Below, in pieces: positions 1-64,000 of a DNA stretch of 64,000 bases. The stretch lies in the NCBI RefSeq assembly GCF_003790525.1, contig NZ_CP033635.1; one strand, given 5' to 3'. The notes below the pieces were generated by a model. The model made no database searches and was not told where the DNA came from. It was given only the letters and a program-made list of their open reading frames with translations. Within the stretch, counting starts at the first letter, position 1. Every line of letters begins with the position of its first letter. Source of the stretch: Escherichia coli (GTDB lineage: Bacteria > Pseudomonadota > Gammaproteobacteria > Enterobacterales > Enterobacteriaceae). Both the position numbers and the translations under genes were made by a program.

Positions 1-1338
1 GGTCTGCCCGCACTGTGGGGGATGGTGAGTGGTGCGGTGGGCGCACTTGGCGGGGCGCTGGGTTTTCTGTTAAGTCCGGTGGGCCTTGTGGTGGCGACAC
101 TGGTCGGTGCGGCAGTGCTTATCTGGCGGCACTGGGACCAGCTGAAGGCTGTCGTGGGCGGGTTCTTGTCCGGCCTGTGGCAGGGGCTTACGCCACTGCG
201 CGAGGCTGTGGCACCACTGGGACCGCTGTTTGAGTATGTCGGGCAGACAATCGGGCGTGTGTGGCAGTGGTTCGTGGATTTGTTCGCGCCGGTAAGCACA
301 ACAAAGGATGAGCTGGACAAGTGCACGGAAGCCGGGCGTACGTTCGGGCAGAAGGTAGGGGAGTTTATCAGCAATCTGGTGACCGGTCCGGTTACGCTGC
401 TGATTGACTCATTAACCCGGGTGCTGGAAAAACTCGGGCTGATTCCGTCGGCGGTTGAGCGCGCCCGGAAAAAGGCGGAAGAACTAAAACAGAAGGAGTT
501 GCTGAACGAGAAAGCTGCCATGCTTCTGGCGGATGTTAACGTCATTAATCCGCCGAAAAAGGACGAGGATAAAAAAGACGGCGAAAAACCCAAAGGGGGG
601 CAACCACCCCTGACGGGGGAGAATACCGGCACTATGCGCCGCCTGAACAAAATCGTCGATAACACCGGTGGTCTGCTGGATGAGGCGAAACAGGCGAAAA
701 AACGCGCTGGTCCCGGCGATATTATCTTTAAAAACCTGCCGGAAGCGCTGGCCGTTCGTGGTGAGTGGAAGGAGGAACGCTTTAACCGAGCAGCTTCCCT
801 GTTACCGGGTAGTGTCAGTGAGCCACCTGTCAGACTGCCGCAGGTGCCGTCGGTCAGTGTGCCTTCGTTGCCACCGCTGCCAGCGCCACCGCCTGTCAGT
901 GTTTCGCCGCTGATATCCACCACGGCGAACGTGTCGCCGGTCGTGAAGCCGGTGGTGTCCGTGAATAATGTGCCGGTTATTCCTCCGGTCGTCCGTCCGG
1001 TACTGTCCGGTAATATTACGCCAGTGGTTCCGCCGGTGATCAAACCGGTTATGACTCACGATGTCATGCCGACGTTCTCCCCGCTAATGACACCAGTGAT
1101 GGCGGCAACATCCCGTCCGGTGGTTGAGGCTGTGCGCCAGCCCATATCCCCCGCATCGCCCCGACCGCGCCAGAGTGAGCCGGCACCATGGGGATTAACT
1201 GGCGAACTGCATATTCACCTGCATGATGTTCACACGCAAAACCCGCGCGAACTGGCAAAAATGGTGGGTGATGCCGTCCGTGCGGAAATGGAACGCCGTA
1301 TCCGCCAGACAGTCGGTAGTTTCCGTGACAGAGATTAG
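1..1338 (+). CDS. phage tail tape measure protein, C-terminal part (P2 gpT-like); 5' end outside window
   Basis: Frame is open from base 1; Pro/Val-rich C-terminal region; lies immediately upstream of a gpU-like gene as in P2 T-U; family recognised from memory, no search. Confidence 0.7.
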   Translation, partial: GLPALWGMVSGAVGALGGALGFLLSPVGLVVATLVGAAVLIWRHWDQLKAVVGGFLSGLWQGLTPLREAVAPLGPLFEYVGQTIGRVWQWFVDLFAPVSTTKDELDKCTEAGRTFGQKVGEFISNLVTGPVTLLIDSLTRVLEKLGLIPSAVERARKKAEELKQKELLNEKAAMLLADVNVINPPKKDEDKKDGEKPKGGQPPLTGENTGTMRRLNKIVDNTGGLLDEAKQAKKRAGPGDIIFKNLPEALAVRGEWKEERFNRAASLLPGSVSEPPVRLPQVPSVSVPSLPPLPAPPPVSVSPLISTTANVSPVVKPVVSVNNVPVIPPVVRPVLSGNITPVVPPVIKPVMTHDVMPTFSPLMTPVMAATSRPVVEAVRQPISPASPRPRQSEPAPWGLTGELHIHLHDVHTQNPRELAKMVGDAVRAEMERRIRQTVGSFRDRD

Positions 1339-1349
1339 GAGTACCTCTC

Positions 1350-1838
1350 ATGATGATGATTTACGGCATGTTTGTTTTTGAGTTGCGTACGCTGCCTCAT
1401 CAACAACTGCAACATAATAAAACCTGGCGCCACGTTAAAAATGAACGCATCAATCGTTCGGCCAGCTGGCAGTATATCGGGGCGGGTGACGACCAGATCA
1501 CGTTGTCCGGTGTGCTTTATCCCGAAATTACCGGCGGTGAGGTTTCCCTCAGCCTTTTAACGACGCAGGCTTACACTGGTCGCCCATGGCCGCTGATTGA
1601 CGGTGTGGGGCAGATATACGGCATGTATGTGATAACGGCTGTCCGCACAACGCGAAGCGAACTTGACCGCCACGGTAAGGCCAAAAAAATTGAGTTCACT
1701 GTCAGTCTGGAACGCTGTGATGAGGATTTGCGGGAGAGTATGGCCTCGTCGCCGGTGTCTGATATGCTTTCGGGAATGAAAGGGAAGTTAAGTTCGGTCT
1801 GGAATACCACAGTAAGCGGCGTAAATGATCTGATGTGA
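1350..1838 (+). CDS. phage tail protein U (P2 gpU-like)
   Basis: 162-aa ORF; N-terminal MMMIYGMFVFELRT... and WRHVKNERINRSASWQYIGAGDDQITLSG resemble P2 GpU family; directly follows the tape-measure gene. Confidence 0.75.
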   Translation: MMMIYGMFVFELRTLPHQQLQHNKTWRHVKNERINRSASWQYIGAGDDQITLSGVLYPEITGGEVSLSLLTTQAYTGRPWPLIDGVGQIYGMYVITAVRTTRSELDRHGKAKKIEFTVSLERCDEDLRESMASSPVSDMLSGMKGKLSSVWNTTVSGVNDLM

Positions 1839-1845
1839 AGGTAAT

Positions 1846-1865
1846 GTGCCGCATTCTTGCGGCAC
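1846..1865. terminator. 8-bp stem hairpin (GTGCCGCA-TTCT-TGCGGCAC) between convergent gpU and tail fibre assembly genes
   Basis: Perfect inverted repeat read directly in the 70-bp gap between the two convergent stop codons; no strong U-tract. Confidence 0.4.
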
Positions 1866-1908
1866 CTGCATGATGAATTATTTATGAATGCCCGTTCCTT
1901 TTCCCCGC

Positions 1909-2520
1909 TCATTCCATTTCTGGTGGTGTTTCCGGCCAGCTTATTTCAGGCTCCGTGCTGATATCCAGTGCGTTCAGCTCGTCGATATAATCCAGCACGG
2001 CATTCAGTTTTGCCGTTTCTTCTGGTGTCAGACTGCGACCTGCCCGCAACTTAAGGTTGATGAGGTCGATGGACTTCATCGCCTGATCCACCCGTTCCTT
2101 GCGTTGCTGTCTGGCAACCTCCAGCTCTTCGGCTTGCTGCCGTTCTGTATCGGTTACCCACGCCTCACCGTTCCAGGTATCCCATGGTGTGGCAGGCTGT
2201 TTTGTCGTTGTCCCTTCCGGGTAGTCACCTGGTTGGGTAATCTGGACCGGATTACCGTTCTCTGTGCTGTATACCGTCTCTCCACGATGATCGGGGACAT
2301 ACTCCCACCCGTCCAGCGTGGACGTCCGGCAAATCACGTAACCCGGCATTGCCTCTGGCGGGGCATCGGCGCATGAATGTGCCGGGGTACCCACCCCCAG
2401 GGCGAGATACTCCACAGAGGATGAGGTGTATTCCCGGGTTTCCTCATCATAGTGATATACAGTGATATCGCCTGCGAAAGTGGCGATACCGTTTTCATCC
2501 AGAACTGCAGTGTTACTCAT
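1909..2520 (-). CDS. phage tail fibre assembly protein (P2 gpG-like)
   Basis: 203-aa ORF immediately downstream of the tail fibre gene, start overlapping its stop; typical size and position. Confidence 0.75.
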   Translation of the reverse strand: MSNTAVLDENGIATFAGDITVYHYDEETREYTSSSVEYLALGVGTPAHSCADAPPEAMPGYVICRTSTLDGWEYVPDHRGETVYSTENGNPVQITQPGDYPEGTTTKQPATPWDTWNGEAWVTDTERQQAEELEVARQQRKERVDQAMKSIDLINLKLRAGRSLTPEETAKLNAVLDYIDELNALDISTEPEISWPETPPEME

Positions 2521-4754
2521 TAAACTGCCCTCACAATATAATTAAAAGCGATATTGCGCGGTCTGATCGCTATCCATCTGTCTTTTTCATTACTCACCAG
2601 CTTACCGGCTCTGGCTATTGCCCATCTGTCAACTGGTTTTGTGCCGTACAGGATGCCGTTACCGGTTCTGGGTTGATCAGGGGTTATGTTTATGATGTCG
2701 TTATCATGTGATGCAAATGAAATCCCTGCCTGAATATCTGCACCTCCCGCTACGCCGTGGTACGCCTGTATGGCGGTACAAATATATGTTGCTTCCTGTG
2801 TGGATAACAATAAGCGTCCCCTGTCAATCATTCGCAGGTCATCCCATCCACGAATAAATTCCCCGCGCAAATCTGGTAGCCTGAGGTCAGGGTAGGCCAC
2901 CGCCAGTTTTGGGTATTTTGTACGCGTGAATGCGGCACCGTTGCACTGTAACCACCCCTCAGGTGGTCTTGACGAAGGCCACGGAACGGGTACGCCAACT
3001 GGCAGCGTCGAGCCTTCTCCTAAACCAAAGTAATCAAGAATATCTTTTATGCTTTGTTTACCCATGATGACGCGGGCAACAGACGAAAAAACAGGGGCGT
3101 CTGTGATCTGAGCCCAGCGATGAGTGTGGGCTGCCGAGGCTTTGCTGTTGGCAAGGTCATACGCAGCTTTAACAGCTTTTGGTGTGGCCGCCAGCGTTTC
3201 GGAATTGCTGTTTGTGGCGCTGCTTAGCTGTACGATGCCTTTGCGTCCGGTGGTTGCATCCTGTCCTGTATACTTGCTCGTCAGCATATCGTGTAAGGCT
3301 TTAACCGCTTTGGGGGTGGCGGCCTCAGTCTCTGACTCACTGTTTGTGGCACTGCTCAGCTGTACGGTGCCTTTTGCCGTCAGCGAGGCTGATGGCACAC
3401 CTGTTATCTGATTCCACGGGTGGGTGTGGCTGGCGGGTGCTTTACCGGCTGCAAGGTCATATGCAGCCTTGACGGCTCTTGGTGTGGCCGCCAGCGTTTC
3501 GGAATTGCTGTTTGTATCGCTGCTCAGCTGTACGATGCCTTTGCGTCCAGTTGTTGCATCTGTGTTTGTCACCTCCACCCACTCTGACCATGGGCCGTTA
3601 CCGTTAAAGTTTCCGGTAACTGTCCTGATAAATTTTCGTGGCGGATCCCAGCTCGTGTATTCATGCTGGCAGAATCCCCATGCACCAACACGGATGCGTA
3701 ACTCTCCTGCCTTCTCTACAGGATAGTTTCTGTCTGTTCTCGCACCTGAGTCACTCTGCTGGTAATAATCTCCCGCGTCTTCCTTACGCCCCAGAGTGTT
3801 CAGGTCTGTTTCCCCCAGGGATGTTGTTGGCTTCACGAACGCCATGCTCAGTGCATCACTTACTGCCTTCGGTGTGGCCGCCAGTGTTTCGGAATTGCTG
3901 TTTGTGGCGCTGCTCAGCTGTACGATGCCTTTGCGTCCGGTGGTTGCATCCTGTCCTGTATACTTGCTCGTCACCATATCGTGTAAGGCTTTAACCGCTT
4001 TGGGGGTGGCCGCCTCAGTCTCTGACTCACTGTTTGTGGCACTGCTCAGCTGTACGGTGCCTTTTGCCGTCAGCGAGGCTGATGGCACACCAGTTATCTG
4101 ATTCCACGGGTGGGTGTGGCTGGCGGCTGCTTTACCGGCTGCAAGGTCATATGCAGCCTTGACGGCCTTCGGTGTGGCGGCCAGTGTTTCAGAGGTGCTG
4201 TTTGTGGCGCTGCTCAGTTGGGTGAATCCTTTTTCTGTCAGTGTCGCGTCAGGGTGGTTACGGGAACGTGCGTGTTCCGCCATTTTCTCATCAATGTAGT
4301 CCGTGGTCGGCAGAATTGTTGTTGTGTCCATGACCAGTTCCACCACGGCGTCGGAGGTGACGGTGATTACTGCACGGAATATCTGCGCCCGCCCTGAACC
4401 TTCCTCTCTGGTGGGCTTGTAACTTTCAGCGGTATTTCCTACTGCAATCATTGTACCTGTATCATCAAACACACCAATTTCACGCACCCAGAATCCGCCG
4501 GTTTCAGGAGGAATGACCAGTTCGGCGATGAGGCGGTTCGGGTTCTCCGGGTCGGTGAAGACGCGGTTGACAGACTGGCGCCAAACCTCATTGTAAAGCG
4601 ATGTCTGGTTTTTCTGCGGCTGACGAAGCTCTCCATTGCCGTCCCCTACAGCCATGTGCGTAAGGCGTACAGGTCTACCGCCAGGCGCCGTTGTTGCGGC
4701 CAGCTTTGCCAGCCCGATGTCGGTGATAAGGGTTCTGAATTTTCTCGTGCTCAT
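2520..4754 (-). CDS. phage tail fibre protein (P2 gpH-like) with multiple internal repeats
   Basis: 744-aa ORF; motif TGRKGIVQLSSATNS(N/E)SET(L/E)AATPKAVK repeated at least 6 times (phage tail fibre repeat); position between baseplate I and assembly gene. Confidence 0.85.
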   Translation of the reverse strand: MSTRKFRTLITDIGLAKLAATTAPGGRPVRLTHMAVGDGNGELRQPQKNQTSLYNEVWRQSVNRVFTDPENPNRLIAELVIPPETGGFWVREIGVFDDTGTMIAVGNTAESYKPTREEGSGRAQIFRAVITVTSDAVVELVMDTTTILPTTDYIDEKMAEHARSRNHPDATLTEKGFTQLSSATNSTSETLAATPKAVKAAYDLAAGKAAASHTHPWNQITGVPSASLTAKGTVQLSSATNSESETEAATPKAVKALHDMVTSKYTGQDATTGRKGIVQLSSATNSNSETLAATPKAVSDALSMAFVKPTTSLGETDLNTLGRKEDAGDYYQQSDSGARTDRNYPVEKAGELRIRVGAWGFCQHEYTSWDPPRKFIRTVTGNFNGNGPWSEWVEVTNTDATTGRKGIVQLSSDTNSNSETLAATPRAVKAAYDLAAGKAPASHTHPWNQITGVPSASLTAKGTVQLSSATNSESETEAATPKAVKALHDMLTSKYTGQDATTGRKGIVQLSSATNSNSETLAATPKAVKAAYDLANSKASAAHTHRWAQITDAPVFSSVARVIMGKQSIKDILDYFGLGEGSTLPVGVPVPWPSSRPPEGWLQCNGAAFTRTKYPKLAVAYPDLRLPDLRGEFIRGWDDLRMIDRGRLLLSTQEATYICTAIQAYHGVAGGADIQAGISFASHDNDIINITPDQPRTGNGILYGTKPVDRWAIARAGKLVSNEKDRWIAIRPRNIAFNYIVRAV
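3181..3480. repeat. ~300-bp direct repeat unit, copy 1, inside tail fibre gene
   Basis: Near-identical to 3871-4170 (690 bp downstream) by direct comparison of the sequence lines; partial further copies begin at 3481 and 4171. Confidence 0.8.
3871..4170. repeat. ~300-bp direct repeat unit, copy 2, inside tail fibre gene
   Basis: Near-identical to 3181-3480; only a few substitutions seen. Confidence 0.8.
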
Positions 4755-4757
4755 GGT

Positions 4758-5321
4758 TCAGTCTTCCGGGTAAATGGTGATGATGTCGCCGTCGTAACCT
4801 GCGGCAGCGGCGTAAATGGCACCGTGTATTTCCTGGATGATACTAAGCCCCACGAGGTGGCGGCTGACGGGGCGCGCATCGGCAATCAGACGCTCCATTT
4901 CTTCATGCAGCTCTTCACTTACTCCGGTTTCAAGTGTGCCAATCTCAATGGTGAAGGTCCCGGGCGAGCCGTCAAACTCCCACCATTCTGATACACGGAT
5001 GAGGTAGCCCAGTGGTTCAACGATGCGGCGGAGTGCACTGATGGTCCCTTTGTGGCGATGTATCATCCATGCGTCCCGAATCACCTGTCGCCTGGTCTCT
5101 TCCGGCCAGTTGCGGTCCCAGCTGTCAACGGAACATGCCCATGCAAGGTAGGGCAGGAGGTGAGCAGGGCAGCGGTCCGGCGACCACAGGGTGTCGGCGT
5201 CCACCGGTATGGTACTGATGCGTACTCCTGTCGCCTCTGTGGCGCGCATGAATGGCCCTGCGGACGGTGGAAGCAGTGATGTACTGTGCTGTGCGCTGTC
5301 TGTTTTTTTCCTGTCACTCAT
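4758..5321 (-). CDS. phage baseplate/tail protein I (P2 gpI-like)
   Basis: ORF 4758-5375; start placed at internal Met (MSDRKK...) next to the J stop; position between J and tail fibre as in P2. Confidence 0.7.
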   Translation of the reverse strand: MSDRKKTDSAQHSTSLLPPSAGPFMRATEATGVRISTIPVDADTLWSPDRCPAHLLPYLAWACSVDSWDRNWPEETRRQVIRDAWMIHRHKGTISALRRIVEPLGYLIRVSEWWEFDGSPGTFTIEIGTLETGVSEELHEEMERLIADARPVSRHLVGLSIIQEIHGAIYAAAAGYDGDIITIYPED

Positions 5322-6210
5322 TGCGTCCTCCTTCGCTGATGCTGAATGTGGTACATCTGGCTGCCTGAGTGTCACTGATGGTGATGTTCTGCGTGGGTTT
5401 TATGACCTCAACGCGCTGGACACCGTGAACATGCAGCGCTGCAGTGATGGCTGACAGGGCCACGTCCTGACCGATACGGCCCTGGTCTGCCAGCCATGCA
5501 CGGAAAGCGGCGTCAGCGGCCGCAAGCATGGGTTCAGACTCCGGCCCTGGATAAAAATACAGCTTCGCTTCCATTACCCAGTTCACGATGGTAGCACTCT
5601 GCACAGTCAGGCGGTCGGCAACCGGGCGCACGTTCTCGGCATTCAGGGCGGTGCGCACCGTGTTCAGTAACGCCTCACCGGCGGTGCCGTCACCGTCTGC
5701 TGACAGGATGGAGACGGTGACTGTGGCCGGTGACGGGCTGATGGCGCGCGCATCACGGACAAGACCGCTTGCGCTCCGGGCAAAATACTCATACGCGCCG
5801 GACGGTCCGGCCACACTCAGGCCGTCCCAGGCTGACTGGGCACGCAGACGCAGCGATGTGTCGCTTTCCATCACTGCTTCCGTGGTATCAGTGGCCGGAT
5901 GAATGACCAGGCGGCGGGTGTTGTTGTTGGCGGCCAGATTGTCCAGGTCACTGCCCCGGCTGTGGCTGAGCATGCAGGCGCGGGCGGCTTCATTGATGCG
6001 CTGGCGAAGCAGCATTTCACGAAAGGCCATGGCCTGGGAAATGATGTTCAATGGCTCGGATTCCAGAGTAAGGGCACGGGTGACGGCGGCGCGGTATTCT
6101 TCCGGGAAGGAGCTCACCATCATGGTTTTAATGTCTGCCAGGATGGACTCAAAATCCGGCTGCGCGATGATGGCCGGTTCCGGTAACTGTGACAGGTCAA
6201 CGGAAGGCAT
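5314..6210 (-). CDS. phage baseplate assembly protein J (P2 gpJ-like)
   Basis: 298-aa ORF (P2 J is about 300 aa); position between W and I. Confidence 0.8.
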   Translation of the reverse strand: MPSVDLSQLPEPAIIAQPDFESILADIKTMMVSSFPEEYRAAVTRALTLESEPLNIISQAMAFREMLLRQRINEAARACMLSHSRGSDLDNLAANNNTRRLVIHPATDTTEAVMESDTSLRLRAQSAWDGLSVAGPSGAYEYFARSASGLVRDARAISPSPATVTVSILSADGDGTAGEALLNTVRTALNAENVRPVADRLTVQSATIVNWVMEAKLYFYPGPESEPMLAAADAAFRAWLADQGRIGQDVALSAITAALHVHGVQRVEVIKPTQNITISDTQAARCTTFSISEGGRNE

Positions 6211-6213
6211 GAT

Positions 6214-6564
6214 TTACTCCCTCAGGGTGATACTGAATGTGATGTTCTGCATGGTTTCGGTGATGATGCCGGATAACGTCACCACGGCGCGTCCGCCAGC
6301 CCGCCAGTTCACATCGACGTTCTGCAGTGCTATACGGGGTTCATGGCGCGCCAGCGCAGTCACCGTGGCGCTCATGCACTGTAAACGCGTGGTGTCGTTC
6401 ATGGGCTCGTCGATGAGGTCCGGTAACAGGCTGCCGTATTCGCGGCGCATCACCCGGCTGCCTGGCGGTGTGGTCAGGATATCCCGCACGCTGTTTTTCA
6501 GGTGTTCGCTGTCGCTCAGCGTGCCGGTTCCCTGCGGGTTCATCCCCCTGTAAACAGCGGTCAT
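6214..6564 (-). CDS. phage baseplate protein W (gpW/gp25-like)
   Basis: ORF 6214-6729; start placed at internal Met (MTAVYRGM...) giving ~116 aa, overlapping the V stop; P2 synteny. Confidence 0.75.
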   Translation of the reverse strand: MTAVYRGMNPQGTGTLSDSEHLKNSVRDILTTPPGSRVMRREYGSLLPDLIDEPMNDTTRLQCMSATVTALARHEPRIALQNVDVNWRAGGRAVVTLSGIITETMQNITFSITLRE

Positions 6565-7142
6565 TGCGGGCCTCCCGTGGTGCCCGGGCCCGTCCTGACG
6601 CCACCGTGGGTGTGCGTATGAACGGTGATACCGTTGGATGTCAGGCTGCCGCCGCTGTGGGATATGCTGCCGCGCATCTCGCCGCCGTTCTGCACCTCCA
6701 GGGTGGCGGTGATAAGTTTGCGGGTACACACCACCTCCGACGTGTCCAGGGTGATGCGCGTGTCGGCCTGAATGCTGGCTGTTTTAATCCCCTTAACCTC
6801 CAGTGCACCGGCGTCTGCATCGTAGCGGAATACCGCACCGTCCGGTGCTGTCATGATGATTTCCTTCAGTGTGCTGCCCGGTGCCGGGATATCATCGCTC
6901 CAGAGGCTGCCGATGATTATCGCGGTTTCGGGATTACCACCGATACAGACGAACGCCACCTGTTCACCGGTGGCTGGCGGCACCCAGACACTGAACGCGC
7001 CCGCCCGCGCGGTGCTCCAGCGAAGCCAGCCTGTCTCCAGTCCGCCACTGCGCACCCGGACCTCCCAGGTCTGCGGGTTCACGTCGAAAATCACGCCGGT
7101 TCTGATGATGTTGCTGATAAGGCGCATTAATTCCGCGTTCAT
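6561..7142 (-). CDS. phage baseplate assembly protein V (spike, P2 gpV-like)
   Basis: 193-aa ORF; Gly-rich C-terminus; between S and W. Confidence 0.75.
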   Translation of the reverse strand: MNAELMRLISNIIRTGVIFDVNPQTWEVRVRSGGLETGWLRWSTARAGAFSVWVPPATGEQVAFVCIGGNPETAIIIGSLWSDDIPAPGSTLKEIIMTAPDGAVFRYDADAGALEVKGIKTASIQADTRITLDTSEVVCTRKLITATLEVQNGGEMRGSISHSGGSLTSNGITVHTHTHGGVRTGPGTTGGPQ

Positions 7143-7795
7143 GCCACAGCCCTCGCGATATTGTCCATAATGATACGCTGAATAAGTCGTTCATCTGCCG
7201 GTGTTATTCCAAGAAGTTCACGGGCCGGATAATCCGTATACATCCCTGCGGCCACCCGGTCGCGCTCCCCGAACTGGTGAACGCGGGCAATGCGTGCCGC
7301 CACGCCGCTGTAGCCCACCGTCACGCCTGATGCGTCCGCCTTCACTTTCAGATAACGGGCCGTGCGCAGCTTCGCAAACATCGGCACCGTTTTTGTGGTG
7401 TCACGGTTGATGCGGCGTGTCCTGATTTCAAGGAAACGGAGGATATCACTCCGGTAAAAGGTACGTATGCCGCTCCGGTCTTCATCCCAGCCGGTGATGG
7501 TCTGGCCGTATTTTCCTGAACCGTGATGCCAGTTTTTCAGGGTGCGGTTCTGGTTTTGCCAGATAAAGCTGATGCGCTCCTGAAGGCGTGATATACGGCG
7601 TTTACGGCGTGTCCACACCGAACCGTCCGGCGCTTTCTGGGCGCGCATCCGGCTCTGGTTCACGCGCCGCAGCTCCTTACCCACATGCGCGGCAATGCGC
7701 TTCACTGCCTGCGGGCTGGTTGCCAGCCGGATATTGACAAACATGTTACTCATTCCTTCAGCGGGAACGAGGTTACGGTATCTCAGTTTCCCCAT
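7139..7795 (-). CDS. phage virion morphogenesis / tail completion protein (P2 gpS-like); start uncertain
   Basis: ORF 218 aa, longer than P2 S; internal Met candidates near 7753; position between R and V. Confidence 0.65.
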   Translation of the reverse strand: MGKLRYRNLVPAEGMSNMFVNIRLATSPQAVKRIAAHVGKELRRVNQSRMRAQKAPDGSVWTRRKRRISRLQERISFIWQNQNRTLKNWHHGSGKYGQTITGWDEDRSGIRTFYRSDILRFLEIRTRRINRDTTKTVPMFAKLRTARYLKVKADASGVTVGYSGVAARIARVHQFGERDRVAAGMYTDYPARELLGITPADERLIQRIIMDNIARAVA

Positions 7796-7810
7796 AACAT
7801 TCTCCGCGTG

Positions 7811-8275
7811 TTATCCGGTGACAATGTTCCACGTCACATCCTCCAGAATGTGTGACCAGTCGCCGTCCTGCGGGATGCGTGATTTCGGCTCCGGTAGATG
7901 TTCTGTCATGAGGGTGCCGTCATCCCTGCGGGTGACGCGCACGCGTTCACGTAACGGCAGCTCAAACAGCACGTCCGCGCTGTCGTCGTCGTTAATGGCC
8001 GCCGTGAACTGAATATCGTTGTTGCGCTCAGGATTAAGCAGCAACTGCGGCTGGTTCTCTGCCAGCCAGACAATCAGTGGAAGCGTCAGGTTGTCCAGAT
8101 CGCCCGTGTAGTCCATCACGAACATCACCAGCCGGTAGTTGTACACGAACGTCGGCGTCTCGCCGGTGGTCTCTATCCCGCCACGTTCAATGAACACGGT
8201 GAACTTTTCCGGGTTGGCCCTGCACCACCGGCACGCTGTACTCATGTGTGTGCTCAGGGATTTACTTTTCAGCAT
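7811..8275 (-). CDS. phage tail completion protein (P2 gpR-like)
   Basis: ORF 7811-8359; start at internal Met gives ~154 aa, matching gpR size; position after the lysis cassette. Confidence 0.7.
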   Translation of the reverse strand: MLKSKSLSTHMSTACRWCRANPEKFTVFIERGGIETTGETPTFVYNYRLVMFVMDYTGDLDNLTLPLIVWLAENQPQLLLNPERNNDIQFTAAINDDDSADVLFELPLRERVRVTRRDDGTLMTEHLPEPKSRIPQDGDWSHILEDVTWNIVTG

Positions 8276-8576
8276 GCGCCTCTCCGTTCTGTCGGTTGAG
8301 TCTCCGGCGCTCCATCGCCTCAATGGCCCGTTTGTCTGCGTTGCAGGTTTCCAGTGCATCCAGGAGGCTGTCGCTCCATATCCCGATATTTCCCCAGGTG
8401 GGGTGTTCAGGGAAGGGCGGGGGCCGTGTTCCCGTCGTCAGTCCCGCCGGAATGAACCGGAAGGAGGGCGCGGGCAGTGGCGCGTTCCGTGTGTTCGCGC
8501 AGCCGGTCAGTAAAACGGTGGTCAGGAAGAGTGCCGGCGCACTCATCCGTCGCAGCAATTTCGCGAAGCTGTTCAC
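8262..8576 (-). CDS. o-spanin lipoprotein (Rz1/LysC-like)
   Basis: Signal peptide with lipobox LLTGC; Pro-rich; embedded out of frame in the 3' part of the i-spanin gene. Confidence 0.65.
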   Translation of the reverse strand: MNSFAKLLRRMSAPALFLTTVLLTGCANTRNAPLPAPSFRFIPAGLTTGTRPPPFPEHPTWGNIGIWSDSLLDALETCNADKRAIEAMERRRLNRQNGEAHAEK

Positions 8577-8814
8577 GTCTGACTTCTCCTTCCTGTGCCC
8601 TTTTCTGTCGCTGCGTCATCACCTCATGCAGTACGGCGGAGGCATCGCTGATAACGGCGGAGGACTCACGCAGCGCCCGGCTGTATTCGCCCAGCTGCTG
8701 CTCTGCGGCGTCACGTGCCTCACCGGCACGCCCCAGCCGGTATGACTGCCACATGGCCGCCGCCGTCAGGGTGGTCACCATGAGGGCAACAATCACGGCG
8801 TAAACCGGTCTCAT
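8407..8814 (-). CDS. i-spanin (Rz/LysB-like)
   Basis: N-terminal TM segment (AVIVALMVTTLTAAAMW) followed by charged helical region; immediately downstream of endolysin; overlaps the o-spanin gene. Confidence 0.65.
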   Translation of the reverse strand: MRPVYAVIVALMVTTLTAAAMWQSYRLGRAGEARDAAEQQLGEYSRALRESSAVISDASAVLHEVMTQRQKRAQEGEVRREQLREIAATDECAGTLPDHRFTDRLREHTERATARALLPVHSGGTDDGNTAPALP

Positions 8815-9356
8815 GTGCTGCCTCCCGTGTCGCGAAGACACCACTGTCTGAACTCCTCCCGGCGGTTAACCAGCCCCTGTGAGCGGCGTCCGCCACTGTT
8901 GACAAAATCGGTCAGTCTCCCGCACATCGCCACCCAGCGGTGCGCCTGTGCGTGCTTCCAGATGGTGGTGCGCTGCCGGTTGCCGCTCCTGTCCCGGTAC
9001 CACATCAGGCCGGTACAGCCGACGTTGAACGCCGCGTCGGTCATCGCCTCAAAGGCGGACTGGGGCATGGCGGCACCGCTGAAGTTCTGGTTGATACAGT
9101 TTTCCGCGTGCCGCAGGTCATTCACCCAGCGGCGGGCCACCTCCTTTTCTCCGTAAACCCGGTTCTCCACGCCCCCTGTTGAACCACATCCCACGGTCAT
9201 TACTCCTGCAATATCACGGTACGGTGTCGCCCGGCACTCTTCCCGGGTGGCGATTTTTATCTGTGCTTCCCGTGAGGTTCTCAGTTCACCGGGTGCCATG
9301 GAGACGCCCAGCGCCACAATGGCCGCCACCGCATAACGTTTTACCGGCAGTTTCAC
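8811..9356 (-). CDS. phage endolysin (lysozyme-type), possibly with N-terminal signal-anchor-release segment
   Basis: 181-aa ORF between holin and spanins; Gly/Ala-rich hydrophobic N-terminus (AVAAIVALGVSMAPG). Confidence 0.75.
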   Translation of the reverse strand: MKLPVKRYAVAAIVALGVSMAPGELRTSREAQIKIATREECRATPYRDIAGVMTVGCGSTGGVENRVYGEKEVARRWVNDLRHAENCINQNFSGAAMPQSAFEAMTDAAFNVGCTGLMWYRDRSGNRQRTTIWKHAQAHRWVAMCGRLTDFVNSGGRRSQGLVNRREEFRQWCLRDTGGST

Positions 9357-9643
9357 CGCTCTTCTCCGTCCTGTCTCACGCTGTCCAGTGCCCGTCTCTC
9401 ACCGTCGTGAAGCTCGCGGTTTTCTGAACGTGCCAGGATGCGGGCGATAAGGTCATTGCGGCGCTTCATTGCCTGCTCCGTACGCCTGCGGTGGCACCAG
9501 GCATGGATGGCGGAAAGTGACCCCAGAAGCAGCCCGGCCAGCGCAATTTTTTCGCTGATGGTCATAACACCAATGGTTGTTGCCGTCACTGACGCCCAGA
9601 AGGTGATCCAGTCACTGACGCGCTGAAAAAATCCCGTCACCAT
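9353..9643 (-). CDS. phage holin
   Basis: 96-aa protein with hydrophobic segments and charged C-terminus; directly upstream of endolysin. Confidence 0.65.
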   Translation of the reverse strand: MVTGFFQRVSDWITFWASVTATTIGVMTISEKIALAGLLLGSLSAIHAWCHRRRTEQAMKRRNDLIARILARSENRELHDGERRALDSVRQDGEER

Positions 9644-9834
9644 AGCTTTACCTTTTCGCGTTGCTGTTTCCTTTCCGGCTCCGGCATCTCCACCTCCTGT
9701 CCCGCTTCCAGAATTACCTGGCGGCAGAGCCCTGGATTGGCATCAAGTACCTGTGCGGTCACCCCCTGCGTGGTGCCGTAGTGCCGGAAACAGAGTAAAT
9801 CGACGGTATCCCCCTGGAGTGCCCTCACTTTCAT
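9637..9834 (-). CDS. phage tail protein X (P2 gpX-like, LysM-type)
   Basis: ORF 9637-9903; internal Met start (MKVRALQGDTV...) gives ~65 aa; position between L and holin. Confidence 0.65.
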   Translation of the reverse strand: MKVRALQGDTVDLLCFRHYGTTQGVTAQVLDANPGLCRQVILEAGQEVEMPEPERKQQREKVKLW

Positions 9835-10328
9835 CACACCAGCTCCGCAAAAAGACGGGGGCGACCCAGAATATCTGCCACGGACCAGCGCACATCGCGC
9901 CATAAGTCTTCCATCTGCTCATCCAGTGCGTCAGCCCGGCGGTCCCCCTTGTCGGTGGTGTCCACATCCCGCCAGCGTTCCAGAATCAGGGCGCGGGTGG
10001 CGCTGTAGACGGCGTTGCGGTAATGCCATACGTTGACGCTCTCACCGTTGATGGTGGCGGCAGGCACTTCTGCGAGGATGCTGAACCCTGCGGCAGACTG
10101 CGCCTTCTGCCACTCTTCCAGCTCCCGCGTGACGTGAGCCACGGCTCCCGTGGCAACGTGCGCCAGACGTGTGGAGGTGATGCGGCCCGGCAGGCGTACT
10201 GCAAGGCGCAGCTCCCGCAGCACAATCTCCGGCCAGAATGCCCCGGCGGTGATGGTGGCGTCGCCGTCGTCGGTGTCGGGGATATCGTCCCGTGCAGGGG
10301 CGGCTTCCGGTCTTGCGACCATGCTCAT
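9834..10328 (-). CDS. phage head completion/stabilisation protein (P2 gpL-like)
   Basis: ORF 9834-10406; start at internal Met; position after small terminase M. Confidence 0.7.
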   Translation of the reverse strand: MSMVARPEAAPARDDIPDTDDGDATITAGAFWPEIVLRELRLAVRLPGRITSTRLAHVATGAVAHVTRELEEWQKAQSAAGFSILAEVPAATINGESVNVWHYRNAVYSATRALILERWRDVDTTDKGDRRADALDEQMEDLWRDVRWSVADILGRPRLFAELV

Positions 10329-10430
10329 AAATCGCTCCTTCAGAAAAAAAGGCGGTGGGTGCCGGGTGTAAGGGGAACGGAAAACCGTAACCGGAACGCC
10401 CGGCACGCCGCCTTCTGACGGGGTCAGCCG

Positions 10431-11207
10431 TTAACCACGTTTCGCCTTCGCTTTCGCCTTCGGCGTCGTGGTCTGTTCTCTGGTTGTATCTTTCTGTGCC
10501 GCAGGCTCCTGTGCGGCAGCGGCTTCATCCTGTCCGGCCTTTTTCAGGGCCCGTGAAAGCGTGGCAATCTCACGTTTTACCCCCGCATTCGGGTTAAGGT
10601 GCATTGCCTCACGGAACAGCTTCAGACTCACCGCCATGCTGTCGGCATCGGTCAGGCCACGACGGGCAAAGGCGCATGCCTTGCACAGCTTGGCGCGGAC
10701 CTCATCGGGCATGTCCCGGTTCGCGACAATTTGCCAGAGGGTGTCCAGCGGTTCGATGTAGCCGGACAAATCGGCGTGTGCATCCGTTCCGGCCTGTGTC
10801 AGAACAGGGTTGCAGATTTCCTCGGTCAGTACCGTGGCTGCCGTACGCCCGAAGTTGTCAGGCATCGTGAGGTTGTGGCGAACCACATAATCCCCGATGC
10901 GCAGTGCAAGCGCCAGGTCGCCACAGTCCACGGCCCACACCATGAGTGTGGCTATCACCTCATCCTGCTGTCCGCCGTCGGCTTCCAGCGTGCCGTCTAT
11001 CCAGCCTGCAAAACCCGGCAGCATTTCACGCTTGAGCGCGGCCTTTGCCGCTTTTGCCTGGACGCCCTTTATGCGTTGCTGTGCCAGGCGCAGACGGTGA
11101 AGGACCTGCTCATGAGCCGTGCGGGCCACGATATCCTCGTTTTCTGCTGCCGTTCCTGCCCGTAAAGCCATCACGTGCTGGAAATGAGCCTGTGCCGGTG
11201 TCAGCAT
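10431..11207 (-). CDS. phage terminase endonuclease (small) subunit (P2 gpM-like)
   Basis: 258-aa ORF following the major capsid gene; basic Lys/Ala-rich C-terminus. Confidence 0.75.
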   Translation of the reverse strand: MLTPAQAHFQHVMALRAGTAAENEDIVARTAHEQVLHRLRLAQQRIKGVQAKAAKAALKREMLPGFAGWIDGTLEADGGQQDEVIATLMVWAVDCGDLALALRIGDYVVRHNLTMPDNFGRTAATVLTEEICNPVLTQAGTDAHADLSGYIEPLDTLWQIVANRDMPDEVRAKLCKACAFARRGLTDADSMAVSLKLFREAMHLNPNAGVKREIATLSRALKKAGQDEAAAAQEPAAQKDTTREQTTTPKAKAKAKRG

Positions 11208-11209
11208 GG

Positions 11210-12349
11210 TTAATCCTCCTCTTCCCCTGCATCCTTGTCTTCAGCCTGCGCTGACAGTGCTTTTATGCCCTCCCGGTACCAGTCCGGCGCGTCATGGTCA
11301 TATTCGGCAAAGCTGATATTCTCAATCAGTGCGCACTTACCATGGTCCTCAACCACATAGCAGTCGTTAACGGACTGATAGATGGCGATACGGTTGTATT
11401 CGGGCTCATCCTTCATGAGACGACGCATGGACCCCTTCTGCCAGTAAACCGACAGGTTGCTGAATGAGGTGATGAGCATTGACTGAGCCGGGAAAAATGG
11501 CGCAAGGTACACATCAAGGTCGCCAATGGTCCGCGTTGACACAATGAGCTGTCCGGCAAGCAGTTCGGCATTCGCATTCTGCATGCTGATACTGTTCAGG
11601 ACCGGCAGGCGCAGGGAGTTAAAGAGGTTTCGCCCCATGATGACAACGAGGTCGTCTGCGTCCTTGTGCCATTCGTCAAGCAGGGATGAGCGTGCATCCT
11701 GGACCAGTGCATCGGGATTGGCGTATCTGCCTGTGTATGCCACCGAATTGTCCATATTGCGCGCAGTCAGCATCACGTCTTTCATGACGCGTTGCGGGGC
11801 CTGGTCCCTGATATCCTGCAGCCACCCCTTATTGACGTCCTCAAGTCGCGGGTGTTTTTTTATATCCGAGACTTCCGCATGGTGCGTACCGTTAAAACCT
11901 GTCATGATGCGATCAAGTGCCACCTGTCTGGCAATCTGGCGACTCACACGCAGCTGGAAGTCAGGGTGTCCGGCCCACATGTCAAGCTGAGGGTAGGAGA
12001 TGAAGGTGTCGTAGTTCACCTGCTCGCACTCATAGCGTCGCGCTTTCATGTCCACCACATTCAGCGGGTTACGACGATTTGTACCGTCATAACTGCTGTT
12101 CGTGCGCGCAACCGGCCCGGTGGTGTCCAGGAGTACCTTTTCACCTTTCTGCTCTGTCACACCAATGCTGTTGGCTTTCTGAAGAAAATCATGGCTTTCC
12201 TTTGATGCGTTTTCAAATCTCTGCTGCACTGCCGGCTGTACCGAAAAGCGGGAGGAGAGCGCAGATATCGTGATGTTATTCATCTCCGCCTGTTGTGCCT
12301 GGTAAGCAAAAAGCTCGGCCCGCGCGGCATCGCTCATGATCAGATTCAT
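11210..12349 (-). CDS. phage major capsid protein (P2 gpN-like)
   Basis: 379-aa ORF between scaffold and terminase M. Confidence 0.8.
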   Translation of the reverse strand: MNLIMSDAARAELFAYQAQQAEMNNITISALSSRFSVQPAVQQRFENASKESHDFLQKANSIGVTEQKGEKVLLDTTGPVARTNSSYDGTNRRNPLNVVDMKARRYECEQVNYDTFISYPQLDMWAGHPDFQLRVSRQIARQVALDRIMTGFNGTHHAEVSDIKKHPRLEDVNKGWLQDIRDQAPQRVMKDVMLTARNMDNSVAYTGRYANPDALVQDARSSLLDEWHKDADDLVVIMGRNLFNSLRLPVLNSISMQNANAELLAGQLIVSTRTIGDLDVYLAPFFPAQSMLITSFSNLSVYWQKGSMRRLMKDEPEYNRIAIYQSVNDCYVVEDHGKCALIENISFAEYDHDAPDWYREGIKALSAQAEDKDAGEEED

Positions 12350-12377
12350 CGGTTATCACCTCTTGTGGTTATTTCTG

Positions 12378-13214
12378 TCAGTAGTCAGCCAGTTGTCTGG
12401 ACTGCCCGCCGGTTGCCGTAAAACGACTTTCCTGATCAGCGTCCAGTCCGCGCAGTCTGTTTTTCAGCTCTGCCAGCTCAGTGGACAGGGTGGCGATTTT
12501 CTGTCTGTCTGCCTGATGGCGCGATTCCAGTGCACTGAAGCGGTCGAGAAGGTCGGCATGCGATGAGGCTATCCCCTCAACGGCGTCATGAATGCGGGAG
12601 AACCGGGTGTCGTCAGCCCTGCGTCCTCGCCCAATCATGTTCATCACGCGGTTAAGCCACTGCGCACCTTCCTCGCTGCGGCGCTCCGTCAGTTCGATCA
12701 CTTCAGCCTCAATGGCGTCAGAGAACATCGGTGCTTCCGTCTGCTGATTATTGAAGGTCATGACCGAACGGCGCTGCTGCAGGGCGAACTGAAGACGCTC
12801 CGTGCCGATGCTTGCCGGGGTGTCTGTCATGGCAAGGCCAATAAGATACGGGGTGCCCGTAGGGGTGAAATTTCGTGCCAGCTCAATACTGGAGTAAATT
12901 TTCTTACCCCGGGAGACCAGATTTTTCATGCGGTCGGTGGGTTCGATTTCCGCATACAGCGCAGTACGACCGACCAGCGGACCTTCGGTGATTTCTTCTG
13001 TGCTCAGTGCCGTCACATCACCCATGGCGGAAAATTCACTGGACGGAACCGGTGAAAGCCAGTGCTCCACGTTCACGCGTGCGCCGTAAATCTCAGGGTT
13101 GAAGTTACTGGCCGCCGCGCGCAAATCTGCGGCACTGATTTCGCGACCGTCTGCGGTGGGACCGGAAACGGCCACGCGGAATGTTTTACGGGATGTTTTT
13201 TTCTGTTCAGGCAT
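12378..13214 (-). CDS. phage capsid scaffolding protein (P2 gpO-like)
   Basis: ORF 12378-13355; start at internal Met (MPEQKKTSRK...) gives ~279 aa; divergent from terminase gene as in P2. Confidence 0.8.
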   Translation of the reverse strand: MPEQKKTSRKTFRVAVSGPTADGREISAADLRAAASNFNPEIYGARVNVEHWLSPVPSSEFSAMGDVTALSTEEITEGPLVGRTALYAEIEPTDRMKNLVSRGKKIYSSIELARNFTPTGTPYLIGLAMTDTPASIGTERLQFALQQRRSVMTFNNQQTEAPMFSDAIEAEVIELTERRSEEGAQWLNRVMNMIGRGRRADDTRFSRIHDAVEGIASSHADLLDRFSALESRHQADRQKIATLSTELAELKNRLRGLDADQESRFTATGGQSRQLADY

Positions 13215-13285
13215 TGTCGGGCCCTCGTGATGATCGTTTGTCTCATGATGGCAAAACGGGGCAGGGACAGACAAAGTGCGTTTGT

Positions 13286-13303
13286 TGTAAGCGAATGCCG
13301 ACA
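13286..13303. promoter_or_regulatory. TGT-N12-ACA dyad in the O/P divergent late promoter region (possible Ogr-type activator site)
   Basis: TGTAAGCGAATGCCGACA read directly, ~66 bp upstream of the P start; P2 late promoters are known to carry this dyad. Confidence 0.3.
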
Positions 13304-13368
13304 ACACCGGGCATGGCAGGAGGCCTGTAAGGGGTGAGTAAACTGCCTGAATCACATGAGGGGGAGAA

Positions 13369-15120
13369 ATGATTCAGGATACATTTGTTCGCCAGCGGGC
13401 ACGCCAGCTGTACTGGCAGGGTTACCCTGTTGCGGAAATTTCCCGCCTTATGGGTATCAACCAGAACACGATCCATTCGTGGAAAAAACGCGACCAGTGG
13501 GATGAGACGCCCCCGGTTCAGCGTGTCACGCAGTCCATGGATGCGCGACTCATTCAGCTCACGGAAAAACAGAATAAAACAGGCGGGGACTTTAAGGAAA
13601 TTGATTTGCTGACCCGTCAGCTTAAAAAGCTGCATGACGGTCTGCCGGATGAGACGGCAACAGGAAAGAAAGGCCGGGCGAAAAAACACAAAAATCATTT
13701 CACGCCGGAACAGATCGCGGCGCTGCGGGAAAAAATTACCGACAGGCTGGCCGGACACCAGCGCAAATGGCTTGATGCTATCGGTGCCTGTGAGCGTGCC
13801 GGAATTACTGACAGGATGATCCTGAAATCCCGCCAGATTGGGGCGACCTGGTATTTTGCGCAGGAAGCGCTGCTGATGGCGCTGCGTGACGATGTGGCAC
13901 AACCTTACCAGCGTAACCAGATTTTTTTGTCTGCGTCTCGTCGTCAGGCGCTCCAGTTTAAAAGCATTATTCAGAAGGCTGCATCTGAAGTTGATGTGGA
14001 ACTGAAAGGGGGCGATAAAGTCATCCTCTCCAACGGTGCAGAGCTGCATTTTCTCGGCACTTCTGCGGCCACCGCGCAAGCGTACACAGGGAATCTGTAT
14101 TTTGATGAGTTTTTCTGGACGGGGCGTTTCGCAGAGCTGCGCAAGGTGGCTGCTGCTATGGCAACGCTGGATGGTTTGCGGTGTACCTATTTTTCCACGC
14201 CATCAAGTGAAACACATGAGGCGTATGCATACTGGAACGGCGATCACTGGAATGAAGGGCTTCGTACTCATAAACGTCAGCATTTTGATGTGAGCTGGAA
14301 TGCGCTTCATAACGGCCTTATCTGTCCTGACTATATCTGGCGGCAAATTGTGACGCTGGAAGATGTGGTCAGTCAGGGATGGACGTTAACCAACATTGAC
14401 AAAATCCGGCGCAATAACACTGAAGACGAGTTCCGCAATCTCTACATGTGTGAATTTGCTCGCGAAGGGGAATCGGCATTTAACCTGAATATCCTGATTG
14501 GCTGCGGTGTTGACGGATACGACGAGTGGCCGGACTGGAAGCCGTTTGCACCGCGTCCGATGGGGAACCGCCCTGTGTGGATTGGGTACGACGCCAACGG
14601 CAGTAGCGGGAACGGTGACAGCGGGGCGGTTGTCGTGGTGGTGCCGCCAGCCGTACCGGGCGGGCGTTTTCGCACCGTGGAGACGCGGCGGGTGCAGGGG
14701 CTGGAGTTTGAGGCGCAGGCGAAGGTGATTGAAGAGTTCACCTTTCGCTATAACGTTGAGCATATCGGTATTGACGTAACCGGCGGTCACGGGGATGCGG
14801 TGTATCAGATTGTGAAGCGCTTTTTTCCGGCAGCCATTCCCTACACCTTCACCCTGTCATCAAAGCGCACGCTGGTTCTGAAGATGCTGCAGCTCATGCG
14901 CGCCGGGCGGTGGGAGTACGACCGCAGCGAGCGCGAACTGGTGAGCGCCTTTAACGCGGTACGCAAAACAAAAACGCAGGCCGGATTTATCACCTACGAA
15001 ACAGATCGCGCAAGAGGCGTAAGCCATGGCGATCTTGCATGGGCCACCATGCTGGCCGTTATCAACGAACCTGTCGGCGGTGAACATGATGCCGCCCCCT
15101 TCAGTGTTACGGAGTTCTGA
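13369..15120 (+). CDS. phage terminase large (ATPase) subunit (P2 gpP-like)
   Basis: 583-aa ORF, divergent from O, followed by portal gene. Confidence 0.85.
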   Translation: MIQDTFVRQRARQLYWQGYPVAEISRLMGINQNTIHSWKKRDQWDETPPVQRVTQSMDARLIQLTEKQNKTGGDFKEIDLLTRQLKKLHDGLPDETATGKKGRAKKHKNHFTPEQIAALREKITDRLAGHQRKWLDAIGACERAGITDRMILKSRQIGATWYFAQEALLMALRDDVAQPYQRNQIFLSASRRQALQFKSIIQKAASEVDVELKGGDKVILSNGAELHFLGTSAATAQAYTGNLYFDEFFWTGRFAELRKVAAAMATLDGLRCTYFSTPSSETHEAYAYWNGDHWNEGLRTHKRQHFDVSWNALHNGLICPDYIWRQIVTLEDVVSQGWTLTNIDKIRRNNTEDEFRNLYMCEFAREGESAFNLNILIGCGVDGYDEWPDWKPFAPRPMGNRPVWIGYDANGSSGNGDSGAVVVVVPPAVPGGRFRTVETRRVQGLEFEAQAKVIEEFTFRYNVEHIGIDVTGGHGDAVYQIVKRFFPAAIPYTFTLSSKRTLVLKMLQLMRAGRWEYDRSERELVSAFNAVRKTKTQAGFITYETDRARGVSHGDLAWATMLAVINEPVGGEHDAAPFSVTEF

Positions 15121-16175
15121 TGAGCAGAAAAAATAAACAACGACGTACGAACGCCCGCGCAGCGCAGGGCAGCCTTGCGGATTCCCTGCGAAGCGACCCG
15201 ACACTGAGTGCCTTCACGTTTGAAGGACCTTACCGGCTGTCAGGGGCCGACCTGCTGGACAGCATGTACTGCGCCGACAACGGGCGGTGGTTTGAAACGC
15301 CCGTTGACTGGTACGGACTGGCACGGGCTGCCCGCCAGACGTCCTGGCACCAGTCGGCGCTCAGCTTCAAACGTAATGTGCTGCTGGGCTGCTATATTCC
15401 ACATCCTCTGCTGTCCCGCCAGGAGTTCGCCGGGGTGGCGATGGACTGGTTTGTGTTCGGTAATGCCTGTCTTGAGCTGCGGCGCAACATGCTTGGCGAA
15501 CCGCTGGCCCTGCGCCGGGCGCTGGCGAAATACATGCGACGTGGCAGCGATATGAAATCATGGTGGTATATACAGGAAGGACAGGAAGAGTACCGCTTTC
15601 GTGAGGGGACGATATGCCACCTGATGAATCCTGATATCAACCAGGAGATTTACGGGATGCCGGATTACCTGGGCGGCCTGCTGTCTGCCAGCCTGTCACA
15701 TTCCGCCGATATCTTCCGCAAGCTCTACTACGATAACGGCTCACACGCGGGCTGTATTGTCTACATCGGTGCGGCGCAGGTTGACCGTGAAAGCATGGAA
15801 AAACTGCGGGAAACACTGCAAAGCGCGCGTGGTGGCGGGGCGTTTAAAAATCTGCTCATCCACGCGGCGGGAGGTGGTAAGGATGGCGTACAGATTTTGC
15901 CGTTTCAGCAAATCACCGCAAAGGATGAGTTCATGAACGTCAAGGCTGCATCGCGTGATGATGTGCTGTCCGTGCACCGTGTACCGCCGCAGCTGATGGG
16001 GGCCATGCCGGGTGAGAAGGGGTCATTCGGGGATGTGGAGAAGGCAGCCCGTGTGTTTGCCATTAACGAACTGATGCCCGTCATGGAAGCAATGAAACAC
16101 GTCAACGACTGGCTGGGCGAAGAGGTGATCCGTTTTAACCCTTACGCACTGTTAGACACCCAGCCCATATCCTGA
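15120..16175 (+). CDS. phage portal protein (P2 gpQ-like)
   Basis: 351-aa ORF with start overlapping the P stop; P2 Q-P-O arrangement. Confidence 0.85.
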   Translation: MSRKNKQRRTNARAAQGSLADSLRSDPTLSAFTFEGPYRLSGADLLDSMYCADNGRWFETPVDWYGLARAARQTSWHQSALSFKRNVLLGCYIPHPLLSRQEFAGVAMDWFVFGNACLELRRNMLGEPLALRRALAKYMRRGSDMKSWWYIQEGQEEYRFREGTICHLMNPDINQEIYGMPDYLGGLLSASLSHSADIFRKLYYDNGSHAGCIVYIGAAQVDRESMEKLRETLQSARGGGAFKNLLIHAAGGGKDGVQILPFQQITAKDEFMNVKAASRDDVLSVHRVPPQLMGAMPGEKGSFGDVEKAARVFAINELMPVMEAMKHVNDWLGEEVIRFNPYALLDTQPIS

Positions 16176-16202
16176 CGCGCTTCGCTTGTCTGCTGCTTCG
16201 CC

Positions 16203-16225
16203 GGGGCATAAAAAATTTATGCCCC
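16203..16225. terminator. 10-bp stem hairpin between convergent portal gene and cargo gene
   Basis: GGGGCATAAA-AAA-TTTATGCCCC read directly; no flanking U-tract, so may instead be a packaging-site (cos) element. Confidence 0.4.
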
Positions 16226-16241
16226 GACTCTCCAGCTCTGC

Positions 16242-16955
16242 TTAACGAAGTGCTGATGGCGCTCGCTTTTTCAGGTGATTAGCGATGTGCTTTTTCATGT
16301 GCATAACAACATCGCCCCAGGCTTCTTCGCTGGGTTTATTGATAAATACGCGAACAGAAATATCGTCTTCCACCCGGACTCTCAGAGACACCCGTTCCGC
16401 ATCTACTGAATATAATTCAAGTGCAATAACCACGCTTACCGGGTAGCTGCTGTCAGATGACTTAACCCAGGTTCGCACGGCCATGCGGAAAATATTGTCT
16501 GGTGCAGATGCGATATTGTGGACTGAAAGAGGACTAAAATCCGCCGCTGTCTTACATGGCAAGCCTGTCTCCACGTAGCGGTGCAGGTCGCCATCATCGT
16601 CTTCCCAGTACATGGATGGAAGCCCCAGCCATTCTTCATAGAAATCAATCAGCCTTGCCGCTTCATCCCGCAAAATTTGAGCTGCCTCAGCGCGTTTTTC
16701 TTCAGCTTCACGATTGATCTGGCATAAATCATTAAAGTGGCTCATGACATTATCCTCTTTTGAGTTGATGCCTGCCGCTATTCTGACTTTGCCCGGGTTC
16801 TCCTGCAAGCTGGTTATTCCTTCAGATAATTTCACAACATCTCCAACCTTGTAGCCATCATCGCCGGGCGGATGCTTACGCAACCCCGCAACTCTGACGA
16901 CATATTCTCGCTGCCTCAGTGCGATTTTGACGGCCTTATCTTTCACCCCCATCAA
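16242..16955 (-). CDS. hypothetical protein, stand-alone cargo gene at the P2 tin/old-equivalent position; start ambiguous
   Basis: Open frame with normal codon usage; the listed first codon is TTG with ATG as codon 2 (16950-16952); an internal ATG at 16745 has a strong AAGAGGA Shine-Dalgarno; GC lower than the late genes; no family recognised. Confidence 0.55.
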   Translation of the reverse strand: MMGVKDKAVKIALRQREYVVRVAGLRKHPPGDDGYKVGDVVKLSEGITSLQENPGKVRIAAGINSKEDNVMSHFNDLCQINREAEEKRAEAAQILRDEAARLIDFYEEWLGLPSMYWEDDDGDLHRYVETGLPCKTAADFSPLSVHNIASAPDNIFRMAVRTWVKSSDSSYPVSVVIALELYSVDAERVSLRVRVEDDISVRVFINKPSEEAWGDVVMHMKKHIANHLKKRAPSALR

Positions 16956-17171
16956 ATCAAGCTTTTACGTCTTTTTTACGCTCAGCGTGAGAAATACAGC
17001 CATTCTGTTGTGTCGCTGCAACATCGTTCAGGGAATGCTATTTACCCCCTGAAACGCGGGCTGTTCCCCCGTCACCTGCGCGCAGAAAAAGGCCTTTTTT
17101 CGTGCACGCACGGATCCCCGACGGATCCAGACGCCACACGGGCCGGAAGGGCAAAAAGTCGTTCAAAAAAA

Positions 17172-17198
17172 TTGTGCAAATTTGTGCACTATTGTGCA
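17172..17198. repeat. three direct TTGTGCA repeats at exact 10-bp spacing
   Basis: attgtgcaaa / tttgtgcact / attgtgcatt read directly; immediately beside the terminator of the upstream operon. Confidence 0.6.
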
Positions 17199-17205
17199 TT
17201 GAAAT

Positions 17206-17228
17206 AAACGCCCTGGAGGAGGGCGTTT
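17206..17228 (-). terminator. rho-independent terminator after the five-gene small-protein operon
   Basis: AAACGCCCT-GGAGG-AGGGCGTTT 9-bp stem, followed on the minus strand by a U-rich run. Confidence 0.6.
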
Positions 17229-17235
17229 TGCTCAT

Positions 17236-17637
17236 CTATTTATAGCCTTGCCCCTTACTGGCCAGCGCCCTGATGGCAGGGCGTGCCAACACCATATTTT
17301 GGCAATGATGAATTGCCCGGCAAAATTCATCTCTACCCATTGGATGCTCAACTGGCAATGTAAAATACAGGTTCCATGCATCGCCTAAAAGTTGGGCTAT
17401 CTTTTGTTCTTCAGATGTCAGCAAGCGGTACTCCCCATCCTTGATGTAGTCACTTGTGCCATCGACCTGCTGTTCTGCAATGTGGAAAGCACCTATTGGT
17501 TTTGCTTCCAGCGATGCCAAAGCAATCCGTGCCAGTTTTTCCGCTTCTTCGGCTGGCAGTACAACGTTGCTACCAGGTCCGTATGTTTCGCGCCACTGCC
17601 TGATTGTCAGTAGTCGCTCTTTGGTTATAGTGGTCAT
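17236..17637 (-). CDS. hypothetical protein (133 aa)
   Basis: ORF with start overlapping the upstream stop; last gene of the operon following gene A; no family recognised. Confidence 0.5.
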   Translation of the reverse strand: MTTITKERLLTIRQWRETYGPGSNVVLPAEEAEKLARIALASLEAKPIGAFHIAEQQVDGTSDYIKDGEYRLLTSEEQKIAQLLGDAWNLYFTLPVEHPMGRDEFCRAIHHCQNMVLARPAIRALASKGQGYK

Positions 17638-17843
17638 TTGTTAATCCTCAAAACTTTATGCCCGGGCGCAAAAGCACGAGTTTTGTCTTTGCTTATTCGC
17701 CAGCCATCCTTACGCGCCTCTTTTGCACAGCCAGTCCATGACGTACCGATATATTCACCGAAGTCTGGCGTTTGATATTTACCATTTGTACACTGGCGAC
17801 AATCACAATAGAGATGCATGGTGTAACTTGCGGCAATAGCCAT
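17634..17843 (-). CDS. hypothetical small Cys-rich protein (69 aa), possible zinc ribbon
   Basis: Cys residues in a C-x-C-x2-C pattern plus a further Cys; translationally coupled to neighbours. Confidence 0.45.
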   Translation of the reverse strand: MAIAASYTMHLYCDCRQCTNGKYQTPDFGEYIGTSWTGCAKEARKDGWRISKDKTRAFAPGHKVLRINK

Positions 17844-17844
17844 A

Positions 17845-18174
17845 TCAGTCTCCTTTGATGCCAGTGTTTACAACCTGACAAGCCTCTTTGAGCACCCAGT
17901 CAACAGCGTCTTGCCATGCTCCGGTTTCGACTGGCGGATTCTCACGCTTTACCAGTTCATAGAAACGTACTGCTCTAACCAGTCCATCTGACGGTTTTGC
18001 CTGTAGTGCAGCCTGAGCTATGCGGTATACCTGGAGCATACAGGCGTCGTTGATATCCATTCCGAATGGAATATCTGATGACTGAGATTCCACATCTTCC
18101 AGCCTGGCAATTTCTTTACGTAAGAAGCCTTTCAGTTCCTGCTTCTGTTTCCTGTTCATATATTTTTCCTTCAA
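17845..18174 (-). CDS. hypothetical protein (109 aa)
   Basis: ORF in operon; start overlaps the upstream stop. Confidence 0.45.
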   Translation of the reverse strand: MKEKYMNRKQKQELKGFLRKEIARLEDVESQSSDIPFGMDINDACMLQVYRIAQAALQAKPSDGLVRAVRFYELVKRENPPVETGAWQDAVDWVLKEACQVVNTGIKGD

Positions 18175-18365
18175 AGTTCGGTTCGCTGACAGGGTTTCTC
18201 TTTACGGCAGACAATGACGCTTCCTTTGCTCGAGTCGGTGATTGTTACCGTGCCGTCATCACACTGGACAATGACAACGGTGTTGCTCTTTTTCGCTACG
18301 CAGTTCGGCGTGGCTGATTGTGCGAATGGCGCGAAAAACAGCAGAAAAAGTAATATTCTGCTCAC
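18171..18365 (-). CDS. small secreted Cys-containing protein (~64 aa), predicted GTG start
   Basis: GTG at 18363-18365 preceded by GGAGGA Shine-Dalgarno; N-terminal signal-peptide-like SRILLFLLFFAPFAQSA followed by a 4-Cys mature region; the longer ATG-initiated ORF lacks a ribosome-binding site. Confidence 0.45.
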   Translation of the reverse strand: MSRILLFLLFFAPFAQSATPNCVAKKSNTVVIVQCDDGTVTITDSSKGSVIVCRKEKPCQRTEL

Positions 18366-18793
18366 TGTTGTTTCCTCCCGTTCTGTGCTGGTCTGGCGAA
18401 TGAATTGCGTTGTGGTGAAAAGACCATTCGCGCCAGCGCGGCCTTGTGATTGACTGTGTTCAGTGTTCTGGCCAGTCCGCCGTTGTGCCTGCGTGTCCGC
18501 TCTTCGTGATATCTCTGCATGATTTTCCCGGCAGGCGTGCACGGCTCCGGTTCCTCCGGCGAACGGCGCGGACGAATGACGACAGTCCAGCTATGGCTCT
18601 CGCTGCCCGGCCGCCTGTTGAGTATGTCGGCGATGGTGGTCTCCGTGGTGCGATCGGGGCTGACTATCGTGATTTCCAGCTCGTCGCCCGGTTGTGGCCT
18701 TGTGGCAGGCCTGAACAGTGTCAGCACCGGCATACGCTGGCGCATGATGGCCTCAAACTGTGGGCGCTGCATGGTGCAGCAAAATCGCGTCAT
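18362..18793 (-). CDS. hypothetical protein (143 aa), Arg/Pro-rich
   Basis: ORF with start immediately after the gene A stop; GC-rich with alternative frames also open, so coding status is uncertain. Confidence 0.4.
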   Translation of the reverse strand: MTRFCCTMQRPQFEAIMRQRMPVLTLFRPATRPQPGDELEITIVSPDRTTETTIADILNRRPGSESHSWTVVIRPRRSPEEPEPCTPAGKIMQRYHEERTRRHNGGLARTLNTVNHKAALARMVFSPQRNSFARPAQNGRKQQ

Positions 18794-21300
18794 GCTCCCG
18801 CCTCCACTGGCTGCTCTGTGATGATGTGACGGGCTGACTCATCCCAGTACGCTGTTCCCCCGTTATCCAGACGCACACGGGCACCGTTACGCACGGAGAT
18901 GATGGCCGCGTCAGGCAACTGCACACCCAGCGCATCAAGTTCGCGGGCGATTTGCGTGTCCGTCGCGGTATCCGCAGGCACGACAATCCCCACCCTTACA
19001 GGGGTGTCAGATGCCGGTGTGGTGTCGTTTTGTCCGGTTTTTGCGCCCGACGGCTGATTTTTAATCTGATTACGCAGTTTTCTCCGATCGCCCCTGCTTA
19101 ACGTATTCAGCCAGCTTTCCAGGTTCTCTTCGGGAAGCGTCAGTCGTCCGGGGTCCTGCCTGTTTTCTGGTCCGTGATTGTCTGTTTTTTCATCCCGGGG
19201 ACAGTTATTGCCACGAGTCCAAGGGGCGACGGGGTCGCCCTGAAGGTCAAAACCCTCGCCCGTGCGGTTGTCTGGTATTGTTTCTTTTTTAACCAGTTTC
19301 CACTCGTCCGGATGGGTGCATATGGTGTACCGCTCTCCGAGCGACGGGGCGCAGATTCCGTAGATACGTTGAGGGAATTCACCGTAGTCGTTGGCTTCGT
19401 CTGCGGTTTCGTATGCGGTGCGGACCAGATACTGGTTGCGCGGAATGAGCACACCACCCTGTTTCATGATGTAGGTGGCAAAACATCCCACATCTGCGGC
19501 AGCCATAATGGCGTCAATATCGTCATGATCGAGGTGCTTCGGTGATGCCGGGTTGCGCTCCATCTGGCTTGCAAGGCGGCGGAGTTCACGCCATACCTGG
19601 CGGGGCGGAATGCCGAAAAACTGGAACTGACGGATGCGGTGAAGGCTTGCCCAGGCAATGGCGTTCTCCACGGTTTCCGCCATGGTTTTCCCGGATTCCT
19701 CATCAACGTAAGGTTTTCCGGTTTTCGGATCATTGTTGTGGAAAGCGCTGGCGTCCAGGTTCTTACCGATATAGGTTGCGATATAGCTTGCCGGTGTGCC
19801 TTTTTCCGGGTCTATCTTCTCGCATTTAAAGCGCGGTGAAATATCGTCCCCCAGTTCGTGGCGATCTGATTTAATTGCTGCTTCGCGCATAATTTCGATG
19901 ATGCGCTCTGCGTTCTCCGGGGAAGTGAATACCAGCATATGCCAGTGTGGCGTGCCGTCATGGTGTGGCTCAGCGGTTCGCACGCCGTACCAGCCCAGCC
20001 CCTCTTTTTTTATTTTTTTTCTTACGGCTGCGAAGAAGTCGTAAACCAGATAATCACTGGCATCTCGTACTGTGGCACCGTTGTATTTCGGGTTCAGGCT
20101 GCCGTTCTCGTTCACGCTGTGAAAGCGGGAAGGGGTGGTTACTGTGATGAAGAATGCGACGTCAGCCCGTAATTCGGCCACCATCTCCATCCCTCTGACG
20201 CAGACCATCATTTCATTGCGGCGGTTGCGTGGATTACCCAGGCCAGCCCAGTACACGTCCTCCAGACTCAGGCGCTCGCCGTCTTCGTTTTCAATATCCC
20301 AGCTTTTGAGAAAGTCACAGGTGCGCTGGCGCTTCTCGCGGAACTCCAGTAGTGACTCATGGCTGATATAGGGGGATTGTTTACGTGACACTCTGCCGGC
20401 GGCGCGCAGTAACTCCTCCCGCCAGAGATCGGCGACGTGGCGTAACTGGTTGTTCCACCAGGTCGCGCAGGTGATGCGCAGTACCGCACCCGGAACCCGT
20501 TCAGGGTCCGGCGGTGTGCGTCGGTTGTGCCTGATTTCGAGTTCCGGCCAGTATGGCGGGACCATGCCCAGAATTAAGGCTGTGCGTGCCACCTTCTGGT
20601 AGGCCAGCAGCCAGATAACCGGGCTGTCATTATCCTTGCCTGTCCGTTCAAGAACTTCATCACATATGCGTTCAAATTCTGCGGCGAATGCCTGGGCTGT
20701 CAGTGTGGCGATGCGCTGGATTTCGTCACGGGTGAGTTGCGGCAGTGTGAGCAGTTCTTCAAGGCGATGGCGCACGACGGTGGTTTTGAATGCCGGCGTT
20801 GCAAAGCGGTCGTTAACCCTTTCAATACGTTTCAGGCGCGCACGCAGTCCACGGCGAACGAAATTATCGGCCACGTATGCGCTGTTGTTTTTTACACCTT
20901 CACTGCGGGCACTTTGCTGTTTCCGGTTCAGTCGTGCCAGATCACGGATCAACACACTGGCAAGAAACGAGGGCAGGGTGCGAAGTTCGGCTATCGCCTC
21001 CGATACCGCCGTTGGCGGATTTTCGCGTCTGTGTCGTGCCAGCTTATCCAGCCTTATCTGCCGCTCTTCGTCCCGGTGAAGGTGTGAATTAATTTGCTTA
21101 CCTTTGTCCGTGGTTGTCAGGAAGGCCACGGTTTCTTCATCCAGCCGGGCCTCAGTGCGAATGTCTTCGGTGAGGTAGTCACGGATTGCCCGTTGTAATG
21201 CGGTTGGCTTCTGCGGTAATGCTCTGCCGAATGTCTCAGGATCAATAACCGGCAGCGGGGCGTTCCACGGGTACGCCAGGTGCGTGTGGTGATGGCTCAT
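18790..21300 (-). CDS. phage replication initiation endonuclease (P2 gpA-like, rolling-circle)
   Basis: 836-aa ORF; contains a GTPHWHMLVF HUH-type motif; position in the early operon as for P2 A. Confidence 0.8.
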   Translation of the reverse strand: MSHHHTHLAYPWNAPLPVIDPETFGRALPQKPTALQRAIRDYLTEDIRTEARLDEETVAFLTTTDKGKQINSHLHRDEERQIRLDKLARHRRENPPTAVSEAIAELRTLPSFLASVLIRDLARLNRKQQSARSEGVKNNSAYVADNFVRRGLRARLKRIERVNDRFATPAFKTTVVRHRLEELLTLPQLTRDEIQRIATLTAQAFAAEFERICDEVLERTGKDNDSPVIWLLAYQKVARTALILGMVPPYWPELEIRHNRRTPPDPERVPGAVLRITCATWWNNQLRHVADLWREELLRAAGRVSRKQSPYISHESLLEFREKRQRTCDFLKSWDIENEDGERLSLEDVYWAGLGNPRNRRNEMMVCVRGMEMVAELRADVAFFITVTTPSRFHSVNENGSLNPKYNGATVRDASDYLVYDFFAAVRKKIKKEGLGWYGVRTAEPHHDGTPHWHMLVFTSPENAERIIEIMREAAIKSDRHELGDDISPRFKCEKIDPEKGTPASYIATYIGKNLDASAFHNNDPKTGKPYVDEESGKTMAETVENAIAWASLHRIRQFQFFGIPPRQVWRELRRLASQMERNPASPKHLDHDDIDAIMAAADVGCFATYIMKQGGVLIPRNQYLVRTAYETADEANDYGEFPQRIYGICAPSLGERYTICTHPDEWKLVKKETIPDNRTGEGFDLQGDPVAPWTRGNNCPRDEKTDNHGPENRQDPGRLTLPEENLESWLNTLSRGDRRKLRNQIKNQPSGAKTGQNDTTPASDTPVRVGIVVPADTATDTQIARELDALGVQLPDAAIISVRNGARVRLDNGGTAYWDESARHIITEQPVEAGA

Positions 21301-21305
21301 TCCGC

Positions 21306-21719
21306 TTACTCCCCTGCTGTTGCCTTCTGAAATGCAGCCCGGTACAGCACAAGAAGGCGCTGGTATTCAGCGATAAAGTCTTCTGCTGTTTTAATCCCTT
21401 TCACGACCACGCTGTGGGTGGTCATTTCCAGAACGAGCACCATTTCTGACGATGACCAGCTGATAACGCTGCTGTCGCACCCGTTGATGTGGAACAGGCC
21501 CAGCTCCAGGCTGTGGTTCTGGTCTCTGACATCCACGCGGTAACGGTCGTCAACGGTGAAGGAAAAATCCCCGTATGTGGCAGCGCTGCGGGCTGCCTGT
21601 TTACAGGCGCGGCGGTAATAGTCGTGCAGGTCATTGAGACGGGAAGCGAGGCGTGGATCCACCGCCCACATCCAGTTAAAAAAATCCTGAATATCTGAAA
21701 GTCCCTTAACGCTCTTCAT
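21306..21719 (-). CDS. hypothetical protein (137 aa)
   Basis: ORF immediately upstream of gene A on the same strand. Confidence 0.5.
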   Translation of the reverse strand: MKSVKGLSDIQDFFNWMWAVDPRLASRLNDLHDYYRRACKQAARSAATYGDFSFTVDDRYRVDVRDQNHSLELGLFHINGCDSSVISWSSSEMVLVLEMTTHSVVVKGIKTAEDFIAEYQRLLVLYRAAFQKATAGE

Positions 21720-21787
21720 GAGAACCTCCGGAAACGGACGTGCGGAAGCCTCCCGCGTACGGGGGCGGGATGGCTCCGGGATGTTGA

Positions 21788-22012
21788 TTAGTGGTGGTGC
21801 TGGTTAATGAGGTCCTGCAGCTCGCGCAGGTCATCCACCAGGTAGCTGAATACAGCGGCGGAATACATGTTTGACAGTGCGTGGCTGCGCTCATGCAGCA
21901 TATTGATGTGCATGATATGCGCGACGCGGAATGCGCGGAAAAGTCTGCGGTTGATTTCAGTCTGGATGTGACGACGCGCAGCGTATGCGCGCTGTTGTTT
22001 GCGGTTTGCCAT
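21788..22012 (-). CDS. hypothetical small basic protein (74 aa) with C-terminal His run
   Basis: ORF downstream of the iteron-like non-coding region. Confidence 0.45.
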   Translation of the reverse strand: MANRKQQRAYAARRHIQTEINRRLFRAFRVAHIMHINMLHERSHALSNMYSAAVFSYLVDDLRELQDLINQHHH

Positions 22013-22332
22013 GGTGTGGCCTCTGTAGTTGCAAGTTTTGAAAACTCACCATCCAGAGGTTGCAATTCTGGGTGGCGAGACGTACAGGGTTGCAACCACC
22101 GGCAACTACAGAAACCGGCCCGACCGAAGTCGGCCCCATACGCCCCGCCATAATTCTGGCGCGAAAAAGACGTGGCGATACGGTACGCACAAAAAAACCG
22201 CTGGCGCGGTTGTGCGCTGTAGTTGTCAGCGGGGGTTGCAATCCCGGCACCCGTTTTATGAGGTGCAGCGGAAATGTAACCTGACTGATTGCGGCATGGC
22301 AAGCGGTTTTTTTGTGTGTGCATAGTGGTTAC
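22013..22332. repeat. non-coding region with iteron-like CTGTAGTTG / GGTTGCAA repeats
   Basis: GGTTGCAA-type motif at about 22027, 22059, 22089, 22235; CTGTAGTTG at about 22023 and 22218, with its reverse complement at about 22103; all read directly. Confidence 0.6.
22191..22211 (-). terminator. rho-independent terminator inside the iteron region
   Basis: Minus strand reads AACCGC-GCCA-GCGGTT followed by T7. Confidence 0.5.
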
Positions 22333-22971
22333 TCAGTCCGGTAGCAGTTCGCAAAGCACGGTGTCAGCGGCGGTATATCGTGCGTAAAGCCGGGCGAGGA
22401 CCCATCTTTTAAGGGATATCCCGGCCGTGTCCCGGATGTACTTTCTGATTTCGCTGAATGTCATCCCCTGTTCATCGCGCAGTTCAGTTACCAACTCCAC
22501 CAGGTGATCGCTGTATCTGGCTCTGTGGTGGAGTTCCCCGTATTTCCTGAACCGGTACCCTCTTTTTCTCAGGTTCAGTCCCACCGTGGATGTCGAGCGC
22601 CCCAGTTCATTCGCGAGTTCCCGGATGGTTTTTGTGTGGCGATTCCTGATGAGCGTGTTGAGTTCTTTTGTATTCAGGGGGGGTTGTTTGGTGTGGATAA
22701 CCCCCTGAGAGAGCAAAAGACGGATGCGGCTTCGTATTGCTGGCCCGGTTCTCTGAAAGTGTTTTGTCAGTTCTGGTACGGTGTGGGAGGGGTATAAACC
22801 GACCAGTAGAGCATCTTCCTGTTGTGTCCAGGCTCTGACATGCTTCGGTGGTACACCTGATACACCCATAGGTTTAAGTGCGGGCATAGTTGTTCTCCGT
22901 TGTTCTGTTTTGTGTCGGGGTAATGGTCCGGTTTTTTCGCCTTCAACCGGAAAAGAAGGGCGTGTTAGCAT
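22333..22971 (-). CDS. putative DNA-binding protein with repeated helix-turn-helix / Myb-SANT-like motifs; start uncertain
   Basis: WTQQEDALLVGLYPSHTVPELTKHFQRTGPAIRSRIRLL and two further HTH-like segments; several in-frame Met candidates. Confidence 0.5.
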   Translation of the reverse strand: MLTRPSFPVEGEKTGPLPRHKTEQRRTTMPALKPMGVSGVPPKHVRAWTQQEDALLVGLYPSHTVPELTKHFQRTGPAIRSRIRLLLSQGVIHTKQPPLNTKELNTLIRNRHTKTIRELANELGRSTSTVGLNLRKRGYRFRKYGELHHRARYSDHLVELVTELRDEQGMTFSEIRKYIRDTAGISLKRWVLARLYARYTAADTVLCELLPD

Positions 22972-23121
22972 TGATGAATCCGCCGTTCAGTGGATCTGGC
23001 GGACACTTTGTTCAACACGCCCGGGGGTAAAGATGTCTGGCTGCAAAAATTCCACGAGCCAGGTTACCCTGCACTCTGCGCTGATTAGGGGCAGAGCGAT
23101 GACGATGAGGGATAAAACACC

Positions 23122-23604
23122 ATGCAAAACAACCAACGTAAAAAATCGAGAGAACGGGATGAGGTCATGTTCCGTCTCTGGTACAGCTACTGGCTGGAGC
23201 GCATCGCGGCGGTATTCAATCGTCGCCTTGATGCGATCATCAACATTTTGATCCTTGCGGCGGGTGCGTTCATCGTAGCCGGCTGGCATTTCGGCTGGGT
23301 GCTTGGGGCAGTGGTGGTGGTTCTCGGAGCCTGTAATTTCATATGTCGTTTCGGGCAACGTGCGCAGGCGGCGAGTGAGCATGCCCATCGCTACAATGAG
23401 TTGATTACCAAAAGCGCCCTCCTCAGTACGGAAGCTCTGCTGGCACGCCTTCCAGAGCTTGAGATGCATGACTCTCCTGTCCTGGAATGCATGGAAAATG
23501 TGGCGTACAACAAAGCCTGTATGTCTCTGAATATCAGTCATCGTGAATCTCTCTCTTTCGCTGAAAAGATGATGGCTGCCATTACGATCGGTTTTTCCCG
23601 ATAA
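23122..23604 (+). CDS. predicted 2-TM inner-membrane protein (160 aa), opposite strand to the surrounding early operon
   Basis: GAGGG about 11 bp upstream of ATG; basic N-terminus, two adjacent hydrophobic helices (ILILAAGAFIVAGW and WVLGAVVVVLGACNFI), helical C-terminus; preferred over the overlapping His/Arg-rich antisense ORF. Confidence 0.55.
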   Translation: MQNNQRKKSRERDEVMFRLWYSYWLERIAAVFNRRLDAIINILILAAGAFIVAGWHFGWVLGAVVVVLGACNFICRFGQRAQAASEHAHRYNELITKSALLSTEALLARLPELEMHDSPVLECMENVAYNKACMSLNISHRESLSFAEKMMAAITIGFSR

Positions 23605-23643
23605 GTGCCCTGCGTGTGTCATCTGACGCTCGCCATGTTCCCG

Positions 23644-23892
23644 TCAGTCGTTCGGGTTTATGACGTAATCCACGACGTTTTCCACGCGGCGGCGTAATTC
23701 CCTGTGTATCTGGCCTGGTGTTGCTGGTTCGCCCGGTTGCCCCAGGCCTGCCACAAAATCGTCGATTTCACTCATAAGCAGGTTGCGCATTACGGCGATA
23801 TGGTGACGCGCCTCTTTGCCTGGTCTGCGTGCGTTGGTATCGTGTTTGCTGCTCATGTTCTTACCTCGCTTATTATCTCGAGTTCGCGCCAT
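23644..23892 (-). CDS. hypothetical small basic protein; start possibly at 23856
   Basis: ORF in early operon; an internal ATG overlaps the upstream stop. Confidence 0.4.
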   Translation of the reverse strand: MARTRDNKRGKNMSSKHDTNARRPGKEARHHIAVMRNLLMSEIDDFVAGLGQPGEPATPGQIHRELRRRVENVVDYVINPND

Positions 23893-24062
23893 GACTCTGT
23901 CAGGACGGTTATCTGTGACCCGTCCGTCAGGTGGACGTAAATCAGTTCGTCACCTGCCGGGCATCGGGTGGTGGTGGCGATGACACTGCTTTCCACTTCG
24001 TATTCCATCCCGGATGTATCGGTAAAAAGCGTTTTATTGCGTCTTCTCAGAATTGCAGTCAT
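23853..24062 (-). CDS. hypothetical protein (69 aa)
   Basis: ORF in early operon. Confidence 0.4.
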   Translation of the reverse strand: MTAILRRRNKTLFTDTSGMEYEVESSVIATTTRCPAGDELIYVHLTDGSQITVLTESWRELEIISEVRT

Positions 24063-24072
24063 GGTGTGGCCC

Positions 24073-24366
24073 TCAGTGTATTCGTGATGACGTGCCAGCC
24101 TCAGTGCTCTGAAGCTGACGTCTGAGGTTTTTCAGCTCCTGAGCCAGCCTGATGTTTTCTTCCCGGAACTCAGAAAGCGCCTGCACGGCAAGGGCGATGG
24201 CTATCGCTTCTGTCTGGTGCATCATGGCTAATAATATTTCTTCCGGATGTTCCATTAATTCACGGCTTAGTTTGTTTTTTTTCTTAATTAATTTGTTTGT
24301 GCCTTCGATTATTTTGTTGACCTGTTCACTGTTATCAATGATTCGGTTTTTTTTATTATTAAGCAT
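24073..24366 (-). CDS. hypothetical protein (97 aa), Lys-rich N-terminus, predicted coiled coil
   Basis: AT-rich ORF; heptad-like helical sequence. Confidence 0.45.
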   Translation of the reverse strand: MLNNKKNRIIDNSEQVNKIIEGTNKLIKKKNKLSRELMEHPEEILLAMMHQTEAIAIALAVQALSEFREENIRLAQELKNLRRQLQSTEAGTSSRIH

Positions 24367-24446
24367 TCCTGATTTCTCCTTTTTGAGCGGGTCAACCCCT
24401 CCGCGTGAGCGGATGTTTCTGGTTGTTTCTGGTGTTAAACGCCTGT

Positions 24447-24572
24447 TTATTTACGGCGCTTATCGCCAGTAAATAACGATTCAATGGTGTTAATGCTGTT
24501 AATTACCCGCATAATCCCCACAGCGCAAATAATGGCAAGGATAAGAATTAACCATGACATAAATACGCTCAT
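24447..24572 (-). CDS. unlisted small hydrophobic peptide (41 aa, MSVFMSWLILILAIICAVGIMRVINSINTIESLFTGDKRRK)
   Basis: My own reverse-complement translation; ATG overlaps the TGA of the upstream 80-aa gene in an ATGA arrangement; single predicted TM helix. Confidence 0.3.
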   Translation of the reverse strand: MSVFMSWLILILAIICAVGIMRVINSINTIESLFTGDKRRK

Positions 24573-24811
24573 GCTTCCTCCTGAATTACAAAGGGGGTTA
24601 TTACGTTTCCTTCAGACAGGTCTTTATTAATGGCCTGTAATTCCGTCAGAGCTTCATTATCTCCGGAACCAAAGGCGCAACAGGTCAGGCCCTTGATTGC
24701 TGTAGTCAGTGCTGCAAGTGAAACAGCGTCACCGTTAGTGCCACGGCTTGTAAGTCCGTAATGGTAATTCTGAAGCGCGTCGTTAATGAGTTCTTTATAG
24801 GCTCTTTTCAT
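24569..24811 (-). CDS. hypothetical protein (80 aa)
   Basis: ORF in early operon. Confidence 0.4.
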   Translation of the reverse strand: MKRAYKELINDALQNYHYGLTSRGTNGDAVSLAALTTAIKGLTCCAFGSGDNEALTELQAINKDLSEGNVITPFVIQEEA

Positions 24812-24849
24812 CTTGCTGCCTCTTCTGTCTTATTAAGACTCCTTTTGCC

Positions 24850-25158
24850 TTAGTAGTCGGTATGCTGAAAGCTGCGCCCCTCGATTAAGCGGTCGGCAGT
24901 TCGCAAGGCTTCGTGCAGTGTGAAATCCTGTCCGAACTGATTGTCGCCGCTGCTCAGTGCAAAAATGCGGTTTCCGGTAAACGGATTGCGGTGGCATCTG
25001 TGGATCACGAGTCCGGCCTGCTCAATCAGCCAGGTGTGTTGACCAGTCTGTTTTACAGCATGACCGCCCGGCGTTGCGTGTGTTTCGCGCAGGCTCCAGC
25101 GGTTATTGCTGCGTGGTGCACTGTTGCGGAAATGTGGCTGTGAATAATGTTTTCGCAT
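24850..25158 (-). CDS. hypothetical protein (102 aa)
   Basis: ORF preceded by a strong AGGAG Shine-Dalgarno; follows a 280-bp AT-rich gap. Confidence 0.5.
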   Translation of the reverse strand: MRKHYSQPHFRNSAPRSNNRWSLRETHATPGGHAVKQTGQHTWLIEQAGLVIHRCHRNPFTGNRIFALSSGDNQFGQDFTLHEALRTADRLIEGRSFQHTDY

Positions 25159-25440
25159 TATTTATCTCCTGCGCTTATTTTTCCTTCTATGCAATCTTTC
25201 ATGAATAACAAATACTCATTGGCTTCCTCTTCCGTTTTTAATATTCTCTCCAGATAGAAATTCTGAAAGTGTATATAGACTTATGCTCCTACCTTTGTTG
25301 TGGCTATTATGTCTTTTGCTTTAAAGTGCAATGCGTCACTACTTCTGGAGGTTAATCTTTGTCTTGGTTTCATGTTGTTGTCTTCCTTTACTTGAATACT
25401 ATTGCGGAAATATAGCTACGAATGATTACGTTGTGTGCCT

Positions 25441-25647
25441 CTACCTGATGAGCCAGATGACAAACGCTGTAAGTCCCGCGCCAACAACTATTGGAAAAAG
25501 CCCTTTAGAATAAGCTGCGACGTAATGAACGTTGAGGACAATAAAACGTTCTTTTTGTCCTGTTAGCTTGCCAAGCAGATAAATCACTACTACGCCTAAT
25601 TCCAGGAATATAATGTTCAAAACGGCATTGATGATATTGCTGGTCAT
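25441..25647 (-). CDS. small membrane protein (68 aa, two predicted TM helices)
   Basis: Highly hydrophobic AT-rich ORF directly after the first early gene; weak ribosome-binding site. Confidence 0.4.
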   Translation of the reverse strand: MTSNIINAVLNIIFLELGVVVIYLLGKLTGQKERFIVLNVHYVAAYSKGLFPIVVGAGLTAFVIWLIR

Positions 25648-25655
25648 TTTCGTGT

Positions 25656-26177
25656 TTAGCCGGGCTGGTTGTTTTTGAGTTGCTCCAGTTTTGAAACTCT
25701 GGGGGAGTAAACCTGCTTACCTTTAACGGTCTGGCAGTCCTCCTTGTTTGCCGGTGAAAACTTTCTTTTCTTGCGGTCGTACGTCCAGTAGCTTTTCCAG
25801 TTGTGCCACTCTGGCGGTTCGCACTCCAGTAGTTCGTCGGCTAGTTCGTCCCAGGCTTTGGCGTTAAACCACCATGTACCGTCTGACTTTTCATCTTCGG
25901 GATTTGAGCGCGTTTTGTGACCCGGCATCTGCCCGCGCTGAATGGCGGCGCGTAGCGCAGATTTTGTTACCCCCAGATAGGCAGCCCCTTTTTCCAGTGA
26001 CACAAGTCCTGCGACTGGGCCGTCCAGTCGTAGGGTTGCGCCCTTTTTGTAGGACGGTCTGGTTTTGGTTTCCAGGTGTTCGTTGTCGTTGGCAGCTTCA
26101 ATGAATTCATTGTCCGCGCCATCATCCTGAACCGGTTGAGCGCCAGATAACTCTTTGTCGGCAATAATCTCCCGCAT
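25656..26177 (-). CDS. first early-operon protein, Cox/Apl-like helix-turn-helix protein with acidic N-terminal and basic C-terminal extensions
   Basis: Divergent from the repressor gene; HTH-like LEKGAAYLGVTKSALRAAIQRG; at 173 aa it is larger than P2 Cox. Confidence 0.45.
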   Translation of the reverse strand: MREIIADKELSGAQPVQDDGADNEFIEAANDNEHLETKTRPSYKKGATLRLDGPVAGLVSLEKGAAYLGVTKSALRAAIQRGQMPGHKTRSNPEDEKSDGTWWFNAKAWDELADELLECEPPEWHNWKSYWTYDRKKRKFSPANKEDCQTVKGKQVYSPRVSKLEQLKNNQPG

Positions 26178-26213
26178 TTGTTATCCTCTTGCATTGGTGC
26201 GCTTGTTGCGCCT

Positions 26214-26259
26214 TTTGATGATTTTTGATGACTTGTAAAGATAATCGTACGGTTATCTT
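26214..26259. promoter_or_regulatory. immunity switch region: two direct TTTGATGA repeats 10 bp apart plus a 22-bp near-perfect palindrome
   Basis: Direct repeats at 26214-26221 and 26224-26231; palindrome AAGATAAT-CGTACG-GTTATCTT at 26238-26259; lies between divergent repressor and cox-like genes; P2 C is known to bind direct repeats. Confidence 0.5.
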
Positions 26260-26280
26260 TTGTAGGAGATTAATCCCCAA

Positions 26281-26622
26281 ATGAGTATCTTGTCAATAGA
26301 CTATGCGAAAAAGTTGCGTTTGATACGCAAGACGGAAGGGCTAACTCAAAAGCAATTTGCTGATATTACAGGGTTATCTCTGGCAACTGTCAGGAATTAT
26401 GAGTCAGGGCAAAAGATCGCCAGAGCAAAGATTGTTGAGGCCGTCCTTCAAGTGGATCGGTTTGAAAAATATATGTTCTGGCTAATCAAAGATAAGACGC
26501 TACCTGTTGCCGGTCAGATCGCCCCGGCTCTCTCTCTTGATGGCTCCACGCAGTCGGAGGACGATCAGGTTTCAACCCGCAATACCCAAAAATCACCCCA
26601 ATCAGGCCGCAATGCTGGCTGA
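26281..26622 (+). CDS. phage immunity repressor, P2 C-type (XRE-family HTH)
   Basis: HTH LTQKQFADITGLSLATVRNYESGQ; C-terminal GQIAPAL segment resembling P2 C as I recall it; upstream of and co-oriented with integrase. Confidence 0.75.
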   Translation: MSILSIDYAKKLRLIRKTEGLTQKQFADITGLSLATVRNYESGQKIARAKIVEAVLQVDRFEKYMFWLIKDKTLPVAGQIAPALSLDGSTQSEDDQVSTRNTQKSPQSGRNAG

Positions 26623-26682
26623 CGCTGTATATTGAACGGGCGGCGTTCAGTAAGCAGGGGTTAACAGGTTTATCCGTCGGAG

Positions 26683-27687
26683 GTGCTGATCATGTCGATT
26701 AAGCAACTCAAAGACGGACGTTATCAGGTTGATGTAAGGCCTCAGGGGGCGGGAGGAAGGCGGATTCGTAAGATTTTCACCCTGAAATCAAAGGCGCAGG
26801 AATTCGAAAGATACGTTCTTCAGAATTTCCACAATAACCCGTGGCAGGCAAGGCCCGCCGATCAACGGCGGTTATCAGAACTGATTGAGGTGTGGTGGAT
26901 GCTTGATGGTCGTAATCAGGCATATGGTGATACCTACAGAACCAGACTGGAGAAGGTGATACGTGAAATGGGGGACCCGCGCGCCAGCCAGATGACACGA
27001 AAATTCGTGATTGAGTATCGCTCGGATAAGTTGCAGGCGGGACTGATGCCGTCCAGTATCAATCGCGACCTGTGCGCCTTATCTGCGATGTTTTCGTTGT
27101 TAATTGACGCGGAGGTTTATCATAACGAAAACCCTGTGCGCGGAATACGTAAACTCAAGGTTCAGAATACAGAAATGGCCTTTCTTTCAGATGACGAGAT
27201 TGATCGCCTTCTGAAACGGCTTGAGGGTGATGCACGACGCATTGCCATTCTGTGCCTTTCGACCGGGGCCAGATGGAAAGAGGCGTCAACGCTTCGCGGG
27301 GAACACATCGTGGGTAACAGGGTGACGTTCTTTAACACAAAGAACGGGAAATCGCGCTCGGTTCCTGTAGCTGATTCCGTTGTGCCGTTAATTAAAACCC
27401 GCCGGACCGGCCTGTTATATCAGGTTGATTATCTCAGTTTCAGGGAGATCCTTCAGGAGGTGAAGCCCGACTTACCCAAAGGGCAGGCCACGCATGTCAT
27501 GCGGCACACGTTCGCCACGCATTTCATGATGAACGGCGGGAACATCGTCACGTTGCAGAGGATCCTGGGTCACGCCACGATTCAGCAAACGATGACGTAT
27601 GCGCATTTTTCACCGGACTTTTTACAGGATGCGATCAGCTTTAATCCGCTGGCTGAAAGTGTCCATAAACTGTCCATCGACCAGTAA
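26683..27687 (+). CDS. int: tyrosine integrase (P2 Int-like)
   Basis: 334-aa ORF; C-terminal HxxRHT and Y motifs (ATHVMRHTFATH ... MTYAHF); terminal position in the prophage. Confidence 0.85.
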   Translation: MLIMSIKQLKDGRYQVDVRPQGAGGRRIRKIFTLKSKAQEFERYVLQNFHNNPWQARPADQRRLSELIEVWWMLDGRNQAYGDTYRTRLEKVIREMGDPRASQMTRKFVIEYRSDKLQAGLMPSSINRDLCALSAMFSLLIDAEVYHNENPVRGIRKLKVQNTEMAFLSDDEIDRLLKRLEGDARRIAILCLSTGARWKEASTLRGEHIVGNRVTFFNTKNGKSRSVPVADSVVPLIKTRRTGLLYQVDYLSFREILQEVKPDLPKGQATHVMRHTFATHFMMNGGNIVTLQRILGHATIQQTMTYAHFSPDFLQDAISFNPLAESVHKLSIDQ

Positions 27688-27799
27688 TTATTTGTGATAA
27701 TTTGCTCCCCTTGTTTTTGTTTACTTATTGAAAAATAAGGAAATCAGCAAGAGGAGTAAGTACCGTTAAATCTCCTGCGGGCGCTTTTTTTGTCTCCCT
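27688..27799. other. putative prophage-chromosome junction (att region); core not identified
   Basis: Non-coding stretch between the int stop and the dmsA FNR site; the other prophage end is outside the window. Confidence 0.3.
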
Positions 27800-27813
27800 T
27801 TGATACCGAACAA
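27800..27813 (+). promoter_or_regulatory. FNR binding site of the dmsA promoter
   Basis: TTGAT-ACCG-AACAA read directly, matching the FNR consensus TTGAT-N4-ATCAA; dmsABC is FNR-activated. Confidence 0.5.
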
Positions 27814-27983
27814 TAATTACTCCTCACTTACACGTAATACTACTTTCGAGTGAAAATCTACCTATCTCTTTGATTTTCAAATTATTCGATATATACAAGC
27901 CTATATAGCGACCTGCTATAGAAATAATTACACAATACGGTTTGTTACTGGAATCAATCGTGAGCAAGCTTGAGTGAGCCATT

Positions 27984-30428
27984 ATGAAAACGAAAATCCC
28001 TGATGCGGTATTGGCTGCTGAGGTGAGTCGCCGTGGTTTGGTAAAAACGACAGCGATCGGCGGCCTGGCAATGGCCAGCAGCGCATTAACATTACCTTTT
28101 AGTCGGATTGCGCACGCTGTTGATAGTGCCCTTCCGGCAAAGTCAGACGAAAAGGTAATCTGGAGCGCCTGTACAGTTAACTGTGGTAGCCGCTGCCCGC
28201 TACGTATGCACGTTGTGGACGGTGAAATTAAATATGTTGAAACGGATAATACCGGCGATGACAACTATGACGGCCTGCACCAGGTGCGCGCCTGTCTGCG
28301 TGGGCGTTCCATGCGTCGCCGTGTCTACAATCCGGACCGCCTGAAATATCCGATGAAACGAGTCGGGGCGCGCGGTGAAGGCAAATTCGAGCGCATTAGC
28401 TGGGAAGAAGCCTACGACATCATCGCGACCAATATGCAGCGCCTGATCAAAGAGTACGGCAACGAGTCTATCTATCTGAACTATGGTACCGGTACGCTGG
28501 GCGGCACCATGACCCGCTCCTGGCCGCCGGGAAATACCCTGGTCGCTCGCCTGATGAACTGCTGCGGCGGTTATCTGAACCATTACGGTGACTACTCTTC
28601 CGCGCAAATTGCGGAAGGTTTGAACTATACCTACGGCGGCTGGGCAGATGGTAACAGCCCGTCGGATATCGAAAACAGTAAACTGGTAGTGCTGTTTGGT
28701 AATAACCCTGGCGAAACGCGAATGAGTGGCGGTGGGGTGACTTACTATCTTGAACAGGCGCGCCAGAAATCTAATGCTCGCATGATCATCATCGATCCGC
28801 GCTATACCGACACCGGTGCCGGGCGCGAAGATGAGTGGATCCCTATTCGTCCGGGAACAGATGCCGCACTGGTTAACGGTCTGGCGTATGTCATGATCAC
28901 CGAAAACCTGGTGGATCAGGCATTCCTCGATAAATATTGCGTTGGCTACGACGAGAAAACACTGCCAGCCAGTGCGCCGAAAAATGGTCACTATAAAGCT
29001 TATATTCTGGGTGAAGGGCCAGATGGCGTGGCTAAAACGCCGGAATGGGCCTCGCAAATCACTGGTGTTCCGGCAGACAAAATCATCAAATTGGCTCGTG
29101 AAATCGGTAGTACCAAACCGGCGTTTATCAGCCAGGGATGGGGCCCGCAGCGTCACGCTAACGGTGAAATCGCAACCCGTGCTATCTCGATGCTGGCGAT
29201 TCTGACCGGTAACGTTGGTATTAACGGAGGCAACAGCGGCGCGCGTGAAGGTTCATACAGCTTACCGTTTGTCCGTATGCCGACCCTCGAAAACCCGATC
29301 CAGACCAGCATTTCGATGTTTATGTGGACCGATGCCATTGAACGTGGCCCGGAAATGACAGCGCTGCGTGATGGTGTGCGCGGGAAAGATAAGCTGGATG
29401 TGCCGATCAAAATGATCTGGAACTATGCCGGTAACTGCCTGATTAATCAGCATTCTGAAATCAACCGTACCCATGAAATCCTTCAGGATGATAAGAAGTG
29501 CGAGCTGATTGTGGTTATCGACTGCCACATGACCTCATCGGCGAAATATGCTGACATCCTGCTGCCTGACTGCACCGCTTCAGAACAGATGGACTTTGCA
29601 CTGGATGCATCCTGCGGGAATATGTCTTACGTGATTTTCAACGATCAGGTGATTAAACCGCGCTTTGAATGTAAGACCATCTATGAAATGACCAGCGAAC
29701 TGGCAAAACGTCTTGGCGTTGAGCAACAATTTACTGAGGGCCGTACCCAGGAAGAGTGGATGCGGCATCTGTATGCCCAGTCGCGGGAAGCGATTCCTGA
29801 ACTGCCAACGTTTGAAGAGTTCCGTAAGCAGGGGATCTTTAAAAAGCGCGACCCACAAGGGCATCACGTTGCTTATAAAGCTTTCCGTGAAGATCCGCAG
29901 GCAAATCCACTGACCACGCCATCGGGGAAAATTGAGATTTATTCGCAGGCGCTGGCTGACATTGCCGCGACCTGGGAATTGCCAGAAGGTGATGTGATCG
30001 ATCCACTGCCGATCTACACGCCGGGCTTTGAAAGTTATCAGGATCCGCTGAACAAACAGTATCCGCTGCAGCTTACGGGTTTCCACTATAAATCTCGCGT
30101 TCACTCAACTTACGGCAACGTTGATGTGCTGAAAGCAGCTTGCCGTCAGGAAATGTGGATCAACCCGCTTGATGCGCAAAAACGCGGTATCAACAACGGC
30201 GATAAAGTCAGGATCTTTAACGATCGTGGTGAGGTTCATATTGAGGCGAAAGTGACGCCACGAATGATGCCGGGTGTGGTCGCACTGGGTGAAGGTGCCT
30301 GGTATGACCCGGATACAAAACGTGTCGATAAGGGCGGTTGTATCAACGTACTGACCACTCAACGTCCGTCTCCTCTCGCTAAGGGGAATCCGTCACATAC
30401 AAACCTTGTTCAGGTTGAAAAGGTGTAA
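27984..30428 (+). CDS. dmsA: anaerobic DMSO reductase catalytic subunit A
   Basis: 814 aa; Tat-type signal (SRRGLVKTTAIGGLAMA), molybdopterin oxidoreductase; conserved dmsABC order. Confidence 0.95.
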   Translation: MKTKIPDAVLAAEVSRRGLVKTTAIGGLAMASSALTLPFSRIAHAVDSALPAKSDEKVIWSACTVNCGSRCPLRMHVVDGEIKYVETDNTGDDNYDGLHQVRACLRGRSMRRRVYNPDRLKYPMKRVGARGEGKFERISWEEAYDIIATNMQRLIKEYGNESIYLNYGTGTLGGTMTRSWPPGNTLVARLMNCCGGYLNHYGDYSSAQIAEGLNYTYGGWADGNSPSDIENSKLVVLFGNNPGETRMSGGGVTYYLEQARQKSNARMIIIDPRYTDTGAGREDEWIPIRPGTDAALVNGLAYVMITENLVDQAFLDKYCVGYDEKTLPASAPKNGHYKAYILGEGPDGVAKTPEWASQITGVPADKIIKLAREIGSTKPAFISQGWGPQRHANGEIATRAISMLAILTGNVGINGGNSGAREGSYSLPFVRMPTLENPIQTSISMFMWTDAIERGPEMTALRDGVRGKDKLDVPIKMIWNYAGNCLINQHSEINRTHEILQDDKKCELIVVIDCHMTSSAKYADILLPDCTASEQMDFALDASCGNMSYVIFNDQVIKPRFECKTIYEMTSELAKRLGVEQQFTEGRTQEEWMRHLYAQSREAIPELPTFEEFRKQGIFKKRDPQGHHVAYKAFREDPQANPLTTPSGKIEIYSQALADIAATWELPEGDVIDPLPIYTPGFESYQDPLNKQYPLQLTGFHYKSRVHSTYGNVDVLKAACRQEMWINPLDAQKRGINNGDKVRIFNDRGEVHIEAKVTPRMMPGVVALGEGAWYDPDTKRVDKGGCINVLTTQRPSPLAKGNPSHTNLVQVEKV

Positions 30429-30438
30429 GGAGTAACCG

Positions 30439-31056
30439 ATGACAACCCAGTATGGATTTTTTATTGATTCCAGCCGTTGCACCGGTTGCAAAACCTGCGA
30501 GCTGGCCTGTAAAGACTACAAAGATTTGACGCCAGAAGTCAGTTTCCGCCGCATTTATGAATATGCTGGCGGCGACTGGCAGGAAGATAACGGTGTCTGG
30601 CACCAGAACGTGTTTGCCTACTATCTGTCGATTTCATGTAACCACTGCGAAGATCCGGCTTGTACTAAAGTCTGCCCGAGCGGTGCGATGCATAAACGTG
30701 AAGATGGTTTTGTTGTGGTCGATGAAGATGTGTGCATTGGCTGCCGCTACTGCCATATGGCTTGCCCGTATGGCGCACCGCAATATAACGAAACGAAAGG
30801 CCGTATGACCAAATGCGATGGTTGTTATGACCGTGTTGCGGAGGGGAAAAAGCCGATCTGTGTTGAATCTTGCCCGCTGCGGGCGCTGGATTTCGGCCCT
30901 ATCGACGAGCTGCGTAAAAAACATGGCGATCTGGCGGCCGTTGCGCCGTTGCCGCGAGCTCACTTTACCAAACCGAATATTGTGATCAAACCCAATGCCA
31001 ACAGCCGCCCGACCGGGGATACCACTGGCTATCTGGCAAACCCGAAGGAGGTGTGA
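30439..31056 (+). CDS. dmsB: DMSO reductase iron-sulfur subunit B
   Basis: 205 aa with four Cys-x2-Cys-x2-Cys-x3-Cys-Pro ferredoxin motifs. Confidence 0.95.
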   Translation: MTTQYGFFIDSSRCTGCKTCELACKDYKDLTPEVSFRRIYEYAGGDWQEDNGVWHQNVFAYYLSISCNHCEDPACTKVCPSGAMHKREDGFVVVDEDVCIGCRYCHMACPYGAPQYNETKGRMTKCDGCYDRVAEGKKPICVESCPLRALDFGPIDELRKKHGDLAAVAPLPRAHFTKPNIVIKPNANSRPTGDTTGYLANPKEV

Positions 31057-31057
31057 G

Positions 31058-31921
31058 ATGGGAAGTGGATGGCATGAATGGCCGCTGATGATCTTCACGG
31101 TCTTCGGGCAATGTGTAGCGGGTGGTTTTATCGTTCTGGCTTTGGCGCTGCTCAAAGGCGACCTGCGAGCAGAAGCCCAGCAGCGTGTTATTGCCTGCAT
31201 GTTTGGTTTATGGGTGCTGATGGGCATTGGCTTTATCGCCTCTATGCTTCATCTTGGTTCACCGATGCGCGCCTTTAACTCGCTCAACCGGGTAGGGGCT
31301 TCAGCACTCAGTAACGAAATCGCCAGCGGTTCGATCTTTTTTGCTGTTGGTGGCATCGGCTGGTTACTGGCAATGCTGAAAAAGCTGTCACCGGCATTGC
31401 GTACGCTGTGGCTGGTGGTGACGATGGTTCTTGGCGTCATCTTTGTCTGGATGATGGTGCGTGTCTATAACAGCATCGATACCGTACCTACCTGGTACAG
31501 CATCTGGACGCCGATGGGCTTCTTCCTGACGATGTTTATGGGCGGCCCGTTACTGGGTTACCTGTTGTTGAGTCTGGCTGGCGTCGATGGCTGGGCGATG
31601 CGTCTGCTGCCAGCAATTTCTGTACTGGCACTGGTAGTGAGTGGCGTGATGTCAGTGATGCAGGGCGCAGAGCTGGCGACTATTCATAGTTCTGTGCAGC
31701 AGGCCGCAGCGCTGGTGCCGGACTATGGTGCGCTGATGTCCTGGCGGATCGTGCTTTTGGCCGTTGCCCTGTGCTTGTGGATTGCACCACAGCTAAAAGG
31801 TTATCAGCCTGCGGTTCCGCTACTTTCTGTATCATTCATTCTGCTTCTGGCAGGGGAATTAATCGGTCGCGGCGTATTCTATGGTTTGCATATGACCGTG
31901 GGGATGACCGTCGCAAGCTAA
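31058..31921 (+). CDS. dmsC: DMSO reductase membrane anchor subunit C
   Basis: ORF 30995-31921; start placed at MGSGWHEWPLMIF (287 aa); polytopic membrane protein. Confidence 0.9.
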   Translation: MGSGWHEWPLMIFTVFGQCVAGGFIVLALALLKGDLRAEAQQRVIACMFGLWVLMGIGFIASMLHLGSPMRAFNSLNRVGASALSNEIASGSIFFAVGGIGWLLAMLKKLSPALRTLWLVVTMVLGVIFVWMMVRVYNSIDTVPTWYSIWTPMGFFLTMFMGGPLLGYLLLSLAGVDGWAMRLLPAISVLALVVSGVMSVMQGAELATIHSSVQQAAALVPDYGALMSWRIVLLAVALCLWIAPQLKGYQPAVPLLSVSFILLLAGELIGRGVFYGLHMTVGMTVAS

Positions 31922-31956
31922 TCAGTAACAACCGGGGTTTCGGCCCCGGTTCTCTT

Positions 31957-32583
31957 TTATTTCTGCTTCGTTAACGTGTCATAACTGGTCATCAAATTAC
32001 GATAATCAGGAATGTGGTTAGAGAACAACGTCGCCAGTCCTTCAATATCATTACGCCAGTCACGGTGCAGCTCGCAAGCCACGCCGAACCATGTCATCAA
32101 TTGCGCACCTGCTTGCGACATGCGATCCCATGCCGAATGCCGGGTAATTTCATTAAAGGTCCCTGAGGCGTCAGTCACGACAAAGACGTCAAACCCTTCT
32201 TCAATGGCTGAAAGCGCCGGGAATGCCACGCAAACTTCAGTTACCACACCGGCAATAATTAACTGTTTTTTACCTGTCGCTTTGACTGCTTTTACAAAAT
32301 CTTCGTTATCCCAGGCGTTAATATTTCCCGGGCGAGCAATGTAAGGTGCATCGGGGAATTGTGCTTTCAGTTCTGGAACTAATGGACCGTTAGGACCGGT
32401 TTCAAAACTGGTGGTAAGAATAGTTGGTAAGTTAAAATACTTAGCCAGGTCACCCAGCGCCAGCACGTTATTTTTAAACTTATCGGGTTCGATATCCCGT
32501 ACAAGGGAAAGTAAACCAGCCTGGTGATCAACAAGCAAAACGGCAGCATCATTTTTATCAAGACGAACATACGGTTTGGTCAT
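31957..32583 (-). CDS. ycaC: isochorismatase-family hydrolase YcaC
   Basis: 208-aa ORF recognised as YcaC; conserved position. Confidence 0.9.
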   Translation of the reverse strand: MTKPYVRLDKNDAAVLLVDHQAGLLSLVRDIEPDKFKNNVLALGDLAKYFNLPTILTTSFETGPNGPLVPELKAQFPDAPYIARPGNINAWDNEDFVKAVKATGKKQLIIAGVVTEVCVAFPALSAIEEGFDVFVVTDASGTFNEITRHSAWDRMSQAGAQLMTWFGVACELHRDWRNDIEGLATLFSNHIPDYRNLMTSYDTLTKQK

Positions 32584-32897
32584 CCTCTTCTCCTTTCGAG
32601 AGTCAGTGGTACGTCTGAAATCGGTCAGACGCGATGCATTGCTCTGAAAGCATAGACGGGAAATATGAGTTTGCTGTGACCATGAAATTTTTCGACTGAA
32701 CGAAGCGTATGAAATTTGTGTTAGATCAATAAAAACAATCAGATGAGATTAATCGTCTCTCCAGCATTAGCGTTATGAATGAGTAATATAAATCGATAAT
32801 ACCTCAGCTGCGATATGCGCGTATTTTCACCCATTGACAATGTTTTTGGCGGTGGCATGATGCGCATGAAATTTGAACTTCCTCACGGTTTTAATTC

Positions 32898-34046
32898 ATG
32901 TCCACGTATACCCGGCCTGTCATGCTTTTGCTGTCTGGCCTGCTTTTGTTGACTCTGGCGATTGCGGTGTTAAATACACTCGTGCCGCTTTGGCTCGCCC
33001 AGGAACACATGTCCACATGGCAGGTAGGCGTTGTCAGCTCATCCTATTTTACCGGCAACCTGGTCGGTACATTGCTGACAGGGTATGTCATTAAGCGCAT
33101 TGGCTTTAACCGCAGCTATTATCTGGCCTCCTTCATTTTTGCCGCTGGCTGTGCCGGCCTTGGCCTGATGATTGGATTCTGGAGCTGGTTGGCTTGGCGT
33201 TTTGTCGCCGGCGTCGGCTGTGCCATGATTTGGGTGGTTGTTGAGAGCGCGCTGATGTGCAGTGGGACGTCACGTAACCGTGGGCGTTTGCTTGCTGCGT
33301 ATATGATGGTTTATTACGTGGGAACGTTTTTAGGCCAGTTACTGGTCAGCAAAGTTTCAACCGAGCTGATGTCCGTATTGCCGTGGGTTACAGGTTTGAC
33401 GTTGGCAGGGATCTTACCGCTGTTGTTTACGCGTGTGCTGAATCAGCAGGCTGAAAACCATGATTCGACGTCAATTACGTCAATGCTAAAACTCCGTCAG
33501 GCGCGGCTTGGCGTGAATGGCTGCATTATCTCAGGAATCGTTCTGGGATCTCTATATGGCCTGATGCCGCTGTACCTCAATCACAAAGGGGTGAGCAATG
33601 CCAGCATTGGTTTCTGGATGGCGGTACTGGTCAGTGCGGGTATCCTTGGACAATGGCCGATTGGACGTCTGGCGGATAAGTTTGGTCGACTGCTGGTGTT
33701 GCGTGTTCAGGTCTTTGTCGTCATTCTCGGCAGTATCGCGATGCTTAGCCAGGCGGCGATGGCCCCAGCGTTATTCATCCTCGGTGCCGCTGGCTTTACG
33801 CTATATCCGGTGGCGATGGCATGGGCTTGCGAGAAAGTTGAACATCATCAACTGGTGGCGATGAACCAGGCCTTACTGTTGAGCTATACCGTGGGAAGTC
33901 TGCTTGGCCCGTCATTTACTGCCATGCTAATGCAGAATTTCTCCGATAATTTATTGTTTATCATGATCGCCAGCGTATCGTTTATCTATTTGCTGATGCT
34001 GCTTCGCAACGCCGGTCATACGCCGAAACCCGTTGCTCACGTGTAA
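32898..34046 (+). CDS. ycaD: MFS transporter YcaD
   Basis: 382-aa polytopic membrane protein; conserved position. Confidence 0.9.
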
Positions 34047-34255
34047 ATGAATTAACGCAGAGTGTGAACTTACTGTTTCACACTCTGTTTTTTTGTTTCT
34101 TCTATCTGACTTGCTTTTTTCAAAATTTTATTCGTTTCAAAATAAAATGTGCAGCAGGTTATAATTTTGCATTTCGCTATTTCCGCACTTCTTATTTGCC
34201 GCGCATAATCCCTCGTTTTACAGATGCCCCTTTACTTTTGGCGAAGGATTTGTCT

Positions 34256-35686
34256 ATGGCTGGGAATGTTCAGGAAAAACAGCTGCGATGGTACAACATT
34301 GCGCTGATGTCTTTTATCACTGTCTGGGGTTTTGGCAACGTTGTTAATAACTACGCCAACCAGGGGCTGGTGGTTGTTTTTTCATGGGTGTTTATCTTTG
34401 CGCTCTATTTCACACCTTATGCGCTAATTGTTGGTCAGTTAGGCTCGACCTTCAAAGATGGGAAGGGCGGGGTCAGTACCTGGATTAAACACACGATGGG
34501 ACCCGGACTGGCTTACCTCGCCGCGTGGACCTACTGGGTAGTGCATATTCCCTATCTGGCACAAAAACCCCAGGCAATACTGATTGCGCTCGGTTGGGCG
34601 ATGAAAGGCGACGGTTCGTTAATCAAAGAATATTCAGTCGTAGCGTTACAGGGGTTAACGCTGGTGCTGTTTATCTTCTTTATGTGGGTTGCTTCACGCG
34701 GTATGAAATCGCTGAAAATCGTCGGTTCTGTGGCAGGGATTGCGATGTTTGTTATGTCGCTCCTGTATGTGGCGATGGCGGTAACCGCGCCTGCGATTAC
34801 TGAAGTGCATATTGCGACCACAAACATTACCTGGGAAACGTTCATTCCTCATATCGACTTTACCTACATCACCACTATTTCAATGCTGGTTTTCGCGGTT
34901 GGCGGAGCAGAGAAGATTTCTCCTTACGTTAATCAAACGCGCAACCCAGGAAAAGAATTTCCAAAAGGGATGTTATGCCTGGCGGTGATGGTTGCGGTTT
35001 GTGCCATTCTGGGCTCGCTGGCGATGGGGATGATGTTTGATTCGCGTAATATCCCGGATGACTTAATGACTAACGGTCAGTATTACGCCTTTCAGAAACT
35101 GGGCGAGTATTACAACATGGGTAATACTTTAATGGTGATTTACGCCATTGCGAATACCCTGGGACAAGTAGCTGCGCTGGTATTCTCGATTGATGCGCCG
35201 CTTAAAGTACTATTAGGCGATGCTGATAGCAAATATATTCCAGCCAGTTTATGTCGTACCAACGCTTCTGGTACGCCCGTTAATGGCTATTTTCTGACCC
35301 TGGTGCTGGTGGCGATCCTGATTATGCTGCCGACGCTGGGTATCGGCGATATGAATAATCTCTACAAGTGGTTGCTGAATCTTAACTCGGTGGTGATGCC
35401 ACTACGTTATCTGTGGGTATTTGTTGCATTTATTGCAGTCGTTCGTCTGGCGCAGAAATATAAACCAGAGTATGTCTTTATTCGTAACAGGCCGCTGGCG
35501 ATGACTGTCGGGATCTGGTGTTTTACCTTTACCGCTTTTGCCTGCCTGACAGGGATCTTCCCGAAAATGGAAGCCTTCACTGCAGAGTGGACCTTCCAGT
35601 TAGCGCTGAATGTTGCAACGCCGTTTGTCCTGGTTGGACTGGGGCTGATATTCCCGCTGCTGGCGCGTAAAGCGAATAGTAAATAA
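34256..35686 (+). CDS. ycaM: APC-family amino acid transporter YcaM
   Basis: ORF 34064-35686; start placed at MAGNVQEKQL (476 aa). Confidence 0.85.
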   Translation: MAGNVQEKQLRWYNIALMSFITVWGFGNVVNNYANQGLVVVFSWVFIFALYFTPYALIVGQLGSTFKDGKGGVSTWIKHTMGPGLAYLAAWTYWVVHIPYLAQKPQAILIALGWAMKGDGSLIKEYSVVALQGLTLVLFIFFMWVASRGMKSLKIVGSVAGIAMFVMSLLYVAMAVTAPAITEVHIATTNITWETFIPHIDFTYITTISMLVFAVGGAEKISPYVNQTRNPGKEFPKGMLCLAVMVAVCAILGSLAMGMMFDSRNIPDDLMTNGQYYAFQKLGEYYNMGNTLMVIYAIANTLGQVAALVFSIDAPLKVLLGDADSKYIPASLCRTNASGTPVNGYFLTLVLVAILIMLPTLGIGDMNNLYKWLLNLNSVVMPLRYLWVFVAFIAVVRLAQKYKPEYVFIRNRPLAMTVGIWCFTFTAFACLTGIFPKMEAFTAEWTFQLALNVATPFVLVGLGLIFPLLARKANSK

Positions 35687-35852
35687 TTATTGTGGTCGGT
35701 GACGCTGACTCTGGCAGATCTGACCCGTTTTTACATAATCGAGAAATGCGCGCAAGCCGCAGGACATATACTGGCGGTTTGGGTAATACATTTGGAAGCT
35801 GTGCTGTAAGGGCGCTAGAAATAGAGCCCTGAATTATTTATGCAGCACGGAA

Positions 35853-35883
35853 TAAAAAAGCGGCAACTCAATAAAGTTGCCGC
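35853..35883 (-). terminator. pflA rho-independent terminator
   Basis: GCGGCAACT-caataa-AGTTGCCGC stem with a U-run on the minus strand, just downstream of the pflA stop. Confidence 0.6.
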
Positions 35884-35895
35884 TTTACGGGGAAA

Positions 35896-36636
35896 TTAGA
35901 ACATTACCTTATGACCGTACTGCTCAAGAATGCTTTTCACGCGTTCCATGGTCTCTTTCTTCGGTGGTTTAACACCATCAAGTTTGTATTCTTCACCCAT
36001 CGCCACCCATTTGTGTTTGCCCAGCTCGTGGTAGGGGAGAAGCTCGATTTTCTCAACGTTGCCCATATCACGGGTAAATTCACCGAGGCGATGCGCTGAA
36101 TCGTCATCGTCAGACCAGCCAGGGACAACAACGTAGCGGATCCACACCTTAACATCTTTGTTCGCCAGATATTTAGCGAACTCCAGTGTACGGTGGTTAG
36201 ATACGCCAACCAGATTCTGGTGAATTTCGTCGTTCATCTGTTTGAGATCGAGCATTACCAGGTCGGTTACTTCCAGCAGTTCATCAATCACCGGATCGTA
36301 ACGACGAACAAAACCGTTGGTATCCAGACAGGTATGAATGCCTTCTTTTTTGCAGGCGCGGAACCAGTCACGAACAAACTCAGCTTGCAGGATTGCTTCA
36401 CCGCCGGATGCGGTAACGCCGCCGCCGGAAGCGTTCATAAAGTGGCGATAGGTCACCACTTCCTTCATCAAATCTTCAACGGTAACTTCTTTACCGCCAT
36501 GCGTGTCCCAGGTGTCGCGGTTATGACAATACAGGCAGCGCATCAGGCAGCCCTGGAAAAAGGTGATAAAGCGAATACCCGGGCCGTCTACGGTTCCACA
36601 GGATTCAAAGGAGTGAATGCGACCAATAACTGACAT
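35896..36636 (-). CDS. pflA: pyruvate formate-lyase activating enzyme (radical SAM)
   Basis: ORF 35896-36663; start at [20 protein letters not shown] (246 aa); CxxxCxxC motif. Confidence 0.95.
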
Positions 36637-36827
36637 TGCGGTGTTTCTCCAGATGTGGCCCATCTGAGGCCGTGTTGGTGCGCAGCTCGAAGGCTACGTC
36701 GAGTCTGTTTTGGCAGTCACCTTAAAGTATAGATAGCTGACAAAAAAGGCTCTCGTGCTAAAAAAGGCCCCACTTTCGTGGAGCCTTTATTGTACGCTTT
36801 TTACTGTACGATTTCAGTCAAATCTAA

Positions 36828-39110
36828 TTACATAGATTGAGTGAAGGTACGAGTAATAACGTCCTGCTGCTGTTCTTTAGTCAGCGAGTTGAAACGTACT
36901 GCGTAGCCAGATACACGGATGGTCAGCTGCGGATATTTTTCCGGGTTTTCCATCGCGTCGAGCAGCATTTCACGGTTCATCACGTTAACGTTCAGGTGCT
37001 GACCACCTTCGATGGACGCTTCGTGGTGGAAGTAACCATCCATCAGACCAGCCAGGTTGGTCTTACGAACTTCGTCGTCTTTACCCAGTGCGTTCGGAAC
37101 GATAGAGAAGGTGTAGGAGATACCATCTTTAGCGTAAGCAAACGGCAGTTTAGCAACGGAAGTCAGAGAGGCTACTGCACCTTTCTGGTCACGACCGTGC
37201 ATCGGGTTAGCACCCGGCCCGAACGGCGCGCCAGCACGACGACCGTCTGGGGTGTTACCAGTTTTCTTACCATACACAACGTTAGAAGTGATGGTCAGAA
37301 CAGACTGAGTCGGGATAGCGTCACGGTAGGTGTGCAGTTTCTGAATTTTCTTCATGAAACGTTCTACCAGGTCAACAGCCAGGTCATCTACACGCGGATC
37401 GTTGTTACCAAACTGCGGGTATTCGCCTTCGATTTCGAAGTCGATAGCCAGACCGTCTTCGTCACGAATCGGTTTAACTTTCGCATATTTGATTGCAGAC
37501 AGGGAGTCAGCAGCAACGGACAGACCAGCGATACCACACGCCATGGTGCGGATAACGTCACGGTCGTGCAGCGCCATCAGAGAGGCTTCGTAGCTGTACT
37601 TGTCGTGCATGTAGTGGATGATGTTCAGTGCAGTGATGTACTGTTTAGCCAGCCAGTCCATGAAGTGATCCATGCGCTCCATCACTTCATCGTAGTTCAG
37701 GAGATCGCCTTTGATCGGTTCAGACTTCGGACCAACCTGCATTTTCAGTTTTTCGTCAACGCCGCCGTTGATTGCGTACAGCATGGTTTTCGCCAGGTTT
37801 GCACGCGCACCGAAGAACTGCATTTGTTTACCAACGATCATCGGGCTTACGCAGCAAGCGATAGCGTAGTCATCGTTGTTGAAGTCCGGACGCATCAGGT
37901 CATCGTTCTCATACTGCAGAGAAGAGGTGTCGATGGACACTTTAGCAGCGAATTTCTTGAAGTTCAGCGGCAGTTTTTCGGACCACAGAATGGTCATGTT
38001 CGGTTCCGGAGACGGACCCATGGTGTACAGGGTGTTCAGGAAACGGAAGCTGTTTTTGGTAACCAGGGTACGACCGTCGAGGCCCATACCACCGATAGAT
38101 TCGGTTGCCCAGATTGGGTCGCCAGAGAACAGTTCATCGTATTCCGGAGTACGCAGGAAGCGAACCATACGCAGTTTCATGACCAGGTGGTCAACCATTT
38201 CCTGCGCTTCTTGTTCGGTGATCTTGCCAGCTTTCAGGTCACGTTCGATGTACACATCCAGGAAGGTGGAGGTACGACCGAAGGACATTGCAGCACCGTT
38301 CTGAGACTTAACAGCAGCCAGGTAGCCGAAGTAAGTCCACTGGATAGCTTCCTGAGCGTTGGTAGCCGGACCAGAGATGTCGTAGCCGTATTTCGCAGCC
38401 ATTTCTTTCATCTGACCCAGAGCGCGGTGCTGTTCAGCGATTTCTTCGCGCAGACGGATAGTCTGTTCCAGGTTTACGCCGTTTTCCAGATCAGCCTGCA
38501 GAGAGGTGAACTGAGCGTATTTGTCTTTCATCAGGTAGTCGATACCGTACAGCGCAACGCGACGGTAGTCACCGATGATACGACCACGGCCATAAGCATC
38601 TGGCAGACCGGTCAGAACACCGGATTTACGGCAACGCAGGATGTCCGGAGTGTAAACGTCGAACACGCCCTGGTTGTGAGTTTTACGGTATTCAGTGAAG
38701 ATTTTTTTGATCATCGGGTCCAGTTCGCGGTTGTACGCTTTGCAGGAACCTTCGATCATTTTGATACCACCGAACGGGATAAGAGCACGTTTCAGCGGAG
38801 CTTCAGTCTGCAGACCAACAACTTTTTCCAACGCTTTGTTGATGTAGCCAGCGTCGTGAGAGGTGATGGTGGAAGCAACAGCGGTGTCAAAGTCAACTGG
38901 CGCGTGAGTGCGGTTTTCCAGTTTAACGCCTTCCATTACTTTGTCCCACAGGGTGGTGGTCGCTTCAGTAGCGCCAGCCAGGAAGGACTCGTCACCCTCG
39001 TACGGAGTGTAGTTTTTCTGAATGAAGTCACGGACGTTTACTTCATTCTGCCAGTCACCTTTGGTAAAACCTTCCCAGGCTGTGGCTAACTTTTCATTAA
39101 GCTCGGACAT
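36828..39110 (-). CDS. pflB: pyruvate formate-lyase (formate C-acetyltransferase 1)
   Basis: 760 aa; C-terminal glycyl-radical motif RVSGYAV. Confidence 0.97.
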
Positions 39111-39164
39111 GTAACACCTACCTTCTTAAGTGGATTTTTTATTTACTGCGTACTTCGACAACCA

Positions 39165-40022
39165 TTAATGGTGATCGTTTTCACGCAGGTAAATGACCCA
39201 GTATGTCAACCCAACCAACAAACCACCGCCGATAATATTACCGATCGTAACCGGAATCAGGTTATCAGTGATGAAGTTCATCACGGTCAGGTGAGAAAAA
39301 TTTTCCGGTGCAGAACCGACAGCGGTCCAGAATTCCGGAGATGCGAAGTCGCGGATTACAATACCCATCGGGATCATAAACATGTTTGCGATACTGTGCT
39401 CAAAACCGCTGGCAACAAACATCGCGACCGGCAGCACCATAATGAACGCTTTATCCATCAGGCTGCGGCCAGAATAACTCATCCATACTGCCAGACATAC
39501 CATCAGGTTTGCCAGGATACCAAGGCAGACGGCCTCAATAAAAGTATGGTGCACTTTGTGGTCGGCGGTTTGTAGGACGTTTAGTCCCCATTGACCATTC
39601 GCGGTCATATACTCGCCGGAAAGCCACATTAAAAGTACAAACAGCAGTGCGCCGACCAGGTTGCCAAAATAGACATTTAGCCAGTTTTTCGCCAACTGAC
39701 CCCAGGTGATGCGCCCACTCGCCTTAGCAACAACAATCAACACTGTGGAAGTAAAGAGATCGGCTCCGCAGACAACACAAAGAATCAGCCCCAGAGAGAA
39801 GCAAATGCCGCCAACCAGTTTTGCCATGCCGAAGGGCATTGTTCCTGTGCCAGTGGTTGCTGTGATATAGAAGACGAATGCGATTGAGATGAAAACACCG
39901 GCGGTAATCGCCAGATAGAAAGTCTTAAGCGGATGTTTCGTTGCTTTATAGACACCTGCCTCTTCGGCCACTTTGGCCATTGCTGCAGGAAGTAAAAGAT
40001 CAAAAGGGTTGTCAGCTTTCAC
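39165..40022 (-). CDS. focA: formate channel FocA (GTG start)
   Basis: Protein from VKADNPFDLL onward matches FocA (285 aa); GTG verified at 40020-40022 on the complement; the longer ORF extends into the AT-rich promoter. Confidence 0.9.
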   Translation of the reverse strand: MKADNPFDLLLPAAMAKVAEEAGVYKATKHPLKTFYLAITAGVFISIAFVFYITATTGTGTMPFGMAKLVGGICFSLGLILCVVCGADLFTSTVLIVVAKASGRITWGQLAKNWLNVYFGNLVGALLFVLLMWLSGEYMTANGQWGLNVLQTADHKVHHTFIEAVCLGILANLMVCLAVWMSYSGRSLMDKAFIMVLPVAMFVASGFEHSIANMFMIPMGIVIRDFASPEFWTAVGSAPENFSHLTVMNFITDNLIPVTIGNIIGGGLLVGLTYWVIYLRENDHH

Positions 40023-40082
40023 ACTAACTCTCTCTTTATTAAGTCGGCGACGAGATACTAACAAAGCATTATAGATGAGAAA

Positions 40083-40096
40083 TTGATATAGATCAT
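40083..40096. promoter_or_regulatory. FNR-like site in the focA-pflB promoter region
   Basis: TTGAT-ATAG-ATCAT read directly; focA-pflB is known to be FNR-activated. Confidence 0.35.
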
Positions 40097-40397
40097 ATCT
40101 CGCCTGGCTTATAGGCCCGTAACTCGCATGGTTTTTATGCAAATACGGAGTAAATATTTGATTATCCAAATAAAAATAAATTTTAAAAATTAACAAATGA
40201 GTTGAATTTTTTCCGCATCCTCCGCTAAAACAGTTAATTAAAAGGGAGCACCAGGCGAATAAAGTAACAATATCGATCGTATTTATTAAATACAAATTAC
40301 CGATACTTAACTTTATAATTACAATTATTTTATTAATGCAAATATATGTAAAGCGGGGCATTAAAAAAACGCCCCGTAATATAACTCAGATGAATCA

Positions 40398-40424
40398 AAT
40401 AGCCTACATTGCGTAGGCTATTTG
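40398..40424. terminator. 11-bp stem hairpin downstream of ycaO (bidirectional terminator candidate)
   Basis: AAATAGCCTAC-attgc-GTAGGCTATTT read directly, adjacent to the ycaO stop. Confidence 0.5.
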
Positions 40425-40427
40425 ATT

Positions 40428-42188
40428 TTATTTTGCCCAGAATGCCGCTTTGGCGCGCTGCAGCTTTTCGTAGGCTTTCAGCAACGATTGATGTGCAGCA
40501 AACGCGTGCAGATCGCTATCTACTGGTTGCAAGCCATAAAACGCCGCTTCGCCGCTCATTGCCGCACTGGCGGCTTCCACGGCGTCTGCGCCATACATAC
40601 GAACGAAGGCATTCAGATATTGCAGCGGTTGGCGGTCTTCTTCCTGTGCCAGTAATAACAACGTTTGCAGACAGCGATAATAGTTGGCGCGTTCCGGACT
40701 GAACACTGATGAGTTAAATTCCATCGTCCATTCAGTCCAGACCAGAGCCTGTTCCAGATCGCCACCAGCCAGCGCCAGCATGGCTTTTAATTCACCGATA
40801 CGCAGGGTGTACCAACCGTTATCCGGTCCGGTCGCCAGACCCAGTAGTTCACGTACGCGAGTAAAGTCATCAAAACCTTCTTCATCCAGTTGCTCGATGA
40901 GGTTCAGGTAATCTTCTTTTTCCCACACACTGCCTGGTAGCGAGAGAATGGTTTCACGTAAATGGCTACCCATACTGTTATTCGCTAACCACAGATCTTC
41001 AGCCGGATAAATATCGGACATGCCAGGCACGATAATACGGCAAGCATAAACGCCCAGATGCTCGTAATCGGCAATATAAACTTCTTTATCTTCTTTGTTG
41101 AAGATAGCCATCAGCGTAGCAAACTCTTCTTCCGTAGTGCCGGAGAAATTCCAGTCCACAAACGGATAATCGGCATCCTGCTTGAACAGGTCCCAGGAGA
41201 TTAAACCGCTGGAATCGATAAAGTGCGTTTCGAGGTTGGTATGTTCAGCAACTTCTTCATCATCGAAGGTTGGCGGAGTAAACACATCCAAATCTTTCAG
41301 GCCACGACCTTGCAGCAGCTCGGTCACGGTACGTTCCAGTGCTACGCCAAAATCAGGATGCGCACCGAAAGAGGCAAAGCAGGTGCCGTTAGCAGGATTA
41401 AACAGAACCACGCAAATCACCGGATACTGGCCGCCAAGCGAACCATCATAAGCAAAGATTGGGAAACCTTCTGCTTCCAGTGTTTCGATCGCTTCAACCA
41501 CCGCTGGGTAACGCGCCAGCACGTCTGCCGGGATTTCCGGCAAGCTGATGCTTTCAGCAATAATGCGGTTTTTCACGTAGCGTTCGAAAACTTCGGACAA
41601 TCCCTGAACGCGTGCTTCGTTACGGGTATTGCCAGCAGACATACCGTTAGAAACGTACAAGTTACCAATGATATTCATCGGAATATAAATGGTCTGGTTG
41701 TCGGACTGGCGCGTAAACGGTAGACCACAAATACCACGATCTTCGTTACCGGATTGCAGGTCAATCAGCATACTACCGGTCAGTTCATTCTCCGGATCGT
41801 AAAATGCGCGCAGACGGTCATCGAGCAGCCCTTCTGGTACATCGTCATTTTCGGTCAGTGGGAACCATTTTTCGTTGGGATAATGCACGAATGGGCCGTT
41901 GGCGATGGTTTCGCCCAGCCAGAAGTCCGCAAAAAAGTAGTTGGTTGAGAGACGCTCGAAATATTCACCGAGTGCAGAAGCCAGCGCCGCTTTTTTGGTT
42001 GCGCCTTTACCGTTGGTAAAACACAGTGCGCACTCTTTGTCGCGAATATGTACAGACCAGACGTTAGGCACGGGATTCAGCCAGGAGGCCTCTTCAATCT
42101 GAAAGCCGAGGTCTGAAAGTTTTTGCTGGAAGCGAGCGATGGAATCTTCCAGTGCGGCATCTTTGCCGGGGATAAATGTTTGCGTCAT
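40428..42188 (-). CDS. ycaO: YcaO-domain protein (ribosomal protein S12 methylthiolation accessory factor)
   Basis: ORF 40428-42221; start at MTQTFIPGKDAALEDS (586 aa). Confidence 0.9.
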   Translation of the reverse strand: MTQTFIPGKDAALEDSIARFQQKLSDLGFQIEEASWLNPVPNVWSVHIRDKECALCFTNGKGATKKAALASALGEYFERLSTNYFFADFWLGETIANGPFVHYPNEKWFPLTENDDVPEGLLDDRLRAFYDPENELTGSMLIDLQSGNEDRGICGLPFTRQSDNQTIYIPMNIIGNLYVSNGMSAGNTRNEARVQGLSEVFERYVKNRIIAESISLPEIPADVLARYPAVVEAIETLEAEGFPIFAYDGSLGGQYPVICVVLFNPANGTCFASFGAHPDFGVALERTVTELLQGRGLKDLDVFTPPTFDDEEVAEHTNLETHFIDSSGLISWDLFKQDADYPFVDWNFSGTTEEEFATLMAIFNKEDKEVYIADYEHLGVYACRIIVPGMSDIYPAEDLWLANNSMGSHLRETILSLPGSVWEKEDYLNLIEQLDEEGFDDFTRVRELLGLATGPDNGWYTLRIGELKAMLALAGGDLEQALVWTEWTMEFNSSVFSPERANYYRCLQTLLLLAQEEDRQPLQYLNAFVRMYGADAVEAASAAMSGEAAFYGLQPVDSDLHAFAAHQSLLKAYEKLQRAKAAFWAK

Positions 42189-42317
42189 GAAAATCACTTT
42201 AGTCGTACGGAAAGCGCGCAATAATACGGGTTTTATCTCAAAGGCGCTATCACCGCCGCCATGCCGATGAACTGTTGACTATGCTTTTAGTGGATAAACC
42301 ACGATAAGAGCATAAAA

Positions 42318-43010
42318 ATGAAGGCGTTCGATCTCCACCGTATGGCATTTGATAAAGTGCCTTTTGATTTCCTTGGCGAAGTGGCACTACGTAGTCTTTA
42401 TACCTTTGTACTGGTTTTTTTGTTCCTCAAAATGACCGGAAGACGCGGTGTGCGGCAGATGTCGCTTTTTGAAGTGTTAATCATTCTGACGCTGGGATCA
42501 GCGGCGGGAGATGTGGCGTTTTATGATGATGTGCCGATGGTCCCGGTACTTATCGTCTTTATCACTCTGGCGTTGTTATACCGCCTGGTAATGTGGTTGA
42601 TGGCGCACAGTGAAAAACTGGAAGATCTTCTGGAAGGCAAGCCGGTTGTCATTATTGAAGATGGCGAGCTGGCCTGGTCAAAACTCAACAACTCCAACAT
42701 GACGGAATTTGAGTTCTTTATGGAGCTACGATTGCGCGGTGTGGAACAGCTGGGGCAGGTACGTCTGGCGATTCTCGAAACCAACGGGCAAATCAGTGTT
42801 TATTTCTTTGAAGATGACAAGGTGAAACCGGGCTTACTTATTTTACCCAGTGACTGTACTCAGCGTTACAAAGTGGTGCCGGAGTCGGCGGACTATGCCT
42901 GCATCCGTTGCAGTGAAATCATTCATATGAACGCGGGGGAAAAACAATTATGTCCGCGCTGTGCAAATCCAGAATGGACGAAGGCAAGTCGGGCAAAACG
43001 GGTGACGTGA
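42318..43010 (+). CDS. ycaP: DUF421-family membrane protein YcaP
   Basis: 230-aa ORF; conserved position. Confidence 0.85.
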   Translation: MKAFDLHRMAFDKVPFDFLGEVALRSLYTFVLVFLFLKMTGRRGVRQMSLFEVLIILTLGSAAGDVAFYDDVPMVPVLIVFITLALLYRLVMWLMAHSEKLEDLLEGKPVVIIEDGELAWSKLNNSNMTEFEFFMELRLRGVEQLGQVRLAILETNGQISVYFFEDDKVKPGLLILPSDCTQRYKVVPESADYACIRCSEIIHMNAGEKQLCPRCANPEWTKASRAKRVT

Positions 43011-43056
43011 CAGTAAAAACATCGGCTTTTTGCTAATAATCCGAGAGATTCTTTTG

Positions 43057-43072
43057 TGTGATGCAAGCCACA
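43057..43072. promoter_or_regulatory. CRP-like site upstream of serC
   Basis: TGTGA-tgcaag-CCACA, one mismatch to the CRP consensus TGTGA-N6-TCACA; serC-aroA is reported to be CRP/Lrp-regulated. Confidence 0.3.
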
Positions 43073-43208
43073 TTTTTGCCCTCAACGGTTTTACTCATTG
43101 CGATGTGTGTCACTGAATGATAAAACCGATAGCCACAGGAATAATGTATTACCTGTGGTCGCAATCGATTGACCGCGGGTTAATAGCAACGCAACGTGGT
43201 GAGGGGAA

Positions 43209-44297
43209 ATGGCTCAAATCTTCAATTTTAGTTCTGGTCCGGCAATGCTACCGGCAGAGGTGCTTAAACAGGCTCAACAGGAACTGCGCGACTGGAACGG
43301 TCTTGGTACGTCGGTGATGGAAGTGAGTCACCGGGGCAAAGAGTTCATTCAGGTTGCAGAGGAAGCCGAGAAGGATTTTCGCGATCTTCTTAATGTCCCC
43401 TCCAACTACAAGGTATTGTTCTGCCATGGCGGCGGTCGCGGTCAGTTTGCTGCTGTTCCGTTGAATATTCTCGGTGATAAAACCACTGCAGATTATGTTG
43501 ATGCCGGTTACTGGGCGGCAAGTGCCATTAAAGAAGCGAAAAAATACTGCACGCCTAATGTCTTTGACGCCAAAGTGACTGTTGATGGTCTGCGCGCGGT
43601 TAAGCCAATGCGCGAATGGCAACTCTCTGATAATGCTGCTTATATGCATTATTGCCCGAATGAAACCATCGACGGTATCGCCATCGACGAAACGCCAGAC
43701 TTCGGCAAAGATGTGGTGGTCGCCGCCGACTTCTCTTCAACCATTCTTTCCCGTCCGATTGACGTCAGCCGTTATGGCGTGATTTACGCTGGCGCGCAGA
43801 AAAATATCGGCCCGGCAGGCCTGACAATCGTCATCGTTCGTGAAGATTTGCTGGGCAAAGCGAATATCGCGTGTCCGTCGATTCTGGATTATTCCATCCT
43901 CAACGATAACGGCTCCATGTTTAACACGCCGCCGACATTTGCCTGGTATCTGTCTGGTCTGGTCTTTAAATGGCTGAAAGCGAACGGCGGTGTAGCTGAA
44001 ATGGATAAAATCAATCAGCAAAAAGCAGAACTGCTGTATGGGGTGATTGATAACAGCGATTTCTACCGCAATGACGTGGCGAAAGCTAACCGTTCGCGGA
44101 TGAACGTGCCGTTCCAGTTGGCGGACAGTGCGCTTGACAAATTGTTCCTTGAAGAGTCTTTTGCTGCTGGCCTTCATGCGCTGAAAGGTCACCGTGTGGT
44201 CGGCGGAATGCGTGCGTCTATTTATAACGCCATGCCACTGGAAGGCGTTAAAGCGCTGACAGACTTCATGGTTGAGTTCGAACGCCGTCACGGCTAA
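43209..44297 (+). CDS. serC: phosphoserine aminotransferase
   Basis: 362 aa, [15 protein letters not shown] start. Confidence 0.97.
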
Positions 44298-44367
44298 TGT
44301 CGAAATTTTGCTTAATCCCCACAGCCAGCCTGTGGGGTTTTTATTTCTGTTGTAGAGAGTTGAGTTC

Positions 44368-45651
44368 ATGGAATCCCTGACGTTACAACCCATCGCCCGT
44401 GTCGATGGCACTATTAATCTGCCCGGTTCCAAGAGCGTTTCTAACCGCGCTTTATTGCTGGCGGCATTAGCACATGGCAAAACAGTATTAACCAATCTGC
44501 TGGATAGCGATGATGTTCGCTATATGCTTAATGCGTTAAAGGCATTAGGGGTAAGCTATACGCTTTCAGCCGATCGTACGCGTTGCGAAATCATCGGTAA
44601 CGGCGGTCCATTACACGCAAAAAGCGCCCTGGAGTTGTTCCTCGGTAACGCCGGAACGGCAATGCGTCCGCTGGCGGCAGCTCTTTGTCTGGGTAGCAAT
44701 GATATTGTGCTGACCGGTGAACCGCGTATGAAAGAACGCCCCATTGGTCATCTGGTGGATGCGCTGCGCCTGGGCGGGGCGAAGATCACTTACCTGGAAC
44801 AAGAAAATTATCCACCATTGCGTTTACAGGGCGGCTTTACTGGCGGCAACGTTGACGTTGATGGCTCCGTTTCCAGCCAGTTCCTCACCGCACTGTTAAT
44901 GACTGCGCCTCTTGCACCGGAAGATACGGTGATTCGTATTAAAGGCGATCTGGTCTCTAAACCTTATATCGACATCACACTCAATCTGATGAAGACGTTT
45001 GGTGTTGAAATTGAAAATCAGCACTATCAACAATTTGTCGTTAAAGGCGGGCAGTCTTATCAGTCTCCGGGTACTTATTTGGTCGAAGGCGATGCATCTT
45101 CGGCTTCTTACTTCCTGGCAGCAGCAGCAATCAAAGGCGGCACTGTAAAAGTGACCGGCATTGGACGCAACAGTATGCAGGGTGATATTCGCTTTGCTGA
45201 TGTGCTGGAAAAAATGGGTGCGACCATTTGCTGGGGCGATGATTATATTTCCTGCACGCGTGGTGAACTGAACGCCATTGATATGGATATGAACCATATT
45301 CCCGATGCGGCGATGACCATTGCCACCGCGGCGTTATTTGCAAAAGGCAACACCACGCTGCGCAATATCTATAACTGGCGTGTTAAAGAGACCGATCGCC
45401 TGTTTGCGATGGCAACAGAACTGCGTAAAGTCGGTGCGGAAGTCGAAGAGGGGCACGATTTTATTCGCATTACGCCACCGGAAAAACTGAAATTTGCTGA
45501 GATCGCCACTTATAATGATCACCGGATGGCGATGTGTTTCTCGCTGGTCGCATTATCAGATACGGCAGTGACGATTCTTGATCCCAAATGCACGGCCAAA
45601 ACATTTCCGGATTATTTCGAGCAGCTGGCGCGGATTAGCCAGGCAGCCTGA
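44368..45651 (+). CDS. aroA: 3-phosphoshikimate 1-carboxyvinyltransferase (EPSP synthase)
   Basis: 427 aa, [23 protein letters not shown] start. Confidence 0.97.
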
Positions 45652-45710
45652 ATGAACAACGTGCAATAAATAGCCAAATCTTTCTTTATCAAAACGTCGG
45701 CACATTGCCG

Positions 45711-47136
45711 TAATGCCGATCAGTTAAGGATCAGTTGACCGATCCAGTGGCTGTGTAAGAATCCGGAAACGCTCACTTGTTTCCGGATTTTTTTATGCAC
45801 ATTGGACAGGCTCTTGATCTGGTATCCCGTTACGATTCTCTGCGTAACCCACTGACTTCTCTGGGGGATTACCTCGACCCCGAACTCATCTCTCGTTGCC
45901 TTGCCGAATCAGGTACTGTAACGCTACGCAAGCGCCGTCTTCCCCTCGAAATGATGGTCTGGTGTATTGTTGGCATGGCGCTTGAGCGTAAAGAACCTCT
46001 TCACCAGATTGTGAATCGCCTGGACATCATGCTGCCGGGCAATCGCCCCTTCGTTGCCCCCAGTGCCGTTATTCAGGTCCGCCAGCGCCTGGGAAGTGAG
46101 GCTGTCCGCCGCGTGTTCACGAAAACAGCGCAGCTCTGGCATAACGCCACGCCGCATCCGCACTGGTGCGGCCTGACCCTGCTGGCCATCGATGGTGTGT
46201 TCTGGCGCACACCGGATACACCAGAGAACGATGCAGCCTTCCCCCGCCAGACACATGCCGGGAACCCGGCGCTCTACCCGCAGGTCAAAATGGTCTGCCA
46301 GATGGAACTGACCAGCCATCTGCTGACGGCTGCAGCCTTCGGCACGATGAAGAACAGCGAAAATGAGCTTGCTGAGCAACTTATAGAACAAACCGGCGAT
46401 AACACTCTGACGTTAATGGATAAAGGTTATTACTCACTGGGACTGTTAAATGCCTGGAGCCTGGCGGGAGAACACCGCCACTGGATGATACCTATCAGAA
46501 AGGGAGCGCAATATGAAGAGAGCAGAAAACTGGGTAAAGGCGATCATCTGGTGAAGCTGAAAACCAGCCCGCAGGCACGAAAAAAGTGGCCGGGACTGGG
46601 AAATGAAGTGACAGCCCGCCTGCTGACCGTGACGCGCAAAGGAAAAGTCTGCCATCTGCTGACGTCGATGACGGACGCCATGCGCTTCCCCGGAGGAGAA
46701 ATGGCGGATCTGTACAGTCATCGCTGGGAAATCGAACTGGGATACAGGGAGATAAAACAGACGATGCAACTGAGCAGGCTGACGCTGAGAAGTAAAAAAC
46801 CGGAGCTTGTGGAGCAAGAGCTGTGGGGTGTCTTACTGGCTTATAATCTGGTGAGATATCAGATGATTAAAATGGCGGAATATCTGAAAGGTTACTGGCC
46901 GAATCAACTGAGTTTCTCAGAATCATGTGGAATGGTGATGAGAATGCTGATGACATTGCAGGGCGCTTCACCGGGACGTATACCGGAGCTGATGCGCGAT
47001 CTTGCAAGTATGGGACAACTTGTGAAATTACCGACAAGAAGGGAAAGGGCCTTCCCGAGAGTGGTAAAGGAGAGGCCCTGGAAATACCCCACAGCCCCGA
47101 AAAAGAGCCAGTCAGTTGCTTAACTGACTGGCATTA
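45711..47136 (+). mobile_element. IS4 insertion sequence, complete (1426 bp) with 13-bp target-site duplication
   Basis: Terminal inverted repeats TAATGCCGATCAGTTAAG and reverse complement of CTTAACTGACTGGCATTA; flanking direct repeat CGGCACATTGCCG at 45698-45710 and 47137-47149. Confidence 0.85.
45795..47123 (+). CDS. IS4 transposase
   Basis: ORF 45777-47123; start at [15 protein letters not shown] (442 aa); DDE transposase. Confidence 0.85.
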
Positions 47137-47258
47137 CGGCACATTGCCGGCGTTTTTTTTCGGACCTTGTGAGTCATTTTGATTAATGGTAGCGTCGTTT
47201 GTCAATGTAAGTTATTGATACATAATATTTATATATGATTAATCAACGGATGATTCAC

Positions 47259-48023
47259 ATGAAGAATACTAAATTACTGCTGGCGATTGCGGCCTCTGCA
47301 GCTTTACTGACAGGGTGTCAGAATACCCACGGTATTGATACCAATATGGCTATCAGCTCAGGTTTAAATGCCTATAAAGCAGCAACGTTAAGCGATGCTG
47401 ATGCAAAAGCGATTGCCAATCAGGGCTGTGCCGAAATGGACAGCGGCAATCAAGTCGCAAGTAAATCCAGCAAGTACGGTAAACGTCTGGCAAAAATCGC
47501 CAAAGCATTGGGTAACAATATTAATGGCACGCCGGTCAACTATAAGGTTTATATGACCAGCGACGTCAACGCATGGGCGATGGCGAACGGCTGTGTTCGT
47601 GTCTACAGTGGCCTGATGGACATGATGAACGACAACGAAATTGAAGGCGTTCTGGGTCATGAACTGGGCCACGTCGCGTTGGGTCACTCGCTGGCTGAAA
47701 TGAAAGCTTCTTATGCGATCGTTGCCGCACGTGATGCGATTTCCGCTACCAGCGGTGTGGCTTCCCAGCTTTCTCGCTCACAATTAGGTGATATCGCAGA
47801 AGGCGCTATCAATGCGAAATACTCCCGCGATAAAGAGTCCGAAGCAGATGATTTCTCCTTTGATCTGTTGAAGAAACGTGGCATCAGCACCCAGGGGCTG
47901 GTTGGCAGCTTTGAAAAATTGGCCAGCCTGGATGGCGGTCGCACCCAGTCCATGTTTGACTCTCACCCACCATCAACAGAGCGTGCGCAACACATCCGTG
48001 ATCGTATCGCCTCTGGTAAGTAA
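47259..48023 (+). CDS. ycaL: M48-family metalloprotease lipoprotein YcaL
   Basis: Start at MKNTKLLLAIAASAALLTGC (lipobox); HELGH zinc motif. Confidence 0.9.
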   Translation: MKNTKLLLAIAASAALLTGCQNTHGIDTNMAISSGLNAYKAATLSDADAKAIANQGCAEMDSGNQVASKSSKYGKRLAKIAKALGNNINGTPVNYKVYMTSDVNAWAMANGCVRVYSGLMDMMNDNEIEGVLGHELGHVALGHSLAEMKASYAIVAARDAISATSGVASQLSRSQLGDIAEGAINAKYSRDKESEADDFSFDLLKKRGISTQGLVGSFEKLASLDGGRTQSMFDSHPPSTERAQHIRDRIASGK

Positions 48024-48195
48024 ATCATTGTCATCTTTCGGGCTGGTCTTCTGCCAGCCCGCTATAATTGCGCAATAAATCCCCATCTGAATACAGACAA
48101 AACTGGTTTTTGCACACAACGTTAACGATTTGTGGCGTCGGCGCGTATAATGCGCGCGGTTATGTTAACGGTACGCCTGTTTTAAGGAGATAAAG

Positions 48196-48879
48196 ATGAC
48201 GGCAATTGCCCCGGTTATTACCATTGATGGCCCAAGCGGTGCAGGGAAAGGCACCTTGTGTAAGGCTATGGCGGAAGCGTTGCAATGGCATCTGCTGGAC
48301 TCGGGTGCAATTTATCGCGTACTGGCACTGGCGGCATTACATCACCATGTTGATGTTGCATCGGAAGATGCGCTGGTGCCGCTGGCATCCCATCTGGATG
48401 TACGTTTTGTGTCGACCAATGGCAATCTGGAAGTGATCCTCGAAGGGGAAGATGTCAGCGGCGAAATTCGTACTCAGGAAGTGGCGAATGCTGCCTCACA
48501 AGTCGCGGCATTCCCACGCGTTCGTGAAGCATTATTGCGTCGCCAACGCGCGTTTCGCGAATTACCAGGCCTGATTGCCGATGGCCGCGACATGGGAACG
48601 GTGGTATTCCCTGATGCGCCAGTGAAAATTTTCCTTGACGCCTCCTCGGAAGAACGTGCGCATCGCCGCATGCTACAGTTGCAGGAGAAGGGCTTTAGTG
48701 TTAACTTTGAGCGCCTTTTGGCCGAGATCAAAGAACGCGACGACCGCGATCGTAACCGAGCGGTAGCGCCACTGGTTCCGGCAGCCGATGCTTTAGTGTT
48801 GGATTCCACCACCTTAAGCATTGAGCAAGTGATTGAAAAAGCGCTACAATACGCGCGCCAGAAATTGGCTCTCGCATAA
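48196..48879 (+). CDS. cmk: cytidylate kinase
   Basis: 227 aa; P-loop GPSGAGKGT. Confidence 0.95.
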
Positions 48880-48989
48880 GCGACCGAATTTGCAGTACCC
48901 CCGTTGCAATGGAATGACAGCGGGTATGTTAAACAACCCCATCCGGCATGGAGCTAGGTGGACGTTAAATATAAACCTGAAGATTAAAC

Positions 48990-50663
48990 ATGACTGAATC
49001 TTTTGCTCAACTCTTTGAAGAGTCCTTAAAAGAAATCGAAACCCGCCCGGGTTCTATCGTTCGTGGCGTTGTTGTTGCTATCGACAAAGACGTAGTACTG
49101 GTTGACGCTGGTCTGAAATCTGAGTCCGCCATCCCGGCTGAGCAGTTCAAAAACGCCCAGGGCGAGCTGGAAATCCAGGTAGGTGACGAAGTTGACGTTG
49201 CTCTGGACGCAGTAGAAGACGGCTTCGGTGAAACTCTGCTGTCCCGTGAGAAAGCTAAACGTCACGAAGCCTGGATCACGCTGGAAAAAGCTTACGAAGA
49301 TGCTGAAACTGTTACCGGTGTTATCAACGGCAAAGTTAAGGGCGGCTTCACTGTTGAGCTGAACGGTATTCGTGCGTTCCTGCCAGGTTCTCTGGTAGAC
49401 GTTCGTCCGGTGCGTGACACTCTGCACCTGGAAGGCAAAGAGCTTGAATTCAAAGTAATCAAGCTGGATCAGAAGCGCAACAACGTTGTTGTTTCTCGTC
49501 GTGCCGTTATCGAATCCGAAAACAGCGCAGAGCGCGATCAGCTGCTGGAAAACCTGCAGGAAGGCATGGAAGTTAAAGGTATCGTTAAGAACCTCACTGA
49601 CTACGGTGCATTCGTTGATCTGGGCGGCGTTGACGGCCTGCTGCACATCACTGATATGGCCTGGAAACGCGTTAAGCATCCGAGCGAAATCGTCAACGTG
49701 GGCGACGAAATCACTGTTAAAGTGCTGAAGTTCGACCGCGAACGTACCCGTGTATCCCTGGGCCTGAAACAGCTGGGCGAAGATCCGTGGGTAGCTATCG
49801 CTAAACGTTATCCGGAAGGTACCAAACTGACTGGTCGCGTGACCAACCTGACCGACTACGGCTGCTTCGTTGAAATCGAAGAAGGCGTTGAAGGCCTGGT
49901 ACACGTTTCCGAAATGGATTGGACCAACAAAAACATCCACCCGTCCAAAGTTGTTAACGTTGGCGATGTAGTGGAAGTTATGGTTCTGGATATCGACGAA
50001 GAACGTCGTCGTATCTCCCTGGGTCTGAAACAGTGCAAAGCTAACCCGTGGCAGCAGTTCGCGGAAACCCACAACAAGGGTGACCGTGTTGAAGGTAAAA
50101 TCAAGTCTATCACTGACTTCGGTATCTTCATCGGCCTGGACGGCGGCATCGACGGCCTGGTTCACCTGTCTGACATCTCCTGGAACGTTGCAGGCGAAGA
50201 AGCAGTTCGTGAATACAAAAAAGGCGACGAAATCGCTGCAGTTGTTCTGCAGGTTGACGCAGAACGTGAACGTATCTCCCTGGGCGTTAAACAGCTCGCA
50301 GAAGATCCGTTCAACAACTGGGTTGCTCTGAACAAGAAAGGCGCTATCGTAACCGGTAAAGTAACTGCAGTTGACGCTAAAGGCGCAACCGTAGAACTGG
50401 CTGACGGCGTTGAAGGTTACCTGCGTGCTTCTGAAGCATCCCGTGACCGCGTTGAAGACGCTACCCTGGTTCTGAGCGTTGGCGACGAAGTTGAAGCTAA
50501 ATTCACCGGCGTTGATCGTAAAAACCGCGCAATCAGCCTGTCTGTTCGTGCGAAAGACGAAGCTGACGAGAAAGATGCAATCGCAACTGTTAACAAACAG
50601 GAAGATGCAAACTTCTCCAACAACGCAATGGCTGAAGCTTTCAAAGCAGCTAAAGGCGAGTAA
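48990..50663 (+). CDS. rpsA: 30S ribosomal protein S1
   Basis: 557 aa with six S1 repeats. Confidence 0.97.
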
Positions 50664-50822
50664 TTCTCTGACTCTTCGGGATTTTTATTCCGAAGTTTGT
50701 TGAGTTTACTTGACAGATTGCAGGTTTCGTCCTGTAATCAAGCACTAAGGGCGGCTACGGCCGCCCTTAATCAATGCAGCAACAGCAGCCGCTTAATTTG
50801 CCTTTAAGGAACCGGAGGAATC

Positions 50823-51107
50823 ATGACCAAGTCAGAATTGATAGAAAGACTTGCCACCCAGCAATCGCACATTCCCGCCAAGACGGTTGAAGATGCAGTA
50901 AAAGAGATGCTGGAGCATATGGCCTCGACTCTTGCGCAGGGCGAGCGTATTGAAATCCGCGGTTTCGGCAGTTTCTCTTTGCACTACCGCGCACCACGTA
51001 CCGGACGTAATCCGAAGACTGGCGATAAAGTAGAACTGGAAGGAAAATACGTTCCTCACTTTAAACCAGGTAAAGAACTGCGCGATCGCGCCAATATTTA
51101 CGGTTAA
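50823..51107 (+). CDS. ihfB: integration host factor beta subunit
   Basis: 94 aa, [11 protein letters not shown] start. Confidence 0.97.
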
Positions 51108-51133
51108 GTTTTTACTCAAACTTGAACGCGAGA

Positions 51134-51157
51134 AAAGCACCTGTCGGGTGCTTTTTT
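51134..51157 (+). terminator. ihfB rho-independent terminator
   Basis: AAAGCACC-tgtcg-GGTGCTTT followed by a T-run. Confidence 0.7.
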
Positions 51158-51312
51158 CATTTCTCTAATCTGGAACTGGAAGCTGCCTCGCAGAGTTTTG
51201 AGCAGTTTTCACCCTATCGTTAAATTCTTCTGAACGTGCCTCGGGGAACGCAAAACACCCACCAGACAACCGTTCAACAAAGTTGCACACTTTCTATAAA
51301 CAGGGAGGGTGC

Positions 51313-53577
51313 ATGAAAATAACGACAGTCGGCGTATGCATAATTTGCGGAATTTTTCCGTTGCTGATTTTGCCCCAATTGCCAGGGACAGTAACCCTTG
51401 CGTTTCTGACTCTCTTCGCCTGTGTACTGGCATTTATCCCTGTTAAAACCGTCCGTTATATCGCGCTGACGTTGCTGTTTTTCGTTTGGGGCATATTAGC
51501 AGCAAAGCAAATTTTGTGGGCAGGAGAAACCTTAACTGGCGCGACGCAGGATGCAATAGTTGAGATCACTGCTACTGACGGCATGACCACTCATTACGGT
51601 CAAATCACTCATCTACAAAGTCGACGTATATTCCCTGCGCCAGGCCTCGTACTGTATGGCGAATATCTTCCGCAAGCGGTTTGTGCCGGACAAGTATGGT
51701 CAATGAAACTCAAAGTTCGTGCAGTTCATGGTCAACTTAATGATGGCGGCTTTGATAGCCAGCGTTATGCCATTGCCCAGCATCAACCGCTCACCGGCCG
51801 TTTTCTGCAGGCAAGTGTCATTGAACCGAATTGTAGCCTGCGTGCACAGTATCTGGCGTCATTACAAACAACGCTGCAACCCTATCCGTGGAATGCGGTT
51901 ATTCTTGGTTTAGGTATGGGGGAACGGTTATCCGTTCCCAAAGAAATCAAAAATATCATGCGCGATACTGGAACGGCGCATTTAATGGCGATATCGGGAT
52001 TGCATATCGCTTTTGCGGCGTTGCTGGCTGCCGGACTCATTCGCGGTGGGCAAGTTTTTCTGCCTGGGCGCTGGATCCACTGGCAAATGCCATTAATTGG
52101 CGGAATCTGCTGTGCTGCTTTTTATGCCTGGCTGACTGGGATGCAACCTCCTGCATTGCGTACCGTGGTGGCGCTTGCTACGTGGGGAATGCTTAAGTTA
52201 AGTGGGCGACAATGGAGTGGCTGGGATGTATGGATATGTTGTCTGGCGGCAATTTTGCTGATGGATCCTGTTGCCATTCTCTCGCAAAGTTTATGGCTCT
52301 CTGCCGCTGCGGTCGCGGCACTGATTTTTTGGTATCAGTGGTTTCCCGGTCCTGAGTGGCAACTGCCGCCGGTATTGCGTGCACTTGTTTCCCTCATCCA
52401 TCTGCAACTGGGAATCACACTCCTGCTTATGCCCGTGCAAATCGTCATATTTCATGGCATTAGTCTGACCTCGTTTATTGCAAATCTATTTGCAATTCCC
52501 CTGGTGACATTTATCACGGTTCCGTTGATCCTCGCCGCTATGGTTGTGCATTTAAGCGGGCCGTTAATCCTGGAAGAGGGATTATGGTTTCTTGCCGACC
52601 GGTCTTTGGCTTTACTTTTCTGGGGGTTAAAGAGTTTGCCGGAAGGGTGGATCAACATTGCTGAACGTTGGCAATGGCTATCATTTTCCCCATGGTTCTT
52701 ACTGGTGGTATGGCGATTAAACGCCTGGCGAACGTTGCCAGCAATGTGTGTGGCTGGAGGCTTGCTGATGTGCTGGCCGCTGTGGCAAAAACCTCGACCT
52801 GACGAGTGGCAAGTGTACATGCTTGATGTCGGGCAAGGGCTGGCAATGGTGATAGCCAGAAACGGCAAAGCGATTCTCTATGACACGGGACTGGCCTGGC
52901 CTGAAGGGGATAGTGGGCAACAACTGATTATCCCCTGGCTCCACTGGCATAATCTTGAACCGGAAGGCGTTATTCTGAGTCATGAACATCTGGATCACCG
53001 GGGAGGGCTGGACTCAATATTGCATACATGGCCGATGTTATGGATCAGAAGTCCGTTAAACTGGGAACACCATCAGCCCTGTGTGCGTGGCGAAGCGTGG
53101 CAATGGCAAGGATTGCGTTTCAGCGTGCACTGGCCTTTACAAGCTAGCAACGATAAAGGAAATAACCATTCCTGTGTGGTTAAGGTTGATGACGGGACGA
53201 ATAGCATTCTTCTAACCGGTGATATTGAAGCCCCCGCTGAACAAAAGATGCTAAGCCGTTACTGGCAGCAAGTGCAGGCAACATTGCTTCAGGTACCTCA
53301 CCATGGCAGTAATACCTCATCATCGTTGCCATTAATTCAGCGAGTGAATGGAAAAGTGGCACTCGCATCGGCATCGCGCTATAACGCATGGCGACTGCCC
53401 TCAAGCAAAGTTAAACATCGCTATCAACAACAGGGTTATAAGTGGCTTGATACTCCACATCAGGGTCAAATAACGGTCGATTTTTCAGCGCAAGGCTGGC
53501 GGATTAGCAGCCTCAGAGAGCAAATTTTACCTCGTTGGTATCATCAGTGGTTTGGCGTGCCAGTGGATAACGGGTAG
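51313..53577 (+). CDS. ycaI: ComEC-family inner membrane protein YcaI
   Basis: ORF 51283-53577; start at MKITTVGVC (754 aa); metallo-beta-lactamase-like C-terminus. Confidence 0.85.
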   Translation: MKITTVGVCIICGIFPLLILPQLPGTVTLAFLTLFACVLAFIPVKTVRYIALTLLFFVWGILAAKQILWAGETLTGATQDAIVEITATDGMTTHYGQITHLQSRRIFPAPGLVLYGEYLPQAVCAGQVWSMKLKVRAVHGQLNDGGFDSQRYAIAQHQPLTGRFLQASVIEPNCSLRAQYLASLQTTLQPYPWNAVILGLGMGERLSVPKEIKNIMRDTGTAHLMAISGLHIAFAALLAAGLIRGGQVFLPGRWIHWQMPLIGGICCAAFYAWLTGMQPPALRTVVALATWGMLKLSGRQWSGWDVWICCLAAILLMDPVAILSQSLWLSAAAVAALIFWYQWFPGPEWQLPPVLRALVSLIHLQLGITLLLMPVQIVIFHGISLTSFIANLFAIPLVTFITVPLILAAMVVHLSGPLILEEGLWFLADRSLALLFWGLKSLPEGWINIAERWQWLSFSPWFLLVVWRLNAWRTLPAMCVAGGLLMCWPLWQKPRPDEWQVYMLDVGQGLAMVIARNGKAILYDTGLAWPEGDSGQQLIIPWLHWHNLEPEGVILSHEHLDHRGGLDSILHTWPMLWIRSPLNWEHHQPCVRGEAWQWQGLRFSVHWPLQASNDKGNNHSCVVKVDDGTNSILLTGDIEAPAEQKMLSRYWQQVQATLLQVPHHGSNTSSSLPLIQRVNGKVALASASRYNAWRLPSSKVKHRYQQQGYKWLDTPHQGQITVDFSAQGWRISSLREQILPRWYHQWFGVPVDNG

Positions 53578-53613
53578 AATATGCGGCTATTTCAACAAAT
53601 GCTGGTTTTTTGA

Positions 53614-55362
53614 ATGCATAACGACAAAGATCTCTCTACGTGGCAGACGTTCCGCCGACTGTGGCCAACCATTGCGCCTTTTAAAGCGGGTCTGATCGTG
53701 GCGGGCGTAGCGTTAATCCTCAACGCAGCCAGCGATACCTTCATGTTATCGCTCCTTAAGCCACTTCTTGATGATGGCTTTGGTAAAACAGATCGCTCCG
53801 TGCTGGTGTGGATGCCGCTGGTGGTGATCGGGCTGATGATTTTGCGTGGTATCACCAGCTATGTCTCCAGCTACTGTATCTCCTGGGTATCAGGAAAGGT
53901 GGTAATGACCATGCGTCGCCGCCTGTTTGGTCACATGATGGGAATGCCGGTTTCATTCTTTGACAAACAGTCAACGGGTACGCTGTTGTCACGTATCACC
54001 TACGATTCCGAACAGGTTGCTTCTTCCTCTTCCGGCGCACTGATTACTGTTGTGCGTGAAGGTGCGTCGATCATCGGCCTGTTCATCATGATGTTCTATT
54101 ACAGTTGGCAACTGTCGATCATTTTGATTGTGCTGGCACCGATTGTTTCGATTGCGATTCGCGTTGTATCGAAGCGTTTTCGCAATATCAGTAAAAACAT
54201 GCAGAACACCATGGGGCAGGTGACCACCAGCGCCGAACAAATGCTGAAAGGCCATAAAGAAGTATTGATTTTCGGTGGTCAGGAAGTGGAAACGAAACGC
54301 TTCGATAAAGTCAGCAACCGAATGCGTCTTCAGGGGATGAAAATGGTTTCAGCCTCTTCCATCTCTGATCCGATCATTCAGCTGATCGCCTCTTTGGCGC
54401 TGGCGTTTGTTCTGTATGCGGCAAGCTTCCCAAGTGTCATGGATAGCCTGACTGCCGGTACGATTACCGTTGTTTTCTCTTCAATGATTGCACTTATGCG
54501 TCCGCTGAAATCGCTGACCAACGTTAACGCCCAGTTCCAGCGCGGTATGGCGGCTTGTCAGACGCTGTTTACCATTCTGGACAGTGAGCAGGAGAAAGAC
54601 GAAGGTAAGCGCGTGATCGAGCGTGCGACTGGCGACGTGGAATTCCGCAATGTCACCTTTACTTATCCGGGACGTGACGTACCCGCATTGCGTAACATCA
54701 ACCTGAAAATTCCGGCAGGGAAGACGGTTGCTCTAGTTGGACGCTCTGGTTCAGGTAAATCAACCATCGCCAGCCTGATCACGCGTTTTTACGATATTGA
54801 TGAAGGCGAAATCCTGATGGATGGTCACGATCTGCGCGAGTATACCCTGGCGTCGTTACGTAACCAGGTTGCTCTGGTGTCGCAGAATGTCCATCTGTTT
54901 AACGATACGGTTGCCAACAACATTGCTTACGCACGGACTGAACAGTACAGCCGTGAGCAAATTGAAGAAGCGGCGCGTATGGCCTACGCCATGGACTTCA
55001 TCAATAAGATGGATAACGGTCTCGATACAGTGATTGGTGAAAACGGCGTGCTGCTCTCTGGCGGTCAGCGTCAGCGTATTGCTATCGCTCGAGCCTTGTT
55101 GCGTGATAGCCCGATTCTGATTCTGGACGAAGCTACCTCGGCGTTGGATACCGAATCCGAACGTGCGATTCAGGCGGCACTGGATGAGTTGCAGAAAAAC
55201 CGTACCTCTCTGGTGATTGCCCACCGCTTGTCTACCATTGAAAAGGCAGACGAAATCGTGGTCGTCGAGGATGGTGTCATTGTGGAACGCGGTACGCATA
55301 ACGATTTGCTTGAGCACCGTGGCGTTTACGCGCAACTTCACAAAATGCAGTTTGGCCAATGA
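53614..55362 (+). CDS. msbA: lipid A ABC exporter MsbA
   Basis: 582 aa; Walker [10 protein letters not shown] and ABC signature LSGGQRQR. Confidence 0.97.
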
Positions 55363-56345
55363 TCGAAAAAATCTGGTCTGGTGAATCCCCTTTGTGGCGG
55401 CTATTGCTGCCACTCTCCTGGTTGTATGGCCTGGTGAGTGGCGCGATCCGTCTTTGCTATAAACTAAAACTGAAGCGCGCCTGGCGTGCCCCCGTACCGG
55501 TTGTCGTGGTTGGTAATCTCACCGCAGGCGGCAACGGAAAAACCCCGGTCGTTGTCTGGCTGGTGGAACAGTTGCAACAGCGCGGTATTTGCGTGGGGGT
55601 CGTATCGCGGGGATATGGTGGTAAGGCTGAATCTTATCCGCTGTTATTGTCGGCAGATACCACCACAGCACAGGCGGGTGATGAACCTGTGTTGATTTAT
55701 CAACGCACTGATGCGCCTGTTGCGGTTTCTCCCGTGCGTTCTGATGCGATAAAAGCCATTCTGGCGCAACACCCTGATGTGCAGATCATCGTAACCGACG
55801 ACGGTTTACAGCATTACCGTCTGGCGCGTGATGTGGAAATTGTCGTTATTGATGGTGTGCGTCGCTTTGGCAATGGCTGGTGGTTGCCGGCGGGGCCAAT
55901 GCGTGAGCGAGCGGGGCGCTTAAAGTCGGTTGATGCGGTAATCGTCAACGGTGGTGTCCCCCGCAGCGGTGAAATCCCCATGCATCTGCTGCCGGGTCAG
56001 GCGGTGAATTTACGTACCGGTACGCGTTGTGACGTTGCTCAGCTTGAACATGTGGTGGCGATGGCAGGGATTGGTCATCCGCCGCGCTTTTTTGCCACGC
56101 TGAAGATGTGTGGCGTACAACCGGAAAAATGTGTACCGCTGGCCGATCATCAGTCTTTGAATCATGCGGATGTCAGCGCGTTGGTCAGCGCCGGGCAAAC
56201 GCTGGTAATGACAGAAAAAGATGCGGTGAAATGCCGGGCCTTTGCAGAAGAAAATTGGTGGTATTTGCCTGTAGACGCACAGCTTTCAGGTGATGAACCA
56301 GCGAAACTGCTTGCGCAACTAACCTCGCTGGCTTCTGGCAACTAG
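55359..56345 (+). CDS. lpxK: tetraacyldisaccharide 4'-kinase
   Basis: 328 aa; start overlaps the msbA stop. Confidence 0.95.
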
Positions 56346-56381
56346 TTACGCCGCGGCAGCGTTCGATTGATGGAGTCATGA

Positions 56382-57614
56382 ATGTCGCTGCCGCACCTCT
56401 CTCTTGCTGATGCGCGTAATCTTCACCTCGCCGCGCAAGGCCTGTTAAACAAACCCCGCCGTCGAGCGTCGTTGGAGGATATTCCGGCAACGATCTCCCG
56501 CATGTCCTTGCTGCAAATCGATACCATCAATATTGTTGCCCGTAGCCCATATCTGGTGCTTTTCAGTCGTCTGGGAAATTATCCTGCCCAGTGGCTGGAT
56601 GAGTCTCTGGCGCGTGGCGAATTAATGGAATACTGGGCGCATGAAGCCTGCTTTATGCCACGTAGCGATTTTCGTCTTATTCGCCACCGCATGCTGGCAC
56701 CTGAAAAAATGGGCTGGAAATACAAAGACGCCTGGATGCAGGAACATGAGGTGGAAATTGCACAGTTAATTCAGCATATTCATGATAAGGGGCCGGTACG
56801 TTCAGCCGATTTTGAGCATCCTCGTAAAGGGGCAAGCGGCTGGTGGGAGTGGAAGCCGCATAAACGACATCTGGAAGGTTTATTTACTGCCGGAAAGGTG
56901 ATGGTGATTGAACGGCGCAACTTCCAGCGCGTTTATGATTTAACCCACCGTGTCATGCCTGACTGGGATGATGAGCGCGATCTCGTTTCGCAAACAGAAG
57001 CAGAAATCATCATGCTGGATAACAGTGCGCGTAGCCTGGGCATATTCCGCGAACAGTGGCTGGCAGATTACTATCGGCTGAAACGTCCGGCACTGGCGGC
57101 TTGGCGCGAAGCGAGGGCTGAACTGCAGCAAATCATTGCTGTGCATGTTGAAAAATTGGGCAATCTTTGGTTGCATGCTGATTTGCTGCCGCTACTCGAG
57201 CGTGCGCTGGCCGGAAAGCTCACTGCAACGCACAGCGCGGTACTTTCGCCTTTTGATCCTGTTGTCTGGGATCGCAAACGCGCAGAGCAGCTTTTTGATT
57301 TTAGCTACCGGCTGGAGTGCTATACCCCTGCGCCGAAACGCCAGTATGGCTATTTTGTTCTGCCGTTATTACATCGTGGGCAATTAGTTGGGCGAATGGA
57401 TGCCAAAATGCATCGCCAGACAGGCATCCTTGAAGTTATCTCTCTGTGGTTACAGGAAGGCATTAAACCAACGACAACGCTGCAAAAAGGGTTACGTCAG
57501 GCGATTACTGATTTCGCTAACTGGCAGCAGGCAACGCGGGTGACATTAGGACGCTGCCCGCAAGGCCTCTTTACTGATTGCCGCACCGGCTGGGAAATAG
57601 ACCCCGTCGCATAA
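56382..57614 (+). CDS. ycaQ: winged-helix DNA glycosylase-like protein YcaQ
   Basis: 410-aa ORF; conserved position. Confidence 0.85.
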   Translation: MSLPHLSLADARNLHLAAQGLLNKPRRRASLEDIPATISRMSLLQIDTINIVARSPYLVLFSRLGNYPAQWLDESLARGELMEYWAHEACFMPRSDFRLIRHRMLAPEKMGWKYKDAWMQEHEVEIAQLIQHIHDKGPVRSADFEHPRKGASGWWEWKPHKRHLEGLFTAGKVMVIERRNFQRVYDLTHRVMPDWDDERDLVSQTEAEIIMLDNSARSLGIFREQWLADYYRLKRPALAAWREARAELQQIIAVHVEKLGNLWLHADLLPLLERALAGKLTATHSAVLSPFDPVVWDRKRAEQLFDFSYRLECYTPAPKRQYGYFVLPLLHRGQLVGRMDAKMHRQTGILEVISLWLQEGIKPTTTLQKGLRQAITDFANWQQATRVTLGRCPQGLFTDCRTGWEIDPVA

Positions 57615-57665
57615 ATGATTATGATAAGATTTATGCATTCATAACCCGATCCATCTGGAGGAACT

Positions 57666-58591
<926 letters not shown>

Positions 58592-58744
58592 TTTCACTTC
58601 ACGACACTCCAGCCAATTTTGGGAGGAGTGTCGTACCGTTACGATTTTCCTCAATTTTTCTTTTCAACAATTGATCTCATTCAGGTGACATCTTTTATAT
58701 TGGCGCTCATTATGAAAGCAGTAGCTTTTATGAGGGTAATCTGA

Positions 58745-59638
58745 ATGGAACAGCTGCGTGCCGAATTAAGCCATTTACTGGGCGAAAAACTCAGTCGTAT
58801 TGAGTGCGTCAATGAAAAAGCGGATACGGCGTTGTGGGCTTTGTATGACAGCCAGGGAAACCCAATGCCGTTAATGGCAAGAAGCTTTAGTACGCCCGGA
58901 AAAGCCCGACAACTGGCATGGAAAACCACCATGCTGGCAAGAAGTGGGACTGTCCGTATGCCGACTATTTATGGTGTGATGACGCATGAAGAACACCCCG
59001 GCCCCGATGTCCTGCTACTGGAGCGGATGCGTGGTGTTTCGGTGGAGGCACCAGCCCGAACACCAGAACGCTGGGAACAACTCAAAGATCAAATCGTTGA
59101 AGCCTTACTGGCCTGGCACCGTCAGGACAGTCGCGGTTGCGTCGGCGCGGTCGACAATACTCAGGAAAATTTCTGGCCCTCATGGTACCGGCAACATGTT
59201 GAAGTGCTATGGACCACGCTCAATCAGTTCAATAACACCGGTCTGACGATGCAGGATAAGCGGATCCTGTTTCGCACTCGCGAATGTCTCCCGGCATTAT
59301 TTGAAGGCTTTAACGACAATTGTGTACTGATTCACGGTAACTTCTGTTTACGCAGCATGCTGAAAGATTCGCGCAGCGATCAGTTACTGGCGATGGTCGG
59401 ACCGGGACTAATGCTTTGGGCACCGCGAGAATACGAACTGTTCCGACTAATGGATAATTCTCTGGCGGAAGATTTGCTCTGGAGTTATCTGCAACGCGCG
59501 CCAGTGGCGGAGTCGTTCATCTGGCGGCGTTGGTTGTATGTGTTATGGGATGAAGTTGCGCAACTGGTCAACACCGGACGATTTAGTCGGCGTAACTTCG
59601 ATCTGGCATCAAAATCACTCTTGCCGTGGCTCGCCTGA
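58745..59638 (+). CDS. ycbJ: kinase-like protein YcbJ
   Basis: 297-aa ORF; conserved position. Confidence 0.85.
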   Translation: MEQLRAELSHLLGEKLSRIECVNEKADTALWALYDSQGNPMPLMARSFSTPGKARQLAWKTTMLARSGTVRMPTIYGVMTHEEHPGPDVLLLERMRGVSVEAPARTPERWEQLKDQIVEALLAWHRQDSRGCVGAVDNTQENFWPSWYRQHVEVLWTTLNQFNNTGLTMQDKRILFRTRECLPALFEGFNDNCVLIHGNFCLRSMLKDSRSDQLLAMVGPGLMLWAPREYELFRLMDNSLAEDLLWSYLQRAPVAESFIWRRWLYVLWDEVAQLVNTGRFSRRNFDLASKSLLPWLA

Positions 59639-60394
59639 CGAACCTTTCAGCCATTGCCAGATCCGGCCAAGCGTTTCATAGCCAACGCGGTCGCTATGCA
59701 TCAACCAAACCGGAGAAGGGATTGCCCGTTCCCACGGATTAAGCGGCGAGTCGATGGCCAACTGATTCGCCGGGGCTGGTAGCGGATTTAACCCTTCCTG
59801 CTGAAAAAAGATCATCGCCCGCGGCAGATGTGATGCGGAGGTCACCAGCAGGAAAGGGGCGTCACCAATCGCCTGTTTCACTGCCGCAGCTTCTTCTTCG
59901 GTATCTTTTGGCAAATCCAGGGTGATAATTTGCTCGCGCGGTACGCCCAGCGATTGCGCAACTCTGGCACCTACTTCCGCTGTACTCACCGTATTGGTTT
60001 TTGCTACGCCTCCCGTGAAGATCAGTTTTGATCCCGGATTTTCGCGCCATAAGCGAATACCTTCATTCAGGCGTGGCAGACTGTTATTGATTAAATTCGA
60101 ACTCGGTGCCCACTGTGGGTTCCAGGTATAACCGCCTCCGAGCACCACGATATAGTCCACTTTTTGCGAATTATTCCATGTCGGATAGGTGCTTTCGATG
60201 GGACGCAGCAGGCGGTCGGCTACCGGTTGCAAACTCAATAACAAGAGCGCCAGCCACCCAATGCTAATAAAAATCTTCCCGGTTTTTTGAAAACGGCTAA
60301 ACCACAGCAGCGCCAGGCCAGCGCCAATAATCAACAACATCAGCGGAAGTGGCAGCAACATATTGCCAATCACTTTTTTCAGTGTAAAAAGCAT
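59615..60394 (-). CDS. elyC: envelope biogenesis factor ElyC (YcbC, DUF218)
   Basis: 259-aa ORF convergent with ycbJ, 3' ends overlapping. Confidence 0.85.
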   Translation of the reverse strand: MLFTLKKVIGNMLLPLPLMLLIIGAGLALLWFSRFQKTGKIFISIGWLALLLLSLQPVADRLLRPIESTYPTWNNSQKVDYIVVLGGGYTWNPQWAPSSNLINNSLPRLNEGIRLWRENPGSKLIFTGGVAKTNTVSTAEVGARVAQSLGVPREQIITLDLPKDTEEEAAAVKQAIGDAPFLLVTSASHLPRAMIFFQQEGLNPLPAPANQLAIDSPLNPWERAIPSPVWLMHSDRVGYETLGRIWQWLKGSSGEPRQE

Positions 60395-60529
60395 CCTTTC
60401 TGGTTCCTTTTTTAACCATATAGCAAGGGATCGCCAGCGATATTACACCAGACGGGTTCATTCTCGCCGTGGCTGTGACAAAATAGCGTCTTTATCAGAA
60501 AACGTCTTAGCCAACCGGTGGAGAAAGCA

Positions 60530-61315
60530 ATGCAGGATCGCAATTTTGATGATATTGCGGAAAAGTTTTCCCGTAACATTTACGGCACCACCAAAGGGCA
60601 GCTTCGACAGGCTATTCTGTGGCAGGATCTCGATCGCGTGCTGGCGGAAATGGGCCCGCAAAAACTGCGTGTGCTGGATGCTGGCGGTGGAGAAGGGCAG
60701 ACCGCAATCAAAATGGCTGAGCGCGGGCATCAGGTCATTTTATGCGATCTTTCTGCGCAGATGATCGACCGCGCAAAACAGGCGGCAGAAGCAAAAGGTG
60801 TGAGCGACAACATGCAATTTATACATTGCGCCGCTCAGGATGTTGCTTCGCATTTGGAAACGCCCGTTGATCTGATATTGTTCCATGCGGTGCTCGAGTG
60901 GGTGGCCGATCCCCGCAGCGTATTACAGACCCTGTGGTCAGTGTTGCGTCCAGGCGGCGTGTTGTCGTTAATGTTCTACAATGCGCACGGCTTGCTGATG
61001 CATAACATGGTCGCCGGGAATTTTGATTACGTGCAGGCGGGAATGCCGAAAAAGAAAAAACGGACGCTTTCGCCAGATTATCCACGCGACCCGGCGCAGG
61101 TTTATCTGTGGCTGGAAGAAGCTGGTTGGCAAATTATGGGTAAGACAGGCGTTCGTGTGTTTCATGATTATCTGCGCGAGAAGCACCAGCAGCGCGACTG
61201 CTATGAAGCATTACTTGAATTAGAAACGCGTTATTGCCGTCAGGAACCGTATATTACCCTGGGGCGTTATATTCATGTCACCGCGCGCAAACCGCAGAGC
61301 AAGGATAAAGTATGA
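60530..61315 (+). CDS. cmoM: SAM-dependent tRNA methyltransferase CmoM (SmtA)
   Basis: ORF 60518-61315; start at [13 protein letters not shown]; methyltransferase motif LDAGGGEG. Confidence 0.9.
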
Positions 61316-62634
61316 GTGAATTTTCCCAGACAGTCCCCGAACTGGTTGCCTGGGCCAGAAAAAATGACTTCTCCATCTCGCTGCCGGTAGACCGACTCTC
61401 TTTTCTGCTGGCGGTTGCCACGCTGAACGGCGAGCGTCTGGATGGTGAGATGAGTGAAGGCGAGCTGGTGGATGCATTCCGCCATGTGAGTGATGCGTTT
61501 GAGCAAACCAGCGAAACCATCGGCGTGCGTGCCAACAACGCGATCAACGACATGGTGCGTCAACGTCTGCTGAACCGCTTTACCAGCGAGCAGGCGGAAG
61601 GGAACGCAATTTACCGTCTGACGCCGCTCGGCATCGGCATTACTGACTATTACATCCGTCAGCGCGAGTTTTCTACGCTGCGCCTTTCTATGCAGTTGTC
61701 GATTGTGGCGGGTGAGCTCAAACGCGCGGCAGATGCCGCCGAAGAGGGCGGTGATGAATTTCACTGGCACCGTAATGTTTATGCGCCACTGAAATATTCG
61801 GTAGCAGAAATTTTCGACAGTATCGACCTGACGCAACGTCTGATGGACGAACAGCAGCAGCAGGTGAAGGACGATATCGCCCAGTTGCTGAACAAAGACT
61901 GGCGGGCGGCGATCTCCAGCTGTGAATTGTTGCTTTCGGAAACTTCCGGAACGCTGCGTGAATTGCAGGATACGCTGGAAGCGGCAGGCGACAAATTGCA
62001 GGCTAATCTGTTGCGCATTCAGGATGCGACGATGACCCATGACGATCTGCATTTTGTCGATCGTCTGGTGTTCGATCTGCAGAGCAAACTTGACCGTATT
62101 ATCAGTTGGGGCCAGCAATCCATCGACTTGTGGATTGGCTACGACCGCCACGTACACAAATTTATCCGTACCGCAATCGATATGGATAAAAACCGCGTCT
62201 TTGCTCAGCGGTTACGTCAGTCGGTACAAACCTATTTTGATGAGCCGTGGGCGCTAACTTATGCCAATGCCGATCGTCTGCTGGATATGCGTGACGAAGA
62301 GATGGCACTGCGCGATGAAGAAGTGACTGGGGAACTTCCTGAGGATCTGGAGTACGAAGAGTTTAACGAGATCCGCGAACAGCTGGCGGCGATCATTGAA
62401 GAACAACTTGCCGTGTACAAAACCAGACAAGTGCCGCTGGATCTTGGTCTGGTGGTACGCGAATATCTGTCACAGTATCCGCGTGCACGTCACTTTGACG
62501 TTGCGCGCATTGTTATTGATCAGGCGGTACGTCTTGGCGTAGCGCAAGCAGATTTCACCGGACTGCCAGCGAAATGGCAGCCGATTAATGATTACGGAGC
62601 CAAGGTACAGGCGCATGTCATCGACAAATATTGA
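61312..62634 (+). CDS. mukF: condensin kleisin subunit MukF
   Basis: 440 aa; start overlaps the cmoM stop. Confidence 0.95.
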
Positions 62635-63319
62635 ACAAGTGATGCCGGTTAAGCTGGCGCAGGCGCTGGCGAATCCGTTATTTCCGGCGCTGGATAGCGC
62701 CTTACGTTCAGGCCGCCATATTGGCCTCGACGAACTGGATAATCATGCATTCCTGATGGATTTTCAGGAATATCTGGAAGAGTTTTACGCGCGTTATAAC
62801 GTTGAGCTTATTCGCGCACCGGAAGGGTTCTTCTATTTACGCCCACGTTCCACCACTCTTATCCCGCGTTCCGTCTTGTCGGAACTGGATATGATGGTCG
62901 GGAAAATCCTCTGTTATCTCTATCTCAGCCCGGAACGGCTGGCGAACGAGGGGATTTTCACCCAGCAGGAACTGTACGACGAACTGCTCACCCTGGCCGA
63001 TGAAGCGAAACTGCTGAAACTGGTGAACAACCGTTCAACCGGTTCAGACGTTGACCGCCAGAAGTTGCAGGAGAAAGTACGTTCTTCGCTCAACCGTCTG
63101 CGTCGTTTGGGTATGGTGTGGTTTATGGGCCACGACAGCAGCAAGTTCCGCATTACCGAATCGGTGTTCCGCTTCGGAGCCGATGTGCGTGCTGGCGACG
63201 ATCCCCGTGAAGCACAGCGTCGCCTGATTCGTGATGGCGAAGCAATGCCGATTGAAAATCATCTGCAACTCAACGATGAAACCGAAGAGAATCAGCCAGA
63301 TAGCGGAGAGGAAGAATAA
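62615..63319 (+). CDS. mukE: condensin subunit MukE (start ambiguous; ORF opens at 62588)
   Basis: [21 protein letters not shown] recognised as MukE N-terminus. Confidence 0.9.
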
Positions 63320-64000
63320 TGATTGAACGCGGTAAATTTCGCTCACTGACGCTGATTAACTGGAACGGCTTTTTTGCCCGAACTTTTGACCTTGACGAGC
63401 TGGTCACGACGCTTTCTGGCGGTAACGGGGCGGGTAAATCCACCACCATGGCGGCGTTCGTTACGGCGCTGATCCCCGACCTGACCCTGCTGCATTTCCG
63501 TAACACCACGGAAGCCGGGGCCACCAGCGGTTCGCGCGATAAAGGTCTGCACGGTAAGCTGAAAGCGGGTGTCTGTTATTCGATGCTCGACACCATTAAC
63601 TCGCGCCACCAGCGCGTGGTGGTCGGTGTGCGTCTGCAACAGGTTGCCGGACGCGATCGTAAAGTGGATATCAAACCGTTTGCCATTCAGGGTTTACCGA
63701 TGTCGGTGCAGCCGACACAACTGGTGACCGAAACCCTGAGCGAACGTCAGGCGCGCGTGCTGCCGCTTAACGAGCTGAAAGACAAGCTCGAGGCGATGGA
63801 AGGCGTGCAGTTTAAACAGTTCAACTCCATTACCGATTACCACTCGCTGATGTTCGATCTGGGCATCATCGCGCGTCGTCTGCGCTCAGCGTCTGACCGT
63901 AGTAAATTCTATCGTCTGATCGAAGCTTCGCTGTACGGCGGGATCTCCAGCGCCATTACGCGCTCTCTGCGCGACTACCTGTTGCCGGAAAACAGCGGCG
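63319..64000 (+). CDS. mukB: condensin SMC-like ATPase MukB, N-terminal part (3' end outside window)
   Basis: [19 protein letters not shown]; Walker [10 protein letters not shown]; runs to the window edge. Confidence 0.95.

What the first reader, a model, noticed from the sequence alone, without database searches (positions are those of the whole stretch)
16176..17235. Stand-alone gene of unknown function at the tin/old-equivalent cargo position of a P2-like prophage
In P2 the stretch between replication gene A and the portal/cos end carries the exclusion genes tin and old, and this position is reported to be a hotspot for diverse anti-phage systems in P2-like prophages. Here it holds a single minus-strand gene (16242-16955, 167-237 aa depending on start). 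It is separated from the upstream operon by a terminator and a 280-bp non-coding region, has lower GC than the structural genes, and matches no family I can recognise. Start is ambiguous: TTG/ATG at the ORF head versus an internal ATG with a strong AAGAGGA ribosome-binding site, so a shorter isoform is possible. This is my best candidate for an undescribed defence or exclusion gene; function is unassigned.
Basis: partly seen in the sequence, partly recalled or inferred. Interest (0 to 1): 0.7.

Follow-up and report, generated by a model that had tools for sequence, protein, structure and literature searches.

The report
Uncharacterised accessory gene beside P2-like portal
A real, self-contained 167-residue accessory gene of unknown function sits between the packaging (cos) site and the portal gene of a P2-like E. 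coli prophage; it belongs to a small, fast-diverging family found only at that spot, so it is a reasonable but untested candidate for a phage-conflict gene.

Summary
The ORF is real, but the protein is the 167-aa form (16242-16745, minus strand). The 237-aa head is a chance open frame over non-coding DNA.

The gene is a self-contained cassette: a conserved sigma-70-like promoter (TTGCAG-N17-CAGAAT, 16808-16780), a strong ribosome-binding site, and a hairpin shared tail-to-tail with portal gene Q. It is under purifying selection (dN/dS 0.1-0.3).

It matches no Pfam, NCBIfam or PADLOC model. It does belong to PHROG 5091, function unknown. A 54%-identical relative is listed, unannotated, as "system 54" in Rousset et al. 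2022, and no family member appears among their cloned systems.

Every family member whose context I could read lies in a P2-like prophage next to the portal gene. Where I mapped the probable cos core, the gene lies on the portal side of it. P2's tin and old lie on the other side. About 8% of complete E. coli genomes carry a member; this allele is in 31 of 5,426.

The AlphaFold model (pLDDT 87) is a non-enzymatic alpha/beta sandwich, possibly dimeric, with only weak structural analogues.

Function remains unassigned. I favour a prophage-expressed binding protein acting in conflict with phages or satellites (about 0.4). Counter-defence and other roles remain open.

The parts
16242..16745 (-). 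Coding sequence of the 167-aa protein (ATG 16745-16743, TAA 16244-16242), a PHROG 5091 family member
   Evidence: The PHROG match covers only residues 70-236 of the long ORF. Nearly all homologues are 164-169 aa and start at MSHF. dN/dS is 0.11-0.33. AF2 pLDDT 87, pTM 0.83.
16753..16759 (-). Ribosome-binding site AAGAGGA, 7 nt before the ATG
   Evidence: Read directly from the sequence. GAGGA/AAGGA/GGAGG is conserved at the same place in homologous loci.
16780..16808 (-). Conserved sigma-70-like promoter: -35 TTGCAG (16808-16803), 17-nt spacer, -10 CAGAAT (16785-16780)
   Evidence: TTGCnn-N17-CAnAAT is found 30-39 nt before the ATG in 11 of 13 diverse family loci. The spacers are unrelated, and the set includes the 25%-identical type B. 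The background rate is 0.6% of 100-nt windows. Function is inferred, not shown.
16200..16228 (.). Strong hairpin shared by the convergent portal gene Q and this gene (bidirectional terminator candidate)
   Evidence: Fold dG is -23.2 kcal/mol on the minus strand (z -4.8) and -24 on the plus strand (z -3.4). It is homologous to the hairpin after Q in P88. P2 annotates a terminator tQ at the equivalent place.
16239..16822 (-). The cassette (promoter, RBS and gene) that is absent from phage P88 and relatives; approximate insertion boundaries
   Evidence: Alignment with P88 and P88_4B11. Both flanks are conserved at about 88-90% and the cassette is missing.
16746..16955 (-). Spurious N-terminal extension of the annotated 236/237-aa ORF (non-coding; contains the promoter and 5' UTR)
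   Evidence: 16823-16955 is homologous to DNA that carries frame-shifts and stops in this frame in P88-like phages. Substitutions by codon position are 6/10/8, with no third-position bias. No homologue conserves it.
17063..17083 (.). Probable cos core (plus strand GTTCCCCCGTCACCTGCGCGC), the most conserved block of the intergenic region
   Evidence: The block is conserved across Edwardsiella, Salmonella and E. coli loci. It aligns, weakly, with the P2 19-nt cohesive end. It lies 182-351 bp from the portal stop in 50 loci without the gene and 887-938 bp away in the 7 loci with a family gene. Its identity as cos is inferred.
17172..17198 (-). Three direct TGCACAA repeats at exact 10-bp phasing (17198, 17188, 17178); possible terminase-binding (cosB-like) sites
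   Evidence: Read from the sequence. The repeats are conserved in P88, Salmonella and other loci. Function is inferred.
17206..17228 (-). Intrinsic terminator ending the early (A) operon
   Evidence: Hairpin of -15.2 kcal/mol, z -3.5, followed by UUUAUUU, immediately after the stop of ORF 17236-17637.
15120..16175 (+). Portal gene Q, the invariant convergent neighbour of the family
   Evidence: PGAP annotates it as 'phage portal protein'. A portal homologue lies immediately downstream of every family member with readable context.

Best explanation
The feature is a self-contained accessory cassette ('moron') of a P2-like prophage: a weak constitutive-type sigma-70 promoter, a strong ribosome-binding site, a 167-aa ORF, and a hairpin shared with the convergent portal gene.

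The product is a soluble, mildly acidic, non-enzymatic alpha/beta-sandwich protein and is probably a homodimer. It belongs to a family (PHROG 5091) found only in P2-like phages and only in the interval between the cos site and portal gene Q. That family has diversified into alleles as little as 25% identical.

I infer that the protein is made from the resident prophage independently of the phage's early and late operons. I infer that it works stoichiometrically, by binding a protein (or nucleoprotein) of a competing mobile element, either a superinfecting phage or a P4-type satellite that uses the same cos and packaging machinery.

Shown here: gene structure, true start, family membership, fixed position, patchy distribution, purifying selection, fold.

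Inferred: promoter activity, expression in lysogens, dimerisation, binding mode, and the conflict role.
For: - True start and family.
- Cassette absent from P88 with conserved flanks.
- Promoter motif conserved in 11 of 13 loci against a 0.6% background.
- Hairpins.
- dN/dS 0.11-0.33.
- Dispensability: absent from P2, from P88 and from most of the 1,150 E. coli genomes that share the flanks, and interrupted by ISEc12 in two genomes.
- Fixed position next to the portal in every locus with readable context.
- Allelic replacement: a 98.8%-identical gene sits beside an 82%-identical portal (L019), and a 75%-identical gene beside a 30%-identical portal (L020). The 25%-identical type B occupies the same slot.
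- Tandem-fusion model pTM 0.73.
- Arrangement mirrors P2 old/tin, which start near cos and run convergent to a phage operon.
- The A-to-Q interval is a documented reservoir of anti-phage genes (PMC9122126, PMC9519451).
Against: - No phenotype exists. No family member appears among the systems cloned by Rousset et al. (peptide search of their tables).
- It matches none of the PADLOC models. These include the systems recovered by the functional selection of Vassallo et al. against T4, lambda-vir and T7 (my knowledge, not checked here).
- The family is confined to P2-like phages and one slot. It is absent from 72,556 plasmids apart from two large records, absent from non-P2 phages, and gave no hit in one pattern-limited scan of 100,044 species-representative genomes. 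Characterised defence systems are usually found in many kinds of element.
- The promoter hexamers are weak (3/6 and 4/6) and were not picked up by the generic scan.
Confidence: 0.4

Rival explanations
1. Counter-defence (anti-defence) protein. A small binding protein is made as soon as the phage DNA enters a new host, from a host-polymerase promoter at the extreme left end of the virion chromosome. It inhibits a host immune system. Allelic diversification would reflect different targets.
For: - The protein is small, mildly acidic (pI 5.4, net -6.7), non-enzymatic and fast-diverging.
- It is found only in phages.
- It lies about 250 bp from the probable cos end with a sigma-70-type promoter reading inward.
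- Its restriction to one phage lineage fits an anti-defence gene better than a defence gene.
Against: - It is not acidic enough to be a DNA mimic of the Ocr or ArdA kind.
- It is not placed in the early operon, where an entry-phase function would be expected.
- I could not establish which P2 DNA end enters first.
- There is no match to any characterised inhibitor.
- Known anti-defence genes are reported to be rare in P2-like phages (28 of 1,511; bioRxiv 10.64898/2026.02.27.708500).
Confidence: 0.2
2. P2-specific life-cycle or competition accessory tied to packaging. The protein interacts with cos DNA, terminase or portal. It might modulate packaging, block packaging by rival P2-like phages, or counter piracy by P4-type satellites that share cos.
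For: - The family is exclusive to P2-like phages.
- It is invariably placed between the cos core and portal/terminase genes Q and P.
- There is a precedent for small prophage proteins that block a rival's terminase: TerI in Listeria (bioRxiv 10.1101/2025.02.27.640495).
Against: - The gene is absent from P2, P88 and most relatives, so it is not needed for packaging.
- The same portal type occurs with type A, with type B or with no gene, so it has not co-evolved with the portal.
- The promoter looks constitutive, not late. I saw no TGT-N12-ACA late-promoter element when I read the sequence upstream of the -35.
- The basic C-terminal helix is not conserved in type B.
Confidence: 0.15
3. Lysogenic-conversion gene that benefits the host in some way unrelated to phages (stress, colonisation or virulence modulation).
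For: - It has moron architecture.
- The same interval carries non-defence cargo, such as partition systems and cytolethal distending toxin, in other P2-like phages (PMC9122126).
- Carriers of this allele are often poultry and human isolates.
Against: - I saw no hydrophobic signal-peptide or membrane stretch in the 167-aa sequence, and Rousset's Phobius columns are empty for the 54%-identical homologue.
- There is no similarity to any effector.
- Extreme allelic divergence under purifying selection is more typical of conflict genes.
Confidence: 0.1
4. The annotated 236/237-aa protein is the true product.
For: The frame is open from 16955 and PGAP chose the long form.
Against: - There is no ribosome-binding site at the head.
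- The extension overlaps the conserved promoter.
- Homologous DNA in relatives has stops and frame-shifts, and substitutions show no codon-position bias.
- Nearly all homologues and the PHROG profile begin at M70.
- The exact 167-aa product is called on 829 contigs.
Confidence: 0.03

Closest known systems
PHROG family phrog_5091 (unknown function), including the 174-aa 'type B' allele of phages PhiR44_2, vB_EcoM-705R2 and vB_EcoM-569R5
   Same: Full-length HMM match (E 3.5e-52 for this gene and 1.4e-67 for type B). Same slot tail-to-tail with the portal gene, same promoter motif, same length class.
   Different: This allele is only about 25% identical to type B (hhalign probability 97%). Its cassette sits on the cos side of the Q hairpin, whereas type B sits between the Q stop and the hairpin. 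It is rarer: 31 versus 397 of 5,426 E. coli genomes.
'System 54' of Table S5B in Rousset et al. 2022 (PMC9122126)
   Same: It is a homologue (the P0010 type, 54% identical) recorded as a single-protein, Pfam-less system, with 77 occurrences among 18,150 E. coli P2 loci.
   Different: It is a different allele. It is listed without annotation, and no family peptide appears in their tables of cloned systems. They treated the whole A-to-Q interval as one hotspot and did not separate the two sides of cos.
P2 tin and old (lysogenic-conversion exclusion genes)
   Same: They are accessory genes beside cos in the A-to-Q interval of the prophage map. They are transcribed from their own promoter near cos, convergent to a phage operon, and are dispensable.
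   Different: They lie on the opposite side of cos, between A and the right cohesive end. There is no sequence relationship (hhalign with Tin gives probability 0.2%). Old is an ATPase-nuclease, whereas this protein has no enzymatic signature.
FP domain (PI31/Fbxo7), type III secretion chaperones and frataxin-type alpha/beta sandwiches
   Same: The overall architecture is shared: a long N-terminal helix and a C-terminal helix packed on an antiparallel sheet. These are modules that dimerise or bind partner proteins.

Membership tests
PHROG phrog_5091 | Significant full-length match to the family HMM | tested here: met
   E 3.5e-52, protein residues 70-236 against profile positions 1-163 of 164.
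PHROG phrog_5091 (as characterised here) | Located in a P2-like phage, convergent with and adjacent to portal gene Q, on the portal side of the cos core | tested here: met
   Window: Q stop at 16175, gene stop at 16242, cos core at 17063-17083. Portal adjacency holds in every locus with readable context. The cos side was mapped in the window and in 7 family loci.
Moron (autonomous accessory cassette in a prophage) | Own promoter and terminator, absent from close relatives, base composition unlike its neighbours | tested here: inconclusive
   The promoter motif is conserved, there is a hairpin, the cassette is absent from P88, and GC is 0.48 against 0.54-0.58. Promoter activity and expression in lysogens were not measured.
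Known anti-phage defence systems (PADLOC-DB v2.0.0) | Match to any defence-protein HMM | tested here: not met
   No families at E up to 1 for this protein or for type B.
Anti-phage defence system (functional definition) | Confers resistance to phage infection when expressed | not testable with these tools
No family member appears among the cloned systems in Rousset et al..
P2 Tin | Sequence or profile homology to Tin | tested here: not met
   hhalign probability 0.2%.
tin/old cargo slot of P2 | Position between the end of the A operon and the right cohesive end | tested here: not met
   In P2, tin and old are at 30684-33380 with cosR at 33575-33593, and Q is 186 bp from cosL. Here the gene lies between the cos core and Q. 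The cos assignment is inferred.
DNA-mimic anti-restriction proteins (Ocr/ArdA type) | Very high negative charge density | tested here: not met
   Net charge -6.7, pI 5.4. Homologues have pI 5.1-7.1.

The most novel reading that the evidence does not exclude
PHROG 5091 is a dedicated, slot-locked conflict module of P2-like phages. It would be a non-enzymatic dimeric binder, expressed from the prophage, whose hyper-diverged alleles each neutralise a specific rival that depends on the same cos and packaging apparatus. The rival could be a P4-type satellite or a competing P2-like phage. That would make it the first helper-phage-encoded anti-satellite or packaging-interference factor described for the P2/P4 system. 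It would also explain why the gene is never found away from cos and the portal gene.
Probability: 0.12. Interest if true: 0.8.

Novelty: new member of a known kind. Interest (0 to 1): 0.5.

Why it matters
P2-like prophages are among the commonest prophages of E. coli, and their cos-proximal region is a proven source of new immune systems.

This family is present in roughly one in twelve complete E. coli genomes (397 + 31 + 11 of 5,426). It has no annotation in Pfam, NCBIfam or PADLOC, and I found no experimental characterisation of it.

The analysis turns a vague 'hypothetical protein' into a defined experimental object:
- a correct 167-aa start;
- a 600-bp cassette with its own promoter;
- natural allelic series (types A and B and the P0010 type), natural empty sites, and IS-disrupted copies;
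- at least one propagatable phage (PhiR44_2 on E. coli C) that carries a family member.

It also shows that the A-to-Q 'hotspot' has two sides separated by cos. In the loci I examined, the only ORFs of 150 aa or more on the portal side belong to this one family.

The RefSeq start (236 aa) is probably over-extended by 69 codons.

Tried and rejected
- **Family libraries.** Pfam, NCBIfam and PADLOC gave nothing.
- **Rfam** on 15500-18500 at E up to 1 gave nothing.
- **PDB sequence profile search** gave only chance-level hits.
- **BFVD viral structures** gave nothing at E below 0.1.
- **tblastn of this allele** against 50,697 phage records and 72,556 plasmids found no match.
- **Scan of 100,044 species-representative genomes** with the family pattern found no relative. 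The scan is limited by the pattern used.
- **Two further profile searches** of the 5.8-billion-protein set added only close family members. They did not reach the 15-25%-identical structural relatives seen in AFDB50, so I could not read the genomic context of those relatives.
- **A weak phmmer hit** to a 1,449-aa repeat protein (P0014) was dismissed as summed repeat noise.
- **Exact P2 cohesive-end sequence** is not present within 3 mismatches. The cos assignment rests on a conserved block and a weak local alignment.
- **The start of the linear P88_4B11 record** (window 17153) was considered as a cos end. It was not relied on, because it may be arbitrary.
- **Which P2 DNA end is injected first** could not be settled by literature search.
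- **The generic promoter scan** missed the conserved promoter because its -35 matches only 3 of 6 positions.
- **The 'terminator-like' hit at 17189-17174** is part of the TGCACAA repeats and is not a terminator.

Full report
**Setting**

The window is E. coli chromosome carrying a P2-like prophage related to phage P88 (Xuanwuvirus, Peduoviridae). An identical 1.2-kb stretch occurs in 17 complete E. coli genomes. PGAP annotates the neighbourhood as follows:

| Gene | Coordinates | Strand |
|---|---|---|
| capsid N | 11210-12349 | - |
| scaffold O | 12378-13355 | - |
| terminase P | 13369-15120 | + |
| portal Q | 15120-16175 | + |
| hypothetical protein (this finding) | 16242-16952 | - |
| short early-operon genes | to about 18793 | - |
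| replication endonuclease A | 18790-21300 | - |

**Checking the observation**

- The ORF 16242-16955 exists.
- A hairpin with a U-tract terminates the A operon at 17206-17228.
- The stretch 16956-17235 has no credible gene.
- The gene's GC is 0.48, against 0.54-0.58 for N, P, Q and A. The adjacent early-operon tail genes are equally AT-rich.
- Pfam, NCBIfam and PADLOC give nothing.

So the description is accurate.

**True gene**

Five lines of evidence show the protein is the 167-aa form starting at ATG 16745.

1. The only family match, PHROG 5091, covers residues 70-236 of the long ORF and the whole 164-position profile.
2. Nearly all homologues are 164-169 aa and begin MSHF/MSNF. The exact 167-aa product has been called on 829 contigs.
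3. AAGAGGA lies 7 nt upstream of the internal ATG. The ORF head has no such site.
4. The DNA under the extension (16823-16955) is homologous to DNA of P88-like phages that has stops and a frame-shift in this frame. Substitutions fall 6/10/8 on codon positions 1/2/3, which is not a coding pattern.
5. The extension overlaps the conserved promoter described below.

RefSeq's 236-aa model is therefore probably over-extended. Within the 167 codons, dN/dS between alleles is 0.11-0.33, so the gene is under purifying selection.

**Cassette anatomy**

Phage P88 and P88_4B11 align on both sides of the gene but lack about 16239-16822. That segment carries the ORF, the ribosome-binding site and a promoter-like element: TTGCAG (16808-16803), a 17-nt spacer, then CAGAAT (16785-16780).

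The pattern TTGCnn-N17-CAnAAT recurs 30-39 nt before the start codon in 11 of 13 diverse family loci. Their spacers are unrelated. The pattern occurs in 0.6% of background 100-nt windows.

Downstream, a very stable hairpin (16200-16228, -23 kcal/mol) is shared tail-to-tail with Q. P2 annotates a terminator at the equivalent place.

This is the architecture of an autonomous accessory cassette. Promoter activity is inferred and was not measured.

**Position relative to cos**

In P2 the left cohesive end is 186 bp from the Q stop with no annotated gene between them. tin and old lie at the other chromosome end, between A and the right cohesive end, and are transcribed from near cos toward A.

In the window, the most conserved block of the intergenic region is at 17063-17083. 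It is conserved in Edwardsiella, Salmonella and E. coli loci and aligns, weakly, with the P2 cohesive end.

I examined 80 portal-anchored viral contigs (portal identity 66-100%).

- In 50 loci without a family gene, this block lies 182-351 bp beyond the portal stop.
- In the 7 loci with a family gene, it lies 887-938 bp beyond the portal stop.

So the gene sits between cos and Q, not in the tin/old slot proper. In this prophage the true tin/old slot (terminator 17206-17228 to the cos core) holds no ORF above the noise. The identity of the block as cos is an inference.

**The family**

Sequence searches of 1.84 and 5.8 billion proteins find only about two dozen clusters. They come from E. coli, E. 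marmotae, E. albertii, Salmonella, Edwardsiella, Serratia, Erwinia and Klebsiella.

Every member whose context I could read is in a P2-like prophage, convergent with the portal gene. The stop-to-stop gap is usually 20-90 bp, and the gene is preceded by the 400-650-bp cos region.

In the 80 portal-anchored loci, the only ORFs of at least 150 aa ending next to the portal are family members.

- This allele ('type A'): 2 loci.
- The P0010 type: 1 locus.
- A 174-aa 'type B': 4 loci.

Type B matches the family profile at E 1e-13 locally, hhalign probability 97% at 25% identity, and phrog_5091 at E 1.4e-67. Type B has the same promoter motif. Its cassette junction differs: it sits between the Q stop and the hairpin. 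It is carried by the deposited phage genomes PhiR44_2 (host E. coli C), vB_EcoM-705R2 and vB_EcoM-569R5.

Frequencies in 5,426 complete E. coli genomes are type B 397, type A 31 and the P0010 type 11. The flanks of the slot occur in 1,150 genomes.

The alleles move independently of their neighbours. A 98.8%-identical type A gene lies beside an 82%-identical portal, and a 75%-identical one beside a 30%-identical portal.

The gene is dispensable. It is missing from P2 and P88, and it is split by ISEc12 in two genomes.

The family is essentially absent elsewhere. There are two hits in very large plasmid records and none in non-P2 phages. One pattern-limited scan of species-representative genomes found no relative.

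**Prior knowledge**

Rousset et al. 2022 list a 54%-identical homologue as 'system 54' (77 occurrences, no Pfam, no signal peptide or membrane helix, no note) among 169 systems of the P2 hotspot. No family peptide occurs in their tables of cloned systems.

My searches found no paper that mentions phrog_5091 or this sequence. The later P2 hotspot surveys I read describe the A-to-portal hotspot as a whole.

**Structure**

AlphaFold2 with a 13-sequence alignment gives pLDDT 87 and pTM 0.83. The model has a 38-residue N-terminal helix, a mainly antiparallel sheet (strands between residues 46 and 134) and a C-terminal helix (139-161).

- All of these are binding or dimerisation modules, and none is a convincing relative.
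- BFVD gives nothing.
- AFDB50 returns about 30 uncharacterised proteins of 155-175 aa at TM 0.7-0.9 and 15-30% identity. They come from Enterobacterales, Pseudomonas, Halomonas and Aquitalea. I could not retrieve their contexts.

No polar constellation is conserved between types A and B. The shared signature is YE-x-(W/S)-L-x-LPS-xx-W-x-D-xx-G-xx-H-YV-x-x-G, spanning the end of helix 1 and the following hairpin.

The protein is mildly acidic (pI 5.4, net -6.7). A tandem fusion of two copies models with pTM 0.73 despite a disordered 30-residue linker. This hints at a homodimer but is weak evidence.

**Interpretation**

What is established:
- a real, selected, dispensable cassette with its own expression signals;
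- a non-enzymatic fold;
- a strikingly fixed location;
- deep allelic diversification;
- a patchy distribution.

These features fit a conflict gene. The arrangement mirrors old and tin on the other side of cos. The surrounding interval is a proven source of anti-phage genes (PMC9122126, PMC9519451).

I therefore favour a prophage-expressed binding protein that interferes with a competing phage or satellite (confidence about 0.4).

Against a generic defence system, the family never leaves P2-like phages or this slot, and no family member matches a known defence model or appears among Rousset's cloned systems. That pattern suits a counter-defence protein (about 0.2) or a P2-specific packaging or anti-satellite role (about 0.15) about as well. 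A host-directed conversion function (about 0.1) cannot be excluded.

**Verdict**

It needs correction on the start codon, on the slot (portal side of cos) and on novelty (a catalogued but uncharacterised family). It is a good, well-defined experimental target but not yet a discovery.

Noticed in passing
window 17172-17198 (minus strand): Three direct TGCACAA repeats at exact 10-bp spacing, about 100 bp from the probable cos core on the A side. They are conserved in P88, Salmonella and other loci. They may be binding sites for the small terminase subunit. The generic scan mis-scored part of them as a terminator.
   Followed up: partly
window 17236-17637 (minus strand): This 133-aa ORF looks chimeric. 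Residues 1-76 match phrog_60/3323/660 and residues 72-133 match phrog_13916 (labelled 'DNA ligase', 67 aa). PGAP annotates only 17503-17637 as a partial pseudogene.
   Followed up: no
L003 (NZ_CP158426.1) and NZ_LT599825.1; equivalent to window about 16643-16649: In two complete genomes the gene is interrupted by an IS21-family element, ISEc12 (istA/istB). The two flanking matches overlap by about 7 bp, consistent with a target-site duplication.
   Followed up: partly
NZ_CP135671.1 (strain TUM9803), NZ_CP172185.1 (strain GF60): Up to four separate matching places for the cassette in one chromosome, which implies several P2-like prophages carrying the same allele in one strain.
   Followed up: no
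L111-L145 (type B loci), 150 nt upstream of the gene: In type B loci the cassette lies between the portal stop and the Q hairpin. A remnant of the original Q 3' end and stop region (GCGAAGCGCGTCAG) sits upstream of the cassette. So the two allele types entered the slot at different junctions.
   Followed up: partly
window 16242-16952; RefSeq WP_223942718.1: Public annotations of the same gene disagree on length: 167, 197, 234 and 236 aa. The long forms are probably start-codon over-extensions.
   Followed up: yes
window 18171-18542 and 18362-18793 (minus strand): Two long ORFs overlap here. PGAP calls a 64-aa gene (18171-18365) and the 143-aa gene (18362-18793, phrog_14984). The 123-aa reading is probably an over-extension.
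   Followed up: no
window 17845-18174 (minus strand): This 109-aa early-operon ORF gives a marginal PADLOC hit to candidate PDC-M28C (E 0.01, 12.7 bits). It covers a small part of a 480-position profile and is most likely noise.
   Followed up: no
window 17100-17130 (minus strand): An inverted GGATCC...GGATCC element (CTGGATCCGTCGGGGATCCGTGCGTGCAC) lies between the TGCACAA repeats and the cos core. It is conserved in P88.
   Followed up: no

What the first reader, a model, noticed from the sequence alone, without database searches (positions are those of the whole stretch)
17172..17228. Three TTGTGCA repeats at exact 10-bp spacing next to the operon terminator
The repeats sit on one face of the helix and are placed between the end of the gene A operon and the stand-alone cargo gene. 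This suggests a multimeric DNA-binding site: a regulator of the cargo gene, or part of the packaging region, since the cos site should lie near the portal gene in P2-type phages and I could not identify it.
Basis: seen in the sequence. Interest (0 to 1): 0.4.

Follow-up and report, generated by a model that had tools for sequence, protein, structure and literature searches.

The report
Outer repeat arm of phage cos site
The three TTGTGCA repeats are real and are the conserved outer edge of this P2-like prophage's DNA-packaging (cos) site, most likely a docking array for the packaging enzyme rather than a switch for the neighbouring cargo gene.

Summary
TTGTGCA sits at 17172, 17182 and 17192, and it is the only 7-mer in the window repeated three times at equal spacing.

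The window holds a P88-like (Xuanwuvirus, P2-family) prophage.

Right of cosN, the same layout occurs in this phage, P2, 186, PSP3 and satellite P4:
- one proximal xTGCA site at +26/27 (R0, here 17100-17106);
- a spacer of variable sequence;
- a phased xTGCA triple starting at +98/99.

The R0-to-R1 distance is exactly 72 bp in 79 of 79 distinct spacers. The array is present in 79 of 79 relatives found through their portal gene. Homology stops at the last base of the third repeat, after which 23 different cargo flanks begin.

Satellites of about 12 kb that lack portal and terminase genes share only a block of about 150 bp with these phages. That block corresponds to window 17046-17198 and ends exactly at repeat 3.

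Best explanation: a distal terminase-recognition arm of cos, similar in design to lambda cosB. Which protein binds it, and at which packaging step, is inferred rather than shown.

A role as regulator of the cargo gene is not supported. I found no description of the distal array, but I could not read the key 1990 cos paper.

The parts
17046..17198 (.). Whole cos module as delimited by comparison: the only DNA shared between these phages and portal-less, terminase-less satellites.
   Evidence: blastn of four satellites against 14 phage loci. Alignments run from about -126 to +26 relative to the first base of R1. In 1148 of 5426 complete E. coli genomes, homology to this block nearly always ends at 17198.
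17058..17076 (.). Predicted cosN, the cleavage site that gives the cohesive ends: GGGCTGTTCCCCCGTCACC. On the other strand this reads GGTGACGGGGGAACAGCCC.
   Evidence: Homologous to P2 GGCGAGGCGGGGAAAGCAC (13 of 19 identical, counted by eye) and to 186. Intermediate relatives read TTGCTCCCCCGCCTCGCC in the same alignment columns. The nick positions were not measured.
17086..17099 (.). Palindrome AAAAAGG/CCTTTTT between cosN and R0.
   Evidence: Read from the sequence. Relatives carry a different palindrome (AAAAACGCG/CGCGTTTTT), and P2/P4 carry CCCG..CGGG, at the same place. Its function is unknown.
17100..17106 (+). R0, the proximal site: TCGTGCA preceded by a T-run. Its TGCA starts at +27 from cosN.
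   Evidence: The columns 'tttttgtgca' are almost invariant across 49 distinct relatives. This corresponds to ttttaATGCA at +26 in P2, 186, P4 and PSP3, which by my count is the end of the published 55-bp cos core.
17107..17164 (.). GC-rich spacer of fixed length but variable sequence. Here it contains the direct repeat ACGGATCC at 17110-17117 and 17121-17128.
   Evidence: The distance from the TGCA of R0 to the TGCA of R1 is 72 bp in 77 of 79 distinct spacers. The other two score 82 only because their R1 has a mismatch. Pairwise spacer identity falls as low as 25%.
17165..17171 (+). A7 tract directly abutting R1.
   Evidence: Positions -5 to -1 are A in 50-51 of 51 distinct relatives. It was not part of the first search pattern.
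17172..17178 (+). R1: TTGTGCA. TGCA at +99.
   Evidence: Intact in 77 of 79 portal-anchored relatives.
17182..17188 (+). R2: TTGTGCA. TGCA at +109.
   Evidence: Intact in 78 of 79 portal-anchored relatives.
17192..17198 (+). R3: TTGTGCA. TGCA at +119. This is the last conserved base before the variable hotspot.
   Evidence: Exact in 60 of 79 relatives and one mismatch in the rest. Information content drops from 1.2-2.0 bits in R3 to 0.3 bits or less from +27 onward.
17206..17229 (-). Intrinsic terminator of the converging early (gene A) operon. It is adjacent to the cos module but not part of it.
   Evidence: -15.2 kcal/mol hairpin followed by a T-run. It is replaced by other sequences in relatives.
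10431..11207 (-). gpM-type small terminase subunit gene, the presumed reader of the array. This is an inference.
   Evidence: RefSeq annotation of an identical E. coli genome. The protein is 38% identical to P2 gpM.
13369..15120 (+). gpP-type large terminase subunit gene.
   Evidence: 48% identical to P2 gpP.
15120..16175 (+). Portal gene (gpQ type), the landmark next to cos.
   Evidence: In relatives the portal gene ends 370-430 bp left of R1.

Best explanation
The three heptamers (R1-R3) form the distal arm of the prophage's cos packaging site.

The site runs from about 12 bp left of cosN (17058-17076), through a proximal TGCA site (R0, 17100-17106) and a 72-bp fixed-length spacer, to R3 (ending at 17198).

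The likely mechanism has three steps:
1. The phage terminase, most probably an oligomer of the small subunit gpM, contacts R0 and the three 10-bp-phased copies on one face of the helix.
2. The A-tract, and possibly a host bending protein, help to wrap or loop the roughly 150-bp segment.
3. The large subunit gpP is thereby positioned on cosN for cutting and packaging.

Shown here: the repeats; their fixed geometry relative to cosN; their conservation independent of neighbouring genes; the same layout in P2, 186, PSP3 and P4; and their retention in satellites that must borrow a helper's terminase.

Inferred: which protein binds, and whether the array acts at initiation (like lambda cosB) or at termination (like lambda cosQ).
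For: (1) A cosN homologue lies 96 bp to the left.

(2) TGCA positions measured from the end of cosN:
- window: 27, 99, 109, 119
- P2: 26, 98, 108, 120
- 186: 26, 32, 98, 108, 117, 121
- P4: 26, 32, 72, 98, 108, 121
- PSP3: 26, 32, 98, 108, 117
The chance of three or more TGCA in such a 41-bp window is about 0.001 per lineage.

(3) 48 of 52 distinct P4-like satellite cos arms keep TGCA at 98, 108 and 121, even when Psu is only 62% identical and the spacer has diverged.

(4) R0-to-R1 is 72 bp in 79 of 79 distinct spacers, with identity down to 25%.

(5) In the portal-anchored sample, 79 of 79 loci have the array at +95 to +97, followed immediately by 23 different right flanks.

(6) Satellites of about 12 kb carry integrase, toprim primase, an Ogr/Delta-like protein and their own P2-family capsid gene, but no portal or terminase. 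They carry the complete TTGTGCA-type cos and share with the phages only the block from -126 to +26, which ends at R3.

(7) Across genera (Enterobacter phage phiT5282H, and prophages in Pantoea, Erwinia, Kosakonia and Brenneria), the heptamers and their 10-bp phasing persist while the inter-heptamer spacers and the flanks change.

(8) One paper reports that a P2/P4 cosmid with longer cos flanks transduces about 2000 times better than one with shorter flanks (PMC9594776).
Against: There is no binding or packaging experiment for this array, in any phage, that I could find.

The published definition of the P2/P4 cos is a 55-bp core, which by my count ends at R0. The distal array may therefore be only stimulatory.

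fiAA91-ss and the P2 of strain T22 have only one full distal copy plus one degenerate copy, so three intact copies are not universally required.

R1 and R2 were fixed by my search patterns. Their invariance in those sets is partly by construction. Only R3, the A-tract, the spacing and the portal-anchored set are free of that bias.

The portal-anchored set is closely related (portal identity 81-83% to the window's, three loci 100%).

The cosN nick positions are predicted, not measured.
Confidence: 0.75

Rival explanations
1. The array is part of cos but is read by a host architectural protein rather than by terminase. Its role would be to bend the DNA so that terminase bound near cosN can act.
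For: The TGCA core is kept across lineages whose small terminase subunits are only 38% identical. An invariant A-tract abuts R1. The phiCTX record annotates IHF sites and repeats around its cos. tCAAAAAAATTG resembles the IHF consensus, but with one extra base in the gap (my reading).
Against: I know of no E. coli nucleoid protein with a TGCA or TTGTGCA direct-repeat specificity. The flanking bases differ by phage lineage (ATGCA versus TTGTGCA versus TTTCTGCR in phiCTX), which fits a phage-encoded reader.
Confidence: 0.1
2. Operator array for a regulator of the adjacent cargo or hotspot gene.
For: In P2 the equivalent triple overlaps the -35 region of the old-tin promoter; the annotated transcript starts lie 25-50 bp downstream. 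Direct repeats 10 bp apart are typical of response-regulator and Cox/Apl-type binding sites (general knowledge).
Against: The array is kept next to 23 unrelated right flanks in either orientation, often directly abutting a terminator. No promoter-like site is predicted at 17100-17300 facing either gene. In P4 the array is on the psu side of cos and the cargo is on the other side. There is no cluster of the motif in the C-cox switch region of this prophage.
Confidence: 0.04
3. Back-up intrinsic terminator or insulator on the minus strand. R2 and R1 pair as GTGCA/TGCAC and are followed by T7, which would stop early-operon read-through from crossing cos.
For: The scan lists this hairpin plus T-run as terminator-like. 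The T-run, which is the A-tract on the + strand, is invariant.
Against: The stem is only 5 bp and folds at -6.1 kcal/mol, against -15.2 for the real terminator 8 bp upstream. The fifth pair depends on the base after R2, which is C in 80% of relatives and G, T or A in the rest. P2, 186 and P4 triples have spacings of 10/12 or 10/13 and no adjacent T-run. This idea does not explain R3, R0 or the fixed 72 bp.
Confidence: 0.04
4. Recombination junction. The repeats would be the crossover site used to exchange hotspot cargo, and that would be why variation starts right after R3.
For: The conservation boundary at 17198 is sharp. One relative (L105) has a deletion joining R0 to R2, so the copies can recombine. 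Rousset et al. speculate that cos ends promote exchange at the hotspot (PMC9122126).
Against: A crossover site does not need three phased copies, a fixed 72-bp distance to R0, or retention in P4, where the array does not border the hotspot. A sharp boundary is also what purifying selection on a functional site next to free-to-vary DNA would produce.
Confidence: 0.05

Closest known systems
cos site of phages P2 and 186 and satellite P4 (19-nt cohesive ends within a '55-bp conserved cos region', Ziermann and Calendar 1990, as cited in PMC3931495 and PMC9594776)
   Same: Homologous cosN. Same position downstream of the portal gene and beside the cargo hotspot. Same T-run plus TGCA site at +26/27. 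Same xTGCA triple starting at +98/99. Also shared with satellites.
   Different: The repeat unit is TTGTGCA at exact 10/10 spacing, instead of (A)ATGCA(C/A) at 10/12 or 10/13. cosN differs at 6 of 19 positions. The palindrome CCGCGCC-N6-GGCGCGG in the spacer of P4 and 186 is replaced here. The head and packaging proteins are only 36-48% identical to those of P2. The distal triple lies outside the 55 bp usually quoted and is not annotated in the P2, 186 or P4 records.
Phage lambda cosB (R3, R2, R1 sites for the small terminase subunit gpNu1, plus the IHF site I1)
   Same: Several short repeats near cosN, with bending between them, used to assemble terminase. Three copies. This is a resemblance in design (textbook knowledge; references listed in PMC9611059).
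   Different: No sequence or protein homology was tested or is claimed. In lambda the R sites are not simple 10-bp-phased direct heptamers. It is not known whether the P2-family array lies on the first-packaged side, as cosB does, or on the last-packaged side, as cosQ does.
phiCTX cos-flanking repeats (R3-R6) and IHF sites, as annotated in NC_003278
   Same: A P2-family phage in which repeats and IHF sites around cos have been formally annotated. A T-run plus CTGCA site lies just right of cosN, and further TGC(A/G) copies lie about 80-110 bp out.
   Different: The motif and spacings differ, and the host is Pseudomonas. I did not read the original description.

Membership tests
P2-family cos site | A 19-nt GC-rich cosN homologous to GGCGAGGCGGGGAAAGCAC | tested here: met
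   Window 17058-17076 reads GGTGACGGGGGAACAGCCC on the other strand, 13 of 19 identical to P2 by eye. Relatives with TTGCTCCCCCGCCTCGCC in the same alignment columns bridge the two forms.
P2-family cos site | Lies downstream of the portal gene, between the portal gene and the right-end cargo hotspot | tested here: met
   The portal gene ends 370-430 bp left of R1 in relatives. Here it ends about 1 kb left because of an inserted gene. The variable region starts at 17199.
P2-family cos site | Conserved right flank ending in a T-run plus TGCA about 26 bp from cosN (the end of the 55-bp core) | tested here: met
   TGCA at +27 here and at +26 in P2, 186, P4 and PSP3. The site is nearly invariant in 49 relatives.
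P2-family cos site | Also carried by satellites that depend on the helper's terminase | tested here: met
   Satellites of about 12 kb without portal or terminase genes carry the same cos type, including R1-R3.
P2-family cos site | Cut by terminase to give 19-nt 5' cohesive ends, and sufficient for packaging of a plasmid | not testable with these tools
   Needs virion DNA end mapping and transduction assays. The one linear record of a relative (LR595891) ends 77 bp right of the predicted cosN, so it does not help.
Small-terminase binding array (lambda cosB type) | Three or more repeated elements close to cosN, in helical phase or with a bend between them | tested here: met
   Three copies at 10-bp spacing, an A7 tract, and a fourth copy 72 bp away.
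Small-terminase binding array (lambda cosB type) | Specifically bound by the small terminase subunit | not testable with these tools
   No binding data exist. gpM is encoded at 10431-11207.
Small-terminase binding array (lambda cosB type) | Lies on the side of cosN that is packaged first | not tested
   I could not establish the direction of P2-family packaging from the papers available to me.
Operator array of a cargo-gene regulator | Overlaps or adjoins the promoter of the regulated gene and travels with that gene | tested here: not met
   No promoter-like site is predicted at the array. There are 23 unrelated right flanks. In P4 the array is separated from the cargo by cosN.
Intrinsic terminator | Stable GC-rich hairpin followed by a T-run, with the pairing conserved | tested here: not met
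   5-bp stem at -6.1 kcal/mol. The closing pair is not conserved.
Known RNA family | Match to an Rfam covariance model | tested here: not met
   The only hit is a chance-level one, at E = 0.49.

The most novel reading that the evidence does not exclude
P2-family cos sites are not 55-bp sites. They are bipartite assemblies of about 150 bp: cosN, a proximal TGCA site, and a helically phased TGCA triple held exactly 72 bp away. The flavour of the repeat (ATGCA versus TTGTGCA) would define packaging-specificity classes that match helpers to their own satellites, including a class of P4-like satellites that carry their own capsid gene. The outer repeat would also set the exact inner border of the anti-phage defence hotspot.
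Probability: 0.4. Interest if true: 0.6.

Novelty: new member of a known kind. Interest (0 to 1): 0.45.

Why it matters
It locates the cos site of a prophage type present in about a fifth of complete E. coli genomes (1148 of 5426).

It suggests that the working cos of the whole P2/P4 family extends about 70 bp beyond the quoted 55-bp core, with a rigid geometry.

This has three consequences:
- It is directly testable with cos-plasmid transduction.
- It matters for P2/P4 cosmids and transducing particles, where longer cos flanks were reported to raise transduction about 2000-fold without explanation (PMC9594776).
- It explains why the defence-gene hotspot of P2-like phages begins at one precise base.

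It also gives a sequence signature for pairing satellites with the helper type that can package them.

Tried and rejected
1. Record ends as cos. I took the ends of the linear record LR595891 (P88_4B11), equivalent to 17153/17154, as the cos cut. I rejected this because the alignment with more distant relatives and with P2/186 places cosN 77 bp to the left.

2. Cox/Apl-type or repressor sites. There is no cluster of the motif, even with one mismatch, in the C-cox region (about 26168-26270) or elsewhere.

3. DnaA boxes, Ogr/Delta TGT-N12-ACA sites and CRP. Compared by eye, none fits. The IHF consensus nearly fits tCAAAAAAATTG but with the wrong gap length, so I left it as a possibility only.

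4. Sigma-70 promoter using a repeat as the -35 element. None was predicted.

5. Rfam. No real hit.

6. Faster divergence of the small terminase subunit. I asked whether it diverged more than the other head proteins, as a hint of changed DNA specificity. It did not: 38% identity against 36-48% for the others, so this is uninformative.

7. Literature. Six searches and several papers gave only the '55-bp cos' statement. Ziermann and Calendar 1990 and the Christie and Calendar review are not held. The supplement of PMC9594776 does not give the cosmid sequences.

8. P4-like satellites found through Psu. All are of the P2/186 (ATGCA) type and none of the TTGTGCA type. The TTGTGCA-type satellites came from the genome scan instead.

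9. Function of the neighbouring ORFs. PADLOC and Pfam returned nothing for the 237-aa protein.

Full report
**Observation**

The sequence at 17165-17200 reads aaaaaaaTTGTGCAaatTTGTGCActaTTGTGCAtt. The heptamer occurs exactly at 17172, 17182 and 17192, and only once more in the 64 kb window, at 52544. It is under-represented overall, with 4 copies against 15 expected.

A scan for any 7-mer repeated three times at equal spacing of 8-12 bp returns only this site. One of 300 shuffles produced such a triple.

The hairpin 8 bp to the right (17206-17229) is a strong terminator for the converging minus-strand operon, at -15.2 kcal/mol.

A fourth copy with one mismatch, TCGTGCA, lies at 17100-17106.

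**Context**

The region is 100% identical to several E. coli chromosomes and about 90% identical to phage P88 and its relatives (Xuanwuvirus, Peduoviridae).

The RefSeq annotation of an identical genome gives this gene order:
- small terminase (gpM type), capsid and scaffold on the minus strand;
- large terminase at 13369-15120 and portal at 15120-16175 on the plus strand;
- a 237-aa hypothetical gene at 16242-16955 on the minus strand;
- about 280 bp of non-coding DNA that holds the repeats;
- the end of the early operon, including the replication endonuclease (gpA) at 18790-21300.

This is the P2 layout, in which cos lies just beyond the portal gene.

**Where cos is**

I first suspected the ends of the linear record LR595891 (P88_4B11). 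They fall 19 bp left of the first repeat.

A scan of viral contigs for TTGTGCANNNTTGTGCA then brought in about 50 related loci, some distant. In their alignment, the distant relatives read gcgcgcTTGCTCCCCCGCCTCGCCtgcgcgc in the columns where the window reads gcgggcTGTTCCCCCGTCACCtgcgcgc. The former is plainly the P2 cohesive-end sequence GTGCTTTCCCCGCCTCGCC in this orientation.

The cosN homologue is therefore at 17058-17076. The LR595891 ends are not at cosN. The nick positions themselves remain a prediction.

**A shared architecture**

Written in the same orientation, the DNA right of cosN in the window, P2, 186, PSP3 and satellite P4 has the same plan:
- about 20 bp containing a small palindrome;
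- a T-run followed by xTGCA;
- a GC-rich spacer;
- three xTGCA copies.

| Element | TGCA start positions from the end of cosN |
|---|---|
| window | 27, 99, 109, 119 |
| P2 | 26, 98, 108, 120 |
| 186 | 26, 32, 98, 108, 117, 121 |
| P4 | 26, 32, 72, 98, 108, 121 |
| PSP3 | 26, 32, 98, 108, 117 |

The background TGCA rate gives 0.19 expected in a 41-bp window. The chance of three or more is about 0.001 for each lineage.

Among 52 distinct cos arms of P4-like satellites collected through Psu, 48 have TGCA at exactly 98, 108 and 121. This holds even where Psu is 62% identical and the spacer has diverged.

P4 is said to share only the cos region with P2 (PMC9122126; PMC9594776). A motif cluster that P4 keeps at the same distance from cosN is therefore very likely part of the packaging signal.

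By my count, the quoted 55-bp core runs from 7 bp left of cosN to the proximal ttttaATGCA. The distal triple lies outside it. It is not annotated in the P2, 186 or P4 records. The phiCTX record does annotate repeats and IHF sites around its cos.

**Conservation of the TTGTGCA type**

The search patterns fixed R1 and R2, so I looked at features that were free to vary. In 51 distinct relatives:
- R3 is 82-100% conserved per position.
- The last five positions of the A-tract (-5 to -1) are conserved at 98-100%.
- The three-base linkers vary (75-82%).
- Information content collapses to 0.3 bits or less at the first base after R3.

In a sample anchored on the portal protein, and so blind to the repeats, 79 of 79 loci carry the array 95-97 bp from cosN. 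R1 is intact in 77, R2 in 78 and R3 in 60, with one mismatch in the remaining R3 copies. Twenty-three different sequences start immediately after R3.

This sample is closely related (portal identity 81-83% to the window's, three loci 100%), so it tests the boundary more than deep conservation.

In complete E. coli genomes, 1148 of 5426 carry the block. The alignments almost always stop at query position 149, which is window 17198.

The distance from the TGCA of R0 to the TGCA of R1 is 72 bp in 77 of 79 distinct spacers. The other two score 82 only because their R1 has a mismatch. Pairwise spacer identity falls to 25%. P2, 186, P4 and PSP3 also show 72 bp. A length held this exactly while the sequence drifts points to a fixed protein-DNA geometry of about seven helical turns.

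**Satellites with the TTGTGCA-type cos**

A scan of one genome per species for AAATTGTGCAAANTTGTGCA found two kinds of hit.

The first kind is the same cos in prophages of Pantoea, Citrobacter, Erwinia, Trabulsiella, Enterobacter, Kosakonia, Yokenella, Brenneria and Izhakiella.

The second kind is five loci (L231, L236, L237, L243, L244) where the full cos, with R0 and R1-R3, is not next to a portal gene.

These loci are elements of about 12 kb. L237 has a terminal overlap 12,207 bp apart, which suggests a circular molecule. They encode:
- integrases and a toprim primase;
- an Ogr/Delta-like zinc-finger protein;
- P4 epsilon-like and cI-like proteins and an Icd-like protein;
- their own P2-family major capsid protein, 36% identical to the prophage's;
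- no portal, terminase or tail genes.

Fifty-three complete E. coli genomes contain at least 80% of the L236 segment.

Their DNA similarity to 14 phage loci is confined to -126 to +26 relative to R1. That corresponds to window 17046-17198 and again ends at the last base of R3.

An element that must be packaged by a helper's terminase has thus kept exactly this block. This is the strongest evidence here that R1-R3 belong to the functional cos.

**Mechanism**

What is shown is a bipartite site with strict spacing and helical phasing, kept by phages and by their parasites, and independent of neighbouring genes.

What is inferred is that terminase reads it. The small subunit gpM (10431-11207) is the natural candidate, because small subunits are the DNA-recognition components of cos and pac phages (PMC9611059). 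Repeated, phased sites suit an oligomer that wraps DNA.

The head and packaging proteins of this phage are only 36-48% identical to those of P2. That fits the shift of the repeat from ATGCA to TTGTGCA but proves nothing.

I could not establish whether the array works at initiation, as lambda cosB does, or at termination, as cosQ does. I could not determine the direction of P2-family packaging from the papers available.

**Rivals**

*Cargo-gene operator.* This is contradicted by the 23 unrelated flanks, by the absence of a predicted promoter, and by P4, where the array and the cargo are on opposite sides of cosN. In P2 the triple overlaps the -35 region of the old promoter. I read that as a promoter placed in the first free space.

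*Minus-strand terminator* (R2/R1 hairpin plus T7). The hairpin is weak at -6.1 kcal/mol. Its closing pair is not conserved. It does not account for R0, R3 or the 72-bp rule.

*Recombination junction.* This would explain the sharp boundary, and one relative shows an R0-R2 deletion (L105). It would not explain the geometry or the P4 case.

**Comparison and novelty**

The site is a member of the P2-family cos sites and works like a lambda cosB-type array in design.

What may be new:
- the recognition that the family's cos includes a distal phased triple held 72 bp from the proximal site;
- the existence of two repeat flavours, each with its own satellites;
- the fact that this array marks the exact inner edge of the defence hotspot described by Rousset et al.

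I found no description of this in the library I could search. The original 1990 cos paper and the phiCTX genome paper were not readable, so prior description cannot be excluded.

One paper reports, without explanation, that a P2/P4 cosmid with longer cos flanks transduces about 2000 times better (0.035 against 1.7e-5; PMC9594776). That is consistent with a functional distal arm.

**Verdict**

Confidence is 0.75 that the repeats are a functional part of cos read by the packaging machinery. Interest is moderate.

Noticed in passing
window 16242-16955 (minus strand): The 237-aa 'cargo' gene lies between the portal gene and cosN, on the opposite side of cos from the usual hotspot. Most relatives lack it: their portal gene ends about 430 bp left of R1. 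A few relatives (L021, L045, L096) have a larger gap of about 1050 bp at this point, so there seems to be a second insertion point. The protein matches only phrog_5091 (unknown function), with no Pfam or PADLOC hit.
   Followed up: partly
L236, L237, L243, L244, L231; E. coli STEC379 NZ_CP091024 4151860-4163738 (locus L329): Satellite-like elements of about 12 kb with integrase(s), toprim primase, an Ogr/Delta-like protein, P4 epsilon-like and cI-like proteins, an Icd-like protein and their own P2-family major capsid gene (36% identical to the prophage's). They have no portal, terminase or tail genes, and they carry a TTGTGCA-type cos. In strain STEC379 (locus L329) the element lies next to hpt. 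At least 80% of the L236 segment is present in 53 complete E. coli genomes. I did not check whether this type has been described.
   Followed up: partly
L105 (IMG/VR contig), equivalent to window 17100-17188: This relative reads ...gcgcgttttTTGTGCACtatTGTGCAgcag. That is a deletion joining the proximal site R0 to R2, which removes the spacer and R1. The copies can evidently recombine with each other, and this prophage is probably defective for packaging.
   Followed up: no
L241 (Candidatus Sodalis endolongispinus contig): A more distant P2-like prophage (portal 47% identical) has cosN, the proximal TGCA site and the TTGTGCA copies in the opposite orientation relative to the portal and terminase genes. 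The repeats lie between cosN and the portal gene.
   Followed up: no
window 17110-17128; P4, 186 and relatives at the equivalent place: The spacer of P4, 186 and many relatives contains the palindrome CCGCGCC-N6-GGCGCGG, or a close variant, midway between R0 and R1. In the P88 group it is replaced by a direct repeat, ACGGATCC-N3-ACGGATCC. A second small palindrome lies between cosN and R0 (17086-17099). It changes sequence between lineages but stays palindromic.
   Followed up: no
LR595891.1 (P88_4B11), both record ends; equivalent to window 17153/17154: The ends of this linear GenBank record fall 77 bp right of the predicted cosN, inside the cos spacer. The record's coordinates probably do not reflect the physical genome ends.
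   Followed up: partly
window 17236-17637 (minus strand): This 133-aa ORF at the end of the early operon looks composite. Residues 1-76 match phrogs of unknown function, and residues 72-133 match a 67-aa 'DNA ligase' phrog. RefSeq annotates only a partial pseudogene here.
   Followed up: no
whole window: TTGTGCA is depleted across the window: 4 exact copies against 15.0 +/- 4.1 expected, and 185 one-mismatch copies against 266 +/- 18 expected. Three of the four exact copies are in the cos array.
   Followed up: no

Follow-up and report, generated by a model that had tools for sequence, protein, structure and literature searches.

What are the five small genes that trail the replication gene A of an Escherichia coli prophage, and where did they come from? 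They lie at positions 17,236 to 18,793 of the window, by which we mean the whole 64,000-nucleotide stretch of DNA that was analysed, and are listed here with their flanks.

18790..21300, minus strand: gene A, an 836-aa rolling-circle replication endonuclease (PGAP 'replication endonuclease'), the upstream gene of the operon
18362..18793, minus strand: orf143, a basic protein with a full-length phrog_14984 match
18171..18365, minus strand: orf64, predicted pre-protein of a small 4-Cys beta-sheet protein, with a GTG start
17845..18159, minus strand: orf104, a two-module protein, with its ATG at 18159
17634..17843, minus strand: orf69, a small protein with a CxCxxC cluster (phrog_926)
17236..17637, minus strand: orf133, a fusion of two modules (N-part phrog_60/3323/660/5117, C-part phrog_13916)
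17204..17228 (approximate), minus strand: intrinsic terminator closing the operon (9-bp GC-rich stem, 5-nt loop, U-rich tail)
15120-16175, plus strand: portal gene, the other flank of the gpA-gpQ interval that contains the five ORFs

All five are genuine protein-coding genes. PGAP places 5 hypothetical CDS after 'replication endonuclease' in E. coli chromosomes that match the window at 100% identity, homologs were found for every one of them, and each has a Shine-Dalgarno site of its own. Each ORF also matches a PHROG family, all of these being of 'unknown function', and exact copies of the proteins occur on 360 (orf133) to at least 1000 (orf104) contigs. We dismiss the reading as chance ORFs on account of these PHROG matches, the exact proteins on many contigs, and the dN/dS of orf64 (0.20-0.44) and orf143 (0.09-0.42). 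The first-pass annotation, made from the letters alone, had recognised none of the five, and profile searches agree: Pfam, NCBIfam, PADLOC and PDB sequence searches of all five proteins returned nothing significant. For orf143 there was no Pfam match, for orf104 none even at E ≤ 10, and for orf133 just two at noise level (E about 0.4), with no Ead_Ea22, DUF550 or DUF551 match. No paper turned up in literature searches on the WP accessions, the motif strings and DUF4762.

Read on the minus strand, the genes are tightly packed behind gene A and closed by a terminator, as had been proposed; the junctions and the terminator fold agree on this. Stop and start codons overlap as ATGA between gene A and orf143, as GTGA between orf143 and orf64 (GGGAGGA lying 7 nt 5' of the GTG at 18365), and again as ATGA between orf69 and orf133, where GAGGA precedes the start. 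The overlaps described earlier hold at these junctions and fail at orf64/orf104, which are separated by a 12-nt spacer; orf104 and orf69 are joined as TGA-t-ATG, with AAGGAG preceding the ATG. Of the gene sizes first given, 143, 64, 69 and 133 aa stand and the third has to be corrected from 109 to 104 aa. The longer form would begin at a TTG at 18174 that has no ribosome-binding site, and the likely start is the ATG at 18159, which is preceded by AAGGA and is also chosen by PGAP. The terminator consists of a 9-bp stem (AAACGCCCU/AGGGCGUUU), the loop CCUCC and then AUUU; the 81 nt around it have a folding energy of -21.3 kcal/mol (z = -4.0), matched by 0 of 200 shuffles. Neither promoter-like nor terminator-like sites were found on the minus strand inside 17236-18793, an Rfam search of 16000-21500 gave no match, and the P2/186 cos 19-mer, which would have shown where the genome ends in relation to the cluster, was not found even with 3 mismatches allowed. 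In this P2-family (Peduoviridae, P88-related) E. coli prophage the region forms the 3' tail of the early replication operon, which is lytic and under repressor control.

Within this operon orf143 belongs with the gene upstream of it. The gene A product shares 32-33% identity with the gpA proteins of P2 and 186 and 51-56% with P88-like gpA, and the comparisons indicate that orf143 travels with this gene A lineage. Its homologs (61-99% identity) come from E. coli only, and in the relatives L009, L011 and L012 it is retained beside gene A, with the same ATGA overlap of the gene A stop, while the genes further downstream differ. Its GC content of 0.60 is like that of gene A, as against 0.45-0.49 for orf64, orf104, orf69 and orf133. 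We asked whether orf143 could be an ASCH-like protein distantly analogous to P2 Orf91 (DUF3850); sequence and profile comparisons spoke against this, BLASTP finding nothing and hhalign giving a probability of 0.2%. Because the protein is very basic (pI 11.3) and constantly linked to this A lineage, orf143 alone may have a replication-accessory role.

[quoted passage not shown] By megablast, only query positions 730-1404 have counterparts in Stx, lambdoid and P1-like phages (90-97% identity); of 5426 complete E. coli genomes, 1712 contain this DNA segment and 21 the complete five-gene arrangement. The C-part of orf104, orf69 and the N-part of orf133 are 90-98% identical to exo-xis genes of Stx2 phage 86, phiV10 and many others, the match in Stx2 phage 86 lying between ead/Ea22 gp47 and DUF551 gp44, downstream of exo and bet. 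Placement in the exo-xis region is direct for the orf104 C-module, orf69 and the orf133 N-module, extends to orf64 via more distant members of its family, and does not include orf143. In at least 20 of 37 IMG/VR loci an orf64-family gene runs into the start of one that encodes a phrog_60/660-type N-module, and phrog_926 (the orf69 family) adjoins the orf64-family gene or lies within 2.6 kb of it. Genes of the exo-xis region are the earliest transcribed, non-essential and mosaic (PMC10834534). The first-pass annotation had also allowed that all five might be ubiquitous hypothetical proteins of P2 replication modules, which is half true: three of the five do consist of very common hypotheticals, but these belong to the lambdoid exo-xis region and not to P2 replication modules. 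Taken jointly, we regard this architecture and mosaic origin of the five-gene tail as highly probable.

The mosaicism extends into the proteins themselves. The N-module of orf104 (residues 1-56) ends in RIAQAALQAKP, and similarity to its L009 paralogs ends at residues 57-58; the C-module matches phrog_26213/660 and is 82-100% identical to lambdoid phage sequences. In orf133 the N-module (residues 1-47) ends in ARIALASLEAKP; it matches the N-terminus of gp45 from Stx2 phage 86 with 90% identity, and this match is confined to residues 1-48. The orf133 C-domain (62-63 aa) is found on its own as well, cluster members of 62-63 aa being present on more than 800 contigs. Break points fall directly after a RIAxAxLxAKP motif, and an N-module followed by a variable C-domain is the rule among proteins of the orf104/orf133 group. 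On the alignments, then, proteins of the exo-xis pool are seen to be reassorted at this conserved RIAxAxLxAKP junction. Although PGAP annotates orf133 as a pseudogene of just its first 45 codons, all 133 codons form an intact frame. The Ead/Ea22 family (PF13935) was tried for orf104 and orf133 and rejected, since neither carries its signature and in related loci Ead/Ea22 genes lie nearby without being homologous. Finally, orf69 is a very common small protein of the lambdoid exo-xis region with a conserved CxCxxC, is 93% identical to a sequence of Stx2 phage 86 (where the homolog is unannotated) and corresponds to phiV10 p52. The zinc ribbon once suggested for its Cys cluster is not predicted, as the fold requires two CxxC/CxxH knuckles on beta hairpins, with four conserved metal ligands between them, and the second knuckle is absent.

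Although the region is mostly ordinary, orf64 is an exception. The GTG start behind GGAGGA noted in the first pass was also chosen by PGAP (WP_000086827.1), and homologs have ATG at the equivalent position. The N-terminus reads M-S-R, then ILLFLLFFAPF, then AQS|A, which gives a predicted signal peptide of residues 1-17. This call combines a heuristic (n-region charge, an h-region of 7-15 residues, small uncharged residues at -3/-1) with conservation in the family, where 9 of 10 homologs show a positive n-region, a 10-aa hydrophobic core (Kyte-Doolittle 2.7-3.4) and small -3/-1 residues. A signal-like N-terminus followed by C-x12-QC[DN]DGTV...C...C was seen in all members of alignments A1 and A3 and in 24 distinct IMG/VR members. 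The homologs share the signal pattern while the signal sequences themselves differ; in the signal part pN is about equal to pS, and in the mature part pN is 0.12-0.17 against a pS of 0.34-0.66. By this heuristic test the signal-like N-terminus and 4-Cys mature part that had been proposed are conserved in the family, although the mature part would be about 47 aa if cut after AQS, not about 43. A lipobox (L-[AS]-[GA]-C) is absent, the first Cys lying at +5 from the predicted mature end (ATPNC) with no L-x-x-C before it. We conclude that orf64 is probably a Sec-exported pre-protein, cleaved in this prediction after AQS. The AF2 model has a pLDDT of about 97 for residues 20-64 and comprises five antiparallel strands in a beta meander, of which strands 22-27 and 30-35 pair as a hairpin with C22 facing C35. 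In the periplasm the protein would accordingly adopt a five-strand meander held by two disulfides, C22-C35 and C53-C59, a pairing read from the secondary-structure register of the model and not from its coordinates.

The orf64 protein is a member of a small phage family without prior description, hosted by lambdoid phages, P88-like phages and virulent Erwinia jumbo phages; in the virulent Erwinia Agricanvirus phages the homologs adjoin nrd genes. Pfam scans of all family members returned nothing significant and no toxin family. One Foldseek match, a 70-aa Klebsiella protein with 37% identity (E = 0.013), is labelled DUF4762, and the members of alignment A3 have no Pfam match at E ≤ 0.001. A whole-library HMMER search with orf64 also brought up the long repeat proteins P0005-P0007, P0009 and P0012, which we rejected as homologs, those inspected (P0005, P0006 and P0012) being eukaryote-like repeats or WD40 'DDGT' hairpins. 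Annotation of orf64 homologs has suffered, as they are either missed or an antisense ORF is called instead, and UniProt contains an over-extended 123-aa version of orf64. In a single relative, L009, a 55-aa peptide with two transmembrane segments (2-TM) replaces orf64 cleanly from start codon to stop codon between conserved flanks.

How might such a set of genes work? To judge from the layout, the early promoter would drive the five genes together with A, and their translation would proceed by coupling or reinitiation, so that the products would be made in infection or induction and not in the lysogen. We propose that orf64 would act on the cell envelope of the infected cell, since its family occurs in virulent Erwinia jumbo phages and a 2-TM membrane peptide takes its slot in one relative. 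Small periplasm or membrane proteins made early in infection are known from T4 (Sp and Imm), T5 (Llp) and P1 (Sim), and by analogy with these the role of orf64 would most likely be superinfection exclusion or the blocking of a receptor or of entry. We offer an exclusion-type mechanism only tentatively: in temperate phages it is usually the prophage that expresses exclusion proteins, which weakens the idea for orf64 as it looks repressed in the lysogen, and no homology or shared fold was detected between orf64 and the characterised exclusion proteins T4 Sp and Imm, T5 Llp, P1 Sim and Cor. The cytoplasmic products orf104, orf69 and orf133 would, in keeping with other exo-xis genes, most likely have auxiliary roles in modulating host physiology or the choice between lysis and lysogeny. 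As a whole, with this mechanism included, we give our reading a probability of roughly 0.45. Although more speculative, it is attractive to think that the orf64 family might be a new class of disulfide-locked periplasmic mini-proteins that lambdoid, P2-like and jumbo phages of Enterobacterales have in common, with an envelope target in lytic growth (a block of receptor or DNA entry, or the disarming of an envelope-associated defence), and that the position after A/orf143 might be a swap slot for small envelope effectors, occupied by the secreted beta meander in this prophage and by a 2-TM peptide in strain E7-1N7.

Several other explanations can be weighed against the same observations. Many small early phage proteins prove to be counter-defence proteins, and anti-restriction, anti-abortive-infection or sponge-like functions at the onset of lytic growth would suit genes that are small, mosaic, rapidly reshuffled and placed in an early operon. 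One orf64 homolog lies two genes (about 1 kb) downstream of a co-oriented Tad2-like/Sequestin gene, and DUF550/MazZ-type and PAPS-reductase-like genes are neighbours within the lambdoid loci; we would allow this explanation something over a one-in-five chance. The gpA-gpQ interval of P2 is, on the other hand, a variable hotspot with defence cargo (Rousset et al. 2022, PMC9122126), and in a 2026 preprint 19% of P2-like elements are reported to have nothing but unknown genes in it, with a defensive role expected for many such loci. The five genes do lie between gpA and gpQ and could be anti-phage cargo expressed from the prophage, like P2 tin and old. However, they are co-oriented with A and coupled to it start to stop, with no promoter-like site of their own; PADLOC gave no significant match, the genes occur also in lambdoid exo-xis regions, and orf64 is found in virulent jumbo phages that have no lysogenic state. 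Beyond the terminator lies orf237, a 237-aa gene that is an insertion relative to P88-like phages and is likely a better candidate for hotspot cargo than the five ORFs, for which we consider this role unlikely. We attach about the same low weight to the notion that some of the ORFs, chiefly the fusions orf104 and orf133, are functionless by-products of recombination that persist because they are recent. Both are junction products with break points at a shared linker motif, orf133 is a truncated pseudogene in the PGAP annotation, and few genomes carry the full set, but both frames are intact behind good ribosome-binding sites, exact copies are widespread, the orf133 C-domain is common as a free-standing protein, and the N-module plus variable C-domain design is general in the group.

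Less likely again is a P2/186-style replication-linked or SOS-responsive set (equivalents of Orf91, Tum and CP93-97, with orf69 as a zinc-ribbon nucleic-acid binder), the analogy drawn in the first pass. The position after A, as in P2 Orf91 and the 186 p95 operon, and the basic, A-linked orf143 speak for such a set. Against it, tblastn of the five proteins and gene A with the right ends of 186 and P2 matched gene A only, no LexA box (CTGT-N8-ACAG) occurs in the window, orf143 is not similar to Orf91, and orf69 lacks the second knuckle; the 186/SOS analogy is therefore unsupported. The heat-stable enterotoxin STb is a 48-aa protein with two disulfides, and the small, predicted Sec-exported 4-Cys product of orf64, from an E. 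coli prophage in human and poultry isolates, could by comparison be a secreted toxin or virulence peptide of lysogenic conversion. That reading is very improbable: the gene sits in a repressed early operon, its homologs occur in virulent phages of plant-associated Erwinia, transport across the outer membrane is not indicated, and the Pfam scans of the family turned up no toxin family.

Our preferred reading, an early-operon tail with a lambdoid contribution, changes no major concept, but it implies that the post-gene-A stretch of P2-family prophages is not all hotspot cargo and that part of it is early-operon tail from the lambdoid exo-xis pool, which is relevant wherever defence islands are mined between gpA and gpQ. 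Annotations in need of correction are the orf133 pseudogene, the calls of orf64 homologs, the 123-aa UniProt entry and the orf69 homolog in Stx2 phage 86. The RIAxAxLxAKP junction offers a concrete handle on the reassortment of mosaic accessory proteins, and the orf64 family, being short, confidently modelled, predicted to be exported with two disulfides, and spread over temperate and virulent phages, is a cheap target for exclusion and envelope assays.

In comparison with known systems, P2 Orf91 and orf143 share a position overlapping the gene A stop and ATGA coupling, yet show no sequence or profile similarity. Coupling is documented in this operon type, the 186 record stating that A appears to be translated only if orf84 is translated to its end. 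The SOS operon of 186 (tum, orf97), driven from p95, likewise lies downstream of gene A near the right genome end, but it has its own LexA-controlled promoter, whereas the five-gene tail is coupled to A, has no LexA box and shares no homology with it. With the P2 gpA-gpQ hotspot the tail has in common the interval itself and a rapid turnover of genes between close relatives; P2 tin and old are divergent from A with a transcript start of their own, whereas the five ORFs are co-oriented and coupled. The lambdoid exo-xis (pL early-left) genes are small and mosaic like those of the tail, and genes of the orf64, orf69 and orf133 types are recurrent neighbours there; none of the five ORFs is one of the named exo-xis genes (orf60a, orf61, orf63, ea8.5, ea22), and where the lambdoid genes belong to the pL operon, the tail is appended to a P2-family replication operon. 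As for the exclusion proteins, T5 Llp has a lipobox and orf64 has none, while T4 Sp and Imm, one periplasmic and one 2-TM, mirror the alternative occupants of the orf64 slot.

The window is a segment of the E. coli chromosome with a P2-family prophage, in which A, the gene for the rolling-circle replication endonuclease (gpA), is followed by five small genes. Nine complete E. coli genomes contain the 1.8 kb around these genes at 100% identity, and 21 altogether contain it at 99.9% or more; in those matching genomes PGAP annotates five hypothetical CDS behind a 'replication endonuclease'. In strain SCU-115 the prophage adjoins rraA/menA and has the usual P2-type order of int, repressor, cox, early genes, A, variable stretch, portal, terminase and capsid. 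From A onward, the features are:

18790-21300, minus strand: gene A, 836 aa
18362-18793, minus strand: orf143, 143 aa
18171-18365, minus strand: orf64, 64 aa, GTG start
17845-18159, minus strand: orf104, 104 aa
17634-17843, minus strand: orf69, 69 aa
17236-17637, minus strand: orf133, 133 aa
about 17204-17228, minus strand: intrinsic terminator

The run of five ORFs behind A with a closing terminator, proposed in the first-pass annotation, is borne out with small corrections by the junctions, the terminator fold and the PGAP CDS. The overlapping stop and start codons described for it hold at A/orf143 (ATGA), orf143/orf64 (GTGA, with GGGAGGA 7 nt before the GTG) and orf69/orf133 (ATGA, preceded by GAGGA), but not at orf64/orf104, where the stop is followed by a 12-nt spacer including AAGGA and then ATG, nor at orf104/orf69, which reads TGA-t-ATG and is preceded by AAGGAG. 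The third gene, initially given 109 aa, was shortened to 104 aa, as the TTG start of the longer version lacks a ribosome-binding site and both PGAP and the AAGGA favour the ATG at 18159. A consensus scan found no promoter-like or terminator-like sites on the coding strand of 17236-18793, and an Rfam search of 16000-21500 gave no match. The terminator consists of a GC-rich 9-bp stem with a loop of 5 nt and a tail rich in U; the folding energy of its 81-nt context is -21.3 kcal/mol (z = -4.0), with none of 200 shuffles as stable. The early operon upstream of A (window ~21306-26200, minus strand; 8011-9595 in the related locus L001) includes genes annotated 'DNA-binding protein' and 'derepression protein'.

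The five ORFs are genes and not chance frames: all match PHROG families, dN/dS against diverged homologs is below 1 for orf64 (0.20-0.44) and orf143 (0.09-0.42), and each exact protein recurs in public assemblies (the name always 'hypothetical'), the contig counts ranging from 360 to 1000 or more. The families are of unknown function bar one profile label, the 'DNA ligase' of a 67-residue PHROG profile matching the orf133 C-terminus, which we do not trust. That none of the five would be recognisable agrees with searches against Pfam, NCBIfam, PADLOC and PDB sequence, none of which returned a match.

The gene cluster is mosaic. A has a GC content of 0.56 and orf143 one of 0.60, with a fall to 0.45-0.49 in the next four genes. 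Homologs of orf143 were found in E. coli only (61-99% identity), and in all three relatives examined (L009, L011 and L012) its start overlaps the stop codon of an A gene from the same lineage, with different genes following. In a phage-collection search the only shared stretch was the one that runs from the C-terminus of orf104 through orf69 to the N-terminus of orf133, present in 185 phage records at 90-97% identity, nearly all of them lambdoid, Stx-converting or P1-like; of the 5426 complete E. coli genomes, 1712 carry it too. Stx2 phage 86 has its match in the exo-xis early accessory region, downstream of bet and exo and flanked by an ead/Ea22-like gene and a DUF551 gene; its orf69 homolog (L018 3514-3720) is 93% identical and carries no annotation, and the phiV10 counterpart is p52. 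The exo-xis region is described as non-essential, among the earliest transcribed and strongly mosaic, with a part in modulating lytic versus lysogenic development (PMC10834534).

Homology to relatives breaks off in orf104 at residue 57-58 and in orf133 at residue 48, directly after a shared motif, RIA(L/Q)A(S/A)L(E/Q)AKP, which reads RIAQAALQAKP in orf104 (residues 46-56, window 17992-18024) and ARIALASLEAKP in orf133 (residues 36-47, 17497-17532). The same motif stands at the same position in larger relatives (the L027, L029, L051 and L053 proteins), and has the look of a conserved linker where the N- and C-terminal modules of these exo-xis-type proteins reassort; orf104 and orf133 are module fusions. 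More than 800 contigs encode the last 62-63 residues of orf133 as a protein of its own. This accounts for the PGAP call of a pseudogene 'missing C-terminus' limited to the first 45 codons (L001 13264-13398), although the 133-codon frame is intact.

The product of orf64 is M(V)SRILLFLLFFAPFAQS, followed after the predicted cleavage site by ATPNCVAKKSNTVVIVQCDDGTVTITDSSKGSVIVCRKEKPCQRTEL. Its GTG start is upheld by the ribosome-binding site, the PGAP call and an ATG at the equivalent position in homologs; a 123-aa upstream-extended version (UniProt A0A376MUQ6), whose extension overlaps orf143, is an over-call. A word-indexed search yielded 3 close homologs, to which exhaustive HMMER added a few further small proteins; by tblastn, 17 Erwinia Agricanvirus jumbo-phage records contain homologs, and an IMG/VR pattern scan with QC[DN]DGTV gave 37 loci encoding 24 distinct proteins. 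The signal-peptide-like N-terminus and four-Cys mature part noted at first pass are kept across the family: all members have a positively charged start, a strongly hydrophobic 10-residue core (Kyte-Doolittle 2.7-3.4) and small residues at -3/-1 (variants AQS, AHS, AMA, VTA and AWA), followed by a four-Cys domain, with Q34, C35, D37, G38, T39, V40 and C53 invariant. When homologs are compared, non-synonymous and synonymous sites of the signal part change at equal rates, while the mature part is constrained (pN 0.12-0.17 versus pS 0.34-0.66), the behaviour expected of a cleaved signal peptide. With a 10-sequence alignment as input, AlphaFold2 predicts five antiparallel strands for residues 20-64 (pLDDT ~97), in which C22 faces C35 in register across the first hairpin (22-27/30-35), and C53 and C59 close a loop ahead of the last strand; from this strand register we infer two disulfides. 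In strain P13-6 (L013 3459-3653) the homolog is not annotated and an antisense ORF is called in its place.

Across all contexts examined the orf64 family has no constant partner gene. In P88-like prophages it follows gpA-ParM-StbB and precedes an SSB or ClpX-type zinc-finger gene, and in jumbo phages it sits before nrdF. At least 20 lambdoid-type IMG/VR loci have it overlapping the beginning of a gene for a 214-357-aa protein that shares the N-module of orf133 (phrog_60/660/3323/5117), and a gene of the orf69 family (phrog_926) lies directly upstream in 3 such loci and within 2.6 kb in 5 more. Genes of the orf64, orf69 and orf133 types are thus habitual neighbours in lambdoid early regions, and the window holds a block from the lambdoid early-gene pool joined to A-orf143. 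In E. coli E7-1N7, whose A and orf143 proteins are 95% and 96% identical to those of the window, orf64 is swapped exactly from start codon to stop codon for an unrelated 55-aa peptide, with flanks conserved including the ribosome-binding site and start of orf104. The incoming peptide (L009 4036-4203) has two hydrophobic helices; a related copy lies nearby in L012 (3682-3846), and these 54-55-aa peptides have no PHROG match.

Read as the tail of A's early transcript, the five genes would be made on infection or induction and be silent in the lysogen. The orf64 product would be exported and act in the periplasm during lytic growth, which fits both the retention of the family by virulent jumbo phages, without a lysogenic state, and the membrane peptide that is the alternative in its slot. 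Known early envelope-directed phage proteins are mostly superinfection-exclusion or entry-blocking factors (Sp and Imm of T4, Llp of T5, Sim of P1), and for this reason we tentatively propose such a role for orf64, at a probability of about 0.3. The three lambdoid-type cytoplasmic proteins would probably be dispensable modulators, like other exo-xis genes, and orf143, being basic (pI 11.3) and tied to A, may be a nucleic-acid-binding replication accessory.

Counter-defence is a possible, if doubtful, role for the small genes: in a food-metagenome contig (L006 166-1026, 2073-2282) the orf64-family gene lies two genes (~1 kb) downstream of a Tad2-like/Sequestin gene (anti-Thoeris sponge-like) on the same strand, a hint that counter-defence genes are among those the family moves with. 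That the genes are partly functionless recombination products is unlikely. A P2/186-type replication or SOS accessory set is very unlikely, the window containing no perfect LexA box despite the 'derepression protein' annotation upstream of A, and a secreted toxin serving the lysogen, set against genes that would be silent there, is the most improbable reading. The gpA-gpQ hotspot is already known (PMC9122126; also a 2026 preprint), and the small genes could in principle be its defence cargo, but this is improbable, as they are coupled to A, give no defence-model matches and are followed by a terminator, and a separate 237-aa gene is a better candidate. This gene, orf237 (WP_223942718.1, 16242-16955, minus strand, 236/237 aa), matches phrog_5091 over residues 69-235 and has no PADLOC match. 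It lies between a conserved intergenic region and the portal gene, is absent from otherwise collinear P88-like phages in which both flanks match, and in this prophage it probably represents the hotspot's true variable cargo.

Directly downstream of the operon terminator, at 17172-17198 (minus strand), are three TGCACAA copies at an exact 10-bp spacing. Because the heptamer is rare in the 64-kb window (4 occurrences versus ~15 expected), the three copies have the appearance of a phased array for protein binding. The intergenic stretch that contains them is conserved in P88-like phages, and they may lie close to the packaging site. The P2/186 cos 19-mer is absent, with up to 3 mismatches allowed; at 16956-17140 (minus strand), CTGCGCGCAGGTGACGGGGG is similar to CTGCGCGCTGACGGTGG, which in P2 lies just within cosL. 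Were cos to lie there, the packaged genome would have orf237 at its left end.

The kind of arrangement is familiar, with mosaic accessory genes forming the tail of an early operon within a variable region that is already known, and all five proteins are already in databases as hypotheticals. Modestly new are the recognition of a lambdoid exo-xis origin for four of the genes, the start-to-stop cassette swap at the orf64 slot, and orf64 itself as a conserved, predicted exported two-disulfide beta-meander family of temperate and virulent phages. Coupling in this type of operon is documented in 186, at orf84/A, and is visible in P2 at A/Orf91.

What the first reader, a model, noticed from the sequence alone, without database searches (positions are those of the whole stretch)
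22013..22332. 320-bp non-coding region with iteron-like CTGTAGTTG / GGTTGCAA repeats, an internal terminator and a UUCG hairpin
Between two early genes lies an unusually long gap. It contains at least four GGTTGCAA-type motifs and three CTGTAGTTG elements (one inverted), a rho-independent terminator on the transcribed strand (about 22191-22211), and a C(UUCG)G tetraloop hairpin (about 22121-22139). Such repeat arrays are typical of replication or partition protein binding sites, or of operator arrays. The adjacent multi-HTH protein (22333-22971) is a candidate binder. A structured non-coding RNA is also possible.
Basis: seen in the sequence. Interest (0 to 1): 0.5.

Follow-up and report, generated by a model that had tools for sequence, protein, structure and literature searches.

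The report
Phage antisense-RNA immunity module (IsrK + C4)
The 320-base gap is not a set of protein-binding iterons: it holds two known phage small-RNA genes (IsrK and a C4/CI-type antisense RNA), and the "repeats" are the antisense RNA's recognition loops and their matching target sites, a known switch that here sits in a P2-like prophage.

Summary
The main interpretation (iterons or operators bound by the neighbouring HTH protein) is not supported.

On the minus strand the gap holds, in order:
- a sigma-70-like promoter;
- IsrK (Rfam RF01394, 22266..22191);
- a C4 antisense RNA (RF01695, 22155..22068);
- the ribosome-binding site of a 74-aa homologue of the P4 epsilon derepression protein.

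CTGTAGTTG and GGTTGCAA are the a' loop and b' segment of the C4 RNA. Their complements are a1/b1 inside IsrK and a2/b2 just downstream, with a2 at the Shine-Dalgarno sequence.

In 14 diverse phage loci, and in all 80 IMG/VR loci that encode the epsilon-like protein, the three copies change together. There are at least 16 a'/b' combinations, and variation concentrates in exactly these six elements.

P4 (seqA-CI) and Gifsy-1 (IsrK-STnc1160) give the same Rfam pair. Published compensatory mutations in Gifsy-1 map onto b1 and b'.

The module is a P1 immI / P4 / N15 immA-type RNA immunity switch in a P88-like (P2-like) prophage. It is a new member of a known kind and of modest interest.

The parts
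22303..22321 (-). Left edge of the conserved module. It holds an A7 tract plus CCGC just upstream of the -35 hexamer. This could be an UP-like element, or an antiterminator strand for transcripts that read in from upstream.
   Evidence: Sequence conservation among 51 distinct P88-like modules begins here, while the DNA further upstream differs. It is 90% complementary over 21 nt to the 3' half of the IsrK terminator plus its U tract (I1). The long-range helix is predicted in the MFE fold.
22273..22302 (-). Predicted sigma-70 promoter of IsrK: -35 TTGCCA (22302..22297), 18-nt spacer, -10 TACATT (22278..22273). The inferred transcription start is at 22266.
   Evidence: This is the only promoter-like site in 21600-23200. 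A -35/-10 pair sits at the same distance from the IsrK 5' end in all 14 loci compared.
22191..22266 (-). IsrK-type leader RNA, equivalent to the c4 a1/b1 element and to P4 seqA. It has two hairpins followed by an intrinsic terminator (stem 22211..22196, T run 22197..22191).
   Evidence: Rfam RF01394 gives 60.1 bits against a gathering score of 50, full length. The MFE fold reproduces the structure. The terminator scan finds the terminator.
22234..22241 (-). b1 target (UUGCAACC), in the loop of IsrK hairpin 2.
   Evidence: It is exactly complementary to b'. It sits at the same position in 14 of 14 loci and co-varies with b'.
22217..22225 (-). a1 target (CAACUACAG), between IsrK hairpin 2 and the terminator.
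   Evidence: It is exactly complementary to the a' loop.
22068..22155 (-). C4/CI-type antisense RNA. It has a 17-bp outer stem, an inner UUCG hairpin (22133..22120), and a second hairpin that displays a'. The 3' tail is CCCAG.
   Evidence: Rfam RF01695 gives 80.1 bits against a gathering score of 45, full length. MFE is -45.8 kcal/mol, z -3.8. On 15 sequences, 100% of cells are paired and 14 of 27 pairs carry double changes.
22103..22114 (-). a' recognition loop (UUUCUGUAGUUG).
   Evidence: It is unpaired in both the Rfam and the MFE structures. It is complementary to a1 and a2.
22088..22097 (-). b' recognition segment (GGUUGCAACC, a 10-nt palindrome) in the junction between hairpin 2 and the outer stem.
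22058..22065 (-). b2 target (UUGCAACC), starting 3 nt after the C4 3' end.
22020..22032 (-). a2 target (GCAACUACAGA, 22032..22022). It overlaps the 5' edge of the Shine-Dalgarno GAGG (22023..22020), which lies 7 nt before the ATG at 22012.
   Evidence: Perfect 11-nt inverted repeat with the a' region (I6). The equivalent site overlaps the Shine-Dalgarno sequence of the first downstream gene in the other loci.
21788..22012 (-). Controlled gene: a 74-aa homologue of the P4 epsilon derepression protein, a putative antirepressor of the P2 C-like repressor.
   Evidence: Pfam PF25738 Derepression, E 9.8e-6. BLASTP against P4 epsilon gives 29% identity over 66 aa, E 2e-7. It belongs to phrog_3688. 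RefSeq names it 'derepression protein'.
18790..21719 (-). Downstream genes with no intervening terminator: a 137-aa ORF (21719..21306) and the 836-aa P2 gpA-type replication endonuclease (21300..18790). They are probably subject to polarity from the module.
   Evidence: phrog_3237 and phrog_91. No minus-strand terminator is predicted between 22012 and 21600. The gpA N-terminus follows the module in 73 of 80 related loci.

Best explanation
The gap encodes an RNA-based secondary immunity switch of the P1 immI (c4) / P4 (seqA-CI-seqC) / N15 immA / Gifsy-1 (IsrK-STnc1160) type. It is built into the early operon of a P88-like (P2-like) prophage.

**Proposed mechanism**
1. A weak constitutive promoter starts transcription at about 22266.
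2. Most transcripts stop at the intrinsic terminator and give the ~76-nt IsrK RNA, which carries the sites a1 and b1.
3. Read-through transcripts contain an ~88-nt tRNA-like C4/CI-type RNA. It is probably released by RNase P, and it displays two single-stranded recognition sequences, a' (CUGUAGUUG) and b' (GGUUGCAACC).
4. This RNA pairs with b2 and a2 immediately downstream. That occludes the ribosome-binding site of the 74-aa epsilon-like derepression (antirepressor) gene. By polarity, expression of the following genes, including replication gene A, would also fall.
5. The C4 RNA can also pair with a1/b1 in the leader. Depending on the relative amounts, this either reinforces termination (the P4/N15 model) or lets the short IsrK RNA act as a decoy that titrates the C4 RNA and switches translation on (the Gifsy-1 model).
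6. The hypervariable a/b sequences set immunity specificity between related phages.

**Inferred:** RNase P processing, the direction of regulation in this phage, that the 74-aa protein inactivates the P2 C-like repressor, and polarity on gene A.
For: - **Rfam hits.** Both are full length and above gathering score on the minus strand: C4 at 80.1 bits (gathering 45) and isrK at 60.1 bits (gathering 50).
- **Folds.** The MFE folds reproduce both structures, with a', b' and b1 unpaired.
- **C4 structure.** On 15 homologues, 100% of cells are paired, 14 of 27 pairs carry changes on both sides, and 0 of 500 shuffles reach this.
- **Conserved tandem.** IsrK followed by C4 after 23-35 nt is present in 13 other phages of unrelated types, in P4 itself and in Gifsy-1. 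Rfam holds a family named 'a1, b1 targets of C4 antisense RNA' (RF03163) that overlaps IsrK in those loci.
- **Co-variation of b.** The b' core is exactly complementary to b1 and b2 at fixed positions in 14 of 14 loci. There are 10 different cores and 0 of 174 non-cognate matches.
- **Duplex energy.** Summed duplex energy averages -48 kcal/mol for cognate pairs and -23 for non-cognate pairs. No non-cognate target scores better for 13 of 14 C4 RNAs; the one exception is a pair of loci with identical a'/b'.
- **Close relatives.** All 80 IMG/VR loci that encode the epsilon-like protein carry the module. At least 16 a'/b' combinations occur and the targets match almost throughout: b1/b2 always, and a1/a2 in 13 of the 16 (only 4-6 nt in the other three).
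- **Where the variation lies.** Among 51 distinct P88-like modules, high-entropy columns lie in the six elements in 30 of 59 columns, against 22 of 256 elsewhere (P = 2e-12).
- **Promoter.** It sits at a conserved distance from the IsrK 5' end in all 14 loci.
- **Experimental support in a homologue.** In Gifsy-1, G28A/C162U and G31A/C159U are compensatory for structure and repression, and IsrK supplied in trans activates translation more than 100-fold (PMC4825925). I map these positions to the b1 loop and to b'.
- **Published parallel.** The same paper equates IsrK with P4 seqA and STnc1160 with CI RNA.
- **Controlled gene and repressor.** The downstream gene belongs to the P4 epsilon family. 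The prophage repressor is a P2 C homologue (35% identity, E 2e-24), and in my recollection P2 C is the known target of P4 epsilon.
Against: - No expression data exist for this locus. The promoter, the processing and the stable RNA species are all predicted.
- a2 overlaps only the first two bases of GAGG, so occlusion of the ribosome-binding site is inferred from the ribosome footprint, not from full masking of the Shine-Dalgarno sequence.
- Homology of the 74-aa protein to P4 epsilon is weak (29% identity), and its target is untested.
- No LexA box or other induction signal lies near the promoter, so how the switch is flipped is unknown.
- The two published models for such modules (the processed RNA as repressor, versus the short leader RNA as trans-activator) make different predictions, and sequence alone cannot separate them.
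- The palindromic b' could let C4 RNAs dimerise, with unknown effect.
Confidence: 0.85

Rival explanations
1. The repeats are DNA sites (iterons, partition sites or operators) bound by the adjacent 212-aa multi-HTH protein or by gene A protein.
For: - The motifs cluster in a non-coding gap next to a DNA-binding protein gene and upstream of the replication gene.
- The 212-aa protein matches phrog_323, a transcriptional regulator family.
Against: - The motifs are parts of two Rfam RNAs and their targets.
- One copy of each motif is in reverse-complement orientation inside an RNA loop or junction, and the copies co-vary as complements.
- They are the most variable columns among relatives that share the same flanking genes.
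- A homologue of the 212-aa protein is present upstream in only 17 of 76 loci, and P88 has a different gene there.
- The module occurs in phages with other replication systems (lambda O/P-like, N15, P4 alpha).
- In P2 the origin lies inside gene A (annotation).
Confidence: 0.04
2. The parts are the same, but the logic is purely that of the Gifsy-1 model. The long transcript is locked in an inactive fold by cis pairing of a1/b1 with a'/b'. The short IsrK RNA is the only trans-acting regulator, an activator. No processed C4 RNA acts as a repressor on a2/b2.
For: - The MFE fold of the full transcript pairs the IsrK a1/b1 region with the C4 a'/b' region in cis, like 'structure A' of PMC4825925.
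- In Gifsy-1, IsrK supplied in trans activates anrP translation more than 100-fold.
Against: - a2/b2 are conserved in position and co-vary with a'/b' in all loci. That is unexplained if only a1/b1 mattered.
- The 'orf45' frame that the Gifsy-1 model needs for translational coupling varies from 8 to 261 codons and is not conserved.
- The C4 fold is strongly supported by covariation as an independent structure.
- A stable processed species (STnc1160) exists in Salmonella.
- Small processed repressor RNAs are cited for P1/P7, P4 and N15.
Confidence: 0.1
3. The module is an inert relic, or IsrK acts mainly on host mRNAs as an Hfq-dependent sRNA, with no role in controlling the downstream phage genes.
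For: - Rfam names IsrK an 'Hfq binding RNA'.
- No expression data are available here.
- RefSeq leaves the gap unannotated.
Against: - All six recognition elements are intact and perfectly matched.
- Relatives show coordinated replacement of all three copies against an otherwise almost invariant backbone. That requires continuing selection on the pairing.
- The module is found in 80 of 80 epsilon-like loci.
Confidence: 0.03

Closest known systems
Gifsy-1 isrK locus of Salmonella (IsrK - orf45/STnc1160 - anrP; Hershko-Shalev et al. 2016, PMC4825925)
   Same: - It gives the same Rfam pair in the same order and at similar spacing: IsrK, then C4 after 25 nt in Gifsy-1 and after 35 nt here.
- b1 lies in the loop of IsrK hairpin 2 and is complementary to b'. 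a2 overlaps the Shine-Dalgarno sequence of the downstream antirepressor-type gene.
- Promoter and terminator are arranged the same way.
   Different: - The host phage is lambdoid, and the downstream gene is a different antirepressor family (AnrP) that feeds into an antiterminator, AntQ.
- The 45-codon frame used for translational coupling there is a 64-codon frame here that ends inside the 74-aa gene.
- The a and b sequences differ.
Satellite phage P4 immunity region (seqA - CI RNA/seqB - seqC), followed by epsilon and alpha
   Same: - P4's own region scores as IsrK (60.8 bits), as c4-a1b1 and as C4 (74.9 bits).
- The controlled operon likewise contains a Derepression-family protein (epsilon), followed by the replication gene.
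- Control of P4 by the CI RNA pairing with seqA and seqC is described.
   Different: - In P4 the gap between the leader and the CI RNA is 107 nt, against 35 nt here. Epsilon lies about 245 nt further downstream, behind other ORFs, rather than directly at a2.
- The replication protein is a primase-helicase (alpha), not a gpA nickase.
- The 137-aa ORF here is unrelated to P4 orf151.
- P4 has no protein repressor, whereas this prophage also has a P2 C/Cox switch.
P1/P7 immI operon (c4 RNA - icd - ant), Rfam RF01695 and RF03163
   Same: - Same RNA family and same a'/b' with a1/b1 and a2/b2 logic.
- The target lies around the ribosome-binding site of the first downstream gene, and the module controls an antirepressor.
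- Specificity differences give heteroimmunity (for the published description; for the family matches).
   Different: - P1 and P7 were not fetched or compared directly here.
- In P1 the first controlled gene is icd and the antirepressor is Ant. Here it is a small epsilon-like protein followed by replication genes.
N15 secondary immunity region immA (a small processed RNA controlling antA-icd-antB; Ravin, Svarchevsky and Deho 1999, cited in PMC4488713)
   Same: - The N15 locus gives IsrK, then C4 after 25 nt, with matching a and b sites.
- The record annotates the terminator that corresponds to the IsrK terminator.
   Different: - The host is a linear plasmid-prophage with different downstream genes.
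- The primary paper was not available to read.

Membership tests
Rfam RF01695 C4 antisense RNA (clan CL00128) | Full-length match to the covariance model at or above the gathering score | tested here: met
   80.1 bits against a gathering score of 45, model positions 1-87 of 87, E 2.8e-15.
Rfam RF01695 C4 antisense RNA (clan CL00128) | Long outer stem enclosing two hairpins, supported by compensatory changes | tested here: met
   The MFE fold is identical to the Rfam structure. On 15 sequences all 405 cells are paired, 14 of 27 pairs carry double changes, and slid controls pair in only 34-47% of cells.
Rfam RF01695 C4 antisense RNA (clan CL00128) | Two unpaired recognition sequences (a', b') complementary to an upstream (a1/b1) and a downstream (a2/b2) target set, the latter at the ribosome-binding site | tested here: met
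   Exact complements of 8-11 nt lie at 22241..22234, 22225..22217, 22065..22058 and 22032..22022, and a2 overlaps GAGG. The sites co-vary in 14 of 14 loci and across 16 types.
Rfam RF01695 C4 antisense RNA (clan CL00128) | Processed out of a longer transcript (by RNase P) into a stable ~77-90-nt RNA | not testable with these tools
   Only suggestive: a tRNA-acceptor-like stem is followed by CCCA. No expression data are available.
Rfam RF01695 C4 antisense RNA (clan CL00128) | Controls an antirepressor operon | tested here: inconclusive
   The downstream gene is a weak member of the P4 epsilon Derepression family. Antirepressor genes are annotated downstream of the module in several other loci. 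Function was not tested.
Rfam RF01394 isrK / RF03163 c4-a1b1 | Match at or above the gathering score | tested here: met
   isrK scores 60.1 bits against a gathering score of 50, full length. c4-a1b1 was not reported for the window at E <= 1, although it overlaps IsrK in P4, Gifsy-1 and five other loci.
Rfam RF01394 isrK / RF03163 c4-a1b1 | Own promoter and an intrinsic terminator that bound a ~76-nt RNA directly upstream of the C4-type RNA | tested here: met
   Predicted promoter at 22302..22273 and terminator at 22211..22191. Placement is conserved in 14 loci. These are predictions only.
Rfam RF01394 isrK / RF03163 c4-a1b1 | Hfq binding and trans-activation of the downstream cistron | not testable with these tools
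   Shown only for Gifsy-1.
   The repeats are the hypervariable columns. The 212-aa protein is present in 17 of 76 loci, against 80 of 80 for the repeats.
   This needs EMSA or footprinting.

The most novel reading that the evidence does not exclude
P88-like P2-family prophages have relatives of this gap in about 22% of complete E. coli genomes. They may carry a complete P4-type cassette (seqA/IsrK - CI/C4 - seqC - epsilon) as their own second immunity layer. That layer would gate an epsilon-like antirepressor of the P2 C-type repressor and the replication gene A.

If so, three things follow:
- The derepression and immunity module of satellite P4 shares ancestry with a module native to helper-type phages.
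- The module explains why these P2-like phages are inducible while P2, which lacks it, is not.
- The freely re-assorting a and b determinants (at least 16 combinations) form a two-key combinatorial heteroimmunity code.

A further untested twist is that the A7CCGC element upstream of the promoter acts as an antiterminator only for transcripts that arrive from the lytic early promoter.
Probability: 0.4. Interest if true: 0.5.

Novelty: new member of a known kind. Interest (0 to 1): 0.3.

Why it matters
The result replaces a plausible but wrong reading (iterons) with a specific, testable RNA mechanism.

It also shows that a widespread group of E. coli prophages carries an unannotated RNA immunity switch. 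RefSeq lists nothing, or an 'ash family protein' CDS, at this position.

The locus ties together systems that a recent review still treats separately: IsrK of Gifsy-1 and c4 of P1/P7. It links them as well to P4 CI/seqA and N15 immA. It places a homologue of the P4 epsilon antirepressor under this control inside a helper-type phage.

The many natural a/b specificity variants on an otherwise invariant backbone are a ready-made resource. They could be used to study RNA-RNA recognition and heteroimmunity, or to build orthogonal antisense regulators.

Tried and rejected
- **LexA or SOS control.** No CTG-N10-CAG site with a good match lies near 21000-23200.
- **NCBIfam.** It gave nothing for the 74-, 137-, 212- or 836-aa proteins.
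- **P4 orf151.** The 137-aa ORF is not related to it.
- **A conserved 'orf45'.** The frame that starts at the conserved AUG at the C4 5' end is 8-261 codons long across loci, so there is no evidence for a conserved peptide.
- **Pfam Phage_ASH.** It matches the frame that reads through the RNAs only weakly (E 0.065).
- **Antiterminator idea.** The A7CCGC element and the terminator are invariant in 51 distinct modules, so there is no covariation to test. The single upstream variant (L044) is uncompensated.
- **24B_1 of phage phi24B.** I considered it as a possible fragment of this module. It maps to a different locus, between lom and vb_24B_43, so I dropped it.
- **Literature.** The N15 papers (Mardanov and Ravin 2007; Ravin et al. 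1999) were not held. Searches for P88/Xuanwuvirus together with C4, IsrK or derepression found no paper describing this module in P2-like phages.
- **Not done.** P1 and P7 were not fetched for direct comparison.
Full report
**1. The observation**

The gap 22013-22332 lies between two minus-strand ORFs, 21788..22012 (74 aa) and 22333..22971 (212 aa). CTGTAGTTG occurs three times in the 64-kb window, all inside the gap: 22023 (+), 22217 (+) and 22103 (-). The expectation for the whole window is 0.28, and 0 of 100 shuffles reach three.

GGTTGCAA has four of its seven window matches in the gap: 22058, 22234, and the palindromic 22088/22090. The scan finds a minus-strand intrinsic terminator with stem 22211..22196 and a T run. 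A CCGAC-UUCG-GUCGG hairpin lies at 22133..22120.

**2. What it is**

A scan of 20500-24500 against Rfam gives two full-length hits on the minus strand, both above gathering score and both inside the gap:
- isrK (RF01394) at 22266..22191, 60.1 bits against a gathering score of 50;
- C4 antisense RNA (RF01695) at 22155..22068, 80.1 bits against a gathering score of 45.

The UUCG hairpin is the first inner hairpin of the C4 RNA. Minimum-free-energy folds of each RNA alone reproduce the Rfam structures (IsrK -27 kcal/mol, z -2.7; C4 -45.8 kcal/mol, z -3.8).

The only sigma-70-like site in 21600-23200 is on the minus strand, TTGCCA-18-TACATT at 22302..22273. Its -10 hexamer ends 7 nt before the first base of the IsrK model.

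**3. What the repeats are**

In the C4 RNA, CUGUAGUUG lies in the 12-nt loop of the second hairpin (a', 22114..22103). GGUUGCAACC lies in the single-stranded junction before the 3' strand of the outer stem (b', 22097..22088).

Their exact complements occur twice more on the same transcript:
- in IsrK, b1 (UUGCAACC, 22241..22234) sits in the loop of hairpin 2, and a1 (CAACUACAG, 22225..22217) sits before the terminator;
- just downstream of the C4 RNA, b2 (UUGCAACC, 22065..22058) comes first, followed by a2 (GCAACUACAGA, 22032..22022).

a2 runs into the Shine-Dalgarno GAGG (22023..22020), which lies 7 nt before the ATG of the 74-aa gene. This is the a'/b' - a1/b1 - a2/b2 arrangement of the P1/P7 c4 system. 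Rfam even holds a family called 'a1, b1 targets of C4 antisense RNA' (RF03163, same clan). That family overlaps IsrK in P4, Gifsy-1 and five other loci.

**4. Comparative test**

I fetched 13 loci from phages of different types: P88, Citrobacter phiSM, several Stx phages, Ss-VASD, ST64B, a Yersinia phage, N15, two further coliphages, a Klebsiella phage and the P22-like Tyrion. All carry IsrK and then C4, 23-35 nt later, on the same strand. All have a -35/-10 pair at the same distance from the IsrK 5' end.

The recognition sequences differ between loci, and the three copies change together:
- The b' core is exactly complementary to b1 (IsrK position ~25) and to b2 (starting 3-8 nt after the C4 3' end) in 14 of 14 loci.
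- There are 10 different b cores, and 0 of 174 non-cognate matches.
- Summed duplex energies average -48 kcal/mol for cognate pairs and -23 for non-cognate pairs. No non-cognate target scores better for 13 of 14 C4 RNAs; the exception involves the Klebsiella and Tyrion loci, whose a'/b' sequences are identical.

The C4 secondary structure is itself strongly supported. Across 15 sequences, including P4 CI, all 405 cells are paired and 14 of 27 pairs carry changes on both sides. No shuffle reaches this (0 of 500), and slid controls pair in only 34-47% of cells.

**5. Close relatives**

A peptide-pattern scan of IMG/VR with the 74-aa protein returned 80 loci. Seventy have a recognisable C4 by pattern. 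The other ten have C4 and IsrK by cmscan at the same positions. So 80 of 80 carry the module.

The 70 pattern-matched loci show 16 a'/b' combinations. The a and b types re-assort: for example, a' CUGUAGUUG occurs with three different b', and b' GGUUGCAA occurs with two different a'. The b1 and b2 sites match b' in all 16 types. a1 and a2 match a' over 7-10 nt in 13 of them and only over 4-6 nt in the other three.

Across 51 distinct module sequences the backbone is almost invariant. High-entropy columns concentrate in the six elements, 30 of 59 columns against 22 of 256 elsewhere (odds ratio 11, P = 2e-12). Several of the outside columns are adjacent to the elements or are paired stem positions. 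This is the signature of selection on RNA-RNA specificity, not of conserved protein-binding sites.

**6. Against the iteron/operator reading**

- A homologue of the 212-aa HTH protein sits upstream of the module in only 17 of 76 loci with a full flank. P88 has an SPFH-domain gene there instead.
- The module also sits in phages with unrelated replication systems.
- In P2, the origin nick site is annotated inside gene A.

**7. Genomic context**

The window is E. coli chromosome carrying a P88-like (Xuanwuvirus, Peduoviridae) prophage next to dmsABC. The order on the minus strand is:
- Cox and further early genes;
- the 212-aa HTH protein;
- promoter, IsrK, C4 and the a2/b2 targets;
- the 74-aa protein;
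- the 137-aa protein;
- the 836-aa gpA-type replication endonuclease (phrog_91).

The 74-aa protein matches Pfam Derepression (PF25738, E 9.8e-6). It aligns with P4 epsilon at 29% identity over 66 residues (E 2e-7).

The prophage repressor (26281-26622) is a full-length homologue of P2 C (35% identity, E 2e-24). From my own knowledge, P2 C is the target of P4 epsilon. P2 itself has no Rfam hit between C and A. P88 was obtained by chemical induction and phiSM is spontaneously active.

**8. Relation to characterised systems**

P4's own immunity region scores as IsrK (8692..8615), c4-a1b1 and C4 (8507..8420, the CI RNA). It is followed by epsilon and the replication gene alpha.

In Gifsy-1, IsrK (34316..34240) is followed by a C4 hit (34214..34131). 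I mapped the published mutations onto these elements:
- G28 and G31 lie in the b1 loop (UUGGCGU);
- C159 and C162 lie in b' (ACGCCAA);
- A107 is the AUG of the conserved AAUUAUGG at the C4 5' end.

Hershko-Shalev et al. showed that G28A/C162U and G31A/C159U are compensatory for structure and repression. They also showed that IsrK supplied in trans activates translation of the downstream antirepressor more than 100-fold. They noted that IsrK resembles P4 seqA and that STnc1160 resembles CI RNA. So pairing between b1 and b' has direct experimental support in a homologous locus.

The published 'orf45' frame is not conserved: it ranges from 8 to 261 codons across loci and is 64 codons here.

**9. 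Mechanism**

The parts and their pairing potential are shown. The regulatory logic is inferred from the homologous systems.

- In a lysogen, the weak promoter makes mostly terminated IsrK. Some read-through transcripts yield the processed C4-type RNA.
- That RNA pairs with b2 and a2, blocks initiation at the epsilon-like gene, and by polarity lowers expression of gene A.
- Pairing with a1/b1 either promotes termination or, when IsrK is in excess, titrates the C4 RNA and turns translation on.

The fold of the full transcript predicts cis pairing of a1/b1 with a'/b', as in 'structure A' of the Gifsy-1 paper. No LexA box was found near the promoter, so the trigger is unknown.

**10. Prevalence and annotation**

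Relatives of the 320-nt gap (80% identity or more) occur in 1184 of 5426 complete E. coli genomes. Only 14 records are 99% identical or more. RefSeq annotates nothing there, or an 'ash family protein' CDS. One GenBank record, Stx2 phage F004, does annotate 'isrK Hfq binding RNA' and 'C4 antisense RNA' side by side.

**11. Verdict**

The feature is real and well defined. It belongs to a known class of phage RNA immunity switches and is found by existing Rfam models. The specific setting is a P2-like phage in which the module directly gates an epsilon-like protein and gene A. I found no description of this setting in the searchable literature. I therefore rate it a new member of a known kind, of modest interest.

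Noticed in passing
window 22303-22321 (-) and 22185-22205 (-): The A7CCGC element just upstream of the -35 hexamer is complementary to the 3' half of the IsrK terminator plus its U tract (21 nt, 90%). In a transcript that enters from the upstream gene, the MFE fold replaces the terminator hairpin with this long-range helix (z -5.2). It could be an antiterminator specific to read-in transcripts, or simply an UP-like A tract. Both strands are invariant in 51 relatives, so no covariation test was possible.
   Followed up: partly
window 22088-22097: In this specificity type, b' is a perfect 10-nt palindrome (GGUUGCAACC). C4 RNAs could therefore pair with each other, and b1 could pair with b2. None of the other 9 b cores in the 14-locus comparison showed this.
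   Followed up: no
window 21957-22250 (-); relatives: RefSeq annotates an 'ash family protein' CDS over this RNA module in some relatives. The P4 record still carries a 137-aa 'cI gene product' over the CI RNA. The frame through IsrK and C4 here matches Pfam Phage_ASH only weakly (E 0.065). That protein family may largely be a translation of the RNA genes.
   Followed up: partly
L005 1146-2297, L007 1147-2304, L006 1605-2390: In several phage records the annotated CDS runs straight through the IsrK and C4 hits (WGPS2 gp13, ST64B sb41) or starts at the AUG at the C4 5' end (Ss-VASD). These are probably over-extended gene calls.
   Followed up: no
window 23122-23604 (+): A 160-aa gene in the opposite orientation interrupts the minus-strand early gene block. 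It belongs to phrog_6315 and has a weak, sub-threshold SLATT-domain match (E 0.006). It could be a moron or defence gene.
   Followed up: no
L008 149-447 (-) and L006 2524-2607 (+): Other Rfam RNAs lie next to the module in relatives: ryfA (134.6 bits) in Yersinia phage vB_YpM_39, and sRNA-Xcc1 (79.6 bits) in Shigella phage Ss-VASD.
   Followed up: no
window 21306-21719 (-): The 137-aa ORF between the epsilon-like gene and gene A is present in only 11 of 80 related loci. This slot is a variable cassette, and P88 has a different gene there.
   Followed up: partly
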